Below are positions 1 to 38,765 of a stretch of DNA of 38,765 bases, piece by piece. The stretch lies in IMG/VR virus record IMGVR_UViG_2654587569_000003, one strand, 5' to 3'. This stretch comes from a virus. Its lineage: Duplodnaviria; Heunggongvirae; Uroviricota; Caudoviricetes. Each line of letters begins with the position of its first letter. Positions within the stretch are counted from its first letter, which is position 1. Both the position numbers and the translations under genes were made by a program. A model generated the notes under the pieces. It made no database searches. It had not been told where the DNA came from and saw only the letters and a program-made list of their open reading frames with translations.

Positions 1-9
1 TTTACGCAT
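1..9 (-). CDS. First three codons (M-R-K) of a lom-like outer membrane protein gene, truncated by window edge
   Basis: ATG at 9..7 preceded by GAGAGG Shine-Dalgarno; lambda lom starts MRK and follows J; only 9 nt visible. Confidence 0.3.
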
Positions 10-30
10 AATTACCTCTCGCTTTTCTGC

Positions 31-57
31 AATAAAAAAGGCGTCATTTCTGACGCC
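31..57 (-). terminator. Intrinsic terminator downstream of J
   Basis: Hairpin GGCGTCA-TTTC-TGACGCC at 40..57 followed on minus strand by TTTTTTATT. Confidence 0.65.
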
Positions 58-75
58 CGTTCTGGGTTATAAAAT

Positions 76-3465
<3,390 letters not shown>

Positions 3466-3522
3466 TCATGCTCCATAAACGATAAAACCGCCCGGAGGCG
3501 GTTTCACATAAAACATTTTGCA

Positions 3523-4194
3523 TCAGCGACCAATCACCACAACCTGACCACCGTCCCCTTCGTCTGCCGTGCTGATCTCCTGAGAAACCACGCGTGACCC
3601 CACGCGCATTTCACCGTACAGAACCGGCAGAACATTGCCCTGGGCAACCATGTTATCCAGTGAGGAGAAATAGGTGTTCTGTTTGCCGTTATCCGTTGTC
3701 TGTGTACGGGGAGTTCTGGCTTTCGGTGCCAGCATCTGCGCCACACCACCGAGCACCATACTGGCACCGAGAGAAAACAGGATGCCGGTCATACCACCGG
3801 CCCCAATGGCTGCCCCCCATGCTGCAAGGGTGGCTCCGGCGGTAAAGAATGATCCGGCAATGGCGGCAGCCCCCAGGACAATCTGGAATACGCCACCTGA
3901 CTTGGCCCCGGCGACTCTGGGAACAATATGAATCACAGCGCCATCAGGCAGAGTCTCATGTAACTGCGCCGTTAACCCGGACGTGCTGACGTCCCGCCCG
4001 GCAATCCGTACCTGATACCAGCCGTCGCTCAGTTTCTGACGAAACACCGGGAGCTGTGTGGCCAGTGCGCGGATGGCTTCAGCCCCCGTTTTCACACGAA
4101 GGTCGATGCGGCGGCCAAATCGTTGCAAATCCCCGTAAAGGCAGATGCGCGCCATGCCCGGTGACGCCAGAGGGAGTGTGTGCGTCGCTGCCAT
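3523..4194 (-). CDS. I: Tail tip assembly protein I
   Basis: 223 aa, MAATHTLPLASPGMARICLYGDLQRFGRR matches recalled lambda I; overlaps K 3' end by 103 nt as in lambda. Confidence 0.92.
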   Translation of the reverse strand: MAATHTLPLASPGMARICLYGDLQRFGRRIDLRVKTGAEAIRALATQLPVFRQKLSDGWYQVRIAGRDVSTSGLTAQLHETLPDGAVIHIVPRVAGAKSGGVFQIVLGAAAIAGSFFTAGATLAAWGAAIGAGGMTGILFSLGASMVLGGVAQMLAPKARTPRTQTTDNGKQNTYFSSLDNMVAQGNVLPVLYGEMRVGSRVVSQEISTADEGDGGQVVVIGR

Positions 4195-4835
4195 TTGTCG
4201 GTATACCTCTCTCGTTTGCTCAGTTGTTCAGGAATATGGTGCAGCAGCTCGCCATCACCACAGTAAATGGCGGCATGATTCGGCACCGATGAACCAAAAC
4301 AGCACAGCAGCACATCGCCCGGTTGTGCTGATGACAACGGCACCTGATACAGCCCTGTGGCCTCCAGATTATCCAGATAGAGATTCTGACCGTGACGCCA
4401 CCAGTCATCCCCGCGATGAAAATCCGGCATCTCAATCCCCGCCAGATGATAAGCATCCCGGAACAGCGTGTAACAGTCCGTCACCCCGTGCTCAAAGCGC
4501 CGCCCGGTGAGATGCGGCACACAGCGGAACTTATGAATCGTCCCCCGGCAGACCAGCCACCACGGCAAATCACTCTGCACCTGCAGCCGCCGGTCGGCCT
4601 CACTCAGCCAGGGCAGACCACCGGGGTGGCTGTGGACCAGCGCCACAATCTCACCCTGCATTTCTGCCTGCAGCCAGTCTTCCGGCGACATACGGAAATA
4701 CGCCTCCGGCTCACCGGAGATATTCACGCAGGGGAAATATCTTTCCCCCTCCGGCGCTCTCACCACGAAGCCGCACGACTCCGCTGGCGCACATCGCCGG
4801 GCGTGCGCCAGAATCGCTGATTCTGTCTGTGTCAT
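4092..4835 (-). CDS. K: Tail tip assembly protein K (MPN/JAMM HSHPGG motif plus NlpC/P60-like C-terminal half)
   Basis: 247 aa ORF; lambda annotation is 199 aa and would start at internal Met (4691); start choice uncertain. Confidence 0.88.
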   Translation of the reverse strand: MTQTESAILAHARRCAPAESCGFVVRAPEGERYFPCVNISGEPEAYFRMSPEDWLQAEMQGEIVALVHSHPGGLPWLSEADRRLQVQSDLPWWLVCRGTIHKFRCVPHLTGRRFEHGVTDCYTLFRDAYHLAGIEMPDFHRGDDWWRHGQNLYLDNLEATGLYQVPLSSAQPGDVLLCCFGSSVPNHAAIYCGDGELLHHIPEQLSKRERYTDKWQRRTHSLWRHRAWRASAFTGICNDLAAASTFV

Positions 4836-4840
4836 GGGAT

Positions 4841-5539
4841 TTACTGCGAAAGTTTGTTAATGGAAAGGAAGCCGCCAAAGTTGCCGACGTTATTGCGGAA
4901 CTTACAACCGCTCAGGCATTTGCTGCATTTATCCTTCGTGATATCGGACGTTGGCTGGTCATATTCATCCGCGACCGCCGGACCGTGATAACCGCACTCA
5001 TCGCCGCGATAGGTCCAGGTGCAGGTGTTGGCCAGCATGATACGTCCCGGAAAAACAGCGCCGTCCGTTTCCGTCGGCGTGGACAGTACAAAAGAGGCAC
5101 TCACCGCGCTCAGTTCGCTGCACTGCTCAATGCGCCAGCGGCTGATCACCTCCTGCTCCGGATCGGCGTTACTGTTTCCGTTGACGAAGTTCACCGCATC
5201 CAGAAAACGGGCGTAAACCTTACGCCGGACCACCGTTCCGCCGACCAGACTCTGCAGATCTTCCGCCATCCCGGTGACCATACCGTACAGGTTAGAAACC
5301 GTCAGCGTGGGGCGCGTACTGGTGCCTTTGCCATTCAGTTCAAAACCACTCCCCTGAATGGGATACGGCTGATACTGTCGCCCCTGCCAGGTGACCGGCT
5401 CACCTTTTTCGTTCTGCTCATTACAGAAAAAATAACGTTCTCCACCGACCTCTGTCAGATCGATTTCCCAGAGCACCACGCTGGCCGACTGCTCCGCACG
5501 GGTGCATTCATTCAGTGTTTCCTGCCGGATATCCTGCAT
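4841..5539 (-). CDS. L: Tail tip protein L
   Basis: 232 aa, MQDIRQETLNECTRAEQSASVVLWEIDLTEVGGERYFFC matches recalled lambda L. Confidence 0.95.
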   Translation of the reverse strand: MQDIRQETLNECTRAEQSASVVLWEIDLTEVGGERYFFCNEQNEKGEPVTWQGRQYQPYPIQGSGFELNGKGTSTRPTLTVSNLYGMVTGMAEDLQSLVGGTVVRRKVYARFLDAVNFVNGNSNADPEQEVISRWRIEQCSELSAVSASFVLSTPTETDGAVFPGRIMLANTCTWTYRGDECGYHGPAVADEYDQPTSDITKDKCSKCLSGCKFRNNVGNFGGFLSINKLSQ

Positions 5540-5572
5540 CAGTTCACCACCTGTTCAAACTCTGCGCTGAAC

Positions 5573-5869
5573 TCAACACGCAACATACTGACCCGCAACG
5601 ACCATTTTGCGCAGGTCACCTTTATCTGCCTGCAACTCATAAGGCGGCGTCCACAGAAAGGACTTCCAGCCCCCGTGCTCAGCCAGAAACGACTCAAGCG
5701 CCGTGGCCTCCCAACGGGAAACAGAAAGCGTCACGCTGTACGTTTTCAGGTCAGCATTCAGCCCGGCAGGCGCACGCTGGGAATAGCCATCACCAAAGCG
5801 CACCTCCCTGACGGAAGGAGCCGATGTCACATCCATCCCGGGTTTCACTTTCCAGCGGAAGGTTTTCAT
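5573..5869 (-). CDS. M: Tail tip protein M, apparently frameshifted near 3' end (possible pseudogene or sequencing error)
   Basis: 98 aa ORF matches lambda M to ...WTPPYE then diverges; lambda-like C-terminus RQIKVTCAKWS.RVSMLRVEFSAEFEQVVN is in another frame and ends in TGATG overlap with L start at 5539. Confidence 0.8.
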   Translation of the reverse strand: MKTFRWKVKPGMDVTSAPSVREVRFGDGYSQRAPAGLNADLKTYSVTLSVSRWEATALESFLAEHGGWKSFLWTPPYELQADKGDLRKMVVAGQYVAC

Positions 5870-8427
5870 CGTCCACCTCCGGAGAACAGACCACCATCGC
5901 GCATCTGCCCGGTCACAACATCCATTGCCGCCTTACGGGCTACGTCATAAACAGCCTTCAGCGCCTGTGGCCCTATCTGCCCGTTCGTGCCGTCGTTGTT
6001 AATCACCACATGGTTATTCTGCTCAAACGTCCCGGACGCCTGCGACCGGCTGTCCACCATGCTGCCCGGTGTACCGACATAACCGCCGGTGGCATAGCCG
6101 CGCATCAGCCGGTAAAGATTCCCCACGCCAATCCGGCTGGTTGCCTCCTTCGTGAAGACAAACTCACCACGGTGAACAATCCCCGCTGGCTCATATTTGC
6201 CGCCGGTTCCCGTAAACCCTCCGGCCGCAAAATGGAATTTCGCCGCAGCGGCCTGAATGGCTGTACCGCCTGACGCGGATGCGCCGCCACCAACAGCCCC
6301 GCCAATGGCGCTGCCGATACTCCCGACAATCCCCACCATTGCCTGCTTAAGCAGAATTTCTGTCATCATGGACAGCACGGAACGGGTGAAGCTGCGCCAG
6401 TTCTGCTCACTGCCGGTCAGCATCGCCGCCATATTCTGTGCAATACCATCAAAGGTCTGCGTGGCAGCACTTTTAACCTGCGACATACTGTCCGTGGCGC
6501 TCTCTTCCCACTCACTCCAGCCGGACCTCAGGCCTGCCATCCAGCTCCCGCGAAGCTGGTCTTCAGCCGCCCAGGTCTTTTTCTGCTCTGACATGACGTT
6601 ATTCAGCGCCAGAGGATTATCGCCATACTGTTCCTTCAGGCGCTGTTCCGTGGCTTCCCGCGCTGCCTGCCGGTCAGTCAGCCCCCGGCTTTTCGCATCA
6701 ATGGCGGCCCGTTTTGCCCGTTGCTGCTGTGCGAATTTATCCGCCTGCTGCGCCAGCGCATTCAGACGCTCCTGATACGTGACCTTATCGCCAAGTACAG
6801 CCAGCTGGCGTTTGTACTCCAGCGTCTCATCTTTATGCGCCAGCAGGGATTTCTCCTGTGCGGACAGCTGGCGACGTTGTGCCGCCTCCTCCAGTACCGC
6901 GAACTGACTCTCCGCCTTCCACAAATCCCGGCGCTGCTGGCTGATTTTCTCATTCGCTCCGGCATGCTTCTCCAGCATCCGGAGTTCAGCCTGAAGCGTC
7001 AGCAGGGCAGCATGAGCACTGTCTTCCTGACGATCGCCCGCAGACACCTTCACGCCGGACTGTTTCGGCTTTTTCAGCGTCGCTTCATAATCCTTTTTCG
7101 CCGCCGCCATCAGCGTGTTGTAATCCGCCTGCAGGATTTTCCCGTCTTTCAGTGCCTTATTCAGTTCTTCCTGACGGGCGGTATATTTCTCCAGCGGCGT
7201 CTGCAGACGTTCGTAAGCCTTCTGCGCCTCTTCGGTATATTTCAGCCGTGACGCTTCGGTATCGCTCTGCTGCTGCGCATTTTTGTCCTGTTGACTCTGC
7301 TGCTCAGCCTTCTTTCGGGCGGCTTCAAGCGCAAGACGGGCCTTTTCACGATCATCCCAGTAACGCGCCCGCGCTTCATCGTTAACAAAATAATCATCCT
7401 TGCGCAGATTCCAGATATCGTCCGCTTTCTTAAACGCGGCCTCTGCCTTAATCAGCATCTCCTGCGCGGTATCAGGACGACCAATATCCAGCACCGCATC
7501 CCACATGGATTTGAAGGCCCGCGCTGTCCTGTCTGCCCAGGTCTCCAGCGTGCCCATGTTCTCTTTCAGGCGGCGGGTCTGGTCATCAAACCCTTTCGTC
7601 GCGGCCTCGTTCGCCGCCTGCAATGCCCCGGCTTCATCGCCGGAACGCTGCAACTGAGCAACATACGCAATCTGCTCCGCCGTCACGTTATGGAACTGGC
7701 GCGCCATCGCTGTCAGCCCCGACGTCGGGTCAGTGGTCAGCTTCCCGAAGGCTTCAGCGACCTTGTCCACCTCCACGCCGGATGCAGAGGAGAAACGCGC
7801 CACACTCTGGCTGATGGACGCAATCTGAGCCTCACCGCTTACCCCCGCCTTAACCAGTGCGCTGAGTGACTCGCTGGTCTGGTTAAACGTCAGCCCTGCC
7901 GCCAGCCCGGCTCTGGACAGGACCAGCATACGATCTGCCGTCAGACCCGACTGATTGCCGGAAAGGACCAGCGTTTTGTTGAAATCGGACAGGGTTGAGT
8001 TGCCCTGATACCAGGCATACGCCAGCGCACCGGTCGCCACCGCCAGCGAGGTGGCCCCCACCATCGGCAGGGTGATCGCACCGGCAAGCCCCCTGAACAT
8101 GGGGATAATCCCGCCGAAGGAGTCCTTCACCTGACCACCCTGTTGCAGCAGGATCAGCCACGGACTTTGCCCGCCTGCAAGCTGCGTGACCACGTCAGTG
8201 AACTGCGCAGGCAGCATACGCATGGCAGCTTTATACTGCCCGACGGAAATCCCCGCTTTCTGTGCAGCCAGCGCCTGCCGGCTCAGCGACTGTTCAACGA
8301 CTGCCGCTGTTTTTTTCGCATCACTTTCCGTACCGGAAAAATGACGCCTGACTCTGGCCATCTGCTCGTCAAATCTGGCCGCATCCAGACTTAAATCAAC
8401 GACCAGATCGCCTACCGGTTCAGCCAT
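5866..8427 (-). CDS. H: Tail tape measure protein H
   Basis: 853 aa, MAEPVGDLVVDLSLDAARFDEQMARV matches recalled lambda H; same length. Confidence 0.95.
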   Translation of the reverse strand: MAEPVGDLVVDLSLDAARFDEQMARVRRHFSGTESDAKKTAAVVEQSLSRQALAAQKAGISVGQYKAAMRMLPAQFTDVVTQLAGGQSPWLILLQQGGQVKDSFGGIIPMFRGLAGAITLPMVGATSLAVATGALAYAWYQGNSTLSDFNKTLVLSGNQSGLTADRMLVLSRAGLAAGLTFNQTSESLSALVKAGVSGEAQIASISQSVARFSSASGVEVDKVAEAFGKLTTDPTSGLTAMARQFHNVTAEQIAYVAQLQRSGDEAGALQAANEAATKGFDDQTRRLKENMGTLETWADRTARAFKSMWDAVLDIGRPDTAQEMLIKAEAAFKKADDIWNLRKDDYFVNDEARARYWDDREKARLALEAARKKAEQQSQQDKNAQQQSDTEASRLKYTEEAQKAYERLQTPLEKYTARQEELNKALKDGKILQADYNTLMAAAKKDYEATLKKPKQSGVKVSAGDRQEDSAHAALLTLQAELRMLEKHAGANEKISQQRRDLWKAESQFAVLEEAAQRRQLSAQEKSLLAHKDETLEYKRQLAVLGDKVTYQERLNALAQQADKFAQQQRAKRAAIDAKSRGLTDRQAAREATEQRLKEQYGDNPLALNNVMSEQKKTWAAEDQLRGSWMAGLRSGWSEWEESATDSMSQVKSAATQTFDGIAQNMAAMLTGSEQNWRSFTRSVLSMMTEILLKQAMVGIVGSIGSAIGGAVGGGASASGGTAIQAAAAKFHFAAGGFTGTGGKYEPAGIVHRGEFVFTKEATSRIGVGNLYRLMRGYATGGYVGTPGSMVDSRSQASGTFEQNNHVVINNDGTNGQIGPQALKAVYDVARKAAMDVVTGQMRDGGLFSGGGR

Positions 8428-8854
8428 ACCGGACTCCTCCTGCGATCCCTTCTGATACTGTCATCAGCATTACGTCATCCTCCGTCATGTCCGCCACATC
8501 CGGGGAAACGGGGATAACTTCATTCCCGTCCGGACCAAAACGAACGCCTCCGGCAAGCCCTGCCGCTTTCTGCATCAGCACATCATCTTCAGGCTCTTCG
8601 TCAGCCTCACGCCGGTTCAGCAGACTGAAATCCAGCGGATGCATATCCGGATCGCTGAAAAACAGGCTGAGCACGGTGTACGTCAGCCCGGAAAAGTGCA
8701 TATCCAGCAGAACATCATGAAAATAATGGGTACTGTAAAAGCGGTGCCAGTCGGCATACTCCGTGGATGACATCCCGGCAAGCATGGCACGCCAGTCGGG
8801 TCGCCCCATCTCACGCGCCAGTTTCAGGGCAAAACTCAGCTCACCGTCGAACAC
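8420..8854 (-). CDS. T: T segment of G-T tail assembly chaperone (expressed by -1 frameshift from G)
   Basis: ORF in -1 frame relative to G begins at the slippery site; lambda G-T architecture. Confidence 0.85.
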   Translation of the reverse strand: MFDGELSFALKLAREMGRPDWRAMLAGMSSTEYADWHRFYSTHYFHDVLLDMHFSGLTYTVLSLFFSDPDMHPLDFSLLNRREADEEPEDDVLMQKAAGLAGGVRFGPDGNEVIPVSPDVADMTEDDVMLMTVSEGIAGGVRYG

Positions 8855-9258
8855 TTTCCCGCAGAAACAGGCTCTGCAGGCCCGGCGTCCTCTGCCTGTT
8901 CAGGGGCATCATTCACCACAAACTCATACATACCAGACAGCCGGTACACCACGTTTTCAGCATGAGAAATTGCCTCCGCGGGCCAGGTGGTAAGCACTTC
9001 CTGCTCAATCTGTTTAACGGCTTCATTCATGGACGGCATCTGCGTCTTCTGCGGATGGTTATGCCACAGGGACATCGCCACCACAAAAGCGCCGGTTCTG
9101 ATGGCGTCTTCCACAGTAAACTTCCGGTTGCTGTCTGACTCCGCCTGTTCTGCCTGCCGTTTCATCAGGGCGAGATGCTCAATACGCTGCAGGGCTGACA
9201 GTTCAGAAAGCGTGACGGTCACACCGTTATGTTCAAATGATTCGGTTTTCAGGAACAT
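8836..9258 (-). CDS. G: Tail assembly chaperone G
   Basis: 140 aa, MFLKTESFEHNGVTVTLSELSALQRIEHLALMKRQAEQAESD matches recalled lambda G. Confidence 0.93.
   Translation of the reverse strand: MFLKTESFEHNGVTVTLSELSALQRIEHLALMKRQAEQAESDSNRKFTVEDAIRTGAFVVAMSLWHNHPQKTQMPSMNEAVKQIEQEVLTTWPAEAISHAENVVYRLSGMYEFVVNDAPEQAEDAGPAEPVSAGKCSTVS
8854..8860 (-). other. Programmed -1 ribosomal frameshift slippery heptamer G GGA AAG
   Basis: Plus strand CTTTCCC at 8854..8860; in G zero frame codons GGA AAG (..SAGKCSTVS stop) 5 codons before G stop. Confidence 0.85.
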
Positions 9259-9273
9259 CGCTGACTCTCCGGA

Positions 9274-10014
9274 TTAACTGGCGGTGACGGTAATTTCTGC
9301 AACCGCAGCAAACTCACCATTACCGGATACAACCGGAATGTTGACCTTGCCTGCAGCAACACCGTTCACGGTGATGGTCATACCACTGACCGACACGGTG
9401 GCTTTTGTTTTATCCGCAGACACCGCACGAAAGCTCTTGTCGGTTACGCCCTCCGGCTGGAAGGCCACGGTCAGCGTCGTGCTCTGCCCTTTCACCACCG
9501 AGGTGCTGGCAGGCGTCACGGTCATGCCGGTTGCCGCTGTTACCGTGCTGCGATCTTCTGCCATCGACGGACGTCCCACGTTGGTGACTTTCACCGTGCG
9601 GGTGATCACTTCCTTCGCCGTCACCGCCTTACCGATACTGCTGACCCAGCCACGGAACACATCGACCGTGCCGTTCGGGAAGCGGATTTTATAGGCACGG
9701 GTATCACCTTCATTAAACCACGCCAGCAGCGCCTGCTGCCCCTGCTCTCCGGGCATCCACGCCAGCGTGAAGCTGGTATCTCCAGCAGATTTCTGCCCCT
9801 GCCCGGTCGCAGCCCAGTCCGCATCTTCATCATCGAGATAACTGTCGTCATAGGACTCAGCGGTCAGTTCGCCGGGCGTCAGGTCTTTAACCTTTGCCAG
9901 ACGCGACCAGTCAACGTCTGAAAGCGGATTCGCATAAGGGTCACCGCTCCCCTTATAAACCCACAGGGTGGTCCCGGCACCTTTCACCGGCACCAGAGGA
10001 TTTGGTACAGGCAT
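9274..10014 (-). CDS. V: Major tail tube protein V (C-terminal Ig-like domain)
   Basis: Lambda V N-terminus MPVPNP begins at internal Met 10014 with GAGGA SD; track ORF extends to 10044. Confidence 0.93.
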
Positions 10015-10021
10015 AGCGTCC

Positions 10022-10417
10022 TCACATTTCATAGGTAATGACATAAGTCAGATCGGCTGAACTCCACAGGCCCGCATCATCGTCGCGCCGGTAGTCATAG
10101 CCACTGGCCACCATACTGGTGATCAAATCTGACAGTGCCGGGATATCGCTCATCACCGGATAAATCCGGGACTCCATCCACGCATCCAGCTCTGAATCCG
10201 GCACCTGAGCAGGCAGGAAAACTTCGATATGCAGCTCCGCCTGCCAGGTATCGCTGTCCAGCTCTTCGCCCGTGTATTCAGCGCCGGTGAGATAAACGGC
10301 AACTGCCGGAAAATCCGCCTCATCAAAAACAGCGGGGCGACCATCAAAAAACGTCGCCCCGGTGTCATGCTTCTCCAGTGCATCCAGTACGGCTGCACGG
10401 AGTTCAGTATGTTTCAT
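10022..10417 (-). CDS. U: Tail tube terminator protein U
   Basis: 131 aa, [36 protein letters not shown] matches recalled lambda U. Confidence 0.95.
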
Positions 10418-10992
10418 CGCTTTATTACCATCCTCAGTTGATGCTGCAGCGCATAGCCCAGCTCTTTCGGAAGACGTTCACGCCGTATCCGCTCAATATT
10501 TTGTTTAAACGCCGTGGTCAGCGGCACCGCCATCGGGATTTTCACCACATCAATGGGGTAACGGTTTTTCCCGGCCACACGCTGCATGACATGCCACCGG
10601 CCATTTTTCAGTTGCTGAATAAACGCGCCGGGAATACGACGGTTACCCACCACAAGCACGCTGCCGCCACCTTTCAGGGATGAACGCTGCCCCTTTTTAC
10701 GACGCCTGCGGCGCGAAAGGACAACCCGCGCATTACCCAGCTTGATTACGGGCAAATCCCCCCGGTTAACCTTGATTCTGGCCTGCGGATTTTTGACCGT
10801 GGCCCTTTTCAGCCTGGCCCTTTCCTTTACCAGTTTCCGGCGTACCTTTGTCTCACGGGCAACCTGTGACGCCGACTGCGATATCGCGGATGAAGCAACG
10901 CGGTTAATAGCCATTGCGGCGGCACCAGGCACCGCCGTTCTGCTGATACGGCTGAGGTTTTCAACGGCCTGCTCAAGACCTTTTATGGCCAT
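10414..10992 (-). CDS. Z: Tail completion protein Z
   Basis: 192 aa, MAIKGLEQAVENLSRISRTAVPGAAAMAINRVASS matches recalled lambda Z. Confidence 0.93.
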   Translation of the reverse strand: MAIKGLEQAVENLSRISRTAVPGAAAMAINRVASSAISQSASQVARETKVRRKLVKERARLKRATVKNPQARIKVNRGDLPVIKLGNARVVLSRRRRRKKGQRSSLKGGGSVLVVGNRRIPGAFIQQLKNGRWHVMQRVAGKNRYPIDVVKIPMAVPLTTAFKQNIERIRRERLPKELGYALQHQLRMVIKR

Positions 10993-11003
10993 ACATCCCC
11001 CTT

Positions 11004-11357
11004 TCAGCGGCGACGGTTAACGGCAGGCGGTACGCCCCGCCCAAGCCAGAGATGACAGCTTCCACCATCATCCGGCGAAACCCGGTCTATCCAGAAGTTT
11101 TCCTCACCGATGGTCAGCGTGTCGCCACGCCGCAGCTGCCGCACATCATCAGTCCGGACAAACAGGGACGGGCTGGAGCCTTCAACGCGCACGCCCTGTC
11201 CGGCATAGCTGATATTTTCAGGGTCATCAAAAACACCACGTATTACTGCGCCGGACTGCTCACCGGATGTCATGGTGGCTGACGTTCCCATGTACCCGCG
11301 TATCGTTTCATCGGCGCGGACAATGGCAGCATCGAACAGGTTATCGAAATCAGCCAC
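11004..11357 (-). CDS. FII: Head-tail joining protein FII
   Basis: 117 aa, MADFDNLFDAAI.RADETIRGYMGTSAT matches recalled lambda FII. Confidence 0.93.
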   Translation of the reverse strand: MADFDNLFDAAIVRADETIRGYMGTSATMTSGEQSGAVIRGVFDDPENISYAGQGVRVEGSSPSLFVRTDDVRQLRRGDTLTIGEENFWIDRVSPDDGGSCHLWLGRGVPPAVNRRR

Positions 11358-11368
11358 AGCGCCTCCCG

Positions 11369-11767
11369 TTATTGCATTCTGGCCAGGCCACGCTCTGTCA
11401 TTTCGGCTGCCACACCGGCAGAGACAAGAAACGCCGTTCCCGGCAGCACAAATGCCACAGGTTCATCCCGCGTGGCGTGAAGTGCATCAGTATGCAGCGT
11501 CACCAGTGCCACAACCGTGACCAGAGCAGACGTATCCAGAATCACGGTATCCGGCTGCGCTGATACCACCTCATTTTCATGTCCGGTCAGCACATTTTCC
11601 CGGCTGACAGACGAGTCCTGACCGGCACCGTCATCCGTGTCATCAAGCTCCTCTTCCAGCTCTGCCACACGGAGCGCCAGTTCTTCTTTCGTCCCCGTCA
11701 GGCTGACATCACGGTTCAGTTGCTCACCCAGCGACCGGAGACGGGCAATCAGTTCATCTTTCGTCAT
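11369..11767 (-). CDS. FI: DNA packaging protein FI
   Basis: Lambda FI N-terminus MTKDELIARLRSLGEQLN starts at internal Met 11767; track ORF extends to 11806. Confidence 0.9.
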   Translation of the reverse strand: MTKDELIARLRSLGEQLNRDVSLTGTKEELALRVAELEEELDDTDDGAGQDSSVSRENVLTGHENEVVSAQPDTVILDTSALVTVVALVTLHTDALHATRDEPVAFVLPGTAFLVSAGVAAEMTERGLARMQ

Positions 11768-11808
11768 GGACTCCTCCACAGAGAAAAAATGGCCCCGAAG
11801 GGCCATGA

Positions 11809-12834
11809 TTACGCCAGTTGAACGGACACGAACTCATCAGGATCAGCCAGCAGCATCAGCGGTGCTGACTGAATCATGGTGAACTCACGCGCCGGATCGC
11901 CGGAGGTCACCCAGTTTTTCGGATAACGGGCAGACGCATTAATACCCTCACGCAATGCATCCGCATCCTGAATACAGCCATAGGTGCGCAGACCGCGTGC
12001 ATGAGTGTTACCCAGCACCATCGTGTTGTCCGGCAGGAAGTTCTTTTTGACGCCGTTTTCCACGTACTGTCCGGAATACACGACGATGGCCACATCGCCA
12101 TACATCCCCTTATAAGACACCGCTTTGCCCAGGTCTTTCACCGCTGTCTCCAGCTCGGAATGAGAGCCACGACGGGTATCCAGCTTCTCCCTGACGGCTT
12201 TGAAGGAACGGAACAGCGCCCAGCCTTTCGGATCAAACACGATGATATTCACCACGCCGCTGGCGTTCAGCGCGTAGGCTTCGATATCGTCGGTCGGGTC
12301 ATACGTGGACTTGTCACGCTTGCTCCACTCCGTGCCGCCGGACTGCGTGATGTTATTCGCCGCACTGCGGCCCATATCCACCTCAACCGGATCGAAGGCT
12401 TCACCGGTCATGGTGTATTTGCCCTTAAGCACGGCAGAAACTGCCTGCATCTCTTCGACCTGAGCAATGGCCAGCTCTTCGTCACGCATGTTCTGCATGA
12501 TGATGCGACGGCGGCGGTAAGCCGGGTCCGCCAGATTCTGCGGATCTTCATCCGGCAGGCGACGCAGGGTCATCTGCGGATTCACTTCATGCTTGGGTTT
12601 GACATATCCCGGCGTAAATTCAGAGGTGGAGCCGCCACGGGAACGGATAACCTCACCGGAAACAATCGGCGAAACGTACAGCGCCATGTTTACCAGTCCC
12701 GGAATTTGTGAGAGATAGACTTTCTCCGTAGTGAAGGGATAGCTCTCACGGAAAAAGAGACGCAGAAACAGCGGATCAAACTTAAATTTCTGCTCATTTG
12801 CCGCCAGCAGCTGGGCGGTTGTGTACATCGACAT
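11809..12834 (-). CDS. E: Major capsid protein E
   Basis: MSMYTTAQLLAANEQKFKFDPLFLRLFFRESYPF matches recalled lambda E; start at internal Met 12834. Confidence 0.95.
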   Translation of the reverse strand: MSMYTTAQLLAANEQKFKFDPLFLRLFFRESYPFTTEKVYLSQIPGLVNMALYVSPIVSGEVIRSRGGSTSEFTPGYVKPKHEVNPQMTLRRLPDEDPQNLADPAYRRRRIIMQNMRDEELAIAQVEEMQAVSAVLKGKYTMTGEAFDPVEVDMGRSAANNITQSGGTEWSKRDKSTYDPTDDIEAYALNASGVVNIIVFDPKGWALFRSFKAVREKLDTRRGSHSELETAVKDLGKAVSYKGMYGDVAIVVYSGQYVENGVKKNFLPDNTMVLGNTHARGLRTYGCIQDADALREGINASARYPKNWVTSGDPAREFTMIQSAPLMLLADPDEFVSVQLA

Positions 12835-12889
12835 AAAAAAATCCCGTAAAAAAAGCCGCACAGGCGGCCTTTAGTGATGAAGGGTAAGG

Positions 12890-13222
12890 TTAAACGATGC
12901 TGATTGCCGTTCCGGCAAACGCGGTCCGTTTTTTCGTCTCATCGCTGGCAGCCTCCGGCCAGAGCACATCCTCATAACGGAACGTGCCGGACTTGTAGAA
13001 CGTCAGCGTGGTGCTGGTCTGGTCAGCAGCAACCGCCAGAATGCCAACGGCAGCACCGTCGGTGGTGCCATCCCACGCAACCAGCTTACGGGTGGAGGTG
13101 TCCAGCATCAGCGGGGTCATTGCAGGCGCTTTCGCACTCAATCCGCCGGGCGCGGTTGCGGTATGAGCCGGGTCACTGTTGCCCAGCGGCTGGTAATGGG
13201 TAAAGGTTTCTTTGCTCGTCAT
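12890..13222 (-). CDS. D: Head decoration protein D
   Basis: [42 protein letters not shown] matches recalled lambda D. Confidence 0.95.
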
Positions 13223-13231
13223 AAACATCCC

Positions 13232-13837
13232 TTACACTGGTGTGTTCAGCAAATCGTTAACGGCATCAGATGCCGGGTTACCTGCAGCCAGCGGTGCCGG
13301 TGCCCCCTGCATCAGACGATCCAGCGCAGTGTCACTGCGCGCCTGTGCACTCTGTGGTGCTGCGGCCAGAATGCGGCGGGCCGTTTCCACGGTCATTCCG
13401 GGGGTTTCTGCCAGCACGCGTGCCTGTTCTTCGCGTCCGTGAGCCTCCTCACAGTTGAGGATCCCCATAATGCGGCTGTTTTCTGCCGCAACCGCTGCGG
13501 TGATCTGCGCGTTCACGTCCGGCTGCGCCGCGCTGGCGTTTTCGCCCTCCGTCGCTGACACCACGTCAGTAACATCAGCCTGCGAAGCAGTGGCTGAAAC
13601 AGTTGTTGATTGAGTCTCTTTGGTCATTCGCCCTCCTGAGAGACGGGGTTTACGTGCATCCAGTGCATCACGCATGACGGTGATCGCATCGGTGCTGTTA
13701 ACAAGTTCATCAGCCAGTCCGGCATCAATGGCCTCCTGACCGCTGTACACTGCAGCCTCTGTATCCAGCACAGCCTGCACGGACAGGCCGGTATATGCCG
13801 ACACCTTCTGCGCAAACATCTGGCGGGTTGCATCCAT
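13232..13837 (-). CDS. Nu3: Possible nested scaffold protein Nu3 (in-frame internal start within C)
   Basis: In-frame ATG (MDATRQMFAQKV) at 13837, about 200 codons from C stop; lambda encodes Nu3 in-frame inside C; boundaries recalled not verified. Confidence 0.4.
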   Translation of the reverse strand: MDATRQMFAQKVSAYTGLSVQAVLDTEAAVYSGQEAIDAGLADELVNSTDAITVMRDALDARKPRLSGGRMTKETQSTTVSATASQADVTDVVSATEGENASAAQPDVNAQITAAVAAENSRIMGILNCEEAHGREEQARVLAETPGMTVETARRILAAAPQSAQARSDTALDRLMQGAPAPLAAGNPASDAVNDLLNTPV

Positions 13838-14531
13838 CCGGGACTGCAGTGTCTCCCGGACGTCATCCGGAAGATGGCTGTAGGGATTGCCATCCACCTT
13901 ATGGCTGCCGCTGTAAATCAGCGTGATTTCCACGCCCTGTTTCTCCAGCGCAGCACCGTAATTACTGTGAGCCATCATGACGCCGATGGAGCCTGTCCGG
14001 GCGGTCTGCGTGACCAGACGCCGGGAGGCGGCACTGGCAAGCAGCTGACCTGCACTGCAGTTCATGTCGTTGGCCAGCGCCCATACCGGTTTTATGTCAC
14101 GCACACGGGCGATGATGTCAGCGCAGTCAAATGCCCCCGCCACCATCCCGCCGGGCGTGTCCATATCGAGCAGAATGCCGTCCACCATCGGATCGCTGGC
14201 AGCCTGTTGCAGACGGGCGATAATGCCGTTGTAACCGGTCATCCCCGAATACGGCTGCAGCGCCCGCGTCCGGCTGACCAGCGTGCCGGACACCGGCAGC
14301 ACGGCGATGCCGTTCATGACCTGATAACTGCGGGCCTGTCGTGGTCCGTCATCATCACCGGATAACGCCAGCGTCGCGGGTGCCTCTCCGGCAGCCAGGC
14401 TGTCACCGGACACCGCATCTGTCAGGCGGCTGATCCCAAGCTGGCCTGCAAGCGCACAAAAGAAAACCCGCGCATAGGCGGGTTCAAGCATCAGCGGCTC
14501 ATTAAAGGCCATGCTGGCAATATGCGGGAGA

Positions 14532-14551
<20 letters not shown>
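13232..14551 (-). CDS. C: Capsid assembly protease / minor capsid protein C
   Basis: Matches recalled lambda C from TAELRNLPHIASMAFNEPLMLEPAYARVFF; aligned start is GTG at 14551, overlapping B 3' end. Confidence 0.88.
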
Positions 14552-18232
<3,681 letters not shown>

Positions 18233-18258
<26 letters not shown>

Positions 18259-18778
18259 TCAGCAACCCCGGTATCAGTTCATCCAGCGCGGCTGCTTTGT
18301 TCATGGCTTTGATGATATCCCGTTTCAGAAAATCAACATGTCGGTTTTCCAGTTCCGGAAAACGCCGCTGCACCGACAGGAGGATCCCGTCGAGAATACT
18401 GGCAATTTCACCTGCGATCCGCGACAGCACGAAAGTACAGAATGCGGTTTCCACCACTTCAGCGGAGTCTCTGGCATTTTTCAGCTCCTGTGCGTCGGCC
18501 TGCGCACGCGTAAGTCGATGGCGTTCGTACTCAATAGTCCCTGGCTGGAGATCTGTCTCGCTAGCCTGCCGCAGTTCTTCAACTTCCCGGCGCAGCTTTT
18601 CGTTCTCAATTTCAGCATCCCTTTCGGCATACCATTTTATGACGGCGGCAGAGTCATAAAGCACCTCATTACCCTTGCCACCGCCTCGCAGAACGGGCAT
18701 TCCCTGTTCCTGCCAGTTCTGAATGGTACGGATACTCGCACCGAAAATGTCAGCCAGCTGCTTTTTGTTGACTTCCAT
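18233..18778 (-). CDS. Nu1: Terminase small subunit Nu1
   Basis: 181 aa, MEVNKKQLADIFGASIRTIQNWQEQGMPVLRGGGKGNEVLYDSAAV matches recalled lambda Nu1. Confidence 0.95.
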
Positions 18779-19010
18779 TGTTCATTCCACGGACAAAAAC
18801 AGAGAAAGGAAACGACAGAGGCCAAAAAGCTCGCTTTCAGCACCTGTCGTTTCCTTTCTTTTCAGAGGGTATTTTAAATAAAAACATTAAGTTATGACGA
18901 AGAAGAACGGAAACGCCTTAAACCGGAAAATTTTCATAAATAGCGAAAACCCGCGAGGTCGCCGCCCCGTAGCCTGCCGGATCGCCGGAAAGGACCCAAT
19001 AAAATGATAA
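18779..19010. other. cos region; cosN 12-nt cohesive-end sequence at 18956..18967 (rc GGGCGGCGACCT), cosB towards Nu1, cosQ side at higher coordinates
   Basis: Plus strand CGAAAACCCGCGAGGTCGCCGCCCCGTAGCCTGCCGGATCGCCGG reproduces recalled lambda cos junction. Confidence 0.85.
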
Positions 19011-19205
19011 TAATTATCATTTATATAAATGCCATCACACATCCCACGTACACCATAAAACCACGACAAATAATCAATTTTGTCCAAGTCATGCATTAAT
19101 TGATCTGTGTCAACTTAACGTAAAGACATCTTAAGACAATACAAATCAGCAGCACTGAACACGGAAAAACACAATGTCATCAAAAAATAAAGCTTCCCAA
19201 ACCAG

Positions 19206-19346
19206 ATGATTAATCAAATCCATATTGCCCTTGAACGTAAGGGATCGGGTAATTTTTCGGCATGGGTTATTGAAGCCTGCAGGAGAAGGCTGGCAACAGA
19301 TGCAAAGCACCTGCGCCCGGCCAGCATGAAAAATAACGAGAAATGA
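19206..19346 (+). CDS. Small hypothetical protein (46 aa), possibly ribbon-helix-helix-like
   Basis: ATG 19206 to TGA 19346, MINQIHIALERKGSGNFSAWVIEACRRRL; short upstream ORF ends in ATGA overlap; no strong SD. Confidence 0.3.
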   Translation: MINQIHIALERKGSGNFSAWVIEACRRRLATDAKHLRPASMKNNEK

Positions 19347-19478
19347 ACGTTCGGTTACAGGAACCGGTAGCTACTGTCTTCTAACAATATTTCATCTTCA
19401 TATCCGGCGAAACAAGACTTTACCCTGCAGGGATGTACTGAATAGCAACAGAGTGATAATTAACTTCTGATAAAATAA

Positions 19479-19805
19479 TCAGGGTGCTGAAGGACTAAAG
19501 ATAAATGTTTTCTTCACGCCTTTACGCGGCTTGTCCTTCTCAAATCGCCATTTTGCCATCGCCTTTACAACCTGCTCATCAAACAGATGGTGCGGCTCTG
19601 AACGGATAAACTCAATTCGGGTGACAGTACCATCAGCACCAATATCAAACTTCACATCAACCCGTCCCTTTATATAATTTGCCGCGGCATAGGCCGGATA
19701 TTGTGGTAATGCCTTAACCAACTGTCGAGGCATATCTGTTTTATGTTGCGTACAGCCCATAACCAAAGAAGACAACAAAATAATTAACGGAAGATTTCTT
19801 TTCAT
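19479..19805 (-). CDS. Lipoprotein with TonB C-terminal-like domain (moron next to cos)
   Basis: MKRNLPLIILLSSLVMGC signal/lipobox-like N-terminus; then YPAYAAANYIKGRVDVKFDIGADGTVTRIEFIRSEPHHLFDEQVVKAMAKWRFE resembles TonB C-terminal signature; GGGA SD before ATG 19805. Confidence 0.65.
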   Translation of the reverse strand: MKRNLPLIILLSSLVMGCTQHKTDMPRQLVKALPQYPAYAAANYIKGRVDVKFDIGADGTVTRIEFIRSEPHHLFDEQVVKAMAKWRFEKDKPRKGVKKTFIFSPSAP

Positions 19806-19825
19806 TTTTATTCCCGGCATAGATA

Positions 19826-19842
19826 AGAATAAGTCTTATTCT
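19826..19842. promoter_or_regulatory. 17-bp perfect palindrome AGAATAAG-T-CTTATTCT upstream of the TonB-C-like gene; candidate operator
   Basis: Read directly; overlaps TAGAAT -10-like hexamer with TTGATG 19 nt upstream on minus strand. Confidence 0.4.
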
Positions 19843-20480
19843 AACAATGCAGCCCTGTCGGTCATCAATCCTCTGCTTAATGGCAATGACAATTATCCGA
19901 CTTAAATCACAAATCAGACACATGACATAACAGAGCTTGCGAGGTAACACATCGTCCGGTTTCTTCCACCATCGCACCGGACCAGCGACCATGAGGGGAC
20001 AACGCCGCGCTCCGTTAACACGGTAAACCCCGGTGTGTATCGTTTTTGATTATCCCCGCACACTCGCGCAGAGGAGTCTCCCTCTCGGGCTGTGGTCTCT
20101 GTTGATGCGGGAATACGGCGACGATACAGTGCATAGTTATGTCAGGCTAAAATGCCTTTATCAAATCTGGGTAACGCAATCTGCCATTGTTGGCTCCGGT
20201 TGTGGTGATGATGTCAAGCAAGCCCATCTTGACTATCTCAACTAGTCGATTCATGACATATGTCACATTTATACCAACCAGATCATTGCGTTGAGTTTAC
20301 AACTCAATAATTCTTGGTTGGACGTCAAGTTTTGACGGTATTCGGGTGGCAGTTGATAGCAATCTTGGAACCGTCCACCTAATAGCTGCTTGTGTGGCGT
20401 TTAAATTGTGGAGTGCTCGCAACAGAACTTTTCTTTCTTGTTTGCGAGCGATGTTTAGCAACTTTTAAGAGAGTTAAGTC

Positions 20481-20711
20481 ATGGAGTTTTTGAAAGAGCA
20501 TCATTTGCCTTCAATAATTTTTGGAATTTTTTCCGCCATTTTTTGGATTATTTCATGTTTTGCATCTTCCAAAGAACACCCACCAAAAACGGAACAAGGC
20601 AGTTTCTCATCACTGGGTTGTTTTAAAGCCATTGAAATACAAAGTAAATGGAATAAACGGGCTGCTTTTTGCGCAGCGTTAGCTGTTCTTGCTCAAGTAT
20701 TTAGCTTTTAG
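20481..20711 (+). CDS. Small two-helix membrane protein (76 aa), opposite strand to late operon
   Basis: Two hydrophobic segments; followed by intrinsic terminator; inverted repeat 20415..20449 upstream. Confidence 0.5.
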   Translation: MEFLKEHHLPSIIFGIFSAIFWIISCFASSKEHPPKTEQGSFSSLGCFKAIEIQSKWNKRAAFCAALAVLAQVFSF

Positions 20712-20728
20712 TTTCAAAAGTGTAAATC

Positions 20729-20765
20729 AGAACCACTCGTATAGCGGGTGGTTCTCTGTTTTATT
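20729..20765 (+). terminator. Intrinsic terminator after the small membrane protein gene
   Basis: 8-bp stem AGAACCAC/GTGGTTCT followed by CTGTTTTATT. Confidence 0.6.
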
Positions 20766-20827
20766 CGTGTTGCGACTAAAACTAACTAAAATCACGCATA
20801 TGAAAGATAATGGGAAAATTATCGCTA

Positions 20828-21265
20828 TCATCGAAGGCATTGCGTCCTAATGTACTCCTGCAAGTAGTTAACCTGCGCGGTTATCCTGTCGATTCCACTT
20901 CGGAGACGGTAATAATTGAGTTCAGCATCTGCTGTAAGTCCTGGGGTTTCTCCATTGCCCATGCCGCTGGCTCCGGTCGTTGACTTTGCACAGGTGGCGG
21001 CGACTTGCAGGCGCTTACGCCCAGCAGAAACATCAGCACGGAGACTTTCGATAGTCGCATTAGCATCAGCAAGCTCCTTTGTGTATCTGGCGTCAAGTTC
21101 TGCTACATCACGTTGCCGCTTCTGCATATCAGCGATGATGGATGTGGCTTTATCGCGCTGCTCTTTGTAGGCGATGGCGTTATCACGGTAATGATTAACA
21201 GCCCATGAAAGGCAGACGATGAGGCAGATGACCAGAACGTAGATAATCGCGGTTACTCTGCTCAT
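20828..21265 (-). CDS. Rz: i-spanin Rz
   Basis: [34 protein letters not shown] matches recalled lambda Rz; ATGA overlap with R stop at 21262..21265. Confidence 0.9.
20881..21066 (-). CDS. Rz1: o-spanin Rz1 embedded in Rz in +1 frame
   Basis: Internal start [20 protein letters not shown] lipobox then proline-rich [16 protein letters not shown]; start choice by analogy. Confidence 0.75.
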
Positions 21266-21759
21266 TGTTGCCCCCACAAACAGACTTCACGCTCAATCTC
21301 ACGGCGAGTCATCAGCCCTTTCCATTGCTTACCGCCAGCGTATGTCCAGCGCCGTAGCTGATCACATGCGCCTTTGATATCGCCCTGGTTTATTTTGCGA
21401 AGAAGCGTCGATGTTCTGAAATTGCCAGCGCCCACGTTGTAAACGAACGAGTAAAGAGCGCCGCGCGTTGTTTCCGGTATATCGACGTTGATGTACGGGT
21501 TTATTTGTCTGGCGACCGTGGCAAGGTCTTTATTCAGGAGGGCTTTGCATTCTGCTTCGGTATACGTTTTACCGGGCATGATGTCTTTTCCGGTGTGTCC
21601 GTGACATACAGTCCATACGCCAACGATATCTTCGTATGGTATGTAGCTGACACCTTCCAGGCCATCGTCACCACTCGGACCAGTGATGAGCACAGACGCT
21701 ATGGCAACAGCCCCACCACCAATAGCAGCAGCAACGGCTTTTCGTAATGATGGAGGCAT
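21262..21759 (-). CDS. R: SAR endolysin R (T4-lysozyme-like fold, N-terminal signal-arrest-release helix), phage-21 type
   Basis: 165 aa, [52 protein letters not shown] matches recalled R21. Confidence 0.9.
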
Positions 21760-21965
21760 TATTCACCTCTCGCAGCCTTGCGCTTATCTTCTTTAATCTT
21801 GAAATAAAGGTTTGTCAGATACGTCAGCAGGCCAAACAGCAGACTCCCCAGCACACCTATTGCCACCCACTGGGACGGAGAGACTTTGTCCAGCAGCTGC
21901 AGTAACCAGTATCCCGTCCCCACCGCTGACGTGGTGTATGACACACCTGTTGTGATTTTTTCCAT
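21759..21965 (-). CDS. S: Pinholin S, phage-21 type
   Basis: 68 aa, ..[43 protein letters not shown] matches recalled S21; single start, no upstream in-frame start. Confidence 0.88.
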
Positions 21966-22007
21966 CTGATGTATGTCTCCGTCACCGCCGACAGAAAATG
22001 AAAGTAA

Positions 22008-22046
22008 AGAAAAACAAAAAAGCCGCCAGTGTCACCCACTGACGGC
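22008..22046 (-). terminator. Strong intrinsic terminator about 45 nt upstream of S (tR'-like position)
   Basis: Minus strand GCCGTCAGTG-GGTGA-CACTGGCGGC then TTTTTTTGTTTTTC. Confidence 0.7.
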
Positions 22047-22221
22047 CAACGCCGGGAGCCGTGATTATGGCATTCAGGCTCTGCTAAAAATGCCAGATAA
22101 CATTCCGGCCAACCCCTGATTCAGGTTATAAATGACACAATATCTTGACAACATCCGTCACTGTCTGTCAGAAAATGTACTGCCAAGTATAAGTATCATG
22201 TGAAGTACATCTACCCGTTTT

Positions 22222-22258
22222 AGCCAGCGTCCTTCAGAGTGGGCGCTGGCTTTTTTTA
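22222..22258 (+). terminator. Plus-strand intrinsic terminator abutting the nanS-p stop codon
   Basis: AGCCAGCG-N14-CGCTGGCT followed by TTTTTTT; no U-tract in minus orientation. Confidence 0.6.
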
Positions 22259-24109
22259 TTATGCTGCCGGTGCATTTATCTCCAGCACCAGACTTTCTAT
22301 CTCAACGCCATACGCTGCATTTTTTGTAACATCCGTCAGCGTCAGCGCATTCAGTCCCAGTGTCAGACTGTCTTTTATAACCTGGAATGCCGGGCCAGCC
22401 ACTCCATTCAGTTTCGGAGTAACCGTGGCACTGCCGGCGGTGAACACCAGCTCCAGCGTCTGCCAGTCGTTACCGTAATCGCCGAACTCCCCCAGCTTCG
22501 TGTTTCCGGCTTTCCTGTGATGCATCAGATTCACTCTGCCGTCAGTGGTCTGAGTGAAGTAAGACATCAGGAACGGATTACCAGTACCCGTCATCGCCAC
22601 ATCATCAGGAACGGGAGCGTCCGTATACAGATAAATCCCCAGCCCGAACTGATTGTTGGTCAGTGCGCCTGAGAGGCGGAACTTACAGGTCAGTCTGCCG
22701 CCCTGTGTCAGCAGGGTAATTGCGTCATCCACCGGATGCATCAGGGACCAGGTTTTATTGCTCTGCTTGGTGATCTTAAATACACCATCTGACAACTGAA
22801 TTCCGCCATTCTTAATGCTCCAGCCCTGCGCAGCAGCATCTCCGGCTGTCGGCAACAGGGAGATTGTGCGTACGGATGCATCTTCAGACGGCCCCGATGG
22901 CGTGTCGCCGCCGGGCGAGGGTTTGATTTCCGGTGCCTTACCACTAATGAAGGCTAAGGTGCGACCGGCTACGTTCAGAATAGCAGTTGCCATACGATCG
23001 GGAATAATGCCACGACGCGCCCATGAGCTGAAATGCGTCGGGCGATTTGATGATACCCAGTTTTTGTTCGTTCGGGATGCCGAACCGTAATAACCAGACC
23101 CGGCAATATCAGGATCTTCTGACGGGTTGTTTGTCGGTGTATTAACTCCGCTACCATCGGTCATAAAGGGAACAAAATAAATCTGCTGGGATTCTTTACC
23201 TTTATATGCACCATATACCACTTCATATTGCGTACCGTGTTCTTGTTTCCACGCGTATGTCGTGTCGCCACAAATCCAGGGGACTGATGCCGGACTTCCA
23301 CCGTGACACTGCGCCGCCAGCCCGGCAAAGTCAGCACGGAACTGCTGTACCATTGCAAGAAATGCTGCTGGCTGCTGGGCGTAACTGGCATTCGTCATAT
23401 CGAATTCCCCCTGCATCCAGCATATCGCCAGCAAAACGTTTTTCGGGTTTTTCTGCAATGCTGCCTTCGTGCGGAAAAGCAGATCCTGATATAACGGCTT
23501 ACCCACTCCCCAGCGAGCCGAATCCTGACTGGCCCCCGTGGACTCGCTGAATGTCCCCTCCGTGCCCTGGGTGAATGCCGAACCACCACGACAGCATGGT
23601 ACCAGCAGGATCCCCGCATTATTAGGGATATACGGAAGCAGTTTTTTGGCAATATGTAAGCCCTGTCCGACACAGCCGTACTGCCCTTTGCTCAGGTCAG
23701 CCCGGGGATGGTTAATCGTACTCATATCCTGAACATCATGCAGACAATGGTCAGCAGGAATGATGTCGTTAAATACGCATACTTCACCACCGGGAGTCAC
23801 TGTGTTACGACGGGCCAGTTGCTTAATGCGCGGATGGGGCGCATCGTATGAATCCGGAAGCGGAAGCCCTTCACCGTAAGCCATGGCATTGGATTGCCCG
23901 GCCAGTACGATGACGTAGTACCACTCTGGCTCAGTTGCACCACTGACGACCACATCACCTTCTGCTGCAATCGCCTGCATCAGGGTATAAGGGGTTATGG
24001 CCACCGGACTACCAAACGGCTGCCAGCCCTCTTTCAGTTTATGTGTCAGCTTTTCCGCAAGATCTGACGGCGACGCCGCCCTGACAACATCATAGTGTTT
24101 AAATGCCAT
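22259..24109 (-). CDS. NanS-p-like sialate O-acetylesterase (N-terminal DUF1737-like region plus SGNH/SASA esterase)
   Basis: MAFKHYDVVRAASPSDLAEKLTHKLKEGWQPFGSP..VIVLAGQSNAMAYGEG; position between stx slot and lysis genes as in Stx prophages; start at second Met with GGTGGA SD. Confidence 0.8.
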   Translation of the reverse strand: MAFKHYDVVRAASPSDLAEKLTHKLKEGWQPFGSPVAITPYTLMQAIAAEGDVVVSGATEPEWYYVIVLAGQSNAMAYGEGLPLPDSYDAPHPRIKQLARRNTVTPGGEVCVFNDIIPADHCLHDVQDMSTINHPRADLSKGQYGCVGQGLHIAKKLLPYIPNNAGILLVPCCRGGSAFTQGTEGTFSESTGASQDSARWGVGKPLYQDLLFRTKAALQKNPKNVLLAICWMQGEFDMTNASYAQQPAAFLAMVQQFRADFAGLAAQCHGGSPASVPWICGDTTYAWKQEHGTQYEVVYGAYKGKESQQIYFVPFMTDGSGVNTPTNNPSEDPDIAGSGYYGSASRTNKNWVSSNRPTHFSSWARRGIIPDRMATAILNVAGRTLAFISGKAPEIKPSPGGDTPSGPSEDASVRTISLLPTAGDAAAQGWSIKNGGIQLSDGVFKITKQSNKTWSLMHPVDDAITLLTQGGRLTCKFRLSGALTNNQFGLGIYLYTDAPVPDDVAMTGTGNPFLMSYFTQTTDGRVNLMHHRKAGNTKLGEFGDYGNDWQTLELVFTAGSATVTPKLNGVAGPAFQVIKDSLTLGLNALTLTDVTKNAAYGVEIESLVLEINAPAA

Positions 24110-24369
24110 GGTTCTTTCCACCATCTGAAAAATAATTCTTTAAAATACCTGACATGTAATACAGAAAAAACACAAAACCATACCTTAAATAAAAACCTCA
24201 TCATCAAGCAGATATGCATGGATAAACTACAAGACGAGATATAAACCACCCTGCATTTAAATAAACAATAAACAACATCAGAAAAATAATTCTGCTCTAT
24301 GGTTTACAATCAAAAATATCATTTATACTTTTCAGAACATCACCAGCAAGGCATAAACAAGGAAACTAA

Positions 24370-24705
24370 ATGAAGTGGATTGTGATTGATACAGTTATCC
24401 AGCCATCATGCGGAATATCTTTTTCAGTCATATGGAGTAAAATAAAATTAATAATCTGGTATCAATCGGATGCTTTCTTACCTCCTGAAAGTATATTTAC
24501 ACTGACTCACACAGGTATCATGCTCAATAACAAAGTGCTACCTGTAACCATTTACAACGTAGTACCATTCAATAAAACATTCTGGAATTTAATCAAAAAC
24601 AGCCAGGAATGCCCTACAAATACAGATAACGTATTGAATGAATGCTTTAATAACCGTTGCACTCTGCAAATATGTCCTTATGGACTAAAACAACAAAGTC
24701 CATAA
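24370..24705 (+). CDS. Hypothetical Cys-containing protein (111 aa) in AT-rich cargo segment
   Basis: AAGGA SD 9 nt upstream; TTTACA-17-TACTTT promoter-like hexamers at 24303..24331; hairpin downstream; no recognisable family. Confidence 0.45.
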
Positions 24706-24740
24706 GGAGTTTACTCACATCTGACAAAATCAATATAAAC

Positions 24741-24760
24741 AGCCCCTCCGGAGAGGGGCT
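24741..24760. terminator. Perfect hairpin AGCCCCTC-CGGA-GAGGGGCT between convergent cargo ORFs
   Basis: 8-bp stem read directly; flanking U-tracts weak in both orientations. Confidence 0.4.
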
Positions 24761-25137
24761 GGAGAGTGGCGCTATGTGCCATTGCATGGTGCCGGGTGCC
24801 TCCCGGTGAATTCAGTACCAGCACCTGAATCCGCGATTATCCCATATACCTACTCGCTGATTGCCCCTCCGCACAGGTGGATTCACCATGCCAGTTTCTT
24901 TTAACAAACTCCCCGCAAACCAGACAACAGTCAACCGCCTGAATTGTGAAGTATTTAAAAATTTCTCCGGCTAACAGTCTGGCGTTTTCTTTTTCAGCAA
25001 CGGGAAAGCAACAACCACCACACCCGCCACCAGTACACAGTCAGCCAGCACTGACATTATCCGGCTGCTGCAATGCCATTCACAAAAACAGTAAGCAATC
25101 ACTTTTTACCGTAACAGGTGATAATCCAGATATGTAT

Positions 25138-25464
25138 CTACCCCAGATGAGTAATCCGAAGTTCATCCATACCACAGGTCCTGGCTATTCTGTTGTACTC
25201 CTGAACAAGAGCAAATAATTCTGAATTAGCAACCATGAACTCATCGCAAACCCTCTGTATAGCATCACTATTCAGAAGAATAACGTCTCTTCCCGAAAGA
25301 CGATCAGGAGTACAGAACAAAACTGTCAAACGGCTGAAGGCCTTTGCTCGTGCTGCATTGACTATATCAATACGCTGCCTAAGGATGAAACACCCCGACG
25401 CCTCATCAATATTCACTCTACCCACACCATATGAATGATAAATATTTAATACTGAAAAAACCAT
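25138..25464 (-). CDS. Hypothetical protein (about 108 aa from internal Met) in cargo segment
   Basis: ORF track entry; no convincing SD; AT-rich; no recognisable motif. Confidence 0.3.
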   Translation of the reverse strand: MVFSVLNIYHSYGVGRVNIDEASGCFILRQRIDIVNAARAKAFSRLTVLFCTPDRLSGRDVILLNSDAIQRVCDEFMVANSELFALVQEYNRIARTCGMDELRITHLG

Positions 25465-25601
25465 TAGACCGTATAACAAACACTCAATCAATACTTAACA
25501 GAACTTTTATTTTTGACAAACATATAATATTTTCAACAATATACTGAGCCAGGTATATTCCAGTATAAGGCTCTGCCGGAAGAAATCTGGAAGAATGAAT
25601 A

Positions 25602-25678
25602 TGGCGCGTTGTACTGGATTCGAACCAGTGACCGATTGCTTAGAAGGCAATTGCTCTGTCCGGCTGAGCTAACAACGC
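25602..25678 (-). tRNA. tRNA-Arg (anticodon UCU)
   Basis: Canonical cloverleaf by hand: acceptor GCGTTGT/ACAACGC, anticodon loop CTTCTAA, T-loop TTCGAAT, CCA encoded. Confidence 0.85.
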
Positions 25679-25691
25679 ATAATGCAGATAA

Positions 25692-25768
25692 TGGATTGCC
25701 ATCGGGGACCCGGGCCCCACACAGCCAGTTTCGAAAGCTGACGCTCTCTGCCGATGAGCTAATGGCGG
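25692..25768 (-). tRNA. Degenerate tRNA-like sequence (possible tRNA-Arg UCG relic)
   Basis: Good D-arm and anticodon arm (loop TTTCGAA) but acceptor has 2 terminal mismatches and T-loop is CCCGGGT. Confidence 0.35.
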
Positions 25769-25775
25769 TATGTGA

Positions 25776-25851
25776 TGGTGGCCCTTGCTGGATTTGAACC
25801 AGCGACCTGGCGATTATGAGTCGCTCGCTCTCACCACTGAGCTAAAGGGCC
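25776..25851 (-). tRNA. tRNA with CAU anticodon, Ile2 (ileX-like) type
   Basis: Acceptor GGCCCTT/AAGGGCC, anticodon loop CTCATAA, T-loop TTCAAAT, CCA encoded; resembles recalled ileX. Confidence 0.85.
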
Positions 25852-25900
25852 GGTAGCAGAATAATAATGGTGCGTAATTAATTCTGCAATCCCATCCGTT

Positions 25901-26950
25901 TCAAACGATTAAATCCTGAACTTCCCTGACTGTCTGTTCAAAACGTCCTGTCTCCAGCTCAACACCAATCGCACAACGCCCCAGTGCCATCGCCGCTTTT
26001 ACCGTTGAACCTGAACCCATAAAAAAATCTGCAACCAGGTCTCCCGGACGACTGCTCGCGTTGATTATCTGCTGCAGCATTTCTGCCGGTTTTTCGCACG
26101 GATGTTTCCCTAGATAGTACTGCACCGGTTTATGCGTCCAGACATCGGTGTACGGAACCTGCGCCGTCACACCGAAATACCGCCGCAAATTTTTATATTC
26201 ACTCAGCAGTTCCGTATACTGCCGGTTCAGCTCACTGTATGTGCTGACCAGCTGGTGGTGTGGCTTTTCCAGTTCCCCGCGCTGATGTTTTTCTGCCGCA
26301 ACACGCGCAAACAACGCCTGCAATTTGTTGTAATTACCCTCGTTCGGTAACTGCCACTGACTGGTACCAAACCAGTGCGAAGCCATGTTTTTCTTTCCGG
26401 TGGCTTCCGCTATCTGTTTTGACGTTATTCCCAGTGATTTACGCGCATCACGAAAGTAAGAAATCAGCGGGGCCATGACGTGCTGTTTTAGCTCGCGCCC
26501 CTGTGCCACATAGCCATCATCTTTCGGGCGATACGGTCCCTGATAATGTTCTGCAAACAGAATGCGCTCTGTTGCCGGAAAATACGCCCGCAGACTTTCC
26601 TTATTGCACCCGTTCCAGCGTCCGGACGGCTTCGCCCAGATAATGTGGTTCAGCACATTAAAGCGCTCACGCATCATGATTTCGGTGTCAGATGCCAGGC
26701 GATGACCACAGAACAGGTAAAGACTTCCGGCAGGCTTCAGTACCCGCCAGAACTGCGCCAGACACTGGTCCAGCCATTTCAGGTAATCATCGTCGCCCTC
26801 CCACTGGTTATCCCAGCCCTCGGGCTTCACTTTAAAGTATGGCGGGTCTGTGACTATCAGATCGACAGAGTTTTCCGGTAAGGTCTGGATAAATTCCAGG
26901 CAATCAGCGTTGATTAACTCACAACTGGATATTTTTACAGTATTAATCAT
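25901..26950 (-). CDS. Orphan DNA methyltransferase, beta-class N6A/N4C (motif IV DPPY N-terminal, motif I FxGxG C-terminal)
   Basis: 349 aa; LIVTDPPYF and DFFMGSGST motifs in circularly permuted order. Confidence 0.8.
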   Translation of the reverse strand: MINTVKISSCELINADCLEFIQTLPENSVDLIVTDPPYFKVKPEGWDNQWEGDDDYLKWLDQCLAQFWRVLKPAGSLYLFCGHRLASDTEIMMRERFNVLNHIIWAKPSGRWNGCNKESLRAYFPATERILFAEHYQGPYRPKDDGYVAQGRELKQHVMAPLISYFRDARKSLGITSKQIAEATGKKNMASHWFGTSQWQLPNEGNYNKLQALFARVAAEKHQRGELEKPHHQLVSTYSELNRQYTELLSEYKNLRRYFGVTAQVPYTDVWTHKPVQYYLGKHPCEKPAEMLQQIINASSRPGDLVADFFMGSGSTVKAAMALGRCAIGVELETGRFEQTVREVQDLIV

Positions 26951-27100
26951 AGATCAATAAGCACTTCTCTGATAGGCTCATACCGCTTTTGCGCAAAGCA
27001 GATGGGCCTGAGGTTTGCTTGTGACCCCAACGCATGAGCAGATGGCTGGCAGGTGCCGCTAACACCCACCAGCCGCCCATTACCACAAATTAAAAAGCCT

Positions 27101-27298
27101 TCACTGCGGAAGGCGTCTGTAACAACCGAACTGATAATCTGCCAGACCCGCCATAACAAGCTGAGTCAGTATTAACTGGCAGCGTTCGCGTGAAAGGTAA
27201 GTATTCTGCGCAATTTCCCCGACGGTCGCCGGTTCGGTGACGCTTAATTCATTAAACACCACTCTGGCGGTTTCGGTCATATCCTGCTGTTTTAGCAT
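27101..27298 (-). CDS. Small putative DNA-binding protein (65 aa from internal Met)
   Basis: MLKQQDMTETARVVFNELSVTEPATVGEIAQNTYLSRERCQLILTQL; HTH-like; lies after terminator and before methylase. Confidence 0.4.
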   Translation of the reverse strand: MLKQQDMTETARVVFNELSVTEPATVGEIAQNTYLSRERCQLILTQLVMAGLADYQFGCYRRLPQ

Positions 27299-27419
27299 GC
27301 TTTTTTCCCTTTTCCGGTTAACGTGACATACCAATACCTCTTGTCGAAAAAGCCAGCAAGCTGAAAGACCAGTATTCACAACTACCAGCGCGTTTAATGT
27401 TCTGTGCCGTTTTTCAGAC

Positions 27420-27446
27420 ATAAAAAAACCCGCATAAAGCGGGTTC
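27420..27446 (-). terminator. Intrinsic terminator about 100 nt downstream of Q-like gene
   Basis: Minus strand ACCCGC-TTTAT-GCGGGT followed by TTTTTTTA. Confidence 0.7.
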
Positions 27447-27529
27447 TTTCAGGTGTCCATGTCTGCTATTCGCCTCGCGGTATAGCTTTGCGAAGCGTAG
27501 CTGGATTGAAACAGTTTATGCGTAAAAAA

Positions 27530-28084
27530 TCAAGACATTTTTTGAGCAAACGATTCTCGCATAGGGATGTATAGCGCATATTCAGCAACAGCCAACCAAT
27601 TAGCAATTCGCTTTTCGCATGTACTAAAACACCATTCCGGGTGCACCTCATTCAACAATTCAGCCATTTTGCGTTTACTCATCCCCCGCCCTTCGTACCT
27701 TTGCCGCAGGATATCAATCAATCCAGGATAACGTGCAAGCGCTTTACTTATCACCCCATCAATGCGTAACGCCTCTGCATCAGTACAGTGAGACAACCAG
27801 CTCTTCTGTCTGCCAGCGATCATCTCTCGCAAGAATGCTTCCAGCTCTGGTTTATCAATCCCTGACTCCCTGATTCTACGCAGGGCTTCATTGATTGCGG
27901 TTTTTGTCAGTTTTTTGGATGCCAGCAACTGATTGAACATATTTCCTGGTTTGCCACCACCTATATACGACCAACGCCCCCACATCCGTAATTTCCCCTG
28001 GATCCAGACGGCTTCCAGCGTTTTTAGACGTAAATGCTCGCCGCTTTTGCCTGTAATTTCCGGGTATATCATATTTACGATCAC
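27530..28084 (-). CDS. Putative late-gene antiterminator Q-like protein (positional call)
   Basis: 184 aa; start overlaps rusA stop by 4 nt; followed by strong terminator; sequence family not recognised by me. Confidence 0.45.
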   Translation of the reverse strand: MIVNMIYPEITGKSGEHLRLKTLEAVWIQGKLRMWGRWSYIGGGKPGNMFNQLLASKKLTKTAINEALRRIRESGIDKPELEAFLREMIAGRQKSWLSHCTDAEALRIDGVISKALARYPGLIDILRQRYEGRGMSKRKMAELLNEVHPEWCFSTCEKRIANWLAVAEYALYIPMRESFAQKMS

Positions 28085-28446
28085 TCACTCTCAATTTTGT
28101 AAATCTTCACGCCCAGCCGTCCCCCAGGAACGCGCTGACCGCGCACAATATTGATTTCATCAAACTGCTCGTCGTCTATGAGAAGTCCGGCATGCGTCAG
28201 CGCATCCAGTGGTGCTTTCAGGATATTGTCCAGGTCACGACGACGTTTATCCGGTGGCTCTGCAATAATCTTTATCGCCAGCCTTCCGGACAGGTTTAAT
28301 TTCAGCCGCTGCTGGCGAACAATAAGCGCCACATCACGGCGATAACGCTCACCGGCTTTTGATACAAAATATGTGCTGCCACGACGTCGCCAGTAAGTGT
28401 TCACCGTTGGCGGGTAAGGCAAAACAAATTCTATGCGTTCAGTCAT
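28081..28446 (-). CDS. rusA: Holliday junction resolvase RusA
   Basis: 121 aa; LPYPPTVNTYWRRRG...DKRRRDLDNILKAPLDALT matches RusA family motifs. Confidence 0.85.
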   Translation of the reverse strand: MTERIEFVLPYPPTVNTYWRRRGSTYFVSKAGERYRRDVALIVRQQRLKLNLSGRLAIKIIAEPPDKRRRDLDNILKAPLDALTHAGLLIDDEQFDEINIVRGQRVPGGRLGVKIYKIESE

Positions 28447-29491
28447 TCATGCTTTCCACTTCAGGACACCCGAATTTCTCGCGTGCATTAAAAAACGAAT
28501 CAGCAACAACAGCTGGCTGCTCAAAATCTTTTACCCCGGCGTGTAGTTCGCTATGGCATTTACGGCACAGCGGAATAACAAACAAATCATCAGCCTTTGT
28601 TCCCATCCCTCCCAGTCCATGACCAATGATGTGATGCGGATCATCTGCCTGATTACCACACGTCATGCATTTCTGCGTTTTTACCCAACGCGTGTATACA
28701 GGCATCTCTTCCCGTCGTGGTTTCTGGCGCTGGAGATACTGAGCCGGTGACTCCGGATCAACGGCAATGCTTACCACCGTCTTTTCCTGTGGCGGGTTTT
28801 GCTGGTGGGCGTGAGGCAGTAGCGCAATATTTTTTGTGCGCTGCTTCAGCATGCTGGTGGCGGTCTGCTCTCCCGGCACGATGTCGCTCTCGCGGTATAC
28901 TGAGCGAATTTTTTCCGCGCGTAATCCCAGTGAACGACGTAACACCGTCTCCGGTAGTGCGTCCGCTACGTTATTTATGGTTGCCCACCAGGATAATTCA
29001 GCCAGCGATAATTCCCGCTCCTGCGTGCCATTCATTGCGTGGCGGATGACATCAATCATCCATGCTGACAGGTTTTGGTGAGCAAGCTGCCCGAGTGATT
29101 CGGAAGTCTGGTTACGCAGCTGGTTGTCGCAGTGCCAGCACAACACCATCGCGCCGGTACCGTAACGATGTATGACGGTTTCACTGTGATGGTAGTCACC
29201 ATGAGGCCACTGGCAGGATTTAATGTGGCGTAACAGCCAGTCAGACAATGCACCAGCACCACCAGCAGCACGAATCACCCGCTCATCGCTGAAAAATGGC
29301 AGTAATGATTTATCCTCCGCCAGCGGCTGGCGAACAGCAGGAACGACTCCGGACGGCAGACCGCGCATGCTTTTCGGTTCCGGCTCCACCAGAACTCGAG
29401 GGTTATGAAATACCTGCATGGATTCACGGCCCGGTTTTAGCACCACCAGCCCAAGTTCCGGTACCGGAACAGGTCGAAGTAATACCCGCAC
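28439..29491 (-). CDS. DUF968 / YdfU-like protein with C-terminal Cys/His HNH-like motif
   Basis: GTG start at 29491 with GGAGG SD overlapping upstream stop; CMTCG..DPHHIIGHGLGG..CRKCH motif; about 350 aa. Confidence 0.7.
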   Translation of the reverse strand: MRVLLRPVPVPELGLVVLKPGRESMQVFHNPRVLVEPEPKSMRGLPSGVVPAVRQPLAEDKSLLPFFSDERVIRAAGGAGALSDWLLRHIKSCQWPHGDYHHSETVIHRYGTGAMVLCWHCDNQLRNQTSESLGQLAHQNLSAWMIDVIRHAMNGTQERELSLAELSWWATINNVADALPETVLRRSLGLRAEKIRSVYRESDIVPGEQTATSMLKQRTKNIALLPHAHQQNPPQEKTVVSIAVDPESPAQYLQRQKPRREEMPVYTRWVKTQKCMTCGNQADDPHHIIGHGLGGMGTKADDLFVIPLCRKCHSELHAGVKDFEQPAVVADSFFNAREKFGCPEVESMND

Positions 29492-29492
29492 G

Positions 29493-29765
29493 TTACCTCC
29501 AGATGCGTTGCTGGAATGTGCGGGACGGACGCGGTGGGCGTTCGGAATAAGGGAGCCTGACATAGATTATCCAGTGACGATAATCGAGGCTGAGGGCTTT
29601 CTTAATCTCGTATCCGCGTCTGCGGTAGTTATGAATTAGCCATTCGGCCTGTTCTTCAGTACATGGTGGGTGTTGGTACCAGTCGGTTTTAAATGCGTGT
29701 GAACGCCGCCCATGCCGGATGGCAAGGTCGGTATCAGAATTGTGAAATTTGGTTTTGTGCGCCAT
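29493..29765 (-). CDS. Small hypothetical protein (90 aa), Rem-like by position
   Basis: ORF translationally coupled to DUF968 gene; lies between hok and ydfU-like gene as rem does in Qin prophage. Confidence 0.5.
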   Translation of the reverse strand: MAHKTKFHNSDTDLAIRHGRRSHAFKTDWYQHPPCTEEQAEWLIHNYRRRGYEIKKALSLDYRHWIIYVRLPYSERPPRPSRTFQQRIWR

Positions 29766-29932
29766 CTGTTTTCTCTACTGGCGCAGCAGGTGTCAGGTGT
29801 TCAGGCTGACGTGCGAATTGTAAACCAGAATGCCAGGAAAAAACAAAACCCGCCGAAGCGGGTTAAGTGCGGGTGCGTTGAGGATGCCTGACTCATCAGA
29901 GGTGGCGAGGGATTTCCCCCTCGCCTGGTCTC

Positions 29933-30088
29933 TTACTCCTCAGGTTCGTAAGCTGTGAAGACAGCGACCTCCGTCTGGCCGGTTCGGATTCGTACCTCGC
30001 AGAGGTCTTTCCTCGTTACCAGTGCCGTCACTATGACGGTTAAACAGATGACGATCAGGGCGATTAACATCGCCTTTTGCTGCTTCAT
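29933..30088 (-). CDS. hok: Hok-family type I toxin (51 aa), near-identical to recalled HokD
   Basis: Hand translation MKQQKAMLIALIVICLTVIVTALVTRKDLCEVRIRTGQTEVAVFTAYEPEE; AAGGAG SD; absent from track (under 60 aa). Confidence 0.9.
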   Translation of the reverse strand: MKQQKAMLIALIVICLTVIVTALVTRKDLCEVRIRTGQTEVAVFTAYEPEE

Positions 30089-30346
30089 AGCCTGCTTCTC
30101 CTTGACCTTTCGGTCCGTAAGAGGCTAATCTCTATGTGTCGCATAGATATGGCCTCAGATTAATGTTAAGCGTCTTGCAGGACGCGTAATGTTAACTGGG
30201 GCTTTTCTCTATCTGCCTTTTGGTGTTCATGCCTGAGACAGATAGCCTCAAGCACCCGCAGTCATTCTACTTAACTAAGATTTCCCCGCAAACCGTTTTT
30301 GTCCGGCACAGTAAATATCCAACTAAACCAATGGCGTTCGCTGTAT

Positions 30347-30526
30347 TTACCGCCAGTATTCAATGCACATGACCGCCATGAACACCCCTAAAAAAAGGGC
30401 ATTTATATGTCCAAACATTAATATCAAAACATCAACTTTTTCCATATACCTTGCTGTGAAGATGATGGGCATACATGATGCGAACAACCAGAACGCAACA
30501 AACAAAAACTGCAATGCGTTTTTCAT
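30347..30526 (-). CDS. Small two-helix membrane protein (59 aa)
   Basis: Internal Met preceded by GGGGGA SD; MKNALQFLFVAFWLFASCMPIIFTA...LFLGVFMAVMCIEYWR. Confidence 0.5.
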   Translation of the reverse strand: MKNALQFLFVAFWLFASCMPIIFTARYMEKVDVLILMFGHINALFLGVFMAVMCIEYWR

Positions 30527-31008
30527 TATTCCCCCTACAATCAATGTGCAATAACATTTAAACACACCTCAATTTAGCCGGACATATAAATATCTAAACC
30601 AGAAAAAATCACTTACATAGCGTTACAAACTCTTTAGTCTAAATATTCATCGTAAAACATTCCCCATACTTATCAGCCCGTTCTGCGCCAGGTAGCTCAT
30701 TGCCTTATCTGGGAATCTGTAATCAGGTTTCCGGATGCTGGTGGATTTTCGCATTTTAGTTGTTCATAAAAGTGCACAGCTTTAACCAGTTCTTCTGATG
30801 TAACCGGGACTGGCGGGGCAGTGAATAAGGCCTGAATTTCATAGTTCGGCCTGTCGTTACAATCCTCTTTTTTCGGTACATATTTCCAGTCACCAGACCA
30901 CTACTTCCCCTGAAAGTCCGTAACGCCTTTTTTTCACGTAGCGATATCGCCATGCCACTGTTTTTGCTTGCCCCGCCGTTTCATGCCCTTCCTGATAATT
31001 AACCTCGC

Positions 31009-31185
31009 TCATTCATCGCCCCACTCATCACAATATGCTTCGACCGGAGTTTTTCCTGCTTCATAATCATCACGCCATGCTTCAGCATCAGCAGCACTGC
31101 CACCACGTAACTCTGCATAGTCCATTAACAGTTCATGCCATTCTTCAAAACCGACGTTGTATTTAGTTGAACCAAAATCAGCCAT
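31009..31185 (-). CDS. Small acidic hypothetical protein (58 aa)
   Basis: AAGAGGAAG SD; start overlaps upstream ORF stop by 8 nt; MADFGSTKYNVGFEEWHELLMDYAELRGG... Confidence 0.5.
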   Translation of the reverse strand: MADFGSTKYNVGFEEWHELLMDYAELRGGSAADAEAWRDDYEAGKTPVEAYCDEWGDE

Positions 31186-31360
31186 TTTGTTCTTCCTCTT
31201 CGTCTTTTATTTCGTGATATGAGTAATTGCAGTAGTTAAAGAAAATATCTTTTGCTTCGTCATGTATTTCATCAGGCGTCGCATCATCATCCACTTCGAA
31301 TTCATCCTCGAAATCTCCACCGGCTATTCCCGTTTCAATAATTATTTTAAACTTTCGCAT
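31178..31360 (-). CDS. Small acidic hypothetical protein (60 aa)
   Basis: ATG 6 nt after conserved hairpin with GGAGG on its 5' side. Confidence 0.5.
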   Translation of the reverse strand: MRKFKIIIETGIAGGDFEDEFEVDDDATPDEIHDEAKDIFFNYCNYSYHEIKDEEEEQNG

Positions 31361-31367
31361 TTAACTA

Positions 31368-31388
31368 CCGCCCTTTCGGGCGGCCTCC
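31368..31388 (-). promoter_or_regulatory. Conserved SD-hairpin element (GGAGG then CCGCCC-GAAA-GGGCGG) directly upstream of start codon, copy 1
   Basis: Same 21-nt motif repeated at 32432..32453 before another start codon. Confidence 0.5.
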
Positions 31389-31411
31389 TGATGTTCTGAG
31401 GGTGCAGAAAT

Positions 31412-31472
31412 CCCTCCGGTTAAGGATTAAATTTTTAACAGAGCTAAATTTAATTATTCAGTTCTGGATTTT
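31412..31472 (-). repeat. About 60-bp AT-rich repeated upstream element, copy A1
   Basis: Aligns by eye with 32679..32740 across about 55 of 60 positions. Confidence 0.55.
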
Positions 31473-31810
31473 GTCGCCCTGCGTATCCGCGCTTTCGCGT
31501 TACGCTCAATCTGAATTAGCTTTTCTATATTTTTTCGCCTTTCCCGCTCCTCCTGACGCAAGAGCCTTACATCATCTGCCAGTCTGGTTTCTCTTTTCGC
31601 CACAGAGAGCATCCAGTCAAATGGTTCCACAACTGCACCGCAGATTTTACAGCGGACCTGACGCTCTTTTTCGTCAACCCGGACAGAGGCGTGATGACAA
31701 TATGGTCTTTCCGATGGCTCATAAAGAAAATTAACCTGATTACGAGGGTCATCCTCTTTTACCGGAAATAAAACGATATTGCTTAACTCATCCTCTGGTT
31801 TTATTTCCAT
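31454..31810 (-). CDS. Hypothetical protein (118 aa) with CxxC/CHH zinc-ribbon-like motif
   Basis: AGGAGAGGAG SD; PYCHHASVRVDEKERQVRCKICGAV. Confidence 0.55.
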   Translation of the reverse strand: MEIKPEDELSNIVLFPVKEDDPRNQVNFLYEPSERPYCHHASVRVDEKERQVRCKICGAVVEPFDWMLSVAKRETRLADDVRLLRQEERERRKNIEKLIQIERNAKARIRRATKSRTE

Positions 31811-31931
31811 GCTCCTCTCCTTTGATGCGAATGCCAGCGGTAATTGAAGCCTGATAGCTAATTTCACTCACAGTACCGCCTCCTGAAAATTTAATGAACA
31901 ATTCAATACGTTCTTTGGTAATAGTGGTCAT
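31788..31931 (-). CDS. Small hypothetical protein (47 aa)
   Basis: AAGGAG SD 7 nt upstream; overlaps next gene start by 23 nt; absent from track. Confidence 0.45.
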   Translation of the reverse strand: MTTITKERIELFIKFSGGGTVSEISYQASITAGIRIKGEEHGNKTRG

Positions 31932-31941
31932 GTGTTACTCC

Positions 31942-32205
31942 TTAACCCGCAGTGCTTTCAACTGATGAGGGGAACAAAATCTTTTCATCAAACCCTGCAT
32001 TCATATCATGAACAGCAACACACCAATCCATCGACGAACGATTATCAAGAGCCTCCATGATTTCATCCATGCGGCGTAGGTCATACAGGTAAATGCTTTT
32101 ATCGCCAATGGTGTAAAAGCCAATTTTTTTCGGTGATGGACAGCGATCAAGAACTTCCTGTAATTCGTTCAACCATGCCCGTTCTTTTTTTGTCAAAGTT
32201 GCCAT
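31942..32205 (-). CDS. Hypothetical protein (87 aa from internal Met)
   Basis: AAGGAA SD; MATLTKKERAWLNELQEVLDRCPSPKKIGFY. Confidence 0.5.
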   Translation of the reverse strand: MATLTKKERAWLNELQEVLDRCPSPKKIGFYTIGDKSIYLYDLRRMDEIMEALDNRSSMDWCVAVHDMNAGFDEKILFPSSVESTAG

Positions 32206-32206
32206 A

Positions 32207-32425
32207 TCAGTTTTCCTTATACGGATTAATTTTATTGTGCAGTGTGTTGAATGACGCCCATACCACGTCGTTATACAATTCAGTAACTGGCTCAATTATT
32301 TTCCCGATTGCCCAGACAAAAATTAGAGGGGATATCGGTATCATCAATACGATAAACAGAATGAGAAACAAAAATTCTGTCGCCCTACTTTTTTGCGGAT
32401 ATTCTTTTCTGAATAATGTAGTCAT
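32207..32425 (-). CDS. Small membrane protein (72 aa)
   Basis: ATG preceded by conserved hairpin and GGGAGG; hydrophobic FLFLILFIVLMIPISPLIFVWAIG. Confidence 0.5.
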   Translation of the reverse strand: MTTLFRKEYPQKSRATEFLFLILFIVLMIPISPLIFVWAIGKIIEPVTELYNDVVWASFNTLHNKINPYKEN

Positions 32426-32431
32426 TTCTTA

Positions 32432-32453
32432 CCGCCCTTTCGGGCGGCCTCCC
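32432..32453 (-). promoter_or_regulatory. Conserved SD-hairpin element, copy 2
   Basis: GGGAGG then CCGCCC-GAAA-GGGCGG 6 nt before ATG at 32425. Confidence 0.5.
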
Positions 32454-32457
32454 GACA

Positions 32458-32670
32458 TTAATCGTTGTGGTAACTCATGGCTTCATTTGCAGCATCAACC
32501 GGATCAACCTCCCACCAGCAATAATTTGGTGCGTTTCCTTCAGGTGTCCACGGTTCCAATTCATTTTTTGCCACATTCTCGTCGCCAGTAATTTTAAAAA
32601 TCTGCTCAGAGAATTTTTTCACCCACTCGTTATATTTTTCAGTGTTAATAATTTTCTGTGTATTTGACAT
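32458..32670 (-). CDS. Hypothetical protein (70 aa)
   Basis: GGAGG SD at 3' end of repeat A2; MSNTQKIINTEKYNEWVKKF. Confidence 0.55.
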   Translation of the reverse strand: MSNTQKIINTEKYNEWVKKFSEQIFKITGDENVAKNELEPWTPEGNAPNYCWWEVDPVDAANEAMSYHND

Positions 32671-32678
32671 AGATATAC

Positions 32679-32740
32679 CTCCAGTTAAGGATTAAATTTT
32701 ATTTACAGTGCTGAACTTAATTATTCAGATTTGGATTATG
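32679..32740 (-). repeat. About 60-bp AT-rich repeated upstream element, copy A2
   Basis: Homologous to 31412..31472; ends in the SD of gene 32458..32670. Confidence 0.55.
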
Positions 32741-32775
32741 CTTTCTCTTCACGAAGTTCCGATTGTTAATTTGGC

Positions 32776-33198
32776 TCACAACAGCACCTTCTGAAAATTA
32801 CCCTGATAGAAAGCCAGTACACGCTGCATAGCTTCGCTCTTCCGGCACTCGCTACAGATTATGTTTTGACGCCTGTCGTAGCGGCGTATTTCTCCGTCTG
32901 GTAATGGCCAGATAAGGTCAGGATCAACCACAGATGGTTTCTTCAGATTTGCCCTTGAGAGTTTTTTGCGGGCGTTTTGCCAGTCCTTACGCGCCTGTTC
33001 AGACGGGAATAACCCGTAACCAGAGTTGTATACATCGCCACTGGCAACCAGCTCTCTGGCGAGAACACTCATCAGATATCTTGTCGCACCTGTCTTGGCT
33101 TCCAGTTGCCGTAACGTCTCGCGCCCACTCCGGCGTACTAGCTCAACAACCTGCCCTTTAATTTTTTCCCGCTCTTCTTGTGTAAATACTTTTGCCAT
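32776..33198 (-). CDS. Hypothetical protein (140 aa)
   Basis: Internal ATG 33198 with GGAGG SD; MAKVFTQEEREKIKGQVVELVRRSGRETL. Confidence 0.55.
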   Translation of the reverse strand: MAKVFTQEEREKIKGQVVELVRRSGRETLRQLEAKTGATRYLMSVLARELVASGDVYNSGYGLFPSEQARKDWQNARKKLSRANLKKPSVVDPDLIWPLPDGEIRRYDRRQNIICSECRKSEAMQRVLAFYQGNFQKVLL

Positions 33199-33213
33199 AA
33201 GCGCCTCCGGCAA

Positions 33214-33984
33214 TCACTTTTCCGATACAACACGGCGGGAAGAATCAGTAATCTGTCGAACAATATCCCGGTGCTTGTTCAGCTCCCGCAGCGCGGCGCA
33301 GACTCGCTCCCACTTCTGAACATCACTTTTCGCCCTGCGCAGCGCCAGGTTTGCCCTGCGCAGGGACGGAAAAATCAGCTCATCTGCTTGCGTTTCGGTA
33401 AACGATGGCAACGACTGCACAATGTCCGCCACAGTTTCTGTTTTAATTTCTTCCTGTGTTGCGGCTTCCCGGCCTGGTAACGCAGCACCTGCTGGCTGAG
33501 GAAAGGCCTTACCATCACTTTCCGTTACCAGCGCGGCTTTCGGCTCTGCTGGTAAATTATCGCCCGGCATGCAGTAACGAAATTTACCGTTCTGATTAAC
33601 GCGTGCCAGCCGCCCCGTTGCGGTTACCACCGCCAGCGTGGAAGCAACCTTGCGAGTACTGACACCGAACTTACCCGCCAGTTCCTCACACGTTTTAGCC
33701 CCATCCTGACCGATAAACTCAATCATCATGTCTGCGGTAACTTTTTGTTCGACCTCCCCGGTCAGCATATCCTGTGCTTCAGATTTTACTGGCCGCTCTT
33801 CGGTTACCCGGGATTCACCTTCGCCAGCCAGAAACCAGGTGTGACCAGTTTTATCAACGACGCCATTTCTTTTGAGTTCCCACAGCTCGTTGACAGCCTC
33901 TTCACGACTGATTCCAAGGCGAGCTGCCACCACATGTGAAGAGGCTTTTTTCAGTGCTTTCAGTGCGTCAGATACGGTTTCCAT
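33214..33984 (-). CDS. Hypothetical protein (256 aa) with HTH-like segments
   Basis: GGAGGA SD; follows DnaC-like gene; family not recognised. Confidence 0.55.
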   Translation of the reverse strand: METVSDALKALKKASSHVVAARLGISREEAVNELWELKRNGVVDKTGHTWFLAGEGESRVTEERPVKSEAQDMLTGEVEQKVTADMMIEFIGQDGAKTCEELAGKFGVSTRKVASTLAVVTATGRLARVNQNGKFRYCMPGDNLPAEPKAALVTESDGKAFPQPAGAALPGREAATQEEIKTETVADIVQSLPSFTETQADELIFPSLRRANLALRRAKSDVQKWERVCAALRELNKHRDIVRQITDSSRRVVSEK

Positions 33985-34005
33985 TAAAATTTCCTCCGGA
34001 CAAAA

Positions 34006-38765: not shown

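Follow-up and report, generated by a model that had tools for sequence, protein, structure and literature searches.

In the tail module of a lambdoid prophage of Escherichia coli, the gene for tail protein M is divided between two reading frames, and the question raised by this locus is whether the break exists in the bacterial DNA or only in the deposited sequence. The first-pass annotation had named the same two options, a defective prophage or an assembly error. Both were sound, and the evidence described below weighs towards a probable assembly or consensus artefact. From comparisons of sequence, we put at roughly 0.6 the probability that the frameshift is an artefact, made when two co-resident prophage alleles were collapsed or blended into one consensus, and is likely absent from the bacterial DNA.

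The prophage and the frame break in M

The window (the whole stretch of DNA that was analysed, 38,765 bp) is the complete contig JHTI01000035.1 of the draft E. coli assembly GCA_001266405.1, with zero ambiguous bases across its 38.8 kb. A lambdoid prophage on the minus strand fills it. The head and tail module is lambda-type (Nu1/A, portal, C, D, E, FI, FII, Z, U, V, G/T, H, M, L, K, I and J), and its genes have canonical lengths throughout, M excepted. The gene order H-M-L-K-I-J is present, with overlapping H/M (ATGA at 5869-5866) and M/L (TGATG at 5541-5537) junctions. The features around M are as follows:

4841..5539, minus strand: tail tip gene L, 232 aa, intact (ORF and Pfam)
5539..5631, minus strand: codons 80-109 and stop of M, intact, in the +1 frame (ORFs; PF05939 positions 63-108)
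5573..5869, minus strand: M as called, 98 aa; an ATG ORF in which 78 native codons are followed by 20 out of frame and then a premature stop
5636..5869, minus strand: codons 1-78 of M, native frame, as far as ...WTPPYE (aligned with lambda gpM 8IYK_M and with relatives)
5866..8427, minus strand: tape measure gene H, 853 aa, intact, its stop overlapping the M start (ATGA) (ORF; Pfam TMP_2 and Tape_meas_lam_C)

Residues 1-78 of the 98-aa ORF (MKTF...FLWTPPYE) are gpM-like, and the final 20 (LQADKGDLRKMVVAGQYVAC) are out of frame. The stop codon lies at 5575..5573. The open reading frames thus bear out the description in the first-pass annotation of an ORF that is lambda M-like as far as ...WTPPYE, then diverges and terminates 33 nt short of the L start at 5539. 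Its proposal of a lambda-like C-terminus in another frame, with the native TGATG overlap, is likewise upheld by the ORFs and by PF05939. This second frame, over 5631..5539, reads RQIKVTCAKWSLRVSMLRVEFSAEFEQVVN and ends in a TGA that shares its A with the ATG of L.

Against the Pfam profile PF05939, the 98-aa ORF spans positions 1-80 of 108 and the second-frame ORF positions 63-108. After a one-base repair, M covers positions 1-108 with 130.7 bits; only the repaired M spans the whole profile, and no single ORF as deposited does so. An alignment to lambda M, suggested with the first-pass annotation as a check, matched repaired M over residues 1-109 to lambda gpM (PDB 8IYK chain M, E = 9.3e-64). 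The frame break is not a chance pattern, because each half of M shares over 90% identity with a well-known gene.

Lambda gpM is a structural protein, the distal tail protein, of which six copies form a hexameric ring between the tail tube and the tip that anchors the gpL/gpJ tip to the tube in the lambda cryo-EM structure; all 109 residues are ordered in the virion, in a beta-sandwich fold (PMC10721106). The window M resembles lambda gpM (PF05939, Phage_min_tail; 8IYK chain M) in its position between H and L and in its overlapping start and stop signals. It differs in that the frame breaks after residue 78, leaving a 98-aa product that lacks the C-terminal 30-31 residues and has 20 unrelated residues instead. 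A naturally short M in related functional phages, an outcome that the first-pass annotation had allowed for, was found in 0 of 85 phage records.

To locate the break, the window was aligned with phage 21, CFT073, strain Bongo and eleven further relatives. A single uncompensated extra base falls at 5637 when the window is compared with 21-type alleles, or at 5631 when compared with lambda-type alleles. Compared with six references, this is the sole uncompensated indel across 9.2 kb of tail genes. The first-pass annotation had placed a single extra nucleotide near 5628..5636, and its location holds to within one base. Its simplicity does not, as the block concerned (AGTTGCA) is not a normal allele with one base added but differs by an insertion and a substitution from every natural 6-nt allele.

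Several other features describe the prophage more generally. The canonical lambda G/GT arrangement is present at 8420-9258 (minus strand), with G at 9258..8836 and a T ORF at 8854..8420 in the -1 frame. A GGGAAAG heptamer at the G/T junction (8854-8860) corresponds to the expected programmed -1 frameshift of the tail assembly chaperones. The late and early region is of the kind found in relatives of Stx phages, and also contains lysozyme, replication genes and a CI-like repressor. Its late part comprises:

22259-28084, minus strand: Stx-phage-type late region (gene architecture)
28084..27530, minus strand: Q-like antiterminator (DUF1133)
26950..25901, minus strand: DNA methylase
25776-25851, minus strand: tRNA-Met(cat)
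25602-25678, minus strand: tRNA-Arg(tct)
24124..22259, minus strand: nanS-p-like SASA esterase, separated from tRNA-Arg by a gap of about 1.4 kb

No stxA-sized ORF is present in this gap (24125-25600), and the window therefore looks like an stx-negative relative of the Stx phages.

A seven-nucleotide block between two allele families

The lesion lies between two invariant motifs and can be described as follows:

5626..5641, minus strand: lesion TATG-AGTTGCA-GGCAG, a 7-nt block where natural alleles have 6 nt; extra base at 5637 or 5631, depending on the reference

The window reads TATGAGTTGCAGGCAG at this site, and the corresponding 6-nt versions are TATGAGTGGCGGCAG and TATGGTTACAGGCAG. Natural alleles were sampled by a gapped-pattern scan of IMG/VR and metagenome contigs, with TATG and GGCAG as bounds. 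In all 248 in-frame natural copies, exactly 6 nt separate the two motifs. AGTGGC accounts for 169 of them and GTTACA for 44; the others are GCTACC (16), ACTGGC (12), GCTACA (4), GCTGGC (2) and CCTGGC (1). AGTGGC, encoding YEWRQ, is the lambda-type allele and GTTACA, encoding YGYRQ, is the phage-21-type allele. In a 41-mer search of 5,426 finished E. coli genomes, the lambda type was found at 3,087 places and the 21 type at 877.

Alleles of the two families are equally long, and what sets them apart is a block of substituted codons (GAG TGG CGG versus GGT TAC AGG). MAFFT, however, renders this block as two compensating 1-nt gaps, TATGAGTGGC-GGCAG against TATG-GTTACAGGCAG, or in a shorter form TATGAGTGGC-GG against TATG-GTTACAGG. 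In this gapped alignment the window keeps both of the 'inserted' A's together with one mismatch column from each parent, and every base of AGTTGCA has its counterpart in one or other of the lambda-type and 21-type alleles. On the left, the window matches natural alleles exactly up to TATGAGT (lambda-type); on the right, exact matching resumes at CAGGCAG (21-type). Judged by its composition, the 7-nt block must derive from both parent alleles.

AGTTGCA is two changes, an insertion and a substitution, from any natural allele and is not derivable in one step. These would have to be two specific changes towards the other allele, and to have occurred repeatedly, so that random mutation is effectively excluded. 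The only in-frame sequences in which duplication of a single T would yield the observed hybrids are AGTGCA and AGTACA. Neither occurs in the 5,426 finished genomes, where the same 41-mer design detects the lambda-type and 21-type controls, and neither was found in IMG/VR or among the 248 sampled copies. A simple homopolymer slip or single insertion was therefore rejected, given the two changes from every natural allele and the absence of these precursors. Ordinary in-register recombination was also rejected as the source of the length change, because natural alleles are all of the same length: in-register homologous exchange between equal-length alleles preserves length, whereas a process acting on a gapped alignment can change it.

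Other searches of the same kind were less informative. In IMG/VR, the in-register hybrids number 0 and 1 against 2 out-of-register ones, counts too few to discriminate; a GKTGGC-class allele exists there once. Six repaired versions of the window M were looked up exactly among 15 billion proteins and none was present, which indicates that the M mosaic of the window is unique and nothing more.

Carriers and close relatives

The exact 98-aa M protein is on record solely on the window contig. Clustering at 90% identity groups it with six others, and the DNA was examined for five of these. One of them, JHSH01000045.1 (sister assembly GCA_001265885.1, of an accession series adjacent to that of the window), has the same AGTTGCA and only 8 substitutions in 3.5 kb relative to the window; this contig stops about 270 nt past the site, inside L. 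AGTTGCA also occurs in ALNX01000136.1, on a different M background, and on a lambda-like background in LYBJ01000089, a contig of 580 nt in its entirety. ALNX01000136.1 has at least 9 duplicated-base insertions in 5.3 kb, a pattern of homopolymer over-calling, and its fragmented K, I and J are thus not to be read as pseudogenes. Single-base insertions on this contig lie at 1990, 4120 and 5067-5149, five of them within 82 nt of J.

Contig AIGQ01000055 of strain DEC10B carries AGTTACA, which is exactly the lambda-type left half joined to the 21-type right half. A leave-one-out copying parse makes its M a clean two-parent chimera joined exactly at the site, and the two arms have different nearest relatives in finished genomes. 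The end of this contig lies 407 nt upstream of the M start. When 5-nt blocks were searched for, the reciprocal blend, GTGGC, came to light on one further contig (L131), with a 21-type left half, a lambda-type right half and both 'gaps' kept, for a net change of -1; its upstream background is 21-like. Overall, +1 and -1 hybrid forms at TATG-NNNNNN-GGCAG are present in at least six public draft contigs. At least four M backgrounds carry the hybrid (window and JHSH01000045, ALNX01000136, LYBJ01000089, and DEC10B with AGTTACA). Their flanks differ within about 35 nt, which indicates that the hybrid arose repeatedly and did not spread from one ancestor.

Genuine M pseudogenes do occur. The 90-kb contig CAJCSW010000019.1 has another M lesion at 3001-3285, an 11-nt deletion of CCTTATGAGTG at the same site, and on a chromosome-sized contig of 5.15 Mb (P0098) M is multiply frameshifted.

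The hybrid carriers are draft contigs only, and each variant protein is found on a single contig. No exact copy of a 71-mer from the window was found at 4,718 places in finished genomes, all the matches listed being of 70 nt, and hybrids were absent at the approximately 4,700 M loci of the 5,426 finished genomes. For an allele this rare, its absence from about 4,700 finished copies is weak evidence. The hybrid was likewise found in 0 of 85 phage records, in none of the metagenome contigs searched, against at least 120 six-nt copies there, and in none of the GTDB representative genomes. None of the frameshifted M proteins has a Logan source; the intact M alleles each occur on 1,000 contigs or more, and a Logan source is recorded for several of the other intact M variants listed. 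A protein search with the junction and the out-of-frame tail returned 3 candidates and missed the query's own cluster, and is therefore uninformative about Logan or ENA. The Logan contig that encodes the identical K protein belongs to a different run and ends 73 nt upstream of K. A literature search on the sequencing platform or assembler for JHTI and JHSH, their GCA accessions or DEC10B found nothing.

The L protein of the window occurs with identical sequence on 58 contigs, and at 9 of 9 other listed places with identical L the adjoining M has 109 aa. These relatives form two groups, A with AGTGGC and B with GTTACA, which share the flanks of the window almost base for base (including a near-identical 3' end of H) and differ mainly within M. 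At 32 sites diagnostic of A or B, the window follows group B from 5980 to 5774 and, from 5756 on, mostly group A, with scattered B states. Outside the lesion site, it has one private substitution over the aligned 6076..5360. A further patch separates it from its sister contig:

5825-5980, minus strand: A/B swap patch, where the window has the group-B (21-type) and JHSH01000045 the group-A (lambda-type) sequence

This patch of 155 nt holds 6 of the 8 differences between the window and JHSH01000045.1, and represents either a short gene conversion or the same two-allele mixture resolved differently.

Further upstream, the exact H protein of the window is recorded on the window contig only, its best match among 8,408 places in finished genomes being 98.2%; the stretch of H at 6300-7300 is one where the contig is distinctive. 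For 25 kb of the window contig, the best that any finished E. coli genome offers is 96.8% over 92%. The window phage is either an unusual mosaic or a partly blended consensus. When mosaicism was measured against a mixed panel, the window gave 31 segments versus 1-15 for controls, a striking difference that shrank under a leave-one-out control. With leave-one-out on M, the window has 10 segments against a median of 2, and 4 of 108 natural alleles have at least 10; about half of the window's 10 segments lie at the lesion site. The mosaicism of the window M outside the site is thus only moderately unusual and was not relied on.

The two M types can reside in one cell. Finished E. coli genomes have a median of 1 M copy and up to 5-6. 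E. coli E2865 (NZ_AP018808.1, finished) carries lambda-type and 21-type M in different prophages, at 646703 and 3047216, and the proposed precondition for blending therefore occurs naturally.

Artefact or lesion, and what follows

In the reading that we prefer, the isolate would carry two lambdoid prophages with near-identical H-M-L regions, one with a lambda-type and the other with a 21-type M. Reads or sub-assemblies of both copies may have been piled together during consensus calling, polishing or error correction. If columns were then resolved one by one, with bases preferred over gaps, both 'insertions' would be kept and the two mismatch columns mixed, and the product would be TATGAGTTGCAGG, one base too long. 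Such a process on a gapped alignment would be deterministic, could give the same product in separate assemblies and would also explain the reciprocal -1 form. The hybrid composition of the block, the equal length of natural alleles, the distribution of the hybrid and the occurrence of either parent allele in relatives with the same flanks are all direct observations. The artefact is favoured by this hybrid structure, by recurrence in draft contigs, by the reciprocal -1 form, by the lack of a precursor and by the otherwise intact tail module. Other carriers, moreover, are in settings typical of repeat collapse: the 580-nt contig, the DEC10B site close to its contig end and the sister contig that stops soon after the site. 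Collapsed-repeat and consensus artefacts of multi-prophage E. coli drafts resemble this case in affecting a repeated region, in blending two alleles, in being confined to drafts and in often lying on short contigs or near their ends. The window contig differs in being long and clean, and its membership in this class is what we infer.

Some observations count against an artefact. To our knowledge, De Bruijn graph assemblers do not normally produce k-mers that no read contains. Apart from the break in M, the 38.8-kb contig is clean and has no further frameshift close by, and three independent assemblies resolve the two mismatch columns identically (T and G). JHSH01000045 has the same allele, as inheritance of a real mutation would give. 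The main rival, possible but less likely, is that the lesion is real: co-resident alleles would have recombined or undergone gene conversion, or two mutations would have followed one another, to give an out-of-register hybrid and a truncated M. The deposited sequence is, after all, frameshifted, and the same allele appears in a second assembly of a near-identical prophage; the site has no long homopolymer and so is not a classic base-calling error. The existence of genuine M pseudogenes (the 11-nt deletion and the multiply frameshifted copy) fits with this reading, as do the mosaic natural alleles, by which recombination in M is common, and the structural role of gpM, whose 109 ordered residues mean that loss would be inactivating (PMC10721106). 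However, in-register exchange between equal-length alleles cannot alter length. A real lesion would need two coordinated changes, each towards the other allele, which recurred on at least four backgrounds, and none was found in the finished genomes, phage isolates or metagenomes searched. On inheritance by related isolates the records weigh neither way: the window shares its lesion with JHSH01000045 only, the remaining carriers having different M backgrounds. Lesions of prophage decay tend to be passed on to clonal relatives and to occur together with others. The window M is like the frameshift pseudogenes of cryptic prophages in that an essential virion gene of a prophage is broken by a net 1-nt indel. 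Unlike them, it is the sole lesion in the tail module (9.2 kb), is a hybrid of two alleles rather than a random change, and its variants are singletons; had the lesion been inherited, clonal relatives sequenced in other projects should have it too.

A variant in which the hybrid is both real and recurrent seems unlikely. Here, in a cell with both allele types, a heteroduplex of lambda-type and 21-type strands across the 6-nt block would pair out of register, with two 1-nt bulges, and would be repaired to a reproducible +1 or -1 product. We consider it rather improbable, too, that a base-calling or homopolymer error (T to TT) was made on a rare but genuine in-register recombinant, AGTGCA (YECRQ), with AGTACA as the equivalent origin for DEC10B and an under-call of GTTGGC or GGTGGC for the -1 form. 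The length change of each hybrid can indeed be written as a change in a 2-base run; the ALNX contig is rich in such duplications, one of which turns CAGTGC into CAGTTGC in J, and a GKTGGC-class allele is present in IMG/VR. Yet AGTGCA and AGTACA were absent from every collection searched (IMG/VR, the 5,426 finished genomes and the 248 sampled copies), and 9.2 kb of the window contig has no other homopolymer-type indel. It is hardly credible that a +1 ribosomal frameshift is programmed here, or that M functions in a short or split form, despite the two intact halves and the native L overlap kept by the downstream one. M is single-frame in 85 phage records, 248 copies and the 3,964 lambda-type and 21-type places in finished genomes, and by direct reading UAU GAG UUG CAG GCA shows neither a known +1 motif nor an in-frame stop or rare codon. 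Only singleton draft contigs have the two-frame layout, and the missing segment is part of the folded beta-sandwich (PMC10721106). The lambda G/GT programmed -1 frameshift is comparable in belonging to the same tail gene cluster and in using two reading frames; it is conserved and has a slippery heptamer, whereas the layout of M is neither conserved nor provided with a shift signal. Both a programmed frameshift and a natural short M were rejected for lack of conservation across the 85 phage records and 248 copies.

If the lesion were real, loss of the last 30-31 residues of gpM should abolish its fold, so that the distal-tail ring could not form. The prophage would then be expected to be inducible, to replicate, lyse its host and package heads, but to release no infectious tailed particles. 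It would be one more tail-defective prophage, of small biological significance, and the break in M is ordinary whether it is an artefact or a real lesion. If the heteroduplex explanation were true, prophages that recombine within one cell would lose the distal tail protein again and again, always through the same predictable site, which would amount to an incompatibility between M allele families at the nucleotide level.

Similar blocks of compensating +1/-1 gaps among natural alleles occur at 4336-4342 in K and at 1879-1885 and 1402-1405 in J, where the window is in frame. These are candidate sites for blended-consensus frameshifts in other draft assemblies. Short substitution blocks between allele families can give rise to compensating gaps in this way, and a blended consensus at such a block would mimic a clean frameshift. 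Calls of pseudogenes or of 'cryptic prophages' made from draft contigs at such blocks should therefore be verified against the reads before they are believed. For the lambdoid prophages of E. coli, the M site TATG-NNNNNN-GGCAG is a documented and recurring trap for pseudogene calling in multi-prophage drafts.

Follow-up and report, generated by a model that had tools for sequence, protein, structure and literature searches.

Overexpression of a periplasmic TonB domain inhibits iron import via TonB-dependent transporters, according to the account in which this work is cited (Howard et al. 2001, cited in PMC9841981). Phages encode small lipoproteins that act on a transporter of this type: Llp (phage T5) and Cor (phages phi80, N15 and HK022) reside in the inner leaflet of the outer membrane and act on the periplasmic face of FhuA, which results in phage exclusion; Llp attaches to the plug surface of one receptor and works allosterically (bioRxiv 10.64898/2026.03.26.714494). 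A full-text search of the literature returned no study, functional or other, of a phage lipoprotein that carries a TonB domain.

The DNA analysed here, a stretch of 38,765 nucleotides from a tailed phage (IMG/VR record IMGVR_UViG_2654587569_000003; referred to below as the window), encodes a protein of this kind. A gene on the minus strand (19479..19805, coordinates including the stop codon) specifies a lipoprotein precursor of 108 aa, the mature part of which is a TonB C-terminal domain. This had been proposed in a sequence-only reading of the window, and the lipobox pattern, the profile scores and the predicted fold all agree that the assignment is real. The product is 100% identical to RefSeq WP_000828067.1, annotated as 'TonB family protein', and 70% identical to CPT_21_73 of phage 21 (OL657228.1), annotated as 'TonB C-terminal domain protein'; both belong to the same family and occupy the same genomic slot. 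The two records are annotation only, and neither mentions a lipoprotein signal or a function. That these annotations already existed had been missed in the sequence-only reading.

Lipoprotein signal and TonB domain

The N-terminus of the ORF reads MKRNLPLIILLSSLVMGC and comprises a signal peptide with the lipobox MKRNLPLIILLSSLVMG-C18 (19752..19805, minus strand), followed by Thr19-Gln20. It conforms to a PROSITE PS51257-type pattern, defined by a positively charged n-region, a hydrophobic core and a lipobox [LVI][ASTVIM][GAS]C with the cysteine at position 15–35, which is matched here by IILLSSLVMGC with Cys18 and K2/R3. The lipobox (VMGC, with Thr at +2) is canonical, and the signal suspected from the sequence is thereby borne out. 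The same pattern was found in 10 of 11 family members tested, and the lipobox cysteine is invariant in the 11 aligned members. At the +2 position the window protein has Thr and its relatives have Ser or Ala, but never Asp. Under the Lol sorting rule a residue other than Asp at +2 directs a lipoprotein to the outer membrane, so that outer-membrane targeting is predicted and the protein is probably sorted there. The ATG at 19805 is preceded at 5 nt by a Shine-Dalgarno-like GGGAA (19811..19815, minus strand; AGGAA in phage 21). An in-frame ATG further upstream, at 19820, lacks such an element and is a GTG in most clade-1 copies of the gene.

The TonB C-terminal domain (residues 26–104; 19494..19730, minus strand) has the order alpha1-beta1-beta2-alpha2-beta3, as deduced from an ungapped alignment to residues 153–231 of E. 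coli TonB; ungapped identity to TonB residues 153–235 is 39%. The TonB signature, previously recognised by eye, scores far above chance in profile searches, with 57.2 bits for Pfam TonB_C (PF03544; cutoff 24.6, E = 2.4e-15) and 57.1 bits for TIGR01352 (cutoff 27.1), and a phmmer search of the PDB matched the structure of the E. coli domain (1U07) with E = 1.8e-16. The expected fold was also recovered: an AlphaFold2 model, computed from a 28-sequence alignment, has a pLDDT of 87 overall and of 96–98 within the domain (an earlier model from 5 close sequences was poor, with a pLDDT of 60), and it superposes on receptor-bound TonB at 1.0–1.2 Å. The top 11 Foldseek matches are exclusively TonB or FusB C-terminal domains, the E. 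coli structures at an RMSD of 1.0–1.4 Å. Nearest are TonB from the BtuB:TonB complex (2GSK_B, RMSD 1.0 Å, TM 0.92) and from the FhuA:TonB complex (2GRX_C, RMSD 1.2 Å, TM 0.92), thus receptor-bound TonB and not TolA or peptidoglycan binders.

At the residue level, the YP motif (Y163/P164), F180, G186, F202, W213 and F230 are identical to TonB, with Y215 replaced by Phe. TonB binds the TonB boxes of transporters through beta3, with which they pair, and the region of Q160. Strand beta3 is retained in the lipoprotein, and because the chain stops 5 residues past it, the beta3 edge is free of a covering C-terminal extension. Other positions have been replaced in the family, namely R158 by K/T, Q160 by L/Y and R166 by Tyr, the last being invariant across the E. 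coli clades, and the family signature differs from that of TonB in having YPxY for YPxR and SEPxHLFD for AKPANMFE. As R158, Q160 and R166 of TonB are presumably close to the TonB box or the receptor, these changes mean that the partner may not be a standard TonB box. The cutoffs of the NCBIfam TonB equivalog models (265–448 bits) were all missed, at 50–74 bits. A full-length TonB energy transducer was rejected as an interpretation, since the protein has only 108 aa, of which just the C-terminal 80 align, and begins with a lipoprotein signal.

In PHROGs, the family (PHROG 1267) is labelled 'Rz-like spanin'. An o-spanin is recognised by a gene paired or embedded with that of an i-spanin, and a unimolecular spanin by a lipobox together with a C-terminal membrane segment. 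The lipoprotein has no C-terminal hydrophobic segment, and the window contains its own Rz (20828..21277, spanin PHROG E = 6e-72) with an embedded Rz1 (20881..21096, spanin PHROG E = 4e-28), for which reasons a spanin function was rejected. Because an unrelated 49-aa ORF nearby bears the same label, it looks like guilt by association and is apparently wrong.

The gene is under purifying selection, with dN/dS values of 0.12–0.19 between lineages at a dS of up to ~1.5, and the length of 108 aa is kept across the lineages compared. Truncated and frameshifted copies are also present in the databases.

Genomic context and distribution

The slot between cos and the lysis genes, where lambda carries bor, had been named as the location of the gene, and this is confirmed. 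Downstream, ~510 nt beyond the stop codon, there is a lambda-type cos end (GGGCGGCGACCT, 18956..18967); Rz/Rz1 are found ~1 kb upstream of the gene, and in phage 21 the gene adjoins bor in the same slot. In every locus examined it is found after holin-endolysin-Rz/Rz1 and before the terminase. This includes nine further loci, from E. coli-type to distant relatives, where it follows the lysis genes on the late strand, in some of them with a gap of only ~40–80 nt after Rz1.

Breakpoints from local blastn delimit an insertion module (19194..19953) that contains, besides the gene and the region upstream of it, a divergent ORF of the DUF3950/YlcI family (19206..19346, plus strand). JLK-2012 and Lys8385Vzw possess the module, whereas CP-1639 and 1720a-02 have the flank without it; of 139 phage records with the flanking block in common, only 7 include the module. 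This is a presence/absence polymorphism between otherwise collinear phages, as for a moron.

Clade 1 of the gene occurs in 414 of 5,426 complete E. coli genomes (8%) and clade 2, which includes the copy in classical phage 21, in 1,221 (22%), together up to ~30%, with EPEC and STEC prophages among them. Further copies are found in Stx1a phages, in the PhiR phages from ECOR13, in one Klebsiella phage and in other viral contigs. An 801-bp segment is 100% identical in E2348/69 and three other genomes; for positions 12000–30000 of the window, the best match in a complete genome has 96.8% identity over 98%, and the whole window is present exactly in none. The sole match among GTDB species-representative genomes, a 418-bp contig labelled Modestobacter, is evidently contamination and was discarded. 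Among the carriers (lambda-like siphoviruses, Stx phages), tails and receptors are unrelated, and a link to self-exclusion is therefore missing. When the last 320 aa of tail protein J were used as a query, the best matches were phages without receptor information in their records.

Transcription signals

A sigma-70 promoter-like site, ATGACC followed by a 16-nt spacer and an extended -10 element TG-n-TAGAAT, was found by consensus scan (9/12 plus the TG) at 19838..19865 on the minus strand. Its TAGAAT hexamer (19838..19843, preceded by TG) had already been noted just upstream of the gene, and conservation across lineages at a dS of ~1.5 now supports it: the sequence ATTGT[T/C]AGAATAAGAC is identical at 15 of 16 positions between clade 1 and phage 21, whereas identity in the 40 nt around it is no higher than random, and locus L085 keeps a -10-like TAAAAT. 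In lysogens, the gene is probably expressed from its own TG-extended -10 promoter. As it is on the late-operon strand, between Rz and Nu1, it would also be transcribed during lytic growth regardless of this promoter; we infer both late-operon transcription and the timing of expression from the gene arrangement. The position on the late-operon strand had been missed in the sequence-only reading. Downstream of the gene, the window shows no convincing terminator. In the Klebsiella homologue a promoter-like site is present, and inspection by eye suggests a hairpin and T-run behind the stop codon.

The -10 element and the likely transcription start are overlapped by a perfect 17-bp palindrome of 8-1-8 structure (AGAATAAG-N-CTTATTCT, 19826..19842), which had been taken for an operator. 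The palindrome is real, and all but one of the 75 clade-1 copies examined have it unchanged, but it is clade-specific: the two other E. coli lineages, phage 21 and L085, have lost the right arm by deletion or replacement, and a conserved operator is not supported. Nor does the window hold more such palindromes than expected by chance (4 distinct perfect ones with arms of at least 8 bases, versus 2.6 ± 2.0 in composition-preserving shuffles), and a search for a second copy, as a possible mark of a repressor regulon such as the prophage's own operators, found none within 3 mismatches. The palindrome had also been called loosely Fur-box-like, but control by Fur is not supported. By consensus match count, 19822..19840 agrees with the Fur box (GATAATGATAATCATTATC) at 13 of 19 positions, a level attained at only 10 of 77,494 window positions, but this match is not conserved in the relatives: phage 21 reaches 10/19 at best, and the 12/19 match of L085 is located elsewhere. 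The strong Fur-like palindrome of the window is elsewhere, adjoining cosQ.

Further upstream, a three-lineage alignment revealed a conserved island, TGTGATTTAAGTCGGA (19896..19911, minus strand; overlapping a GATAAT just downstream), with the counterparts TGTAATGTGAGTCAGA in phage 21 and TGTGATTCAAGTCGGA in L085. Its centre is ~72 nt before the inferred transcription start and, as we read it, the island may resemble a pair of CRP half-sites. The conserved upstream block 19930–20120 gave no indication of a structured RNA, with no Rfam match even at E <= 1 and a fold z-score of -0.41.

Proposed function and alternatives

Our best explanation, held tentatively and with a little less than an even chance of being correct, is that the lipoprotein is an unenergised TonB mimic at the outer membrane that competitively inhibits TonB-dependent import. 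Behind a tether of ~7–14 residues, the whole mature part is a TonB C-terminal domain which, held beside the transporters, would occupy their TonB boxes so that host TonB could not engage; the TonB boxes of incoming group B colicins may be occupied too. Because the inner-membrane anchor, the proline-rich spacer and any means of contacting ExbB/ExbD are missing, the protein would bind but could not transmit energy. This would shut out phages (T1/phi80 type), colicins and microcins that depend on TonB for entry, with a damped uptake of siderophores and B12 as the cost. The binding of TonB boxes and the inhibitory phenotype are what we infer for this protein. The term 'TonB-box decoy', used earlier, is less apt, since the protein would be a mimic of TonB that binds TonB boxes, and not a decoy of the box itself. 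An uncoupling of TonB-dependent receptors that would exclude TonB-dependent phages and colicins is the most economical reading, and it agrees with the dominant-negative effect published for periplasmic TonB fragments (Howard et al. 2001, as cited in PMC9841981).

It is also conceivable, though we put this somewhat short of an even chance, that in this protein temperate enterobacterial phages, phage 21 included, carry a natural mimic, tethered to the outer membrane, that acts as a broad-spectrum inhibitor of TonB-dependent import as a whole, independent of the receptor. A lysogen would gain protection from TonB-dependent phages, from group B colicins and from siderophore-microcins at once, by a previously unrecognised exclusion mechanism that up to ~30% of sequenced E. 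coli genomes would carry.

Several points weigh against the mimic as our best explanation. Residues R158, Q160 and R166 are replaced, the tails and receptors of the carrier phages are unrelated, and none of the PADLOC defence-system models matches the lipoprotein. Transporters far outnumber TonB, and an effective blockade would therefore need an abundant protein; a constitutive blockade would starve the lysogen of iron; and the position directly after the spanin genes could mean a late or lysis role rather than lysogenic conversion.

Such a late role would be possible if the TonB_C fold were a generic periplasmic binding module with another partner (e.g. peptidoglycan or an envelope protein) that serves late envelope remodelling, lysis timing or progeny release. 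We consider this unlikely, although in each of the nine further loci the gene comes after holin-endolysin-Rz/Rz1 on the late strand, in some only ~40–80 nt after Rz1, the family signature (YPxY, SEPxHLFD) is unlike that of TonB, and PHROGs places the family among lysis proteins. That label, however, seems to be guilt by association; holin, endolysin, Rz and Rz1 are already complete in the window, and the lipoprotein lacks a C-terminal membrane segment. The lysis-to-terminase junction is, moreover, a well-known insertion site of accessory genes, at which phage 21 also carries bor, and the closest folds are those of receptor-bound TonB, not of TolA or peptidoglycan binders.

Alternatively, the lipoprotein could pair with the C-terminal domain of host TonB and hold TonB at the outer membrane, with the same phenotype as that proposed for the mimic. 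The aromatic residues conserved with TonB (F180, F202, W213, Y215F and F230) are presumably implicated in dimer contacts of this domain, and shorter TonB fragments crystallise as intertwined dimers, as in 1IHR, a structure which is among the PDB matches of the lipoprotein. Yet the model fits the monomeric, receptor-bound form best, and the argument that TonB, being far scarcer than the transporters, is an easier target is speculation, so that we regard this as improbable.

No more probable is a role in lysogenic conversion in which the protein would adjust iron/B12 acquisition or transporter signalling (e.g. of the FecA type) without blocking it, in response to iron or carbon and under control by the palindrome, Fur or CRP. 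The rarity of a 13/19 Fur consensus match (10 of 77,494 window positions) at the promoter, the CRP-like island conserved in three lineages and the frequency of the gene in pathogenic E. coli prophages would all fit; on the other hand, neither phage 21 nor L085 conserves the Fur-like match or the palindrome, and it is not obvious how transport could be stimulated by a domain that receives no energy. That the gene is a decaying, functionless fragment of a captured host tonB, as the truncated and frameshifted database copies might suggest, is highly improbable, being contradicted by the selection analysis (dN/dS 0.12–0.19 at a dS of up to 1.5), by a lipoprotein signal that was acquired and kept, by the conserved length of 108 aa in the lineages compared and by its carriage in 22% plus 8% of complete E. 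coli genomes.

Should the mimic act as we propose, one small prophage gene would alter how sensitive a lysogen is to a whole class of phages and bacteriocins and to siderophore-conjugated (“Trojan horse”) antibiotics, as well as how that lysogen manages iron and B12. It would then provide a natural proof of principle for the interface between TonB and the TonB box as a drug target, and a ready-made inhibitor at high local concentration for dissecting TonB cycling. Independent of the mimic reading is the correction of a database label, the 'Rz-like spanin' of PHROG 1267.

Comparison with known systems

The genomic position is shared with bor of lambda and phage 21, an accessory gene in the same Rz-to-cos slot that encodes an Iss-like outer-membrane lipoprotein known for its role in serum resistance. 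In phage 21, bor and the TonB-domain gene are side by side, but bor is on the opposite strand and its sequence is unrelated.

The C-terminal domain of E. coli TonB (~150–239; 1U07, 2GSK_B, 2GRX_C) belongs to the same Pfam family and has the same fold as the lipoprotein, with an identical YP motif and identity at 5 of 6 conserved aromatic/glycine positions, the sixth (Y215) being conservatively replaced by Phe. Unlike TonB, the phage protein has a lipoprotein signal in place of the N-terminal membrane anchor, the proline-rich spacer and the link to ExbB/ExbD; R158, Q160 and R166 are replaced and the final 4–7 residues of TonB are missing.

With Llp and Cor it has in common that it is a small phage lipoprotein, its outer-membrane location and its action on transporters being predicted. 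There is no likeness to them by sequence or fold, as Pfam, PHROG, PDB and fold searches all led to TonB domains only. By acting on the shared TonB box, a TonB mimic could be broad-spectrum, unlike Llp.

The proposed logic, a TonB domain cut off from its energy source, is that of the engineered periplasmic TonB fragments, as far as these are described in the account cited at the outset (Howard, Herrmann, Stratilo and Braun 2001, J Bacteriol 183:5885). Those fragments, according to that account, are soluble and artificially overexpressed, whereas the lipoprotein is natural, phage-borne and probably lipid-tethered to the outer membrane.

A lipoprotein-type precursor with a TonB C-terminal domain

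The 108-residue protein encoded by the minus-strand ORF 19479..19805 (MKRNLPLIILLSSLVMGCTQHKTDMPRQLVKALPQYPAYAAANYIKGRVDVKFDIGADGTVTRIEFIRSEPHHLFDEQVVKAMAKWRFEKDKPRKGVKKTFIFSPSAP) has the make-up of a lipoprotein precursor, and its TonB C-terminal domain is complete. On re-reading the sequence, all coordinates of the sequence-only reading were found to be correct. The start codon at 19805, which is also the one chosen by RefSeq, is preceded by GGGAA, while no ribosome-binding site precedes the in-frame ATG at 19820, which is GTG in most close relatives. The lipoprotein-type signal peptide predicted earlier agrees with a PROSITE-type pattern at the N-terminus (K2/R3, hydrophobic core, V-M-G-C18), and the lipobox cysteine is the same in all eleven aligned relatives. 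Asp never occupies the next position, which is filled by Thr, Ser or Ala; by the Lol sorting rule this predicts an outer-membrane lipoprotein.

A TonB C-terminal-like domain had been recognised by eye, and profile searches bear this out (Pfam TonB_C, 57.2 bits, cutoff 24.6; TIGR01352, 57.1 bits, cutoff 27.1). The top relatives of solved structure are the TonB C-terminal domains of E. coli and Salmonella (E ~1e-16), with gapless alignment across residues 26-104. TonB of E. coli K-12 aligns from P153 to T235 with 39% identity; the reference sequence has 239 residues and, at twelve positions compared, the letters expected from the literature. AlphaFold2 gave a poor model from five close sequences (pLDDT 60); the model from 28 diverse sequences (pLDDT 87 overall, 96-98 across the domain) superposes on TonB of the BtuB:TonB complex at 1.0 Å (TM 0.92) and of the FhuA:TonB complex at 1.2 Å.

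The TonB residues P161, Y163, P164, F180, G186, F202, W213 and F230 are kept, Y215 is replaced by Phe, and beta3 is followed by five residues before the chain ends. R158 is K in the window protein and T in phage 21; Q160 is L and Y, respectively. R166 corresponds to Tyr in all twelve aligned E. coli clade sequences, and His or Val also occur in more distant relatives. In TonB, residues at and around Q160 can be crosslinked to the TonB box of BtuB, the changes Q160L and Q160K suppress the defects of TonB-box mutants, and FhuA is contacted by R166. The binding strand is thus intact, but the surface around it is in part family-specific, with YPxY and SEPxHLFD as the family signature. A working TonB can be excluded, as the inner-membrane anchor and proline-rich spacer are absent; with the NCBIfam TonB equivalog models the protein reaches 50-74 bits, where the cutoffs are 265-448.

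Distribution and selection

The gene and its surroundings (801 bp) recur at 100% identity in EPEC E2348/69 and three further genomes, and 414 of 5,426 complete E. coli genomes hold at least 80% of this stretch. A second clade, whose protein shares 70% identity, is represented by the "TonB C-terminal domain protein" of phage 21, whose gene lies directly after bor and before cos; this type occurs in 1,221 of the 5,426 genomes, the type strain among them. In a Klebsiella phage, a homologue (41% identical) is encoded between the lysis genes and the terminase genes. Searching 1.8 billion representatives with a profile turned up further small proteins in which a lipobox precedes a TonB_C domain, and scans of viral contigs revealed many prophage copies. 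dN/dS is 0.12-0.19 between lineages, and the window's clade is separated from the other two by a dS of 1.0-1.5. Selection clearly maintains the protein, which excludes a dead fragment of tonB.

The E2348/69 copy (locus L001, NC_011601.1 1289259-1302059) lies in a rearranged prophage with truncated head genes, where IS200C and ISEc13 adjoin the holin. The window is an intact-looking mosaic with an exact match in no complete genome. A 418 bp contig of a Modestobacter excelsi assembly (L003, NZ_SJEX01000172.1), which codes for residues 1-67 of the phage 21-type protein, almost certainly stems from contamination with E. coli DNA.

Genomic context

The gene lies on the late-operon strand in the cos-to-lysis slot, as had been proposed, with Rz about 1 kb upstream and a lambda-type cohesive end, GGGCGGCGACCT (18956..18967), about 510 nt downstream; cosQ (GGGTCCT) is at 18991..18997, and Nu1 and the large terminase subunit follow beyond the cohesive end. 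All nine diverse loci that were opened have holin-endolysin-Rz/Rz1 and then the TonB-domain gene, followed by terminase wherever the contig reaches that far; the lysis and terminase genes are of differing types and the order is the same.

Local alignment delimits the gene-bearing module as 19194..19953. In CP-1639 and 1720a-02, which lack it, the block 19954..20134 directly adjoins Rz. This conserved non-coding block, shared by 139 phage records and 1,912 E. coli genomes, has no Rfam match and is of ordinary fold stability (z = -0.41). In the window's own lineage (clade 1) the module includes a divergent 46-residue ORF (19206-19346, plus strand; DUF3950, YlcI-YnfO family; phrog_949, function unassigned in PHROGs), absent beside the phage 21 copy. 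Rz and the conserved block are separated by an insert of about 700 bp, which looks like a second, independent accessory-gene insertion; it carries a 76-residue ORF with two hydrophobic stretches (20481-20711, plus strand; phrog_14357, function unassigned in PHROGs; a RefSeq hypothetical protein), with a 12-pair hairpin and T-run on its 3' side (20729-20755).

The protein matches PHROG 1267, labelled "Rz-like spanin" (E = 3e-42). We reject a spanin, as the window already has holin, endolysin, Rz and embedded Rz1, and the protein is without a C-terminal membrane segment; the label looks neighbourhood-derived because an unrelated 49-residue ORF inside the conserved block also matches a PHROG of that label.

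Elsewhere in the window, Rfam gathering-level matches are STnc100 sRNA (24731-24920, minus), sok antitoxin RNA of a hok/sok-type module (30086-30257, minus), DicF sRNA (38296-38347, plus) and two tRNA genes (25605-25678 and 25779-25851, both minus).

Upstream region and regulation

A palindrome, AGAATAAG-N-CTTATTCT, lies at exactly 19826..19842 and overlaps TAGAAT (19838..19843), which a preceding TG makes an extended -10; ATGACC lies 16 nt further upstream. Synonymous sites are near saturation, which makes islands of conserved non-coding sequence informative. The stretch ATTGT[T/C]AGAATAAGAC, holding the extended -10 and the left arm of the palindrome, is identical at 15 of 16 positions between clade 1 and phage 21, and the ~40 nt just upstream are at random-level identity. 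A conserved promoter of the gene's own is a plausible candidate.

The palindrome had been read as placing the gene under a repressor. Palindrome and overlapping hexamer do exist, but the right arm is absent in phage 21 (...AAGACCCGTAGGAATAAAAATG) and replaced in another E. coli-lineage locus (L085). The window shows no enrichment for palindromes of this size (4 distinct vs 2.6 +/- 2.0 in shuffles) and holds no second copy of this one. It is unchanged in 74 of 75 clade 1 copies examined, which says little because these are at least 95% identical overall. A palindromic operator is clade-specific at best. The suggested Fur-box-like control is not supported: the promoter match of 13/19, high for the window, drops to 10/19 in phage 21. 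The window's best Fur-consensus matches (14-16/19) all fall on a perfect 7-1-7 palindrome, TGATAAT-N-ATTATCA, the Fur-box consensus core, at 19004-19020 (wider, 19000-19024), ending 6 nt before cosQ on the gene strand. The perfect motif occurs in 44 of 163 fetched loci, its right arm is degenerate in phage 21, and lambda has TGATAATGATTATCA at the matching place.

A second conserved island, TGTGATTTAAGTCGGA (19896..19911), centred ~72 nt upstream of the inferred transcription start, resembles a CRP site, which is only a lead. A strong antisense promoter-like site inside the ORF (TTCACA-16-TATAAT, 11/12; 19651-19678, plus strand), matched at the corresponding place in phage 21 by a similar TTAACC-16-TATAAT with TG, may be a by-product of conserved ANYIKG codons. 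Judging from gene order, antiterminated late transcription must pass through the gene to reach Nu1, implying late lytic expression.

Possible function

The existence of the gene is not new, as it is annotated in RefSeq ("TonB family protein") and in phage 21; neither annotation records a lipoprotein anchor or a function. Full-text literature searches found no study of a phage TonB-domain lipoprotein; the sole mention in passing was in a comparative-genomics list, as a "putative TonB-like protein".

The simplest reading, which we favour tentatively, is competition for TonB boxes. The protein is a TonB tip, probably held by a lipid anchor on the periplasmic side of the outer membrane; it keeps the strand that pairs with TonB boxes but is cut off from ExbB/ExbD, and would act as a competitive, non-productive ligand. 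The main doubts are that surface residues are altered, that the carrier phage's own receptor shows no link, and that neither stoichiometry nor iron cost favours it. A late or envelope role seems unlikely to us, though the close linkage to the lysis genes keeps it in play. Capture of TonB itself by the lipoprotein is improbable, and a modulatory conversion role equally so.

The gene is widespread in E. coli, and TonB-box competition is directly testable in phage 21. If true, it would join two known phenomena, dominant-negative inhibition by TonB domains and exclusion by phage lipoproteins. For the first, iron import via TonB-dependent transporters is inhibited when a periplasmic domain of TonB is overexpressed (Howard et al. 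2001, cited in PMC9841981), a precedent for inhibition by an unenergised TonB domain. For the second, T5 Llp and the Cor proteins, which are lipoproteins of the outer membrane and bind FhuA from its periplasmic side (bioRxiv 10.64898/2026.03.26.714494), would be functional analogues of the proposed phage TonB mimic.

Follow-up and report, generated by a model that had tools for sequence, protein, structure and literature searches.

The 293-bp spacer between a sialate esterase gene and the holin gene S of a lambdoid prophage contains a terminator together with promoter-like hexamers, raising the question of whether the two belong together as a late promoter unit of the pR'-tR' type, as the initial annotation considered, or have separate roles. 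By the window we mean the whole stretch of DNA analysed, 38,765 nucleotides (IMG/VR record IMGVR_UViG_2654587569_000003), which is a lambdoid prophage with its late region on the minus strand. This region runs from the Q-like gene through a DNA methylase gene, tRNA-Met(CAT), tRNA-Arg, the STnc100 sRNA and the esterase gene into the spacer, and from there to S, a SAR-type endolysin gene, and Rz with embedded Rz1. The features framing the spacer are as follows:

27530..28084, minus strand: Q-like antiterminator gene (DUF1133, with a weak Phage_antitermQ match)
24731..24920, minus strand: STnc100 sRNA, just upstream of the esterase gene (123.6 bits)
22259..24124, minus strand: SASA/NanS-p-type sialate O-acetylesterase gene, a moron (Pfam DUF1737, SASA, and DUF6645; annotation in related phages)
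21759..21965, minus strand: S, a class II (phage 21-type) pinholin of 68 aa with its ATG at 21965 (Pfam PF04971, E = 1.2e-32; ORF list)

Homologues of the Q-like gene with 80-83% DNA identity are annotated "antitermination protein Q", and an NCBIfam search of the Q-like, esterase, and holin proteins gave zero matches. The lysis cassette downstream of the spacer is of the phage 21 type; S here does not have the dual-start motif of S21. The order of Q, inserted genes, esterase, and S is the same in phage 434 and Stx phages as in the window; in these phages Q is normally separated from S by several kb of inserted genes. The STnc100 sRNA occupies the position where Stx phages carry stx. In the same prophage, a hok/sok-type sok antitoxin RNA (30086..30257, minus strand; 106.7 bits) and DicF (38296..38347, plus strand; 76.7 bits) indicate a Qin/Kim-like early region.

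The minus strand ahead of S folds into the following elements, listed in the direction of transcription towards the holin gene:

22092..22109, minus strand: weak hairpin followed by ATTTTTAGCA, a minor terminator-like site (-7.5 kcal/mol)
22021..22047, minus strand: terminator hairpin upstream of S with an 11-bp stem and a 5-nt loop (fold energy, covariation, phage 434 annotation)
22005..22020, minus strand: U-rich tail of this terminator, TTTTTTGTTTTTCTTT (sequence)
21976..21997, minus strand: second S-leader hairpin, enclosing the S Shine-Dalgarno GGAG at 21980..21977 (folding; matching RBS annotation in phage 434)

The arms of the pre-S terminator are GGCCGTCAGTG (22047..22037) and CACTGGCGGCT (22031..22021), separated by the loop GGTGA, and the stem, which includes 7 G-C pairs and has about -20 to -22 kcal/mol, ends ~55 nt ahead of the S ATG. 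The minimum free energy is -21.7 kcal/mol (z = -2.9 against dinucleotide shuffles), and the site ranks second-best among the 21 terminator-like sites in 19000..29500, a region where 9.2 +/- 3.4 are expected. Directly 3' of the stem the minus strand continues with the U run TTTTTTGTTTTT, T being present at 11 of the first 12 positions of the tail, whereas the tail on the plus strand, AACGCCGGG, has no T run, so that the terminator is one-directional, towards S. The strong minus-strand terminator that the initial annotation had placed upstream of S is confirmed by this 11-bp stem and its U-rich tail. In searches of Rfam with the whole window and in a permissive scan of 21900..22320, no family covers the spacer finding, the scores within 21900..22320 being at most 21 bits against thresholds of 39-99. 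A 48-aa ORF (21973..22119, plus strand) lies antisense to the terminator and is listed as the hypothetical protein H3V34_gp62 in phage 2B8; it is probably spurious.

The exact spacer is found in 28 phage records, with the terminator sequence present in phages 434, 2B8, YYZ-2008, and H-19B and in Stx1a phages, and in 699 of 5426 complete E. coli genomes (median 4 copies, maximum 9). Since such near-identical copies give no power for a conservation test, we surveyed the relatives of the holin instead, starting from 80 IMG/VR loci plus 434, 2B8, JLK-2012, phage 21, and the window. There were 81 S21-family loci with sufficient upstream sequence, and these represent 43 distinct upstream sequences. 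Sites were called with our own hairpin-plus-T-run finder; a simple terminator scan missed the phage 21 sites. A hairpin with a T-rich tail is present in 40 of the 43 distinct sequences and ends 42-55 nt ahead of the ATG, or 71 nt in the case of phage 21, while two further sequences have a hairpin with a T-poor tail and one locus has a different context.

The homologous hairpins diverge widely in sequence, as illustrated by GGCCGTCAG..CTGGCGGCT, GGACCATCGG..CCGGTGGTC, and GGGGCTGTCGG..CTGATGCCCC. Across 26 distinct S21-family leaders, 95.7% of the cells are paired, compared with 12-58% in shifted registers, and five of the ten stem pairs show compensatory changes on both sides. The compensatory cells number 17 against a shuffle mean of 5.9, a value reached by none of 500 shuffles. 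The pre-S stem has been conserved in evolution. What lies 5' of the hairpin, on the other hand, varies by lineage, being the 3' untranslated region (UTR) of the esterase gene in some and other ORFs in others, and therefore the hairpin belongs to the leader of S. Upstream of S21 in phage 21, and likewise of essD in the DLP12 prophage of K-12, there are terminator-like hairpins whose sequences are unrelated. In the curated record of phage 434 (OL657226), a terminator is annotated at 45673..45709 that corresponds to the pre-S element of the window, the two phages being 99.1% identical over 21966..22180 and the element having the same position relative to esterase and S. By its anatomy and covariation, the pre-S element is a genuine, conserved terminator, and one that has already been annotated in phage 434.

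Most leader variants retain 4-6 T immediately 3' of the stem, and the U tracts of some homologous leaders are poor (TCCTGTTGTTG, ACTTGTTGTT); in the latter lineages the hairpin may be retained for another reason. Such weak U tracts would fit a reading in which the hairpin is retained above all as an RNA element in the leader of S, serving stability, processing, or translation control together with the Shine-Dalgarno hairpin, with termination being secondary. The covariation and the fact that the hairpin accompanies the S leader across differing upstream genes are likewise compatible with this, as is the second hairpin around the Shine-Dalgarno sequence, which is conserved in both leader types: it has a 9-bp stem in the window, and its equivalent in the other, Stx2-type leader has a different sequence (CTTCCG..CGGGAG). 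The enclosure of the Shine-Dalgarno sequence suggests translational control of the pinholin. We nevertheless consider a mainly non-terminating role quite unlikely, given the strong U tract in the window and the T run kept by most variants, the non-homologous terminators at the equivalent place in phage 21 and DLP12, and the behaviour of RNA in enteropathogenic E. coli (EPEC). EPEC strain E2348/69 carries the S leader of the window on its prophage PP2. In published RNA-seq, the esterase gene of PP2 has a baseMean of 102, the holin gene one of 3.5, and the endolysin gene one of 3.2, a ~30-fold drop across the spacer. The same data give 3879 for PasA and 11017 for PasD2, and the drop could alternatively come from convergent PasA/PasC transcription or from RNA decay.

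PasC also bears on the promoter-like hexamers. Its strand is opposite to that of the esterase and holin genes (PMC8550237 Table S6), and the features on this side of the spacer are the following:

22180..22257, plus strand: PasC sRNA gene, whose transcription leads away from S and stops next to the stop codon of the esterase gene (PMC8550237 Table S6, identity to E2348/69 PP5, coordinate mapping)
22145..22176, plus strand: probable PasC promoter region, with a perfect TTGACA (22145..22150) at exactly -35 of the published PasC 5' end
22222..22251: hairpin at the esterase stop, which on the plus strand is the PasC terminator and in the sense direction has no U run (fold)

Hfq RIL-seq led to the discovery of PasC, and northern blotting confirmed it (PMC8550237). 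From 21940 to 22330 on the minus strand, the window matches the pasC locus of EPEC E2348/69 PP5 with 100% identity, up to the end of the terminator T run. In PP5, ISEc13 is inserted directly after the TTTTTTGT of the terminator (~22012 in the window), where the window has the S leader and the holin gene. The 5' ends of PasA and PasC map to one alignment column, corresponding to window position 22180, and the -10 element of the PasC promoter is weak, being either TCAGAA at 17 bp or GAAAAT at 20 bp. A 2026 preprint by Zhu, Shabalina and Storz places pasA and pasC in the interval that separates the sialic acid esterase gene from the holin-lysozyme operon, names phage 2B8 as a pasC carrier, and describes PasD as related to STnc100 (10.64898/2026.05.13.724894); phage 2B8 is 98% identical to the window here. 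PasC is convergent with the esterase gene, is absent from Rfam, and is unannotated in RefSeq E. coli genomes that carry the copy.

Phage 434 and the PasA-type loci differ from the window by an extra block of ~155 bp just after the esterase stop, outside the terminator. This block (6580..6735 in locus L001, also seen in L004), which is present in phage 434, in Stx1 phages, and in the PasA locus and is missing at window position ~22240 and in PasC loci, includes a second terminator hairpin (GCCAGC..GCTGGC) and explains the PasA/PasC difference. Two other groups of prophage sRNAs were considered and rejected as counterparts. The anti-sRNAs AsxR and AgvB sit between a moron gene and the esterase gene, where the window has STnc100, and not upstream of S, and the multicopy prophage sRNA HnrS (EcOnc10-12) lies ~3 kb from the PasA-like EcOnc51 in Sp12 by Sakai coordinates.

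The initial annotation had described weak TTGTCA/TTATAA hexamers on the minus strand as the promoter of the unit. Both hexamers are present, at 22151..22146 and 22131..22126, but as written they do not form a sigma-70 promoter because the spacer between them is only 14 bp; the pair is not reported by a sigma-70 consensus scan and scores -4.4 bits in the position weight matrix (PWM) scan. The minus-strand TTGTCA is the reverse-strand image, shifted by one base, of the plus-strand TTGACA, arising automatically because the plus strand reads TTGACA followed by A at 22145..22151. The hexamer region is thus largely part of the PasC sRNA gene, which runs divergently on the opposite strand. The pre-S terminator lies outside PasC and on the other strand, and the overlap with the hexamer region is limited to the PasC promoter region.

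The same TTGTCA can also be paired with a different -10 element, TAACCT at 22128..22123 on the minus strand:

22123..22151, minus strand: candidate sense sigma-70 promoter TTGTCA-17-TAACCT (PWM 10.6 bits)

This is the fifth-best sigma-70 PWM match on both strands of the 38.8-kb window, and judged by its sequence it is a plausible sense promoter. The predicted start is at ~22117, and an RNA of ~100 nt would end at the pre-S terminator. The near-palindromic TTGACAA at 22145..22151 would then contain two -35 elements that overlap back-to-back, that of PasC on the plus strand and that of the candidate sense promoter on the minus strand, and if both were used, polymerase binding would be mutually exclusive. 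A conservation test of the candidate was uninformative, the copies of this spacer type being 95-100% identical.

Should this promoter, ~70 nt upstream of the terminator, be used, the pre-S terminator would also end a separate small transcript, and the spacer could be read as an independent sense sRNA gene, starting at ~22117, ending at ~22010, and divergent from PasC. The rank of the promoter speaks for such a gene, as do the predicted RNA, which is sRNA-like with two small hairpins and a terminator with a U tail, and the sRNAs held by the neighbouring spacers (PasC, STnc100/PasD). A prophage model for it is IsrK of Salmonella Gifsy-1 (PMC4825925), a promoter-terminator sRNA unit with a read-through form that reaches into downstream genes; the window unit has no sequence relation to IsrK, and its sense promoter is a candidate. 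Against an independent sRNA gene, the TTGTCA is a by-product of the plus-strand element, the -10 matches only three of six positions, and the promoter is missing from the other leader types that retain the hairpin. Hfq CRAC in enterohaemorrhagic E. coli (EHEC) Sakai lists antisense PasA homologues only (EcOnc51/52) at the spacer, with zero sense entries.

The RIL-seq data point in the same direction. Hfq RIL-seq of EPEC detects a sense spacer RNA from PP2 at 743482..743611, equivalent to window positions 22197 to 22067, in 774 chimeras with PasB, and one from the PP5 copy at 1290834..1290972, equivalent to 22255 to 22117, in 54 chimeras with PasB. In both cases the fragments begin at the esterase stop or close to it, ahead of any sense promoter in the spacer and of the predicted start at ~22117, and for this reason the sense spacer RNA is at least mainly read-through from the esterase unit, which fits the hairpin at the esterase stop having no U run in the sense direction. 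The sense fragments are, moreover, the first RNA in the chimeras, that is, target-like and not sRNA-like. Esterase transcripts hence continue into the spacer, and we regard an independent sense sRNA gene as unlikely.

The chimeras can be related to a predicted interaction site:

22147..22169, minus strand: predicted PasB pairing site on the sense spacer RNA, which at -23.6 kcal/mol ranks within the top 1.3e-4 of positions in the window

This site, which comes from a scan with 25-nt windows, falls within the RIL-seq chimera ranges of the sense spacer RNA. A full-length RNAduplex prediction of PasB against the spacer was discarded, giving unrealistic long-range pairings, with 65 of 300 shuffles scoring equal or better. 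PasB is the sRNA of a different prophage and is absent from the window. The predicted pairing may represent cross-prophage RNA regulation or sponging. A role of the spacer beyond that of a passive insulator can be imagined in two forms, either as the source of an undescribed sense RNA of ~100 nt whose -35 region stands back-to-back with that of PasC, or as an Hfq-bound sense leader or 3' UTR that pairs with PasB at 22169..22147 and lets co-resident prophages tune one another's expression of esterase or lysis genes; we would call this a long shot.

The remaining reading is that of a pR'-tR' type late unit directly before S, be it functional as a second loading site for Q or a relic. Hexamers, a short leader, and a strong terminator immediately ahead of S do resemble the arrangement in lambda and phage 21. 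Q loads at the promoter adjoining its own gene, and the pre-S unit lies 5.4 kb from the Q-like gene and hence not directly downstream of its cognate Q, as a pR'-tR' unit would. The canonical unit is instead found adjoining the Q-like gene:

27505..27533, minus strand: pR'-like promoter directly after the Q-like gene, TTGATT-17-TTCAAT (7.1 bits; assigned from its position)
27423..27449, minus strand: tR'-like terminator, ~80-110 nt past the Q-like stop codon (-15.1 kcal/mol, followed by a T run)

A short unit of this kind right after the Q gene is also what phages 21 and 434 have. The unit at 27423..27533 on the minus strand is expected to give a leader RNA of ~75 nt, analogous to lambda 6S RNA or StxS. 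A 106-aa ORF (27101..27421, minus strand) has the tR'-like terminator on one side and another terminator (27114..27097) on the other, and searches of Pfam and NCBIfam with this ORF returned no match.

In phage 21, pR', the Q-binding element (QBE), the start site, and tR' are annotated immediately after Q21 and are followed by two tRNA genes and then S21. The comparison with the phage 21 pR' region that the initial annotation had proposed shows no similarity by blastn between the pR'-tR' unit and window positions 21966..22330; the S leader and coding sequence alone match between phage 21 and the window, at 73%. Words of the Q21 binding element are absent from the window spacer, although the binding element of the window's own Q type may differ. 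The idea of a vestigial late promoter acquired with the phage-21-type lysis module is therefore not supported, and neither is the alternative proposal, that the spacer is the true target of Q acting at a distance, given the promoter-terminator unit at 27533..27423. The spacing of 14 bp between the hexamers, the location of the spacer after the esterase gene in 28 of 28 phage records and after the Q gene in none, and phage 434, which has the same spacer and yet has its pR' region annotated at Q, all argue against a late unit before S as well, so that we regard it as very unlikely indeed, whether as an active unit or as a relic.

Our preferred reading, to which we assign a probability of about 0.72, is that esterase/moron transcription ends at the pre-S terminator, which also insulates the lysis genes and is read through by Q-modified polymerase. 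The initial annotation had also mentioned an insulator that makes lysis need antitermination, and this proposal is supported by the anatomy of the terminator, its covariation, its recurrence before S21-family holins, and the ~30-fold RNA drop in EPEC. Located where the leader of the S-R-Rz lysis cassette begins, the element would act as an intrinsic (Rho-independent) terminator in one direction. Polymerases that arrive in the lysogen from upstream units, namely the esterase and other inserted genes, would pass the hairpin at the esterase stop, which would fail to stop them because it has no U run in the sense direction, and traverse the spacer as a 3' UTR of ~240 nt before being released at 22020..22005, so that S, R, and Rz would remain silent. 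Q proteins allow polymerase past terminators that block lysis genes (PMC3202840; also PMC7547250). Upon induction, the Q-like protein would modify polymerase at the promoter beside its own gene (~27500), and the modified complex would pass the three strongest sense-strand terminators between the pR'-like unit and S, namely tR', the STnc100 terminator (24761..24740), and the pre-S terminator, leading to the expression of the lysis genes. For the pre-S site, we infer both the termination of transcripts and their read-through with Q.

The logic of the pre-S terminator is an established lambdoid design and already known. The tR' terminators of lambda, 21, 82, and 933W are likewise intrinsic terminators between pR' and the lysis genes, and the pre-S terminator is expected to be overridden by processive Q antitermination in the same manner (PMC3202840, PMC7547250). 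It differs from tR' in lying 5.4 kb downstream of pR' and Q, behind inserted genes, and in generating no short pR' leader RNA. A second parallel is provided by the moron cassettes of lambdoid late regions, composed of promoter, gene, and terminator. Morons have their own promoters and terminators (PMC8065619), and the pre-S terminator would similarly end induction-independent transcription, here that of the NanS-p esterase; in contrast to a moron cassette, the hairpin of the window is linked to the S leader and is retained when the upstream gene differs. PasA and PasC (Pearl Mizrahi 2021, PMC8550237; 10.64898/2026.05.13.724894) and EcOnc51/52 in EHEC share the esterase-holin spacer with the pre-S terminator, but PasC is encoded on the opposite strand and uses a different terminator (22222..22251).

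The value of the analysis lies in the annotation of the window: a terminator before S, PasC as an exact copy on the opposite strand, an sRNA resembling STnc100/PasD upstream of the esterase gene, and the late promoter unit beside the Q-like gene. The covariation-supported two-hairpin leader of S21-family holins and the connection of PasB with the sense spacer RNA in RIL-seq are possibly useful for work on prophage sRNAs and pinholin regulation, with the overall picture unchanged. As an insulator, the terminator would explain how a prophage can express cargo such as a sialate esterase and sRNAs beside its lysis genes without killing the host, and likewise the strict dependence of lysis on Q.

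Follow-up and report, generated by a model that had tools for sequence, protein, structure and literature searches.

Small RNAs (sRNAs) that tie prophages into the host and virulence regulation of EPEC and EHEC include PasA/C, PasD/STnc100, HnrS, AgvB/AsxR and StxS. PasC of EPEC E2348/69 was described as an Hfq-dependent sRNA of about 79 nt, supported by RNA-seq, Northern blot and RIL-seq (Pearl Mizrahi et al. 2021, Sci Adv, PMC8550237). Its Northern sizes match the RNA-seq coverage, the stability of the RNA depends on Hfq, and it is made under virulence-activating conditions (PMC8550237). Table S6 of the same study lists PasC on the minus strand of NC_011601.1, from 1290909 to 1290832, with a length of 79 nt, flanked by E2348C_1246/1247 and overlapping or convergent with the 3' end of the upstream gene, an esterase. 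PasA and PasC were later surveyed across genomes by Zhu, Shabalina & Storz (2026, bioRxiv 10.64898/2026.05.13.724894), who placed the esterase between PasD/STnc100 and PasA/PasC, with the latter adjoining the holin and lysozyme genes. EcOnc51 and EcOnc52 are the EHEC homologues of PasA (Tree et al. 2014, PMC4104026). The same authors reported AgvB and AsxR, RNAs of 51–60 nt from the moron region downstream of PR' in lambdoid prophages. The multicopy prophage sRNA HnrS (EcOnc10-12) measures 66 nt; it represses hha at the RBS and also pairs with the mazF end (Poudyal et al. 2026, PLoS Pathog, PMC13502914).

Here we analysed the 38,765 nt of IMG/VR virus record IMGVR_UViG_2654587569_000003 (the window), a lambdoid prophage with its late operon on the minus strand. 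A SASA-family (NanS-p type) sialate O-acetylesterase of 621 aa is encoded in this operon at 22259-24124 (minus strand; Pfam DUF1737, SASA and DUF6645); PGAP names it 'SASA family carbohydrate esterase' in a near-identical prophage of strain 2013C-3264. An STnc100/PasD-type sRNA (24731-24920; Rfam RF02076, 123.6 bits) is encoded shortly upstream of this gene and likewise on the late-operon strand. The next late gene downstream is the P21-type holin S (21759-21965, minus strand; Pfam Phage_holin_2_1, E 1e-32), followed by the lysozyme gene (21262-21759, minus strand; Pfam). The gap of 293 nt between esterase and S houses the PasC unit on the plus strand at 22180-22257. The order in the window, STnc100, esterase, PasC, holin and lysozyme, is the layout given by Zhu et al., with PasC transcribed against the other genes.

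The interval 22180-22257 was identical to E2348/69 PasC (NC_011601.1, 1290909->1290832) in 78/78 positions, and the identity to the E2348/69 locus was unbroken over 576 nt (22014-22589). The Northern probe published for PasC, CGCTGGCTAAAACGGGTAGATGTAC, is exactly reverse complementary to 22205-22229 and therefore detects the plus-strand RNA only. We concluded that the unit is very probably a copy of pasC, a member of the PasA/PasC prophage sRNA family, that is, an sRNA with its own promoter and Hfq-dependent action in trans. As the element has already been described, this is the rediscovery of a real gene and not a new one. Existence, strand, size, Hfq dependence and the partner list are taken from the published work on the identical sequence; the promoter, the seed and the direction of regulation are inferred in the present analysis.

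PasC appeared new at first sight because Rfam 15 holds no PasA/PasC model and PGAP leaves the gap unannotated: in the near-identical prophage of 2013C-3264 nothing is annotated at PasC. No Rfam 15 family covered the PasC region at its gathering score, nor was any found at E<=10 locally (21900-22400). Weak matches in the Rfam search (ncr982, DUF3800-I and others) were rejected, with 13-21 bits against gathering scores of 39-99; they reflect a generic terminator only. The original prediction, made from the DNA letters, had proposed at this place a short plus-strand unit without coding content, convergent on the 3' end of the esterase gene. Of the ORFs starting inside 22180-22257 none exceeds 7 codons, and the ORFs of at least 20 aa that touch the region were one of 23 aa starting upstream at 22132 and otherwise antisense artefacts only. 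The non-coding unit thus stood, Northern-validated on the identical E2348/69 sequence and ending as foreseen at a terminator abutting the esterase stop, while its promoter and length did not. The earlier reading was partly supported, being right in kind, wrong on promoter and length and incomplete on function. A sequence-only reading had nevertheless recovered an experimentally validated sRNA gene that Rfam 15 and PGAP both miss, and the locus is a useful positive control.

The RNA of the window does not differ from PasC of E2348/69, and the flanks, the position at the esterase stop and the strand relative to the late operon are also the same. The host prophage, in contrast, is a different one. 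The window prophage adjoins potB, carries NleG/EspW effectors and has the holin directly after the sRNA gene, whereas in prophage PP5 of E2348/69 ISEc13 lies between pasC and the remaining prophage. The tail-fibre end of the prophage, which borders potB, holds these T3SS effector genes as a cluster at 4214-9047 (NleG family, a frameshifted EspW and DUF1076 proteins), which marks the source as a strain of EPEC/EHEC type.

The 3' end of PasC is marked by an intrinsic terminator on the plus strand (22222-22257), which was supported by scan, fold and covariation. It consists of an 11-bp stem with 8 G-C pairs, an 8-nt loop and a U7 tail; the hairpin AGCCAGCGTCC/GGGCGCTGGCT occupies 22222-22251 and the T7 run 22251-22257. 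The transcript would end at this terminator, with the U7 tail one base short of the esterase stop codon (TAA, minus strand, 22261-22259), as the original prediction had it. The hairpin ranked first in a terminator scan of 20000-24500, where 11 terminator-like sites were found against 4.3 +/- 2.3 in shuffled sequence. The 78-nt RNA folded with -24.1 kcal/mol (z -2.7). Over six diverged copies the terminator stem was 88% paired, and one stem pair showed compensatory change, being AU in three copies, GC in two and CG in one. An 11-bp stem with U7 and compensatory pairs across variants is what is expected of the family. The phage 434 record (OL657226) likewise has an annotated terminator at the corresponding position.

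The published 5' end of PasC corresponds to position 22180 of the window, and the start of PasA (743499) maps to the same homologous base. The assignment to 22180 rests on RNA-seq coverage and Northern size, not on 5' end mapping. The coordinates of EcOnc51/52 (Tree et al. 2014) were considered as 5'-end evidence and rejected. On NC_002695.2 they are displaced downstream from the expected RNA by 12-20 nt; being CRAC read clusters, possibly on an older genome version, they cannot define ends. Upstream of 22180 we found a candidate -35 element with the perfect consensus TTGACA (22145-22150, plus strand) and, 18 nt after it, a candidate extended -10, TGt-CAGAAA (22166-22174, plus strand, with the hexamer CAGAAA at 22169-22174). 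The geometry of this pair predicts a start at 22180-22182, in agreement with the published end. PasC would most likely be transcribed from this sigma-70 promoter of its own, starting near 22180. The TTGACA was invariant in the PasA, PasC, phage 434 and 2B8 loci and was kept in nearly all of the 88 copies from viral contigs; the tandem second unit at PasA loci has it as well, and so does the diverged copy from E. albertii. The layout TTGACA-18(..TGT)-NAAAAA was found also in this second unit (GAAAAA) and in E. albertii (CAAAAA). The copies of the family are very alike, which limits the weight of promoter conservation.

The original prediction had instead drawn the promoter as CTGTCA-17-TATAAG (22165-22193, plus strand), with an RNA of 50-60 nt. 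Both hexamers are indeed present, CTGTCA at 22165-22170 and TATAAG at 22188-22193, with the ideal spacing of 17 nt; TATAAG is conserved throughout the PasC-type variants and also in the diverged copy from E. albertii, and the 58-nt RNA that would start at about 22200 would still contain the predicted seed and the terminator. The published RNA of 78-79 nt (coverage, Northern), however, starts 20 nt further upstream at 22180, and TATAAG therefore lies inside the RNA and is transcribed. PasA carries TAGAAG at this place, yet has the same homologous 5' end and is more abundant. In addition, TATAAG lacks the near-invariant final T of a -10 element, for which reason it was absent from our consensus-scan list, promoter-like sites were no commoner in the region than in shuffles (5 found, 7.4 expected), and the spacing of the pair changes to 16 in E. 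albertii and to about 20 in the second unit. We regard it as very unlikely that this pair gives rise to the main product or to a second, shorter isoform; it is probably not the main promoter, and judged on the sequence TTGACA-18-TGt-CAGAAA appears to be the better fit for the PasC start. That PasC might have no promoter just upstream at all, its end at about 22180 being cut by an endonuclease from a longer plus-strand RNA that begins further left and runs antisense to the lysis genes, seems rather unlikely to us. CAGAAA is poor as a -10 and is itself without the final T, Zhu et al. suggested from a PasA Northern that the mature 5' end came from cleavage of a longer transcript (bioRxiv 10.64898/2026.05.13.724894), and longer PasA species do exist (236 nt, Table S6, PMC8550237). 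For this 236-nt form, however, Table S6 gives a downstream 3' end (743264) and not an upstream 5' end. The perfect TTGACA sits at exactly the right distance and was retained even in the duplicated second unit, and between 20800 and 22140 no plausible plus-strand promoter was found.

The two remaining alternatives concern the late transcript. The hairpin could be an element of the late-operon mRNA only, serving for instance to stabilise the esterase message at its 3' end or to terminate in both directions, with no functional plus-strand RNA. Its complement does fold well (-24.1 kcal/mol, z -3.7) and it comes directly after the esterase stop codon. Against this, the T-tract is found on the plus strand only, which makes the terminator a one-way one; on the late strand AAAACGGG comes after the hairpin, so that late transcription is not terminated there, and S, R and Rz lie downstream. 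Moreover, in E2348/69 the plus-strand RNA is seen with the strand-specific oligo probe, and Hfq RIL-seq shows PasC abundantly as RNA2 (PMC8550237); we give this explanation practically no credence. A role in cis, besides or instead of that in trans, was also considered. PasC could pair with the Q-antiterminated late transcript, or collide with it through convergent transcription, and so tune the esterase or lysis genes after induction. Over 22180-22257 its complementarity to the late RNA is complete, its position is conserved across lambdoid prophages, and in RIL-seq the 3' ends of the two esterase mRNAs, E2348C_0688 and E2348C_1246, were found in chimeras with PasA (PMC8550237). The PasA-esterase site listed there, CUGGUGCUGGA, is however part of the coding 3' end and agrees with the PasA seed motif, not with the antisense overlap, and the part of the RIL-seq table covered here listed no esterase::PasC chimera. 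The antisense overlap is also more than 215 nt away from the S start codon. A cis role is in our view unlikely. The original prediction had described the RNA as antisense to the region upstream of S; this holds for the late-operon RNA between esterase and S, but the documented role of PasC is that of a trans-acting Hfq sRNA with many partners.

PasC lies 215-292 nt upstream of the S start codon, and a late-strand terminator hairpin (22047-22021) is situated in between. This strong intrinsic terminator on the minus strand has 11 bp followed by TTTTTGTTTT and is located 55 nt upstream of the S start codon. It is also present in the annotation of the phage 434 record, and late transcription must read through it. 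From the late strand of the intergenic region in E2348/69 an RNA named 'pasA.E2348C_0689.IGR' (equivalent to about 22185-22167 of the window) was found in RIL-seq chimeras with PasB. There may be a second small RNA here, divergent from PasC and ending at the 22047-22021 terminator.

For PasC as a trans-acting sRNA the partners are of main interest. In the RIL-seq data PasC is RNA2 in all its chimeras, a position typical of sRNAs, and has at least 30 partners (PMC8550237). The chimera counts given there are 359 for bfpB, 216 for eae-cesT, 154 for pflB, 100 for the yfiD 5'UTR, 61 for rpsE, 51 for the rne 5'UTR, 33 for hha-tomB and 13 for mazF. The published partners thus include bfp, LEE, pflB, hha and rne transcripts. 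Twelve partner segments were selected on their chimera counts and odds ratios, ahead of all work on pairing, and each 12-nt window of PasC was scored against them, with controls. These sliding windows replaced a duplex prediction of the whole molecule against each target, which had returned meaningless long duplexes. Only windows starting at nt 25-32 of PasC stood out, with z between -3.5 and -7.0 against shuffled targets, and none of 300 random genomic sets paired as well as the partners (z -5.4 to -6.1). For the 5' arm of the terminator no pairing enrichment was detected with the same 12 segments (z +0.6 to +2.2).

The pairing pointed to a predicted seed AGUACAUCUACCCGUU at nt 25-40 of PasC (22204-22219, plus strand), upstream of the terminator. 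In the centroid fold the predicted seed is unpaired, and it is followed by UUUU (22218-22221, plus strand, just 5' of the terminator), the terminator and U7. The product of about 78 nt would accordingly begin with a loosely structured 5' part, continue with the single-stranded seed ACAUCUACCCG (about 22207-22217) and a U-rich stretch, and close with the terminator hairpin and the U-tail, which would be the standard build of an Hfq-binding trans-acting sRNA. The best duplexes fell on the RBS or start region in pflB (-13 to 0 from the start codon), hha (-13 to +5 at the RBS, -18.4 kcal/mol), zapG (-15 to +1) and darG (-22 to -2), and on the start region in rffT (-9 to +11). In mazF the best duplex was at the 3' end of the gene, and for the dinD IGR, not placed relative to a gene, it comprised 14 bp with -21.9 kcal/mol. 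The target consensus was roughly (C)GGGUAGAUGU. A single-stranded seed with several mRNA partners, as in the functional class, was in this way obtained computationally. On Hfq, PasC may pair with mRNAs bearing such (C)GGGUAGAUGU-like sites, many of them over the RBS as in pflB, hha, zapG, darG and rffT, and would presumably lower translation or stability of its targets; from the position of the sites translational repression is to be expected.

The seed of PasC was placed elsewhere by Zhu et al., over the 5' arm of the terminator and by homology with PasA (bioRxiv 10.64898/2026.05.13.724894). The two predictions are in disagreement. The seed derived from the targets of PasC is an addition of the present analysis, the earlier one having been transferred from PasA. 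If borne out, the proposed promoter and seed, together with the targets and a seed core shared with HnrS, would give a first mechanistic handle on PasC.

This shared core is the heptamer UCUACCC, common to the predicted PasC seed and to the HnrS seed UCUUCUACCCAAUCAGUAC of Sakai Sp9, which fits the common partners hha and mazF. Like PasC, HnrS is an Hfq sRNA from the prophage late region of EHEC/EPEC with links to the hha RBS and the mazF 3' end. Its locus differs, however, being downstream of Rz/Rz1 and not upstream of S, and the remaining sequence and the terminator are unrelated. HnrS had been considered as an identity for PasC on account of the hha and mazF partners; this was rejected because locus and sequence are different and the window holds no copy of HnrS. 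The mazF-complementary HnrS seed (against the last 15 nt of mazF, CUACCCAAUCAG[U/C]AC) had no match at up to 2 mismatches in the whole window. A segment at 19955-20134 (plus strand) had 93% identity to the stretch of Sakai Sp9 that follows directly on HnrS (EcOnc12). This homology begins only just beyond the place expected for HnrS, which is therefore missing at the corresponding site downstream of the Rz-type lysis gene. PasC may repress hha as HnrS does. Somewhat doubtful is the broader proposal that PasC is a second prophage counter-silencing sRNA, with its seed upstream of the terminator and possibly a cis-antisense effect on top. If true, two unrelated prophage sRNA genes flanking the lysis cassette would converge on the same host targets.

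AgvB and AsxR (Rfam RF02702 and RF02703; Tree et al. 2014) resemble PasC as short Hfq-bound RNAs antisense to the late transcript. They differ in position, AsxR lying 282 bp 3' of stx2AB, and act as sponges of GcvB and FnrS, whereas the partners of PasC are mostly mRNAs. Membership in these families, suggested by the similar size and antisense position, was rejected, as neither RF02702 nor RF02703 matched the window at the gathering score or 21900-22400 at E<=10. STnc100/PasD (RF02076) is the companion sRNA of PasC on the other side of the same esterase, an arrangement described for PasA/PasD2. Unlike PasC it is encoded on the late-operon strand, measures about 170-200 nt and is unrelated in sequence and structure.

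The closest relative of PasC is PasA, from prophage PP2 of E2348/69. To compare them, an alignment was made that took in the window, both E2348/69 loci (PasC and PasA), the phages 434 and 2B8, two prophages from Sakai, and E. albertii. The upstream block was invariant in all aligned loci up to window position 22184; PasA shares with PasC this promoter region, the homologous 5' end and the esterase-holin locus. The two RNAs have a common core CAUGUGAAGUACAUCUA and the same terminator stem base AGCCAGC/GCUGGCU. PasA differs in its 5' stretch CCAUAUAGAAGCAA, in a U for C in the seed (CUAUCC) and in a longer terminator loop. Furthermore, PasA has its own terminator about 150 nt before the esterase stop, and a second tandem unit follows. 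Relative to window 22230-22258 the PasA loci of E2348/69 PP2, phage 434 and Sakai Sp4 and Sp12 contain about 154 extra bp. These form a degenerate second unit, TTGACA...TGTGAAAAA...TATAAGGCCTTTTAGCCAGCG...T7, located after the terminator of PasA itself, and at these loci it is the terminator of the second unit that abuts the esterase stop. The second unit accounts for the 236-nt 'minor' form of PasA. In Sakai Sp4 the second unit alone is left beside the esterase, and EcOnc52 maps there; EcOnc51 in Sakai Sp12 is a copy of the first, PasA-type unit. The window has a single unit, as has PP5 of E2348/69. PasC appears either to have arisen from the two units by recombination or deletion or to be ancestral to them.

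The core 17-mer of the family was present in 92 IMG/VR contigs, and 88 copies were extracted from the fetched IMG/VR loci, comprising PasA-type and PasC-type sequences with few variants. Matches were found in 1652 of 5426 complete E. coli genomes and in 35 phage records, mostly Stx1a-converting. Among GTDB species representatives true copies were found in E. albertii only; the matches of the species scan outside Escherichia were rejected as chance 17-mers without the rest of the gene. The family was thus confined to Escherichia/Shigella prophages and related phages.

Some further features of the window were recorded. Two prophage tRNA genes lie between Q and the esterase region on the minus strand (25602-25678 and 25776-25851), a tRNA-Arg(UCU) and a tRNA with CAU anticodon, which is Met according to ARAGORN and tRNA-Ile according to PGAP in the 2013C-3264 counterpart. 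The window and strain 2013C-3264 differ by indels in this tRNA region. No stx genes were found in the window. A sok antitoxin RNA is present at 30086-30257 (minus strand, 106.7 bits), with hokD nearby according to PGAP in the related strain, and a full-length DicF RNA at 38296-38347 (plus strand, 76.7 bits); both are ordinary in Qin/Rac-like lambdoid prophages. Between the lysis and packaging genes, at 20481-20755 on the plus strand, there is a further unit antisense to the late operon, with an ORF of 76 aa (PGAP: hypothetical protein), a promoter-like site at 20490-20518 and a 12-bp plus-strand terminator hairpin at 20729-20755.

Follow-up and report, generated by a model that had tools for sequence, protein, structure and literature searches.

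The window, the whole 38,765-nucleotide stretch of phage DNA that was analyzed, is PP5, a prophage of EPEC E2348/69, or a relative almost identical to it. The late region is read on the minus strand, which carries in order a Q-like DUF1133 protein gene (27530..28084), an N6 DNA methyltransferase gene (25901..26950), a tRNA cluster (25602..25851), a cargo segment (24125-25600), a nanS-p-type esterase gene (22259..24124), and genes for a holin (21759..21965) and a lysozyme (21262..21759). ARAGORN calls two tRNAs in the cluster, tRNA-Ile2(CAU) at 25776..25851 and tRNA-Arg(UCU) at 25602..25678, scoring 72.5 and 70.1 bits against the Rfam tRNA model. A degenerate tRNA lies between them on the same strand at about 25695..25768 (22.2 bits, under the 29-bit threshold). 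The esterase, annotated as "SASA family carbohydrate esterase" and matching Pfam DUF1737, SASA, and DUF6645, forms the downstream boundary of the slot. An earlier note on this DNA, made from the letters alone, had listed the Q-like gene, the tRNAs, the cargo, the esterase, and the lysis genes correctly and left out the methyltransferase between Q and the tRNAs.

To place the segment we compared the window with 933W, an Stx2 phage whose toxin genes are stxA2B2. A second Stx-phage record, PPwrbA_EH2201, lacks stx at the slot position and was set aside for that reason. Like the window, 933W has Q, tRNAs (ileZ-argN-argO), cargo, STnc100, an antisense element, the esterase, S, and R in this order. 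The tRNA regions are 88.6% identical and the starts of the esterase genes 85% identical. The window differs in having a DNA methyltransferase between Q and the tRNAs and a Q of the DUF1133 type. In 933W, stxB is followed after 75 nt, a spacing also given in PMC12370729, by STnc100 (3778-3983), then by the anti-sRNA AsxR on the opposite strand (3985-4037) and the esterase. The window likewise has Q, tRNAs, cargo, STnc100, nanS-p esterase, holin, and endolysin. Between its tRNAs and esterase, BLAST gave no alignment to the stxA and stxB genes (933W positions 2463-3703), so the earlier description of this segment as the stx slot without the toxin holds. No open reading frame of the segment matched a toxin family in Pfam, NCBIfam, or PHROGs. 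Upstream of STnc100, where 933W has stxAB, the window has two minus-strand reading frames, ORF2 and a DUF3927 ORF.

The segment had also been called strongly AT-rich. This is true of the promoter and 5' half of the plus-strand gene, where positions 24050-24650 have a GC content of 0.31-0.34. GC is 0.48-0.49 in the middle of the segment and 0.37-0.43 at the ORF2 end. Both reading frames reported previously, 24370..24705 on the plus strand and 25138..25464 on the minus strand, are present and convergent. They had been taken as unrecognized and of unknown function, a description that now fits the minus-strand frame only.

The plus-strand frame (24370..24705) is iraL. It encodes a protein of 111 aa that belongs to the IraM/IraL/RssC family of RssB anti-adaptors. 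Its product scores 162 bits against NCBIfam NF007393, the IraM subfamily (cutoff 121), with residues 1-110 of 111 aligned. It is identical to CFT073 IraL at all 111 positions, and the two genomes share the RefSeq accession WP_000871291.1. It shares 62% of 107 residues with K-12 IraM, the four C-terminal cysteines among them, and the IraM structure PDB 8TWD is matched at E = 9e-32. All the records among those listed annotate the gene as "anti-adapter protein IraM". With its upstream DNA, iraL makes up an AT-rich cassette of about 600 bp (~24125-24735), antisense to late transcription. Of 5426 complete E. coli genomes, 1429 carry the cassette with an identity of at least 90%.

The mRNA 5' end mapped by 5'RACE for CFT073 iraL (PMC4045071) corresponds to window positions 24337..24368, with 31 of 32 nt identical and one mismatch. 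Over the 276 bp upstream of the gene, 270 positions (98%) are the same in CFT073 and the window. We therefore place the promoter at 24303..24337 on the plus strand, with a -35-like TTTACA (24303-24308), a -10 TATACT (24324-24329), and a start at 24337. The hexamers were assigned by eye and their 15-nt spacer is short; a generic consensus promoter scan did not pick this site. Judged from its sequence, the promoter is a sigma-70 promoter of the IraL type and not of the iraM type.

K-12 IraM (YcgW) belongs to the same NF007393 family, and each gene is located within prophage DNA or adjacent to it, iraM abutting e14. Only the coding regions of the two genes can be aligned (71% nucleotide identity), and their promoters are unrelated, with no similarity between the DNA upstream of K-12 iraM and the iraL promoter region of the window. 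Outside the coding region the K-12 iraM flanks share no DNA with the window and hold no STnc100. IraM reportedly responds to low Mg2+ in a PhoPQ-dependent manner. Inspection by eye upstream of iraL found one GGTTTA half-site of a PhoP box (24301-24306) and no second one at the expected spacing.

In CFT073, IraL binds RssB and stabilizes RpoS in log phase (Hryckowian et al. 2014, mBio; PMC4045071). [quoted passage not shown] That domain is the only one contacted by IraL, which is active in log phase, whereas IraM contacts both domains (PMC4045071). [quoted passage not shown] As a result, the half-life and level of RpoS would rise in exponential growth. We infer that IraL stabilizes RpoS in this strain as well. 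The earlier suggestion of an independently expressed moron agrees with the position of iraL on the strand opposite to late transcription and with conservation of the CFT073 start and promoter.

The CFT073 gene also lies in a lambdoid prophage, at potB, and the order there of tRNAs, DUF3927, STnc100, iraL, an esterase remnant, and holin is shared with the window. The host, the prophage backbone, and the integration site are different, the window being of the EPEC lineage. In CFT073 the esterase is only a DUF1737 fragment, whereas that of the window is full length. CFT073 also has an IS200C that separates Q from the tRNAs, and three of its tRNAs score well. In the CFT073 study the name "potB genomic island" was used for the locus, and its position in the stx slot was not discussed (PMC4045071).

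Facing iraL, on the minus strand and thus in the late-operon direction, is a gene for an sRNA of the STnc100 family (24731..24920). It matches Rfam RF02076 over the full length of the model (positions 1-206) with 123.6 bits against a gathering score of 47. In an alignment of 12 copies, 12 of the 38 predicted pairs show compensatory changes, double substitutions that keep the pair. One pair in a conserved helix is broken in the window copy. An STnc100 copy occupies the corresponding position in 933W, CFT073, JLK-2012, and others; in Stx2 phages STnc100 is a conserved element found after stxB.

The perfect hairpin that the earlier note saw between the two open reading frames is present at 24740..24761, with a 9-bp stem (7 GC pairs) and a 4-nt loop. 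A terminator scan picked up this hairpin, with which STnc100 ends and which corresponds to the last helix in the Rfam alignment. Its T-run is on the minus strand, where TTTATATTGA follows the stem, and the plus strand has none. It is the Rho-independent terminator of STnc100 and not primarily that of iraL. It is also the sole hairpin between the two convergent transcripts. Fragments of iraL in the E2348/69 RIL-seq data extend to position 1288353 of NC_011601, equivalent to window position 24736, just before the hairpin.

A spacer of about 370 bp, previously considered non-coding, contains the sRNA gene and, on the same strand, a 43-aa ORF at 24971..25102. The latter matches Pfam PF13064 with 90.2 bits (cutoff 25) and phrog_1470 at 6.4e-12, and RefSeq calls it a "DUF3927 family protein" in both CFT073 and E2348/69. 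Its product is a predicted TciB-like membrane peptide with a single hydrophobic helix. Phage JLK-2012 likewise has a DUF3927 ORF and then STnc100 ahead of yjhS/nanS-p; its TerB and DUF3927 genes are named TciA and TciB. JLK-2012 is 88% identical in nucleotides to the window over 24775-25070, and the homology stops at about 25070, inside the DUF3927 ORF. JLK-2012 and related prophages carry TerB/TciA; the window does not. A literature search for TciA/TciB returned only unrelated papers on Trypanosoma genotypes.

E2348/69 encodes several named Pas sRNAs, and the sRNA of the window is none of those compared: PasD2 is in PP2, PasD1 in PP4, and PasC beyond the esterase. PasD2 occupies a place in PP2, between a DUF3927 gene and the esterase, equivalent to that of STnc100 in the window. 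It has been described as a structural relative of STnc100 and falls under the STnc100 gathering score, giving no match. Given that its relatives PasD1 and PasD2 are abundant and Hfq-associated in E2348/69, STnc100 of the window is most likely a trans-acting base-pairing sRNA. Among the entries listed from the E2348/69 RIL-seq supplement (Pearl Mizrahi et al. 2021), we found none for an expressed or Hfq-bound PP5 copy, which maps to the plus strand of NC_011601 at 1288169-1288358. A pairing of STnc100 with stxB has been proposed as a hypothesis (PMC12370729).

Transcription of iraL itself (E2348C_1245) is low in E2348/69, with an RNA-seq baseMean of about 11.7 compared to thousands for the PasD sRNAs, and the gene may be near-silent under the conditions tested. 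Low expression, a promoter in the most AT-rich part of the segment, and the far wider distribution of STnc100 and DUF3927 than of iraL in lambdoid phages would all be expected if iraL were effectively silent, probably repressed by H-NS, and if the late-strand unit were what matters, made on induction or as an sRNA. However, the CFT073 cassette measurably stabilizes RpoS in log phase under its native promoter (PMC4045071), and that promoter is nearly the same in the window. Loss of iraL lowers RpoS during exponential growth in Shigella sonnei as well as in CFT073. The mRNA is also abundant enough in E2348/69 to be caught on Hfq, with 11 chimeras between iraL and Spot 42 in the RIL-seq data. A silent iraL is therefore unlikely in our judgment, and we favor an iraL active from its own promoter.

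The remaining reading frame, ORF2, lies on the minus strand between the tRNAs and the DUF3927 ORF, 35 bp from the latter. The earlier note had it as 25138..25464. A gene is indeed there, but the conserved one is 25138..25416, starting with GTG and coding for 92 aa. Longer forms starting at ATG 25464 or TTG 25491 were rejected because diverged homologues carry in-frame stops just upstream of the GTG. The product matches the phrog_2873 profile at 1.8e-69 over profile positions 1-108. The number of complete E. coli genomes that have ORF2 exceeds 1100.

Several features of ORF2 would fit a chance reading frame in the spacer between the tRNAs and DUF3927. The Shine-Dalgarno sequence before the GTG is weak, and there is no Pfam or NCBIfam match. 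PGAP leaves ORF2 without annotation in the approximately 36 listed records with at least 95% identity, E2348/69 and CFT073 included. The pattern of substitution argues otherwise: dN/dS is about 0.24 in frame (0.22-0.26), compared to about 0.8-1.2 in the other two frames, and third positions show twice the differences of positions 1 and 2. The length of 92 codons is constant across lineages only about 70% identical in DNA, and homologues in other prophages that are 60-63% identical align ungapped at the same length. More distant homologues (E ~1e-10 to 1e-15) retain both the length and the synteny with TerB-DUF3927-holin. PGAP does annotate the diverged homologues. In addition, the AF2 model of the protein is confident (pLDDT 85), with two long helices that form a predicted helical hairpin. 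A chance ORF is thus highly improbable, and comparison of sequences indicates that ORF2 is a real gene from a tiny phage family, phrog_2873, of 92-95-aa proteins.

Searches with ORF2 say little about what the protein does. With tblastn against the phage collection only one record was returned. A sequence search of the PDB gave no match below E = 0.16, and Foldseek of the model against the PDB recovered generic helical hairpins (EmrA, the arm of seryl-tRNA synthetase, designed heterodimers) with a best E of 0.26. In relatives, ORF2, TerB, and DUF3927 form a trio directly before the holin, and in the diverged prophages the ORF2 family is always upstream of the TerB-DUF3927 pair; one relative has its TerB gene at CP076282 1774817-1775242. 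In the window the TerB gene is absent, and none lies between ORF2 and DUF3927. Going by gene position, our best guess is that ORF2 and DUF3927 provide a late-expressed accessory function associated with the envelope or with lysis.

The same data bear on the idea that the segment has no intact expressed gene and is what remains of an insertion sequence or of a stx flank in decay. The region ~24731-24960 is homologous to the 933W spacer between stxB and the esterase, and in that sense part of the segment is a conserved stx flank. PGAP marks a pseudo-CDS at 24776..24901, the TerB gene of related modules is missing, and IS200C and ISEc13 are nearby in reference E2348/69. However, neither element is inside the segment in the reference, and the window has neither of them. 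No transposase was matched among the ORFs of the segment in Pfam, NCBIfam, or PHROGs, no IS-related Rfam family was found in the window, and 24125-25600 carries no IS signature. Moreover, the iraL gene is intact, its product has the sequence of a protein tested for function, and gene and promoter are conserved together in the 1429 genomes; ORF2 is under purifying selection; and STnc100 matches its full-length model. The earlier note had named such a remnant without an intact expressed ORF as the finding that would count against its reading, and what we find makes decay extremely unlikely.

Instead, what the late operon of this PP5-type lambdoid prophage carries here is very probably a mosaic accessory block made of two transcriptional halves. 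Flanked by the phage tRNAs and the nanS-p esterase, it takes the place of stxAB in Stx phages. The plus-strand half is the iraL cassette, antisense to late transcription. The minus-strand half would be read in the late-operon direction through ORF2, the DUF3927 ORF, and STnc100 to its Rho-independent terminator. On that terminator iraL converges from the antisense position held in 933W by AsxR.

Both iraL and STnc100 were already known, the first from a published study and the second from a curated sRNA family, and so the locus offers little new biology beyond ORF2, where what novelty there is remains. Since iraL is antisense to Q-antiterminated late transcription, with the STnc100 terminator alone between the two, the layout could in principle act as a switch. 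We regard it as doubtful, though worth stating, that the locus works in this way and that ORF2 is the first member of an accessory function that has so far been overlooked. If so, ORF2 may be part of a three-part late-operon module for, e.g., lysis timing, envelope stress, or superinfection exclusion, and the switch would shut off RpoS stabilization on prophage induction.

More broadly, the comparison suggests that lambdoid prophages have in their stx slot a general loading bay for cargo that modulates the host. Where Stx phages have a toxin, prophages of the EPEC/UPEC type have an sRNA and a general stress response regulator. A protein-coding moron, iraL, takes the antisense position that the 53-nt anti-sRNA AsxR has in 933W, and the slot also holds ORF2, a conserved small gene that none of the examined RefSeq records of close relatives annotates.

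The segment between the tRNAs and the esterase (24125-25600) matched E. coli O127:H6 E2348/69 over its full length at 99.9% identity (NC_011601 1287489-1288964; megablast). With coverage of at least 80%, it was found by megablast in 863 of 5426 complete E. coli genomes. The E2348/69 interval falls in prophage PP5, according to the RIL-seq tables for that strain. Between esterase and holin the E2348/69 reference also carries IS200C and ISEc13 (1628..3889 of the stretch compared). Both are absent from the window at ~22014-22021, so the window represents another isolate or a close relative rather than the reference sequence itself.

All late genes in the window read on the minus strand. They begin with a Q-like DUF1133 protein (27530..28084) and an N6 DNA methyltransferase (25901..26950), followed by tRNA-Ile2(CAU), a degenerate tRNA and tRNA-Arg(UCU), all on the minus strand. 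Beyond the cargo lie a 621-aa esterase of DUF1737-SASA-DUF6645 architecture (22259..24124, minus strand), a holin and then a lysozyme, also on the minus strand. The degenerate tRNA (25695..25768, minus strand) scores 22.2 bits with the Rfam tRNA model, whose threshold is 29. It occupies the argN position, where the tRNA-Arg of CFT073 and 933W is intact. ARAGORN and PGAP miss this copy, which was tRNA25 in the original E2348/69 annotation. Elsewhere in the prophage Rfam recovers DicF (38296..38347, plus strand, 76.7 bits) and the sok antitoxin RNA (30086..30257, minus strand, 106.7 bits), the latter adjoining a hokD-type toxin gene. The E2348/69 sRNA PasC (NC_011601 1290909..1290832) maps to 22180..22258 on the plus strand, in the gap that separates the esterase stop (22259) from the holin (21965). 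It lies directly behind the esterase and runs antisense to the late transcripts. The Northern probe published for PasC matches the minus strand exactly at 22205..22229, and PasC is followed by a terminator, CCAGCG...CGCTGGCTTTTTTT.

The cargo was correctly placed in the stx slot by the earlier note. The annotated order in 933W is Q, pR', ileZ-argN-argO, stxA2, stxB2, SASA esterase, S and R, and the window aligns to 933W in the tRNA region (88.6%), the esterase start (85%) and the holin (88%). The stxAB genes of 933W do not align to the window, confirming that the toxin genes are absent from this slot. The segment had also been called AT-rich; this holds at 24050-24650 (GC 0.31-0.34) but not at 24650-25100 (0.48-0.49), with 0.37-0.43 beyond.

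The plus-strand ORF of this cargo, ORF1 (24370..24705), encodes a 111-aa product that scores 162 bits with the NCBIfam model NF007393, "anti-adapter protein IraM" (cutoff 121). In E2348/69 this product is WP_000871291.1, an accession shared with the CFT073 potB prophage. By BLASTP it is identical to the CFT073 protein (111/111) and 62% identical to K-12 IraM, and the solved IraM structure 8TWD matches it with E = 9e-32. ORF1 is IraL. The CFT073 gene was found in a screen for RpoS effectors and named iraL by Hryckowian et al. 2014 (PMC4045071), who reported that deleting it reduces sigma-S in log phase and cuts the sigma-S half-life by half, from ~5 to ~2.5 min. The cargo had been described as an independently expressed moron of unknown function. 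ORF1 is indeed an independently expressed moron, but its function was already known from the identical CFT073 protein.

The 5' sequence of the CFT073 iraL mRNA, ACATCACCAGCAAGGCATAAACAAGGAAACCA (PMC4045071), matches 24337..24368 with one mismatch, and 276 bp covering the upstream region and gene start are identical to CFT073 at 270 positions. By eye, we assigned TATACT at 24324-24329 (plus strand) as the -10 hexamer. The iraL cassette (24125-24735, 611 bp) is present in 1429 of 5426 complete E. coli genomes, and its gene is labelled IraM in every record among the matches listed. RNA-seq counts for iraL (E2348C_1245) are low in E2348/69 (baseMean ~11.7). RIL-seq under non-activating conditions recovered 11 chimeras on Hfq between iraL mRNA and Spot 42 (spf). 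The iraL fragments, NC_011601 1288353..1288689 (minus strand), correspond to window 24370..24736 (plus strand) and so reach the equivalent of 24736. These chimeras hint at sRNA control of iraL, of which we found no discussion in the literature.

Phage JLK-2012 has the order Q, tRNAs, tciA, tciB, STnc100, yjhS, S, R. It shares the esterase and 24775-25070 with the window, but has 171 bp where the window has the iraL cassette (24103-24774). mEp460_ev081 shares ORF2 (the minus-strand ORF), DUF3927, part of STnc100 and the tRNAs but lacks iraL, and K-12 iraM shares the coding region alone. By these comparisons, iraL is a separate AT-rich piece of ~600 bp inserted between the terminator of the sRNA and the esterase gene. 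In K-12 MG1655 (6414..8108 of the stretch compared), iraM lies immediately outside the annotated e14 boundary, adjoins the icdC pseudogene and is followed by ymgK, ymgL and ycgX (DUF1398). The CFT073 iraL prophage also carries a DUF1398 gene, ydfO, suggesting a prophage origin for the K-12 iraM neighbourhood too.

The spacer between the two ORFs, earlier read as non-coding, is occupied. A full-length STnc100 sRNA (RF02076; 24920..24731, minus strand) scores 123.6 bits against a gathering score of 47, and the "perfect hairpin" is its terminal helix (24761..24740, minus strand), with a T-rich tail on that strand only. Among 12 aligned copies from related loci, compensatory changes occur in 12 of 38 pairs of the consensus fold. 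Just upstream lies a 43-aa DUF3927 protein (25102..24971, minus strand; PF13064, 90 bits; phrog_1470, "TciB-like"). PGAP places a partial pseudo "hypothetical protein" at 24776..24901 (plus strand) in E2348/69 and CFT073, wholly inside STnc100 on the opposite strand; it is probably an annotation artefact. In 933W, STnc100 (3778-3983 of the stretch compared) begins 75 nt after stxB2, in agreement with PMC12370729, and is abutted by the anti-sRNA AsxR on the opposite strand (3985-4037), with the esterase next. This antisense position is that of iraL in the window, and the two layouts mirror each other. In prophage PP2 of E2348/69, the Hfq-associated sRNA PasD2 (741157-741328), described as a structural relative of STnc100 (2026 preprint, Storz laboratory), lies between a DUF3927 gene and the esterase. 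The equivalent slot of JNE141411 (NZ_AP027256.1) holds an unusually expanded array of four tandem STnc100 copies and a fifth upstream (2686..3665 and 5425..5637 of the stretch compared), together with genes for an AraC-type HTH protein (241 aa) and a TolA-like protein, and a homologue of ORF2 that lacks annotation.

ORF2 (25138..25416, minus strand, GTG start, 92 aa) has a match in PHROGs, phrog_2873 (1.8e-69), and none in Pfam or NCBIfam. It is present at no less than 95% identity in 1185 genomes; PGAP annotates it in neither E2348/69, CFT073 nor the other matches listed among them. In ~128 genomes the copies are only 71-76% identical in DNA, and in two examples examined the diverged homologue is annotated as a 92-aa hypothetical protein. 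All lineages share the GTG start and 92 codons with zero indels, at 60-63% amino-acid identity. Third-position differences are twice those at positions 1 and 2, and dN/dS is 0.22-0.26 in frame versus ~0.8-1.2 in the other two frames (Nei-Gojobori). In the diverged homologues the reading frame is closed by stops shortly before the GTG; the conserved unit is therefore not the longer ORF, to 25464, that was first proposed.

The family is small: when 1.84 billion representatives were searched exhaustively with its profile, only 19 clusters reached E <=1e-3. The motif FS.L(T/S)V.(F/Y).(T/P)PD(R/K) is conserved in the distant members (91-95 aa), which lie in modules of the ORF2-like gene, TerB, DUF3927, two holins and endolysin. 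The window has no TerB gene, and ORF2 and the DUF3927 ORF lie only 35 bp apart. AlphaFold2 models ORF2 as a helical hairpin with helices at residues 3-35 and 50-81 (pLDDT 85), for which Foldseek found only generic coiled-coil hairpins in the PDB (best E = 0.26). Judging by gene position, ORF2 may be expressed late and have an accessory role linked to the envelope or to lysis.

The observation behind the earlier note was real in outline, but what is already known about ORF1, the hairpin and the spacer supersedes its interpretation of them. Any regulatory consequence of the convergent arrangement of iraL and the late operon is speculative. The novel part that remains is a small, conserved phage gene, ORF2, which is missing from the closely related genome annotations examined.

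What the first reader, a model, noticed from the sequence alone, without database searches (positions are those of the whole stretch)
25901..27450. Small HTH protein plus orphan methyltransferase directly downstream of the Q-associated terminator
After the terminator at 27420..27446 come a 65-aa HTH-like protein and a 349-aa beta-class DNA methyltransferase with no restriction partner visible in the window. The pair resembles a controller-protein plus methylase arrangement and would be expressed only after antitermination, consistent with late self-methylation as an anti-restriction measure.
Basis: partly seen in the sequence, partly recalled or inferred. Interest (0 to 1): 0.45.

Follow-up and report, generated by a model that had tools for sequence, protein, structure and literature searches.

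The report
Prophage late-operon non-specific adenine methylase module
The two genes are real and are the already-characterised prophage M.EcoGII-type DNA adenine methylase with its small winged-helix neighbour, so the finding itself is ordinary; however, the 150 bases between them hold a strongly conserved, apparently two-state RNA leader that seems undescribed and may help keep this toxic enzyme switched off.

Summary
On the minus strand a Q-like antiterminator gene is followed by a hairpin-plus-U7 terminator (27446-27422), a 65-aa ORF (27298-27101) and a 349-aa beta-class amino-methyltransferase (26950-25901). Two tRNA genes follow, and the prophage has no restriction enzyme.

The methylase is about 90% identical to M.EcoGII. 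[quoted passage not shown] The late anti-restriction reading therefore matches the literature, but there is no target motif to look up.

The controller-protein analogy fails on family membership. The small protein is a winged helix of unknown function (PHROG 331), not an Xre-type C protein, and no nuclease partner exists here or in the related loci whose annotation I read. It is nevertheless a real gene (dN/dS 0.03-0.11) linked to the methylase from E. coli to Providencia.

One result is new. The spacer between the genes is more conserved than either gene and folds into an RNA supported by covariation. It has two mutually exclusive conformations, one of which pairs the 12 bases before the methylase AUG. 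Rfam holds no such family. Distant relatives carry a Mu Com-like gene upstream instead, so the best analogy is com-mom.

The parts
27530..28084 (-). Q-like late antiterminator gene (184 aa, DUF1133 type)
   Evidence: Pfam DUF1133 E = 6e-103 and Phage_antitermQ 28.3 bits (cut-off 26). PHROG 753 'anti-termination protein Q-like' E = 8e-78. Antitermination activity of this Q type is inferred, not shown.
27447..27529 (-). Intergenic segment expected to hold the late promoter (PR') and the start of a short terminated transcript
   Evidence: Position is analogous to lambdoid PR'-tR'. By eye only, TTGATT-17-TTCAAT overlaps the Q stop codon; the consensus scan did not report it. Weak sub-threshold similarity to the isrK sRNA (E = 0.023, 21.6 bits against 50). 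Inferred.
27422..27446 (-). Intrinsic terminator (tR'-like): 7-bp GC-rich stem, 5-nt loop, U7
   Evidence: Sequence; fold z = -5.0.
27101..27298 (-). 65-aa winged-helix protein gene (PHROG 331, function unknown)
   Evidence: dN/dS 0.00-0.11 and third-position bias. AF2 with a 34-sequence MSA gives pLDDT 89.6 and H1-b-H2-H3-wing topology. Foldseek best matches are IclR, MarR and O-methyltransferase N-terminal winged helices at E about 1e-3. TrmB hit E = 0.008, below threshold. Found directly upstream of the methylase in SfV, cdtI, mEp460, phiP27, 1720a-02 and in Klebsiella, Morganella and Providencia phages.
27087..27114 (-). P0 hairpin GCCUUC-CGCAGU-GAAGGC overlapping the small-ORF stop codon, followed by UUUUUAAUUU; a possible second terminator
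   Evidence: Terminator-like hit. An equivalent hairpin of different sequence precedes the leader in most of the loci that lack the small ORF, and it is absent in the Providencia type.
26951..27087 (-). Conserved structured leader RNA (model R1).
- Fold 1: P1 27079-27075/27007-27003; P2 27074-27063/27055-27044; P3 27042-27034/27022-27014; P4 27001-26995/26989-26983.
- Fold 2: P1' 27080-27075/27039-27034; P3' 27027-27017/26962-26951; AGGC/GCCU 27009-27006/26977-26974.
   Evidence: Invariant core AAAUGGGCGGCUGGUGGGUGUU from E. coli to Providencia. Covariation counts. CM hits in 71 of 91 sources. Energies. No Rfam 15 match.
25901..26950 (-). 349-aa beta-class N6-adenine DNA methyltransferase of the M.EcoGI/M.EcoGII family; this allele carries P280L
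   Evidence: Pfam PF01555 E = 4.8e-44. 90% identity over the full length to M.EcoGII, using the sequence from the supplement of PMC11551740. 89% to the phage 1720a-02 enzyme, which Murray et al. name as a close relative. P280L.
25776..25851 (-). tRNA with CAU anticodon (called Met by ARAGORN, annotated tRNA-Ile in RefSeq; ileZ-like)
25602..25678 (-). tRNA-Arg (UCU), argO/argN-like

Best explanation
This is the start of the late operon of a lambdoid, stx-negative E. coli prophage.

1. Transcription from the late promoter downstream of the Q-like gene normally stops at the tR'-like terminator. Only Q-modified polymerase, after induction, reads on into the 65-aa gene, the leader, the methylase and the tRNA genes (inferred from anatomy).
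2. The methylase belongs to the M.EcoGI/M.EcoGII family. It is expected to methylate adenine N6 in essentially any sequence context on replicating phage DNA, so that progeny resist the many restriction systems that adenine methylation blocks. Family membership is shown here; activity and role come from published work on M.EcoGII.
3. Indiscriminate methylation harms the host, so the gene sits behind several gates. These are the terminator, a possible second terminator at the small-ORF stop codon, a start site without a usable Shine-Dalgarno sequence, and a conserved leader RNA.
4. The leader can adopt two exclusive folds. The thermodynamically favoured fold pairs nucleotides -12 to -1 before the AUG with the 3' half of helix P3. 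The alternative fold, a three-way junction made only of 5'-proximal sequence, leaves the start region free.
5. I infer that the leader limits methylase translation. Either only nascent transcripts are translated before they refold, or a factor must hold the junction fold open. The upstream winged-helix protein is one candidate for that factor.
6. The logic resembles phage Mu com-mom rather than a C-protein/R-M unit.
For: Family and anatomy:
-.
- M.EcoGII is 349 aa, prophage-borne, non-specific, not expressed in the lysogen and deleterious when constitutive; phage 1720a-02 carries a close homologue (PMC5778455).
- Homologues at 92-93% similarity in O111 STEC were listed as 'nonspecific', and no additional methylated motif was detected under the conditions tested (PMC6602927).
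- Review PMC12707154 groups Mom and M.EcoGII as silent in lysogens and toxic.

Position:
- In every relative inspected the pair sits between a Q-type gene and the lysis genes, although the Q types are unrelated.
- The region is widespread: 3422 of 5426 complete E. coli genomes hold a match to the 2.6-kb query, 651 of them over at least 80% of it.
- No promoter-like site precedes the methylase, and no restriction enzyme is present.

Leader:
- The invariant blocks are more conserved than the flanking genes.
- Fold 1: 86-88% of cells paired against 28-41% when partners are slid; 13 of 32 pairs (MAFFT alignment) and 23 of 32 pairs (model-fitted alignment) have compensatory changes, against 1-9 in controls.
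- Fold 2: 94.3% paired, 10 compensatory pairs.
- P3', which reaches the base before the AUG: 91.6% paired against 25-41%; pair types GC:44/AU:13, AU:43/GC:7 and AU:40/GC:6.
- G-U pairs show that the sense strand is the one that folds.
- Fold 2 is the more stable in 45 of 58 leaders. The MFE equals fold 2 in 31 and fold 1 in 5 (MFE examples).

Analogy:
- Distant homologues in Vibrio and Shewanella have a Com-like zinc-ribbon ORF directly upstream (Pfam Zn_ribbon_Com 34 bits against a 22.9 cut-off for Shewanella), and many have a LexA-box-like site.
- Non-specific adenine methylases replace mom downstream of com in Mu-like prophages (PMC3299994).
Against: - Nothing here measures activity. Non-specificity is extrapolated from a 90%-identical enzyme.
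- This allele has Leu at a position that is Pro in 173 of 182 homologues.
- Anti-restriction by this family has been proposed in the literature, not demonstrated in vivo.
- The late promoter was not found by the scanner, and Q activity of the DUF1133 type is untested.
- For the leader, the sequences are related, so shuffle controls overstate significance.
- P1' shows only one-sided changes.
- Nearest-neighbour energies ignore tertiary contacts.
- Which fold allows translation is my inference.
- No evidence links the winged-helix protein to the RNA, and 22 of 60 leader-bearing loci lack it.
Confidence: 0.72

Rival explanations
1. The 65-aa protein is a controller (C) protein that binds an operator and times transcription of a sequence-specific orphan methylase.
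For: The small DNA-binding-type fold sits directly upstream of the methylase and is co-inherited across genera. NCBI names it 'TrmB family transcriptional regulator'.
Against: The fold is a winged helix, not the Xre-type HTH of C proteins. There is no endonuclease. The region upstream of the small gene is not conserved, and other genes are inserted there in phiP27 and cdtI. 22 of 60 leader-plus-methylase loci lack the gene. The methylase family is non-specific. The conserved element between the genes behaves as RNA, with G-U pairs, a junction and exclusive helices.
Confidence: 0.1
2. The module is a decaying remnant. This allele (P280L in the YYPGKHPCEKP motif) is inactive or attenuated, and the genes are carried passively by a cryptic prophage.
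For: Pro is found at this position in 173 of 182 homologues. The otherwise near-identical prophage of strain 12A has Pro. Several prophages have lost the methylase through deletions that end inside the leader. Constitutive expression slows growth.
Against: The ORF is full-length with all motifs intact. Phage phiP27 also has Leu there, and Ala, Gln and Ser occur as well. The prophage retains complete lysis, head and tail genes.
Confidence: 0.12
3. The enzyme's main role is not anti-restriction. It could instead mark DNA or RNA for the phage's own purposes, such as packaging, replication timing, gene expression or RNA methylation, or it could counter methylation-blind defences.
For: M.EcoGII also methylates ssDNA, RNA and RNA:DNA hybrids in vitro (abstract). 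Orphan phage methylases such as P1 Dmt serve packaging (PMC12707154).
Against: Context-free methylation carries no positional information. The parallel placement of unrelated non-specific adenine methylases at the mom position of Mu-like prophages points to the Mom-like protective role (PMC3299994).
Confidence: 0.1
4. The conserved spacer is not a translational switch. It is a single-state structured element with some other function, such as an RNase processing site, a stabiliser, a ligand-sensing riboswitch, a binding site for a host factor, or an independent sRNA.
For: The junction nucleotides are extremely conserved, which is typical of ligand or protein binding. P1' has no compensatory changes. 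In Vibrio the same leader precedes the Com-like ORF rather than the methylase.
Against: Alignment columns 72-77 covary with two different partners. The second partner ends at the base before the AUG in every lineage, including the Vibrio copies, where the AUG belongs to the Com-like ORF.
Confidence: 0.25

Closest known systems
M.EcoGII / M.EcoGI (E. coli O104:H4 C227-11 prophage methylases; Murray et al. 2018, PMC5778455)
   Same: 349 aa, beta-class order (DPPY ... TRD ... FxGxG), about 90% identity over the full length, prophage-borne, orphan.
   Different: About 35 substitutions, including P280L in a near-invariant motif. Activity of this allele is untested. The published work does not describe the upstream small gene or the leader.
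Phage Mu com-mom
   Same: A toxic, broad anti-restriction DNA-modification gene is expressed late. It is preceded by a small gene and an mRNA structure that hides the start site. Com-like genes sit upstream of distant homologues of this methylase.
   Different: Mom is an acetamido-transferase, not a methylase. The window's small protein is a winged helix with no zinc ribbon. RNA binding by it is unproven. Transcription control runs through Q antitermination, not through the Mu C protein and Dam/OxyR.
Hia5 / Hin1523 / Nma1821 non-specific adenine methylases of Mu-like prophages (Drozdz et al. 2012, PMC3299994)
   Same: Near-context-free m6A methylases occupying a late position in temperate phages.
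   Different: Described as alpha-class enzymes by Murray et al., so unrelated in motif order, and found in a different phage type.
Controller (C) protein-regulated restriction-modification systems
   Same: A small helix-turn-helix-type gene lies next to a methylase gene.
   Different: Different fold family, no endonuclease, no C-box, and the methylase is non-specific.
Start-site control by long-range RNA pairing and refolding (MS2 maturation gene; hok mRNA). Cited from my own knowledge.
   Same: A 5'-proximal fold leaves the start free, and a more stable long-range pairing closes it.
   Different: No sequence or structural homology. The kinetic mechanism is only a hypothesis here.

Membership tests
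Beta-class N6/N4 amino DNA methyltransferases (Pfam PF01555) | Profile match above threshold | tested here: met
   151.4 bits against a cut-off of 26.7, E = 4.8e-44, covering residues 29-340. Solved relatives include M.RsrI, CcrM and M.MboIIA.
Beta-class N6/N4 amino DNA methyltransferases (Pfam PF01555) | Motif order: catalytic DPPY N-terminal, central TRD, AdoMet-binding FxGxG C-terminal | tested here: met
   DPPY at 35-38 and FMGSG at 310-314.
M.EcoGI/M.EcoGII family | Close full-length sequence relationship to the characterised enzymes | tested here: met
   315/350 identical to M.EcoGII as printed in a paper supplement. The supplement is machine-read text, so true identity may be slightly higher. 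89% identical to the phage 1720a-02 enzyme cited as a close relative.
M.EcoGI/M.EcoGII family | Methylation of adenine in any sequence context | not testable with these tools
   Needs expression plus SMRT/nanopore sequencing or LC-MS. Also note P280L.
M.EcoGI/M.EcoGII family | Prophage location; silent in the lysogen | tested here: inconclusive
   Prophage location is met. Silence is only inferred from the terminator, the lack of a promoter and the leader.
Controller (C) proteins of R-M systems | Xre-type helix-turn-helix fold | tested here: not met
   No HTH_3 hit; only weak TrmB and MarR hits. The AF2 model is a winged helix, and its structural neighbours are IclR, MarR and O-methyltransferase N-terminal winged helices.
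Controller (C) proteins of R-M systems | Linked restriction endonuclease gene | tested here: not met
   None in the prophage or beside the pair in nine related phages. phiP27 has a GIY-YIG nuclease-family gene inserted upstream, which the other relatives lack.
Controller (C) proteins of R-M systems | Conserved palindromic operator (C-box) upstream of the C gene | tested here: inconclusive
   The upstream region is not conserved between relatives. No dedicated motif search was run.
Mu Com translational activators (Pfam PF10122) | Zinc ribbon with CxxC...CxxC | tested here: not met
   The window protein has only two Cys residues and no Com hit. The feature is met by the small ORF upstream of the Shewanella homologue (34 bits against 22.9), and weakly by two Vibrio ORFs.
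Lambdoid Q / PR' / tR' late-control unit | Q-family gene immediately upstream | tested here: met
   Phage_antitermQ 28.3 bits against 26; DUF1133; PHROG 753.
Lambdoid Q / PR' / tR' late-control unit | Intrinsic terminator shortly downstream of Q | tested here: met
   Hairpin plus U7 at 27446-27422, z = -5.0.
Lambdoid Q / PR' / tR' late-control unit | Constitutive late promoter with a Q-utilisation site | tested here: inconclusive
   The consensus scan reported nothing in 27447-27529. There is only a by-eye TTGATT-17-TTCAAT candidate.
Any Rfam 15 RNA family (for the leader) | Covariance-model match | tested here: not met
   No gathering-level hit. At E up to 10, the only hits overlapping the leader (27087-26951) are noise: SNORD25 and U1.

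The most novel reading that the evidence does not exclude
The 137-nt leader between the winged-helix gene and the methylase (27087-26951, minus strand) is an undescribed, widely distributed bistable riboregulator. It occurs in Enterobacterales, Morganellaceae and some Vibrio plasmids. It gates translation of a non-specific adenine methylase by alternating between a 5'-proximal three-way junction, which leaves the start free, and a more stable fold that pairs the 12 nucleotides before the AUG. The upstream winged-helix protein (or Com-like proteins in other lineages), a ligand, or co-transcriptional timing would decide which fold prevails. If so, it would be the missing explanation for why M.EcoGII-type enzymes stay silent in lysogens.
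Probability: 0.4. Interest if true: 0.6.

Novelty: new member of a known kind. Interest (0 to 1): 0.35.

Why it matters
As stated, the finding adds little. It is one more copy of a methylase family that is characterised, sold as a reagent (EcoGII) and matched in most complete E. coli genomes.

- There is no recognition motif to find.
- The regulatory logic is not that of an R-M controller.

What could matter is the leader. Murray et al. noted as an open point that M.EcoGI/II are not expressed in the lysogen. A conserved two-state RNA that hides the start codon, together with a co-inherited small protein of unknown function, gives a concrete and testable mechanism for that silence.

Different lineages appear to gate the same toxic enzyme in different ways: Q antitermination plus this leader, a LexA-box-like site plus a second leader, or Com-like proteins. 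The leader would also be a new entry for RNA-family databases, and it is relevant to anyone expressing these enzymes from native context.

Tried and rejected
- Small peptide in the spacer: rejected. The MGGWWV reading frame, with its tandem Trp codons, looked like an attenuator leader peptide. However, 1-nt indels break every frame, the stop falls anywhere after 7 to 45 codons, Providencia lacks the Trp codons, and no Shine-Dalgarno sequence precedes it.
- Translational coupling through an ATGA overlap: rejected. phiP27 and 1720a-02 lack the overlap.
- P5 hairpin (AUCAG/CUGAU) and GCUCAU/GUGAGC pairing: several lineages break these, so both were dropped in favour of P3 and P3'.
- All-against-all column covariation scan for pseudoknots with the tail: dominated by clade-level signal and not interpretable.
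- StxS homology of the short PR'-tR' transcript: not the same element. StxS derives from a 258-nt transcript of a different Q type.
- DNA palindrome or operator reading of the hairpins: disfavoured by frequent G-U pairs, by the enclosing P1, and by the exclusive alternative helices.
- Single-sequence AF2 of the small protein: uninformative (pLDDT 53). The 34-sequence MSA fixed this.
- Text search of 8 million papers for the leader core sequence: no hits.
- Authoritative M.EcoGII sequence: I could not obtain one and used the machine-read copy from a paper supplement. That copy contains obvious reading errors.
Full report
**What is there.** On the minus strand the window carries the late-control region of a lambdoid prophage. 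Reading 5' to 3':

- a DUF968/HNH gene (29563-28439) and RusA (28446-28081);
- a 184-aa Q-like gene (28084-27530; DUF1133, also above threshold for Phage_antitermQ; PHROG 753);
- an 84-nt gap, then a hairpin with a U7 tail at 27446-27422;
- a 65-aa ORF (27298-27101);
- a 150-nt spacer;
- a 349-aa ORF (26950-25901);
- two tRNA genes (25851-25776, anticodon CAU; 25678-25602, Arg-UCU).

The segment from the Q stop codon to the terminator folds far better than shuffled sequence (z = -5.0). The simple scanner missed the terminator, probably because the stem can extend into the U tract. It found no promoter-like site on this strand between the terminator and the methylase start.

RefSeq annotation of a near-identical prophage (E. 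coli O111:H2 12A, inserted next to potC) lists integrase, repressor, replication, lysis, head and tail genes, and no restriction enzyme.

**The methylase.**

- It matches Pfam N6_N4_Mtase at E = 4.8e-44. DPPY lies near the N-terminus and FxGxG near the C-terminus, which is the beta-class order.
- It is 90% identical over its full 349 residues to M.EcoGII, using the sequence printed in the supplement of PMC11551740. That copy is machine-read and contains reading errors.
- It is 89% identical to the enzyme of phage 1720a-02 and 92.5% identical to that of Stx2e phage phiP27.
- Murray et al. (PMC5778455) showed that M.EcoGII methylates adenine in any context. They also reported that it is prophage-borne, not expressed in the lysogen, and harmful when constitutively expressed. 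They named 1720a-02 as carrying a close relative and proposed that the enzyme switches on at induction to defeat restriction.
- Homologues at 92-93% similarity in O111 STEC were listed as 'nonspecific', and no additional methylated motif was detected under laboratory conditions (PMC6602927).
- A 2025 review groups M.EcoGII with Mu Mom as silent in lysogens and toxic (PMC12707154).

There is no target motif to look up, and the in-vivo anti-restriction role remains a proposal.

One caveat concerns this allele. It has Leu at residue 280 in the motif YYPGKHPCEKP. That position is Pro in 173 of 182 homologues I collected and in the otherwise near-identical 12A prophage. phiP27 also has Leu. I cannot tell whether the change attenuates the enzyme.

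**The small protein.**

- It is a real gene. Against close relatives dN/dS is 0.00-0.11, and variable sites fall 3/5/20 over codon positions.
- The longer 106-aa reading, which some databases annotate (once as 'lipoprotein'), shows no coding signature (14/10/12; dN/dS 0.58). The start is therefore ATG 27298.
- With a 34-sequence alignment, AlphaFold gives pLDDT 89.6 and an H1-beta-H2-H3-wing topology.
- The nearest solved folds are generic winged helices (IclR, MarR, N-terminal domains of O-methyltransferases; further down the list SelB-WH and Z-alpha) at E about 1e-3. None reached the tool's E <= 0.001 tally.
- Pfam hits are sub-threshold (TrmB, MarR), PHROG 331 has no function, and NCBIfam has nothing.
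- It is not an Xre-type C protein and has no nuclease partner. Its upstream region is not conserved; phiP27 and cdtI have other genes inserted there.
- It sits directly upstream of the methylase in SfV, cdtI, mEp460, phiP27 and 1720a-02, in Stx2 phages, and in Klebsiella, Morganella and Providencia phages. It always lies between a Q-type gene (of several unrelated types) and the lysis genes.
- Among 60 loci in an 80-species fetch that carry the leader described below, 38 have a homologue of it. The other 22 go straight from a terminator to the leader and methylase.

It is a frequent but dispensable partner. Its role is unknown.

**The unexpected part: the spacer.**

The spacer between the small gene and the methylase is 138-150 nt in every phage examined. 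Its sequence is better conserved than either gene. AAAUGGGCGGCUGGUGGGUGUU is invariant between E. coli and Morganella/Providencia phages, whose small proteins are only 48% identical and whose methylases are 62-63% identical. One-nucleotide indels rule out a conserved reading frame.

On a MAFFT alignment of 58 distinct leaders, I proposed a structure with these helices:

- P1, AUGGGC/GCCCA, closing a three-way junction;
- P2, a long GC-rich hairpin;
- P3;
- P4, a separate hairpin.

This structure has 86% of cells paired, against 29-41% when partners are slid. Thirteen pairs show changes on both sides, against 1-6 in the controls. A covariance model built from it (R1) finds the element in 71 of 91 sources. 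These include Serratia, Gilliamella and four Vibrio loci, and there is exactly one copy in the window. On the model-based alignment, 23 of 32 pairs show compensatory changes, against 4-9 in the controls. That alignment is fitted to the structure and leans towards it. Individual pairs show three Watson-Crick types (for example CG:21, UA:18, AU:11), and G-U pairs are common, so the sense strand is the one that folds. Rfam 15 has no family matching it, and no paper in the library contains the core sequence.

**Two folds.**

RNAfold predicts a different fold, not the junction, for the window, a Salmonella leader and a Providencia leader. In that fold:

- AUGGGC pairs with GCUCAU, the 5' strand of P3. 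This is P1'.
- The 3' half of P3 (GGGUCA-C-AAGC, 27027-27017) pairs with GCUU-AU-UGAUCU (26962-26951), the 12 nucleotides before the AUG. This is P3'.
- AGGC pairs with GCCU.

Each of these helices holds across the alignment:

| Helix | Cells paired | When slid | Changes seen |
|---|---|---|---|
| P3' | 91.6% | 25-41% | compensatory: GC:44/AU:13, AU:43/GC:7, AU:40/GC:6 |
| P1' | 97.7% | 30-51% | one-sided only; its 5' strand is invariant |
| AGGC/GCCU | 95.3% | 5-52% | GC:40/AU:9/GU:7 |
| Whole second fold | 94.3% | 30-45% | 10 compensatory pairs |

Alignment columns 72-77 therefore covary with two different partners. Some substitutions fit only P3 (column 53 with 77; 52 with 78). Others fit only P3' (76 with 136). 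That pattern is the signature of mutually exclusive structures that are both under selection.

With constraints, the second fold is the more stable in 45 of 58 leaders, by a mean of 3.6 kcal/mol. The unconstrained MFE equals the second fold in 31 leaders and the junction fold in 5.

The E. coli-type start site has no usable Shine-Dalgarno sequence; the nearest GAG lies about 17-19 nt upstream.

My inference is that the stable fold closes the start site and the junction fold opens it. The junction fold uses only 5'-proximal sequence and can therefore form first during transcription. Two routes are possible. The leader may allow translation only briefly on nascent RNA, or a factor may hold the junction. 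Which fold is 'on', and what decides between them, is not shown.

**Why com-mom is the better analogy.**

- In Vibrio plasmid locus L193 the order is: a 98-aa ORF that looks winged-helix-like by eye (not tested), the same leader (R1, E about 1e-6), a 41-aa CxxC...CxxC ORF whose AUG sits at the leader's 3' end, and then the methylase.
- The corresponding small ORF in Shewanella matches Pfam Zn_ribbon_Com above threshold, and two Vibrio ones match weakly.
- Other Vibrio, Aliivibrio and Psychromonas homologues have a different conserved leader, preceded by a LexA-box-like CTGT-N8-ACAG.
- Mu Com is a small protein that opens a translation-inhibition structure in mom mRNA (PMC6483171). Unrelated non-specific adenine methylases replace mom downstream of com in Mu-like prophages (PMC3299994).
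- Different lineages have thus placed this toxic enzyme family behind different tight gates.

**Verdict.** The finding is real but, as stated, already explained. It is a member of the M.EcoGI/II prophage methylase family in its usual place at the head of the late operon. It is wrong about a target motif and about C-protein kinship. The leader RNA is a candidate new regulatory element and deserves experimental follow-up. Its structure is well supported, and its function is inferred.

Noticed in passing
window 26951-27087 (- strand): The spacer between the small ORF and the methylase is more conserved than either gene. It forms a covariation-supported RNA with two mutually exclusive folds, one of which pairs the 12 nt before the AUG. 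There is no Rfam family for it.
   Followed up: yes
L196-L209, about 2750-3000 (Vibrio, Aliivibrio, Psychromonas): Methylase homologues at 51-58% identity have a different conserved leader (GCCUUGAGUACCUGAGACCCA ... UGGAGAGGAAGCA ... GC hairpin ... UUCAAGGCUCU ... GGAG-AUG). A LexA-box-like CTGT-N8-ACAG precedes it. In L192, L193 and L205 the 5' part of this motif lies directly upstream of the R1-type leader. Rfam has no match.
   Followed up: partly
L193 2841-2966; L200 and L207, just upstream of the methylase start (about 2850-3000): Com-like zinc-ribbon ORFs (CxxC...CxxC, 41-47 aa) lie directly upstream of distant methylase homologues. The Shewanella ORF passes the Pfam Zn_ribbon_Com threshold.
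   Followed up: partly
window 26111-26113 (codon 280 of the methylase, - strand): A single-base difference from the otherwise near-identical prophage of strain 12A gives P280L in the near-invariant YYPGKHPCEKP motif. phiP27 has Leu at the same position.
   Followed up: partly
L014, L048, L067, L088, L104, L112 (also L030, L071, L099, L120): Some prophages keep the small ORF and the first ~25-45 nt of the leader but have lost the methylase. One deletion type joins GGTGGGTG in helix P2 to a GTGGTGGTTG sequence that in the window lies near 25000, removing the methylase and the tRNA genes.
   Followed up: partly
window 27422-27500 (- strand): The predicted short PR'-to-terminator transcript has a second hairpin and a weak, sub-threshold resemblance to the Salmonella Gifsy-1 sRNA isrK (E = 0.023). 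It would be the positional counterpart of StxS in Stx phages, but it is not homologous to StxS.
   Followed up: partly
window 27299-27421 (- strand): An in-frame 41-codon extension makes a 106-aa ORF that some databases annotate (once as 'lipoprotein', with an LSAC lipobox-like string). It shows no codon-position bias and is probably not translated.
   Followed up: yes
window 24731-24920 (-), 30086-30257 (-), 38296-38347 (+): Rfam gathering-level hits to the STnc100 sRNA (in the late operon, upstream of the esterase gene), to sok (with hokD) and to DicF.
   Followed up: no
window 24124-25600: Stx phages carry stx genes in the stretch between the tRNA genes and the nanS-p-like esterase gene. 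Here that stretch holds an IraM-like anti-adapter ORF (24370-24705, + strand), a tiny DUF3927 gene and an unassigned 117-aa ORF (25491-25138, - strand).
   Followed up: no
L001 5929-7158 (phiP27), L004 1834-3222 (cdtI): The gap between Q and the small ORF is an insertion hot spot. phiP27 has a 409-aa GIY-YIG nuclease-family gene there, and cdtI has two reverse-strand genes.
   Followed up: no

What the first reader, a model, noticed from the sequence alone, without database searches (positions are those of the whole stretch)
29900..30340. Unannotated Hok type I toxin with a mok-like coupled upstream ORF
A 51-codon ORF (29933..30088, minus) translates to MKQQKAMLIALIVICLTVIVTALVTRKDLCEVRIRTGQTEVAVFTAYEPEE, which I recognise as essentially HokD. 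It is missing from the ORF track because it is under 60 aa. A 19-codon upstream ORF ends in a TGA overlapping the hok ATG, analogous to mok coupling. A GC hairpin GGCGAGG-N-CCTCGCC lies just downstream. The Sok antisense RNA should be on the plus strand in the leader but I could not pinpoint its promoter.
Basis: partly seen in the sequence, partly recalled or inferred. Interest (0 to 1): 0.55.

Follow-up and report, generated by a model that had tools for sequence, protein, structure and literature searches.

The report
Intact prophage hokD/sok toxin-antitoxin cassette
This is a complete copy of the long-known hok/sok RNA-controlled toxin-antitoxin cassette, sitting in a lambda-like prophage of E. 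coli and already labelled hokD in public genomes, so it is real but ordinary; its only small twist is an unusually short version of the upstream helper reading frame.

Summary
Window 29933..30088 (-) encodes a 51-aa peptide identical to K-12 HokD (Pfam HOK_GEF, E 1.2e-23). Rfam's hok-leader model matches 30086..30257 (-) end to end (106.7 bits). Every regulatory element of the R1 hok/sok paradigm is present: promoter and +1 at 30257; tac/fbi 5'-3' pairing; ucb, mok SD and dcb; a 19-codon mok whose TGA overlaps the hok ATG; a protective post-stop hairpin; and a terminator. It has a TTGACC-18-TAATCT promoter.

RefSeq annotates the same DNA as hokD in more than 2,500 complete E. coli genomes. The near-identical hokW-sokW pair of prophage Sp5 has been shown experimentally to work as a type I toxin-antitoxin system. 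The locus lies in the nin region of a Qin/Rac-like lambdoid prophage. K-12 keeps only its 3' half, behind relBE.

The short mok is a recurrent natural allele, found in at least about 600 E. coli records. It corresponds exactly to the first 19 mok codons, which mutagenesis showed to be the only part required in R1. Verdict: already known; low interest.

The parts
30264..30292 (-). hok mRNA promoter: -35 TTTGCG (30292-30287; or TTGCGG with a 16-nt spacer) and -10 TAGAAT (30269-30264)
   Evidence: Read. The -10 and the bases around it are invariant across diverged loci, while the flanks further upstream diverge (alignment). The generic promoter scan did not flag it, so it is inferred from conservation and from spacing to +1.
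29838..30257 (-). Full-length hok mRNA, about 413-420 nt. +1 is G30257; the 3' end lies in the U-run after the terminator.
   Evidence: The Rfam model begins at 30257. Whole-transcript MFE is -171.9 kcal/mol, z = -7.4.
30246..30257 (-). tac (translational activator) box, GGGUGCUUGAGG, mRNA positions 1-12
   Evidence: Pairs with fbi in the full-length fold, with ucb in the truncated and 5'-domain folds, and with positions 19-29 in the nascent 35-nt transcript (metastable hairpin, -16.9 kcal/mol). Entropy is 0.00 across 73 loci.
30196..30204 (-). ucb / anti-SD box, AAGCCCCAG, mRNA positions 54-62
   Evidence: Pairs with the mok SD region in the full-length fold and with tac in the truncated fold. 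This is the switch described for R1 (PMC9841398).
30085..30144 (-). Short mok: 19 codons (MRHIEISLLRTERSRRSRL) plus a TGA overlapping the hok ATG. Its SD, GAGG, is at 30156-30153.
   Evidence: It starts at the position homologous to the annotated mokW, mokC, mokB and FlmC. The same allele is present in 9 unique fetched loci and in at least about 600 E. coli records.
30121..30156 (-). Sok target structure: a mok-SD (GAGGC) / dcb (GCCUC, 30125-30121) stem enclosing the variable hairpin that carries the mok AUG
   Evidence: Folds of the 5' domain and of the isolated 43-mer. This is the most variable patch of the mRNA (entropy 0.61), with more than 12 alleles.
30102..30131 (+). sok promoter: -35 TTGACC (30102-30107), 18-nt spacer, -10 TAATCT (30126-30131)
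   Evidence: Aligns with TTGCCT-17-TAACCT upstream of the annotated SokW of 933W. The -10 matches only 3 of 6 consensus positions, so the generic scan missed it. Promoter mutations in sokW abolish antitoxin activity (PMC8621323), but the mutated bases could not be read.
30138..30206 (+). Sok antisense RNA, about 69 nt: a 13-nt 5' tail complementary to the mok AUG region, a long terminator hairpin (30151-30203), then UUUU
   Evidence: Both ends were transferred from the 933W sokW feature (71 nt) through alignment A1. The arrangement matches K-12 sokC and sokB, which overlap the mok start. Fold is -29.3 kcal/mol, z = -5.0. The ends are uncertain by about 2 nt.
29933..30088 (-). hokD toxin CDS, 51 aa. 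Its SD, AAGGAG, is at 30103-30098, preceded by a GACC-GAAA-GGUC hairpin.
   Evidence: The SD-proximal hairpin exists in two compensated versions, GACC/GGUC and UGCC/GGCA.
29904..29925 (-).
   Evidence: -18.6 kcal/mol. It is present in every family member examined with different stems. All 6 predicted pairs show a compensatory double change. In R1, mutations weakening the last 3' stem-loop abolish toxicity (PMC9841398). Equating that R1 stem-loop with this hairpin is my inference.
29871..29883 (-). fbi (fold-back inhibition) box, CCUCAACGCACCC, mRNA positions 375-387
   Evidence: Pairs with tac with one bulge, -21.1 kcal/mol. It covaries with tac across five box classes; cognate pairing ranks 2nd of 120 permutations.
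29838..29864 (-). Intrinsic terminator of the hok mRNA: stem-loop 29864-29847 followed by a U-run
   Evidence: Terminator scan and fold.

Best explanation
The region is an intact hok/sok-family type I toxin-antitoxin cassette of the hokD/hokW subtype. It is about 450 bp long (about 30292 to 29838) and sits in the nin region of a Qin/Rac-like lambdoid prophage of E. coli. It most likely works as the R1 paradigm does.

1. A weak constitutive promoter makes a stable mRNA of about 415 nt. Its 5' tac box pairs with the 3' fbi box, while ucb sequesters the mok Shine-Dalgarno. The full-length RNA is therefore neither translated nor bound by Sok.
2. Slow 3' trimming back toward the GC stem-loop removes fbi. 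tac then re-pairs with ucb, and the mok SD and AUG are presented in a hairpin.
3. While the prophage is present, the short-lived 69-nt Sok RNA, made from the opposite strand, base-pairs across the mok SD and AUG. This blocks mok translation and marks the duplex for RNase III.
4. If Sok is lost, ribosomes translate the 19-codon mok and open the small hairpin in front of the hok SD. They terminate on the UGA that overlaps the hok AUG, which allows hok to be translated. The 51-aa HokD peptide then inserts into the inner membrane and depolarises the cell.

Shown here by computation: the identity of every element, the alternative pairings, and covariation. Inferred from homologues: transcription start sites, 3' processing, RNase III cleavage, coupling, and killing. 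The biological payoff is inferred only from the hokW-sokW and R1 work. It could be prophage retention, help with lysis on induction, or exclusion of other phages.
For: - Toxin: Pfam HOK_GEF E 1.2e-23; identical to K-12 HokD. HokD is reported toxic on overexpression (preprint 10.1101/2025.08.07.668861).
- Leader: Rfam RF01794, full-length match at 106.7 bits.
- Long-range tac/fbi pairing appears in the MFE and centroid of the whole transcript, z = -7.4. It covaries across 5 box classes in 119 loci, with cognate pairing ranked 2nd of 120. K-12 hokC, whose 3' UTR is cut by IS186, lacks it.
- Switch: tac/ucb plus the SD/dcb hairpin form in the truncated RNA and the 5' domain, and a metastable hairpin forms in the nascent RNA. 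This matches the published R1 model (PMC9841398).
- Sok: position, length and promoter are homologous to the annotated SokW of 933W and to K-12 sokC and sokB. hokW-sokW has been shown to act as a toxin-antitoxin pair, with sokW dependent on its own promoter (PMC8621323).
- mok: in R1, only translation of the first 19 codons, up to the hok start, is needed (PMC9841398 section 18). The window's mok is exactly that segment.
- The allele is conserved and widespread, which argues against decay.
- Context: 98.8% identical over 7.6 kb to an annotated prophage early-right region running from cro through O/P-like genes, hokD, DUF968 and RusA to a Q-like gene.
Against: - Nothing here measures transcription, processing, Sok binding or killing.
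- Neither promoter was recognised by the generic sigma-70 scan. The sok -10 matches only 3 of 6 consensus positions.
[quoted passage not shown] A chromosomal prophage copy may therefore be weaker or serve another role.
- In R1 the tested mok stop codons lay after the hok start. A stop that overlaps the hok AUG itself has not, to my knowledge, been tested, so coupling efficiency of this allele is an extrapolation.
- The MFE of my arbitrarily truncated RNA pairs the mok SD with a 3' CCUC instead of dcb. The true 3' end after processing is unknown.
Confidence: 0.9

Rival explanations
1. It is a decaying or silent relic. The cassette looks complete, but the 2-nt deletion that puts mok in the frame ending at ATGA is a loss-of-function frameshift. 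Hok would then never be made, as has been proposed for several chromosomal hok loci.
For: Relative to 58-nt-offset relatives (Rac L003, L103), the window allele lacks 2 nt in the loop just after the mok ATG. Most loci with the identical toxin keep a long mok: 75 in frame and 25 in the +1 frame, against 13 short, out of 123. The chromosomal loci hokA, hokB and hokC failed to mediate post-segregational killing in earlier work.
Against: [quoted passage not shown] Every other element is intact, and tac is invariant. The identical 86-nt allele is present at 100% identity in at least about 600 E. coli records. The same ATGA-terminated frame has arisen separately in hokC-type loci (L108, L110) and a hokB-type locus (L160) with different peptides. 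No stop codons or frameshifts occur in hok itself.
Confidence: 0.07
2. The toxin is expressed mainly as part of the prophage early-right (pR) transcript and not from its own promoter. It would then behave like K-12 relBE-hokD, with the leader and Sok elements being incidental.
For: hok is co-oriented with the cro, O/P-like, nin and Q-like genes. In K-12 Qin, and on an Enterobacter plasmid, hok sits directly behind relBE without its own leader.
Against: Here the complete leader is present, with a conserved -10 and +1, and homology to other cassettes begins about 45 nt upstream of +1. That is the pattern of an autonomous module. The tac/fbi logic needs a defined 5' end. hokW-sokW mRNA and sokW RNA are detected before induction (PMC8621323).
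Confidence: 0.03

Closest known systems
hokW-mokW-sokW of Stx2 phages 933W and Sp5 (AF125520; PMC8621323)
   Same: DNA is 90.5% identical over 440 bp. Both encode a 51-aa toxin, which differs only at the C-terminal end. The tac, ucb, dcb and fbi boxes, the Sok hairpin and the promoter layout are the same. Both are carried by a lambdoid prophage. The Sp5 system has been shown experimentally to be a type I toxin-antitoxin pair that aids lysis after induction.
   Different: In 933W, mokW is in frame with hokW (57-nt offset, a 70-aa fusion). Here the offset is 56 nt and mok stops at ATGA after 19 codons. The Sok 5' tail and target hairpin sequences differ. The genomic position also differs: near the right end of 933W, against the nin region here. 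The 933W copy loses homology to this locus at about 29861, within the terminator hairpin, and shows no equivalent terminator in the aligned flank.
hokD (relF) of E. coli K-12 cryptic prophage Qin
   Same: The toxin is identical. From just upstream of the hok SD to the terminator (window 30102-29839), the DNA is 97.7% identical. The downstream synteny, with rem-position ORF, DUF968 (ydfU) and Q-like genes, is the same.
   Different: K-12 lacks the promoter, tac, ucb, the mok start and sok. relBE abuts the hok SD instead. The window carries the ancestral-looking complete cassette.
hok/mok/sok (parB) of plasmid R1 and flm of F
   Same: The architecture and predicted folding pathway are the same, and 19 mok codons precede hok. 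The tac/fbi pairing is preserved through compensatory changes (GGCGCUU:AAGCGCC against GGGUGC....GCACCC).
   Different: The toxin is only about 43-45% identical. In R1, mok is 70 aa in the +1 frame (58-nt offset). R1 is on a plasmid, where post-segregational killing has been demonstrated.
Chromosomal hokC/mokC/sokC and hokB/mokB/sokB of K-12
   Same: They belong to the same family. The annotated Sok RNAs overlap the mok start in the same way.
   Different: The toxin subtypes differ: HokC is 82% identical and HokB 35%. mokC is in frame and mokB is in the +1 frame. K-12 hokC has lost fbi to IS186.

Membership tests
[quoted passage not shown] | Small hydrophobic Hok/Gef-family toxin (about 50 aa) | tested here: met
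   Pfam PF01848 at 82.9 bits against a cutoff of 22, E 1.2e-23. PHROG 251 at E 2.8e-33. 100% identical to K-12 HokD. The NCBIfam Hok subfamily HMM hit is below its curated cutoff (48.5 against 73), but RefSeq still names the protein HokD.
[quoted passage not shown] | Structured 5' leader of about 170 nt that matches the family covariance model | tested here: met
   Rfam RF01794, model positions 1-157 of 157, 106.7 bits against a gathering score of 59. The model is on the hok-sense strand, so it describes the mRNA leader and not Sok itself.
[quoted passage not shown] | mok leader ORF that starts about 19 codons upstream of hok, has its own SD, and is the target of Sok | tested here: met
   ATG at 30144 with GAGG 8 nt upstream. 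The position is homologous to the annotated mokW, mokC, mokB and FlmC. This variant stops at the hok ATG (19 codons) and does not overlap hok.
[quoted passage not shown] | cis-encoded antisense Sok RNA (about 60-70 nt) with its own promoter and terminator hairpin, complementary to the mok translation-initiation region | tested here: met
   Placed at 30138..30206 (+) by alignment to the annotated SokW. The fold shows a 5' tail, a hairpin and a U tail, z = -5.0. This is met computationally only; expression was not measured.
[quoted passage not shown] | Long-range tac (5') / fbi (3') pairing that locks the full-length mRNA | tested here: met
   Present in the MFE and centroid. The duplex is -21.1 kcal/mol. 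It covaries across 5 box classes, with cognate pairing ranked 2nd of 120 permutations.
[quoted passage not shown] | ucb / mok-SD / dcb switch and a metastable 5' hairpin | tested here: met
   ucb pairs with the SD in the full-length fold. tac/ucb and SD/dcb form in the 5'-domain fold, and the metastable hairpin forms in the first 35 nt. These are thermodynamic predictions only.
[quoted passage not shown] | Stable stem-loop after the stop codon that protects the 3'-processed mRNA | tested here: met
   Hairpin at 29925-29904, -18.6 kcal/mol. It is conserved as a structure with compensatory changes. Its role in processing is inferred from R1.
[quoted passage not shown] | Toxicity of Hok, neutralisation by Sok, 3' processing and RNase III cleavage | not testable with these tools
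   Known for the identical peptide (HokD) and for the 90%-identical hokW-sokW locus. Not measured for this allele.

The most novel reading that the evidence does not exclude
Beneath an invariant toxin and invariant folding boxes, the 20-25 nt hairpin that carries the mok AUG (the Sok 5' tail and its target) is a hotspot of substitutions and 1-2-nt indels. These give each prophage copy a private Sok specificity and, as a by-product, move mok through all three reading frames. This would mean diversifying selection against cross-neutralisation between co-resident hok/sok cassettes. The window's 19-codon, ATGA-terminated mok would be the natural minimal form of the coupling ORF.
Probability: 0.3. 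Interest if true: 0.4.

Novelty: already known. Interest (0 to 1): 0.15.

Why it matters
The practical value is mainly for annotation.

- The small toxin gene falls below a 60-aa ORF cutoff.
- The mok leader ORF and the Sok RNA are not annotated even in the RefSeq twin of this region.
- Rfam's 'sok' hit lies on the hok-sense strand, so taken at face value it would misplace the antitoxin.

The exact coordinates given here fix these points for this window. Biologically, the locus adds nothing new to the hok/sok paradigm. The survey around it gives modest natural-variation support for the mutagenesis conclusion that only translation of the first 19 mok codons matters. It also flags the Sok-target hairpin as the variable, probably specificity-determining, part of the cassette.

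Tried and rejected
- The generic sigma-70 scan of 29700-30500 found no promoter. Both promoters had to be placed from homology and conservation.
- I first labelled CUGAGGC (mRNA 100-106) as dcb. After reading the published definitions, I corrected this: that box is the mok SD, and dcb is GCCUC at positions 133-137.
- I looked for the sokW promoter mutations and primers, to confirm the -10 hexamer experimentally. No supplement text is held for that paper.
- I tested whether the TadA-type UACG at Tyr47 sits in a stable local hairpin. It does not (-0.7 kcal/mol, z = +1.1), so I make no claim about editing beyond citing the preprint.
- NCBIfam gave only sub-threshold Hok hits. I did not use them.
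- The relic hypothesis and the pR read-through-only hypothesis were considered and given low weight (see rival explanations).
- The MAFFT alignment of the post-stop hairpin is partly out of register, so its pair counts are conservative.
- I did not build a covariance model of the full mRNA. The duplex and permutation test answered the tac/fbi question.

Full report
**1. Observation**

- It matches Pfam HOK_GEF at E 1.2e-23, 82.9 bits against a gathering score of 22.
- It matches PHROG 251 'MokW-like host killing' at E 2.8e-33.
- It is residue-for-residue identical to HokD of E. coli K-12.

Upstream, an ATG at 30144 opens a 19-codon ORF (MRHIEISLLRTERSRRSRL). Its TGA at 30087-30085 overlaps the hok ATG as ATGA. 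The GC hairpin lies at 29925-29904 and folds at -18.6 kcal/mol. Rfam RF01794 matches 30086..30257 on the minus strand over its full length, at 106.7 bits and E 1.9e-23. That model ends at the hok AUG, so it describes the hok mRNA leader and not the antisense RNA, despite the family's name.

**2. Public status**

The same 621 bp occurs at 100% identity in several complete E. coli genomes. At 80% coverage or better it occurs in 2,510 of 5,426 genomes, and it is annotated there as 'type I toxin-antitoxin system toxin HokD'. In the 100%-identical record NZ_CP023142, only the hok CDS is annotated, with no mok or sok feature.

Phage 933W (AF125520) is 90.5% identical over 440 bp and annotates mokW, hokW and a 71-nt SokW antisense RNA. 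A Rac phage record, 94% identical, annotates mok and hok. The hokW-sokW pair of prophage Sp5 has been shown experimentally to be a type I toxin-antitoxin system. HokW arrests growth, and sokW expressed from its own promoter counteracts it. sokW disappears after mitomycin C treatment, and deleting the locus halves phage release (PMC8621323).

**3. Anatomy**

Positions on the mRNA are numbered from G30257 as +1.
- **Promoter:** -10 TAGAAT at 30269-30264, 6 nt before +1; -35 TTTGCG at 30292-30287.
- **tac:** GGGUGCUUGAGG, positions 1-12.
- **ucb:** positions 54-62.
- **mok:** SD GAGG at 102-105, AUG at 114-116.
- **dcb:** GCCUC, positions 133-137.
- **Hairpin before the hok SD:** GACC-GAAA-GGUC, positions 143-154.
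- **hok:** SD AAGGAG at 155-160, AUG at 170, UAA at 323-325.
- **Post-stop stem-loop:** positions 333-354.
- **fbi:** CCUCAACGCACCC, positions 375-387 (window 29883-29871).
- **Terminator:** positions 394-411 (window 29864-29847), followed by a U-run.

The folds behave as the R1 model requires:
- The whole transcript folds at -171.9 kcal/mol (z = -7.4). tac pairs with fbi and ucb pairs across the mok SD.
- Without the 3' end, tac pairs with ucb.
- In the isolated 5' domain, the mok SD pairs with dcb around a small hairpin that carries the mok AUG.
- The first 35 nt form a metastable tac hairpin at -16.9 kcal/mol.

These are the full-length, truncated and nascent conformations described for R1 (PMC9841398).

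**4. Sok**

I aligned the window's plus strand with the reverse complement of the 933W locus and transferred the ends of the annotated SokW. This puts Sok at window 30138..30206 (+), 69 nt. Its start lies 7 nt downstream of TAATCT (30126-30131), and TTGACC (30102-30107) sits 18 nt further upstream. The 933W equivalents are TAACCT and TTGCCT. The RNA has a 13-nt 5' tail complementary to the mok AUG region, a long hairpin and a UUUU tail (-29.3 kcal/mol, z = -5.0). K-12 sokC and sokB overlap their mok starts in the same way. The generic promoter scan missed this promoter because the -10 matches only 3 of 6 consensus positions. Its placement therefore rests on homology.

**5. Family tests with related loci**

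I collected 80 viral loci encoding the identical toxin, 77 loci from species-representative genomes, six plasmid loci and three K-12 loci.
- **tac/fbi:** five classes of 5' box each pair best, or nearly best, with their own 3' UTR. Examples are GGGUGCUU....GCACCC, GGCGCUU:AAGCGCC and GGGUGCC:GGCACCC. Cognate assignment ranks 2nd of 120 permutations. K-12 hokC, truncated by IS186, has lost the box.
- **Post-stop hairpin:** it is present in every member, with different stems. All six predicted pairs show a compensatory double change.

**6. The short mok**

In R1, mok starts 58 nt (19 codons) upstream of hok. Mutagenesis shows that mok must be translated up to the hok start but not beyond it (PMC9841398). 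Among 123 unique loci with an intact leader:
- 75 have a 57-nt offset, so mok is in frame with hok and gives a 70-aa fusion, as in mokW and mokC.
- 25 have a 58-nt offset (+1 frame), as in R1, mokB and Rac.
- 12 have a 56-nt offset, and 1 has a 59-nt offset. Both put mok in the frame that ends at ATGA.

The window's allele accounts for nine of these unique loci. The same frame has arisen with different peptides in hokC-type loci of E. ruysiae and E. whittamii and in a hokB-type locus. Every Hok sampled starts with ATG-AAx, so this frame always terminates on the hok start.

An 86-nt probe specific for the window allele is 100% identical over its full length in at least about 600 E. coli records. 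The short mok is therefore a common variant and not a lesion, although its coupling efficiency has not been tested.

**7. Context**

Window 36402-28744 is 98.8% identical to the annotated early-right region of a prophage in strain CFSAN061770. The gene order there is cro/CI-family, YdaT, replication-like genes, small nin-type ORFs, hokD, a PHROG 1212 ORF, DUF968, RusA and a Q-like antiterminator.

K-12 Qin has the same downstream synteny (rem, ydfU, ydfT). However, its homology to the window begins only at 30102, just upstream of the hok SD, where relE abuts. The window therefore carries the complete form of the cassette that K-12 retains only as the 3' half ('relF'). Homology to 933W and Rac is confined to about 30300-29845, which fits a mobile module of about 450 bp.

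**8. Variable patch**

Across 73 unique hokD-type loci, per-position entropy is as follows:

| Region | Entropy |
|---|---|
| mRNA 107-131 (mok-AUG hairpin, complementary to the Sok 5' tail) | 0.61 |
| tac | 0.00 |
| mok SD | 0.07 |
| dcb to hok SD | 0.11 |

The coding-region value of 0.04 is biased, because the loci were chosen for toxin identity. More than a dozen alleles of this patch exist. Co-resident cassettes in the same genome mostly differ in it, with one exception in a small sample. This is the only part of the analysis with some potential novelty, and I did not find it discussed in the papers I read. The 2025 preprint explicitly set mok and Sok aside as too hard to annotate.

**9. 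Verdict**

The finding is real and correctly interpreted. It is a textbook system that is already annotated in public genomes and experimentally characterised in a 90%-identical relative. Novelty: already known. Interest: low.

Noticed in passing
window 30127-30151 (mRNA 107-131); loci L002-L107: The hairpin carrying the mok AUG, which is complementary to the Sok 5' tail, is the most variable part of the cassette. Its entropy is 0.61, against 0.11 or less for the neighbouring boxes, and it has more than 12 alleles under an identical toxin. Co-resident cassettes in one genome mostly carry different alleles.
   Followed up: partly
window 30085-30144; L002, L003, L090, L091, L108, L110, L160: Among close relatives, mok occupies all three reading frames relative to hok: 57 nt gives an in-frame fusion, 58 nt the +1 frame, and 56 or 59 nt a stop on the hok ATGA. 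The short form arose in the hokD, hokC and hokB subtypes.
   Followed up: yes
window 29948-29950 (Tyr47 codon UAC followed by G; A at 29949); also GUACGAA at about 29996-29990: The Tyr47 codon sits in CUUACGAA, which I recall resembles the tRNA-Arg(ACG) anticodon loop recognised by the TadA deaminase. A preprint reports Tyr-to-Cys editing at this position in hokD. No stable local hairpin is predicted.
   Followed up: partly
window 30347-30565 (-): A 72-aa strongly hydrophobic ORF lies in an apparently AT-rich stretch (by eye; composition not computed) immediately upstream of the hok promoter. It has no Pfam, NCBIfam or PHROG hit and is not annotated in the RefSeq twin record. It may be a small membrane-protein moron, or not a gene at all.
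   Followed up: partly
window 29712-29891 (+): The RefSeq twin annotates a 59-aa hypothetical protein (WP_001112736.1) antisense to the hok 3' UTR, fbi box and terminator. This is probably a spurious call over structured RNA.
   Followed up: no
window 24731-24920 (-), 25602-25678 (-), 25776-25851 (-), 38296-38347 (+): Other RNA genes of the prophage are present: sRNA STnc100 (123.6 bits), tRNA-Arg(UCU) and tRNA-Met(CAU) downstream of the Q-like gene, and DicF (76.7 bits) on the opposite strand in what looks like the early-left operon.
   Followed up: no
L088 (Enterobacter cloacae plasmid OW967487) against L092 (K-12 Qin): The roughly 200 nt from relE to the hok SD are almost identical in the two loci. 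The toxin behind the junction is R1-like in the plasmid (about 41% identical to HokD) and HokD in K-12. This suggests recombination at the hok SD within a relBE-hok operon module.
   Followed up: no
L102, L111, L117, L122, L123, L124, L138, L156: Enterobacterial-type hok loci sit on mostly short contigs (275 bp to 23 kb, except L156 at 242 kb) labelled Veillonella, Acinetobacter, Xanthomonas, Ferruginibacter, Streptomyces, Oscillibacter, Dysgonomonas and Vagococcus. Most are likely contamination or mis-binning in those assemblies.
   Followed up: no
window 30086-30257 (-): Rfam family RF01794 is named 'sok antitoxin', but its model runs on the hok-sense strand and ends at the hok AUG. Automated annotation from it would place 'sok' on the wrong strand and make it 2.5 times too long.
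   Followed up: yes

What the first reader, a model, noticed from the sequence alone, without database searches (positions are those of the whole stretch)
30340..33215. Island of eight or more small genes with a repeated 60-bp upstream element and a conserved SD-hairpin-ATG initiation structure
Between the replication module and hok, at least eight minus-strand genes of 47-140 aa are tightly packed, several with overlapping start/stop codons; none has a family I can recognise (two acidic, two membrane, one zinc-ribbon-like). Two intergenic sites share an about 60-bp AT-rich element (31412..31472 and 32679..32740). Two start codons are each preceded by GGAGG + CCGCCC-GAAA-GGGCGG + 5-6 nt + ATG (31368..31388, 32432..32453), which puts the Shine-Dalgarno about 25 nt from the start unless the hairpin folds. 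This is the early-right region where lambdoid phages often carry anti-defence or host-takeover cargo.
Basis: seen in the sequence. Interest (0 to 1): 0.7.

Follow-up and report, generated by a model that had tools for sequence, protein, structure and literature searches.

The report
Portable hairpin ribosome site at prophage gene junctions
Two repeated sequences in a block of small prophage genes are conserved gene-to-gene junctions, found in about 44% of complete E. coli genomes, at which genes get swapped; one of them probably uses a small RNA hairpin to bring a distant ribosome-binding site next to the start codon, as in two phage T4 genes.

Summary
The window is an E. coli lambdoid (Rac/Qin-type) prophage. 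Between its replication genes and hokD lie eight intact small genes, one pseudogene and one unannotated ORF, all on the minus strand.

GGAGG-CCGCCC-GAAA-GGGCGG-TA occurs twice, exactly (31366-31388 and 32430-32452). The AT-rich element also occurs twice (31406-31473 and 32671-32740, about 85% identical).

The two repeats are the 5' and 3' ends of one junction unit. This unit either contains a 70-aa gene (copy 2) or is "empty" (copy 1).

- **Spread:** the unit is in 2413 of 5426 complete E. coli genomes.
- **Flanks:** at least 4 unrelated long genes end in it. At least 6 unrelated gene families follow it.
- **Start codon spacing:** the ATG lies 6-10 nt after the stem, and that spacer contains no Shine-Dalgarno (SD) sequence. 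The same gene families without the hairpin carry an ordinary SD.
- **Hairpin conservation:** 237 copies were examined. None has a broken stem; the only stem changes are C-to-U, which keep a G·U pair.

Best reading: these are conserved mosaic "boundary" junctions, and the second one doubles as a split ribosome-binding site of the T4 gene 38/25 type. The translational role is inferred, not shown, and covariation is uninformative. The functions of the small proteins remain unknown, and nothing here supports or excludes anti-defence cargo.

The parts
32776..33198 (-). lygF (DUF977, Ren-like PHROG 142). It is the last gene before the cassette array, and its stop codon overlaps a GTG.
32671..32740 (-). 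AT-rich junction element, copy 2. It reads CTGAATAATTAA, then an AU-rich spacer, AATCCTTAAC and the SD TGGAGG, followed 7 nt later by the ATG of the 70-aa gene.
32458..32670 (-). 70-aa gene (phrog_4659). It is the optional cargo between the element and the hairpin.
32430..32452 (-). SD-hairpin module, copy 2: GGAGG 32448-32452, stem-loop 32432-32447, TA 32430-32431. The 6-nt spacer TAAGAA leads to the ATG at 32425.
32207..32425 (-). DUF4014 gene (72 aa, one predicted membrane helix), started from the hairpin module.
31942..32205 (-). 87-aa gene (phrog_1714), with an ordinary SD (AAGGA).
31788..31931 (-). 47-aa mosaic ORF (phrog_19884). It contains a second copy of the lygF 3'-end junction at 31853-31891.
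31815..31835 (-). A third junction type, GGCATTCGCATCAAAGGAGAG. It holds the SD of the 118-aa gene and is shared by at least 9 downstream gene families elsewhere.
31454..31810 (-). 118-aa zinc-ribbon-like gene (phrog_1621). Its last codons (..TE, TAA) lie inside element copy 1.
31406..31473 (-). AT-rich junction element, copy 1. Its SD (CGGAGGG) is not followed by a start codon.
31389..31405 (-). 17-nt filler GCACCCTCAGAACATCA, which takes the place of the 70-aa gene in the "empty" unit.
31366..31388 (-). SD-hairpin module, copy 1: GGAGG 31384-31388, stem-loop 31368-31383, TA 31366-31367. The 7-nt spacer TAGTTAA leads to the ATG at 31360.
31178..31360 (-). DUF7167 gene (60 aa, acidic), started from the hairpin module.
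31009..31185 (-). 58-aa acidic gene. It matches the C-terminal part of phrog_519 and overlaps DUF7167 by 8 nt.
30647..31012 (-). Frameshifted pseudogene, the last cassette of the array.

Best explanation
The island is the variable accessory-gene array of an E. coli lambdoid (Rac/Qin-type) prophage. It sits between the replication genes and hokD, is co-oriented with the early-right genes and has no promoter or terminator of its own, so it is probably read as part of that operon. Its cassettes are joined by a small set of nearly invariant junction sequences that contain an SD.

- Left end, about 60 nt: the last codon and stop of the upstream gene (CTGAATAA), then an AU-rich unstructured leader and an SD.
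- Right end, about 26 nt: RGGAGG, then a 6-7 bp G+C hairpin with a GAAA tetraloop, then TA.
- Between the two ends lies either the 70-aa gene (copy 2 in the window) or a 17-nt filler (copy 1).

Shown here: the unit is conserved as a block. Sequence homology breaks exactly at its two outer edges, and left and right neighbours combine freely. The unit therefore marks recombination breakpoints.

Inferred:
- In the mRNA the hairpin loops out 16 nt, so the GGAGG that is 22-26 nt from the start codon in linear sequence sits at an effective 6-10 nt. This would be a split ribosome-binding site, as in phage T4 genes 38 and 25. Any gene recombined in behind the hairpin would then be translated without needing an SD of its own.
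- Because the roughly 70-nt block is near-identical wherever it occurs, it offers a homology patch for RecA, Red or RecET recombination. That would explain how cassettes move between prophages, and between the early-right and early-left regions.
For: Context: the window is 100% identical to E. coli chromosomes and carries the gene order DnaC-like, DUF1627, DUF977, small genes, hokD.

The repeats are not chance.

The 126-nt unit is in 2413 of 5426 complete E. coli genomes, with up to 7 copies per genome. It also occurs in the early-left ea22 region of Stx2a phages.

Breakpoints:
- Conservation is 0.92-1.00 from about -40 through the TA that follows the hairpin, apart from three polymorphic filler positions (0.70-0.88). 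It falls to about 0.5 directly after GGGCGGTA.
- Only two kinds of sequence lie upstream of the hairpin: the filler, or the end of the 70-aa gene.
- At least 6 unrelated gene families lie downstream.
- At least 4 different long genes end in the element.
- More than 40 distinct gene orders combine these parts.
- A further junction, CATCAAAGGAGAG, behaves the same way.

Split ribosome-binding site:
- The hairpin is -15.5 kcal/mol and forms with mean probability 0.98 across 68 contexts.
- Spacers after the stem are 6, 7, 8, 9 or 10 nt, A/T-rich and without an SD.
- In-frame stops (TAA ATG; TAA GAA ATG) fix the start codons. Pfam models align from residue 1 for DUF4014 and residue 2 for DUF7167.
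- DUF4014 genes (7 of 60) and Ea22-like genes (3 of 21) that lack the hairpin have GGAG or AAGGA 5-8 nt from the ATG.
- Every other gene of the island has an SD at ordinary distance.
- Of 237 copies in 2.09 Mb, 226 are exact. The only stem changes are C-to-U at three 5'-arm positions (10 copies). One variant also changes the loop from GAAA to GGCA, which is still GNRA. No variant breaks the stem.

Precedent: in T4 gene 38 a spacing of 22 nt is reduced to 5, and in gene 25 a spacing of 27 nt is reduced to 11, by an intervening structure. Both were confirmed by mutation (PMC3014915).
Against: - No compensatory double change exists, so the covariation test carries no weight.
- All copies are close relatives. 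Nucleotide diversity in the hairpin is about ten times lower than at neighbouring third codon positions (0.0012 against 0.013-0.024), but this rests on 1 against 4-10 segregating sites. Recent common descent could explain the invariance.
- A matched test in 5426 genomes found neither the stem-breaking variants nor the wobble control, so it could not discriminate.
- One downstream family (MEITKER, 11-nt spacer) brings its own GGAG. The hairpin is therefore not always needed and can hitch-hike.
- The predicted G·U closing pair takes the last G of GGAGG.
- Predicted accessibility of the SD and the AUG averages only about 0.5.
- There are no expression or translation data, and no direct evidence that recombination happens in the block.
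Confidence: 0.55

Rival explanations
1. The hairpin is mainly an mRNA stability or processing element. It could act as a barrier to 3'-to-5' exonucleases that protects the upstream cistron. Alternatively it could become a protective 5' stem after RNase E cuts in the AU-rich element. Downstream genes would then be translated from the A-rich leader, or from the weak GGCGGU in the 3' arm.
For: It is a very stable GNRA-capped stem in an intercistronic position. An AU-rich single-stranded stretch lies about 40 nt upstream in the empty unit. The hairpin always follows either the 70-aa gene or the element, so it travels with its upstream partner. GGCGGT, one mismatch from GGAGGT, lies 5-6 nt before the two window ATGs.
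Against: A stabiliser alone does not explain three observations. A perfect GGAGG always abuts the stem. The ATG always falls 6-10 nt after the stem. The spacer has no SD, although the same gene families have one when the hairpin is absent. Using GGCGGU would require melting a -15.5 kcal/mol stem. The two roles are not exclusive.
Confidence: 0.15
2. The repeats have no function of their own. They are recently spread intergenic DNA that is identical by descent. The SD-hairpin-ATG layout would be an accident carried along with the genes.
For: All copies are at least 95% identical and confined to E. coli/Shigella prophages. Only 1 enterobacterial hit was found among the representative genomes of 185,579 species. 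Flanking homologous genes are equally conserved. There is no covariation.
Against: The block stays constant while both flanks are replaced by unrelated genes. Genes placed behind the hairpin have no other SD, yet they belong to conserved Pfam and PHROG families. No stem-breaking variant occurs in 237 copies, whereas 5 of 17 filler positions vary in 101 copies.
Confidence: 0.15
3. The hairpin is an operator for an RNA-binding protein. This could be a phage translational repressor, or an N-like protein that recognises a boxB-like GNRA hairpin. One factor would then control several cassettes together.
For: The GCCC-GAAA-GGGC core resembles lambda boxB (GCCCUGAAAAAGGGC; my own knowledge, not tested here). 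The identical hairpin is repeated in early operons, both early-right and early-left. The loop variant GGCA keeps the GNRA form.
Against: No boxA-like sequence is visible in the 35 nt upstream of either copy (read). The sites lie far from the early promoters, between cistrons. The loop is a tetraloop, not a pentaloop. No candidate binding protein was identified. Rfam reports nothing at these sites.
Confidence: 0.07
4. The hairpin is a transcription terminator, or the element is a promoter. This would make the unit a moron-like or PeSL-like regulatory cassette.
For: A G+C-rich stem next to an AT-rich stretch superficially resembles the promoter-plus-stem-loop cassettes of T4-type phages (PMC2839356).
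Against: No T-run follows the stem on either strand. The terminator scan does not report it, and the promoter scan finds no site in either element copy. The -10-like stretch differs between the copies by indels.
Confidence: 0.03

Closest known systems
Split (discontinuous) ribosome-binding sites of phage T4 genes 38 and 25 (Nivinskas et al. 1999; Malys and Nivinskas 2009; reviewed in PMC3014915)
   Same: The SD lies 22-27 nt from the start codon. A stable stem-loop fills the gap, and the folded spacing is 5-11 nt. In this window the spacing goes from 22-23 nt to 6-7 nt, almost the same as T4 gene 38 (22 to 5).
   Different: The T4 cases are each tied to one gene and were proven by mutation and probing. 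Here one identical module precedes at least 6 unrelated gene families in temperate lambdoid prophages, it coincides with a mosaic breakpoint, and it is untested. The loop here is GAAA.
Conserved boundary sequences at gene junctions as targets for homologous recombination in mosaic phage genomes (model summarised in PMC3233612; Susskind-Botstein modular theory)
   Same: Short conserved sequences lie exactly at gene boundaries, with unrelated sequence on either side in different genomes, and the modules recombine combinatorially.
   Different: I found no description of this particular unit in the searchable literature. The unit is composite: two conserved ends with optional cargo between them. 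One end also carries a structured translation signal.
PeSL cassettes (promoter-early stem-loops) of T4-type phages, which mediate modular shuffling in hyperplastic regions (PMC2839356, PMC4122927)
   Same: Repeated regulatory cassettes of about 60-100 nt with a stem-loop flank small genes of unknown function, and exchanges occur at them.
   Different: PeSLs are strong sigma-70 promoters plus functional terminators. Here no promoter or terminator signature was found, and the regulatory content appears to be translational.
The exo-xis / ea22 accessory region of lambda and Stx phages (PMC7093339, PMC4195576)
   Same: The same cassettes (118-aa, 70-aa, DUF7167, 58-aa, DUF4014 and Ea22-like genes) and the same junction unit occur in the ea22 region of ArgO145-type Stx2a phages.
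   Different: In this window they lie in the early-right region, between the replication genes and hokD. No homology to the studied lambda genes orf60a, orf61, orf63 or orf73 was tested or claimed.

Membership tests
Split ribosome-binding site (T4 gene 38/25 type) | A strong SD lies too far (more than 15 nt) upstream of the start codon in linear sequence. | tested here: met
   GGAGG ends 23 nt (31360 ATG) and 22 nt (32425 ATG) before the start. The range is 22-26 nt across families.
Split ribosome-binding site (T4 gene 38/25 type) | A stable stem-loop occupies the intervening sequence and leaves the SD and the AUG outside it. | tested here: met
   -15.5 kcal/mol; pair probability 0.98 in 68 contexts. 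The seventh (G·U) pair would take the last G of the SD.
Split ribosome-binding site (T4 gene 38/25 type) | The folded spacing falls in the functional range, and no alternative SD lies at normal distance. | tested here: met
   Spacers are 6-10 nt, A/T-rich and without an SD. The one exception is a family with an 11-nt spacer that has its own GGAG. Homologues without the hairpin carry an ordinary SD.
Split ribosome-binding site (T4 gene 38/25 type) | The structure is conserved through compensatory change. | tested here: inconclusive
   100% of cells are paired, but there is no double change. Only C-to-U changes occur, at 3 positions. The genome-wide variant test was uninformative.
Split ribosome-binding site (T4 gene 38/25 type) | Stem-disrupting mutations lower translation and compensatory ones restore it. 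| not testable with these tools
   This needs reporter fusions, toeprinting or structure probing.
Phage mosaic boundary (linker) sequence | A short conserved sequence at a gene boundary has unrelated sequence on each side in different genomes. | tested here: met
   The conservation profile drops at the block edge. At least 6 gene families lie downstream, and at least 4 different long upstream genes end in the element.
Phage mosaic boundary (linker) sequence | Left and right modules assort combinatorially. | tested here: met
   The unit occurs with or without the 70-aa gene, and each form occurs in front of DUF7167, DUF4014 and Ea22-like genes. It follows either lygF or the 118-aa gene. More than 40 gene orders were seen.
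Phage mosaic boundary (linker) sequence | Recombination is shown to take place within the conserved sequence. | not testable with these tools
   This needs crosses or population-scale breakpoint mapping.
PeSL / moron-type regulatory cassette | A sigma-70 promoter lies in the repeated element. | tested here: not met
   No promoter-like site lies in 31406-31473 or 32671-32740.
PeSL / intrinsic terminator | A G+C stem-loop is followed by a U-run. | tested here: not met
   The stem is followed by TAGTTAAATG or TAAGAAATG. The terminator scan does not report it.
Lambda-type nut site (boxA + boxB) | A boxA lies just upstream of the hairpin, and the site lies just downstream of an early promoter. | tested here: not met
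   No CGCTCTT-like boxA is seen in the 35 nt upstream of either copy (read). The sites are intercistronic, more than 3 kb into the operon.
Any Rfam RNA family | A match to a curated covariance model. | tested here: not met
   Only sok (30086-30257) passes its threshold. Nothing is reported at the hairpins or the elements even at E up to 1.

The most novel reading that the evidence does not exclude
The element-to-hairpin unit is an active cassette-exchange module rather than a passive homology patch, a lambdoid counterpart of PeSL mini-circles or integron attC sites. In this reading the G+C hairpin (as single-stranded DNA or RNA) and the AT-rich arm are recognised by a phage recombination function. 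Cassettes such as the 70-aa gene would be excised and inserted between the two ends. The empty unit would be the vacant docking site.
Probability: 0.06. Interest if true: 0.8.

Novelty: new variant of a known kind. Interest (0 to 1): 0.45.

Why it matters
Only two split ribosome-binding sites are well documented, both in phage T4. If this one works as proposed, it would be a third natural case. It would also be the first that is portable: one identical leader serving at least six unrelated gene families.

It would tie a translation signal to the places where lambdoid phage genomes exchange genes. That offers a concrete reason why mosaic breakpoints fall at gene starts: a gene dropped behind the module would be expressed at once.

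There are also practical consequences.
- The unit is in about 44% of complete E. coli genomes, so it affects annotation. Some database entries for DUF7167 carry false N-terminal extensions that translate the leader and the hairpin.
- It is a compact natural part that could be tried as a context-independent ribosome-binding site.

None of this says what the small proteins do.

Tried and rejected
- **Three-frame stop.** CTGAATAATTAA has a stop in each frame, so I tested whether it is a universal terminator. Long upstream genes all use the first TAA, TGA is never used, and the second TAA is used only by remnants of 7-40 codons. Rejected.
- **Promoter or terminator (PeSL or moron).** No promoter or terminator signature was found.
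- **Small upstream ORF or read-through across the hairpin.** There is no canonical start codon, and in-frame stops lie directly before both ATGs.
- **Orphan-SD hairpin in the empty unit (GAGGG...CCCTC).** Natural variants both keep and break this pairing. It does not appear to be selected.
- **Covariation.** RNAalifold and pair counting on 17 distinct contexts found no double changes.
- **Diversity comparison.** The hairpin is less diverse than the filler and third codon positions, in the expected direction, but there are too few segregating sites.
- **Cross-species scan.** The pattern RGGAGG-N6-GAAA-GGGCGGTA was scanned across the representative genomes of 185,579 species. It gave 35 hits, about the number expected by chance, and only one (Shigella flexneri) is enterobacterial. 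No extra variation was gained.
- **BLAST of mutated 79-mers against 5426 E. coli genomes.** Neither of two stem-breaking G-to-A variants nor the C-to-T wobble control had a full-length perfect hit. The identity-band counts are confounded by clipped alignments. Uninformative.
- **Insulation idea.** I tested whether the hairpin keeps the SD and AUG single-stranded in every context. Mean unpaired probability is only about 0.5. Not supported.
- **Protein function.** Pfam, PHROGs, NCBIfam, PADLOC, four PDB sequence searches, and an AlphaFold model of DUF7167 (pLDDT 77.6) searched with Foldseek against the PDB were run. The outcome is family names without function and no significant structural neighbour.
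- **Literature.** The hairpin sequence returned no paper, and the searches on DUF4014, DUF7167 and DUF977 returned nothing on these proteins or elements.
- **K-12 as a model.** Its Rac and Qin prophages lack all three junction types.

Full report
**Context.** The stretch 30000-33600 is 100% identical to several E. coli chromosomes. In E. coli O111:H2 strain 12A the RefSeq annotation gives this order, all on the minus strand: Cro/CI-type regulator, YdaT-family protein, helix-turn-helix replication protein, DnaC-like ATPase, DUF1627 (YdaW), DUF977 (LygF). Eight small genes and a pseudogene follow, then hokD, DUF968, RusA and further late-region genes. The window is therefore a Rac/Qin-type lambdoid prophage. 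The island occupies the position that ren and the nin genes hold in lambda. Rfam finds sok at 30086-30257 and nothing else above threshold.

**The observation.** Both repeats are real.
- GGAGGCCGCCCGAAAGGGCGGTA occurs twice exactly (31366-31388 and 32430-32452, minus strand). None is expected by chance.
- The AT-rich element is 31406-31473 against 32671-32740, about 85% identical with one 2-nt indel.
- The hairpin is 6 G-C pairs plus a G·U pair under a GAAA loop, at -15.5 kcal/mol.
- The ATG of DUF7167 follows after 7 nt, and that of DUF4014 after 6 nt.
- In-frame stop codons lie immediately before both ATGs. The Pfam models align from residue 1 for DUF4014 and residue 2 for DUF7167. The start codons are therefore not in doubt.

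**The genes.** All of them fall in catalogued families of unknown function. These are DUF977 (phrog_142, "Ren-like"), phrog_4659 (70 aa), DUF4014 (72 aa), phrog_1714 (87 aa), phrog_19884 (47 aa), phrog_1621 (118 aa, with a weak zinc-ribbon match), DUF7167 (60 aa) and part of phrog_519 (58 aa). NCBIfam, PADLOC and PDB sequence searches gave nothing. An AlphaFold model of DUF7167 (strand-strand-helix-strand, pLDDT 77.6) has no significant neighbour in the PDB. I cannot say what the proteins do, and the anti-defence suggestion stays untested.

- Downstream of the hairpin I found at least six unrelated gene families. DUF7167 has a 7-nt spacer. DUF4014 has 6. An Ea22-like family has 9, and its MAEL-type variants 8. 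An MQEIKEN family has 9, an MVTTGYN family 10, and an MEITKER family 11.
- Upstream there are only two kinds of sequence. One is the 3' end of the 70-aa gene. The other is the AT-rich element followed by GATTTCTGCACCCTCAGAACATCA.
- The 70-aa gene itself is always preceded by the element.

So the two repeats are the left and right ends of a single unit, which is either filled by the 70-aa gene or empty. The window holds one of each: lygF-[element]-70aa-[hairpin]-DUF4014 and 118aa-[element][hairpin]-DUF7167.

At least four different long genes end in the element's left edge (CTGAATAA), all in the same frame, and further upstream sequence classes precede it. An ungapped conservation profile over 64 distinct contexts stays at 0.92-1.00 from about -40 through the TA after the hairpin, apart from three polymorphic filler positions (0.70-0.88). 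It drops to about 0.5 immediately after GGGCGGTA.

A map of gene order in the fetched loci shows more than 40 architectures, in which the parts combine freely. The unit occurs with or without the 70-aa gene. Each form occurs in front of DUF7167, DUF4014 or Ea22-like genes. It follows either lygF or the 118-aa gene. In ArgO145-type Stx2a phages the same cassettes and unit lie in the early-left ea22 region.

A further junction, CATCAAAGGAGAG (window 31815-31835), likewise precedes at least 9 gene families and follows many upstream classes. Conserved junctions that contain an SD are therefore the rule in this array. This matches the "boundary sequence" model of phage mosaicism (PMC3233612). It also resembles, in outline, the PeSL cassettes of T4-type phages (PMC2839356). 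Unlike PeSLs, however, the unit has neither a promoter nor a terminator signature.

**Prevalence.** The 126-nt empty unit matches 2413 of 5426 complete E. coli genomes, with up to 7 places per genome. Among deposited phages it matches only 21 records. All are E. coli phages except one labelled Actinobacillus. A degenerate pattern scanned across one genome from each of 185,579 species gave 35 hits, about the number expected by chance. Only one of them (Shigella flexneri) is enterobacterial. K-12's Rac and Qin prophages lack all three junction types.

**How the hairpin probably works.** The layout is that of the split ribosome-binding sites of T4 genes 38 and 25. There an intervening structure reduces an SD-to-AUG distance of 22 nt to 5, or of 27 nt to 11, and mutations that weaken the structure lower translation (PMC3014915). 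Five observations here support the same reading.
- A perfect GGAGG always abuts the stem.
- The stem forms with probability about 0.98 in all 68 contexts tested.
- Whatever the gene, the ATG lies 6-10 nt after the stem, across an A/T-rich spacer without an SD.
- Members of the same families that lack the hairpin have an ordinary SD 5-8 nt from the start. This holds for 7 of 60 DUF4014 genes and 3 of 21 Ea22-like genes.
- Every other gene in the island has an SD at normal distance.

Among 237 copies in 2.09 Mb of fetched DNA, 226 are exact. The only stem changes are C-to-U at three positions of the 5' arm (10 copies). These keep a G·U pair on the mRNA-sense strand only. One of these variants also changes the loop from GAAA to GGCA, which is still GNRA. 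No stem-breaking variant was seen.

**Limits.**
- There is no compensatory double change, so RNAalifold and pair counting add nothing beyond "always paired".
- Diversity in the hairpin is about a tenth of that at neighbouring third codon positions, but it rests on very few sites.
- A matched search of 5426 genomes for single G-to-A and C-to-T stem variants found neither kind, so it could not discriminate.
- One downstream family has its own SD, so the hairpin can be present without being needed.
- The predicted accessibility of the SD and the AUG is only moderate.

The translational role is therefore an inference from architecture and precedent. I put it at a little over one half. The boundary or mosaic role of the block is well supported descriptively, but recombination within it has not been observed.

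**Rivals.**
- An mRNA-stabilising or processing hairpin is compatible with the position. It does not explain the SD-stem-ATG geometry, and it may coexist with the split site.
- Pure identity by descent cannot be excluded, given the low diversity. It leaves conserved genes without any ribosome-binding site.
- A boxB-like protein operator is possible but has no supporting feature beyond the GNRA loop.
- A terminator or promoter is disfavoured by the sequence.

**Novelty.** I found no paper that contains the hairpin sequence or discusses these DUFs. The search covers open-access text only. Both ingredients, the split ribosome-binding site and boundary sequences, are known. Their combination as one portable, very widespread module in temperate E. 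coli phages appears to be undescribed.

**Verdict.** This is a real and common feature, an untested variant of known mechanisms. It is of moderate interest, and its immediate value is for annotation, since false N-terminal extensions that read through the leader exist in databases.

Noticed in passing
window 30347-30526 (-): An unannotated 59-aa ORF that looks like a membrane protein (MKNALQFLFVAFWLF...), with GGGGG 4 nt upstream of the ATG. It lies between the pseudogene and the hok/sok locus. PGAP does not call it, and only 3 phage records contain it (95-97% identity). One of those records annotates the opposite strand as "hornerin".
   Followed up: partly
window 29843-30257 (-): A complete hok/sok locus: hokD at 29933-30088, and a sok Rfam match at 30086-30257 (106.7 bits). 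Just downstream is a weak, sub-threshold isrK-like match (29843-29924, 26 bits) that contains a clean intrinsic terminator at 29847-29864.
   Followed up: no
window 31788-31931 and 32761-32799 (-): The 47-aa ORF is a mosaic. Positions 31853-31891 repeat the 3'-end junction of lygF (77% identity), including a GTG at the position that overlaps the lygF stop codon in the other copy. phrog_37408 matches only residues 21-47. This suggests that a smaller gene starting at that GTG was fused to foreign 5' sequence.
   Followed up: partly
window 32717-32779 (-): A 20-codon ORF starts at a GTG that overlaps the lygF stop codon. It ends inside element copy 2 in ..NPNLNN. This ending looks like a frame-shifted remnant of the 3' end of the 118-aa gene (..KSRTE).
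   Followed up: partly
window 31815-31835 (-); loci L001-L213: A third conserved junction, GGCATTCGCATCAAAGGAGAG, gives different upstream genes the same C-terminal peptide (..GIRIKGE). It supplies the SD for at least 9 different downstream gene families.
   Followed up: partly
proteins P0003, P0004, P0009 (DUF7167 homologues): Database entries for DUF7167 carry N-terminal extensions of 24-33 aa. In P0003 and P0009 the extension translates the leader and hairpin (..LTGGISAPSEHQEAARKGGSE..). These are probably start-codon miscalls, made because no SD lies at the usual distance.
   Followed up: partly
locus L196 (IMG/VR), two copies: A divergent unit has a poly-G insertion after the element's SD (CGGAGGGGGGGGGAGGCG...). 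Its hairpin is CTGTCC-GGCA-GGGCGG, with two wobble pairs and a different GNRA loop. It may be a separate lineage or a sequencing artefact.
   Followed up: no
phage record PP818812.1 (Actinobacillus phage vB_Apl-pPE4): A phage recorded as infecting Actinobacillus pleuropneumoniae carries this E. coli Rac-type island, with junction unit and hok, at about 90-93% identity. That is unexpected for a Pasteurellaceae host and may be a host mis-assignment.
   Followed up: no
E. coli K-12 MG1655 Rac and Qin (L250, L251): K-12's Qin prophage has relBE, ydfV and flxA next to hokD where this window has the cassette array. K-12's Rac is deleted after ydaW. Neither contains any of the three junction sequences.
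   Followed up: yes
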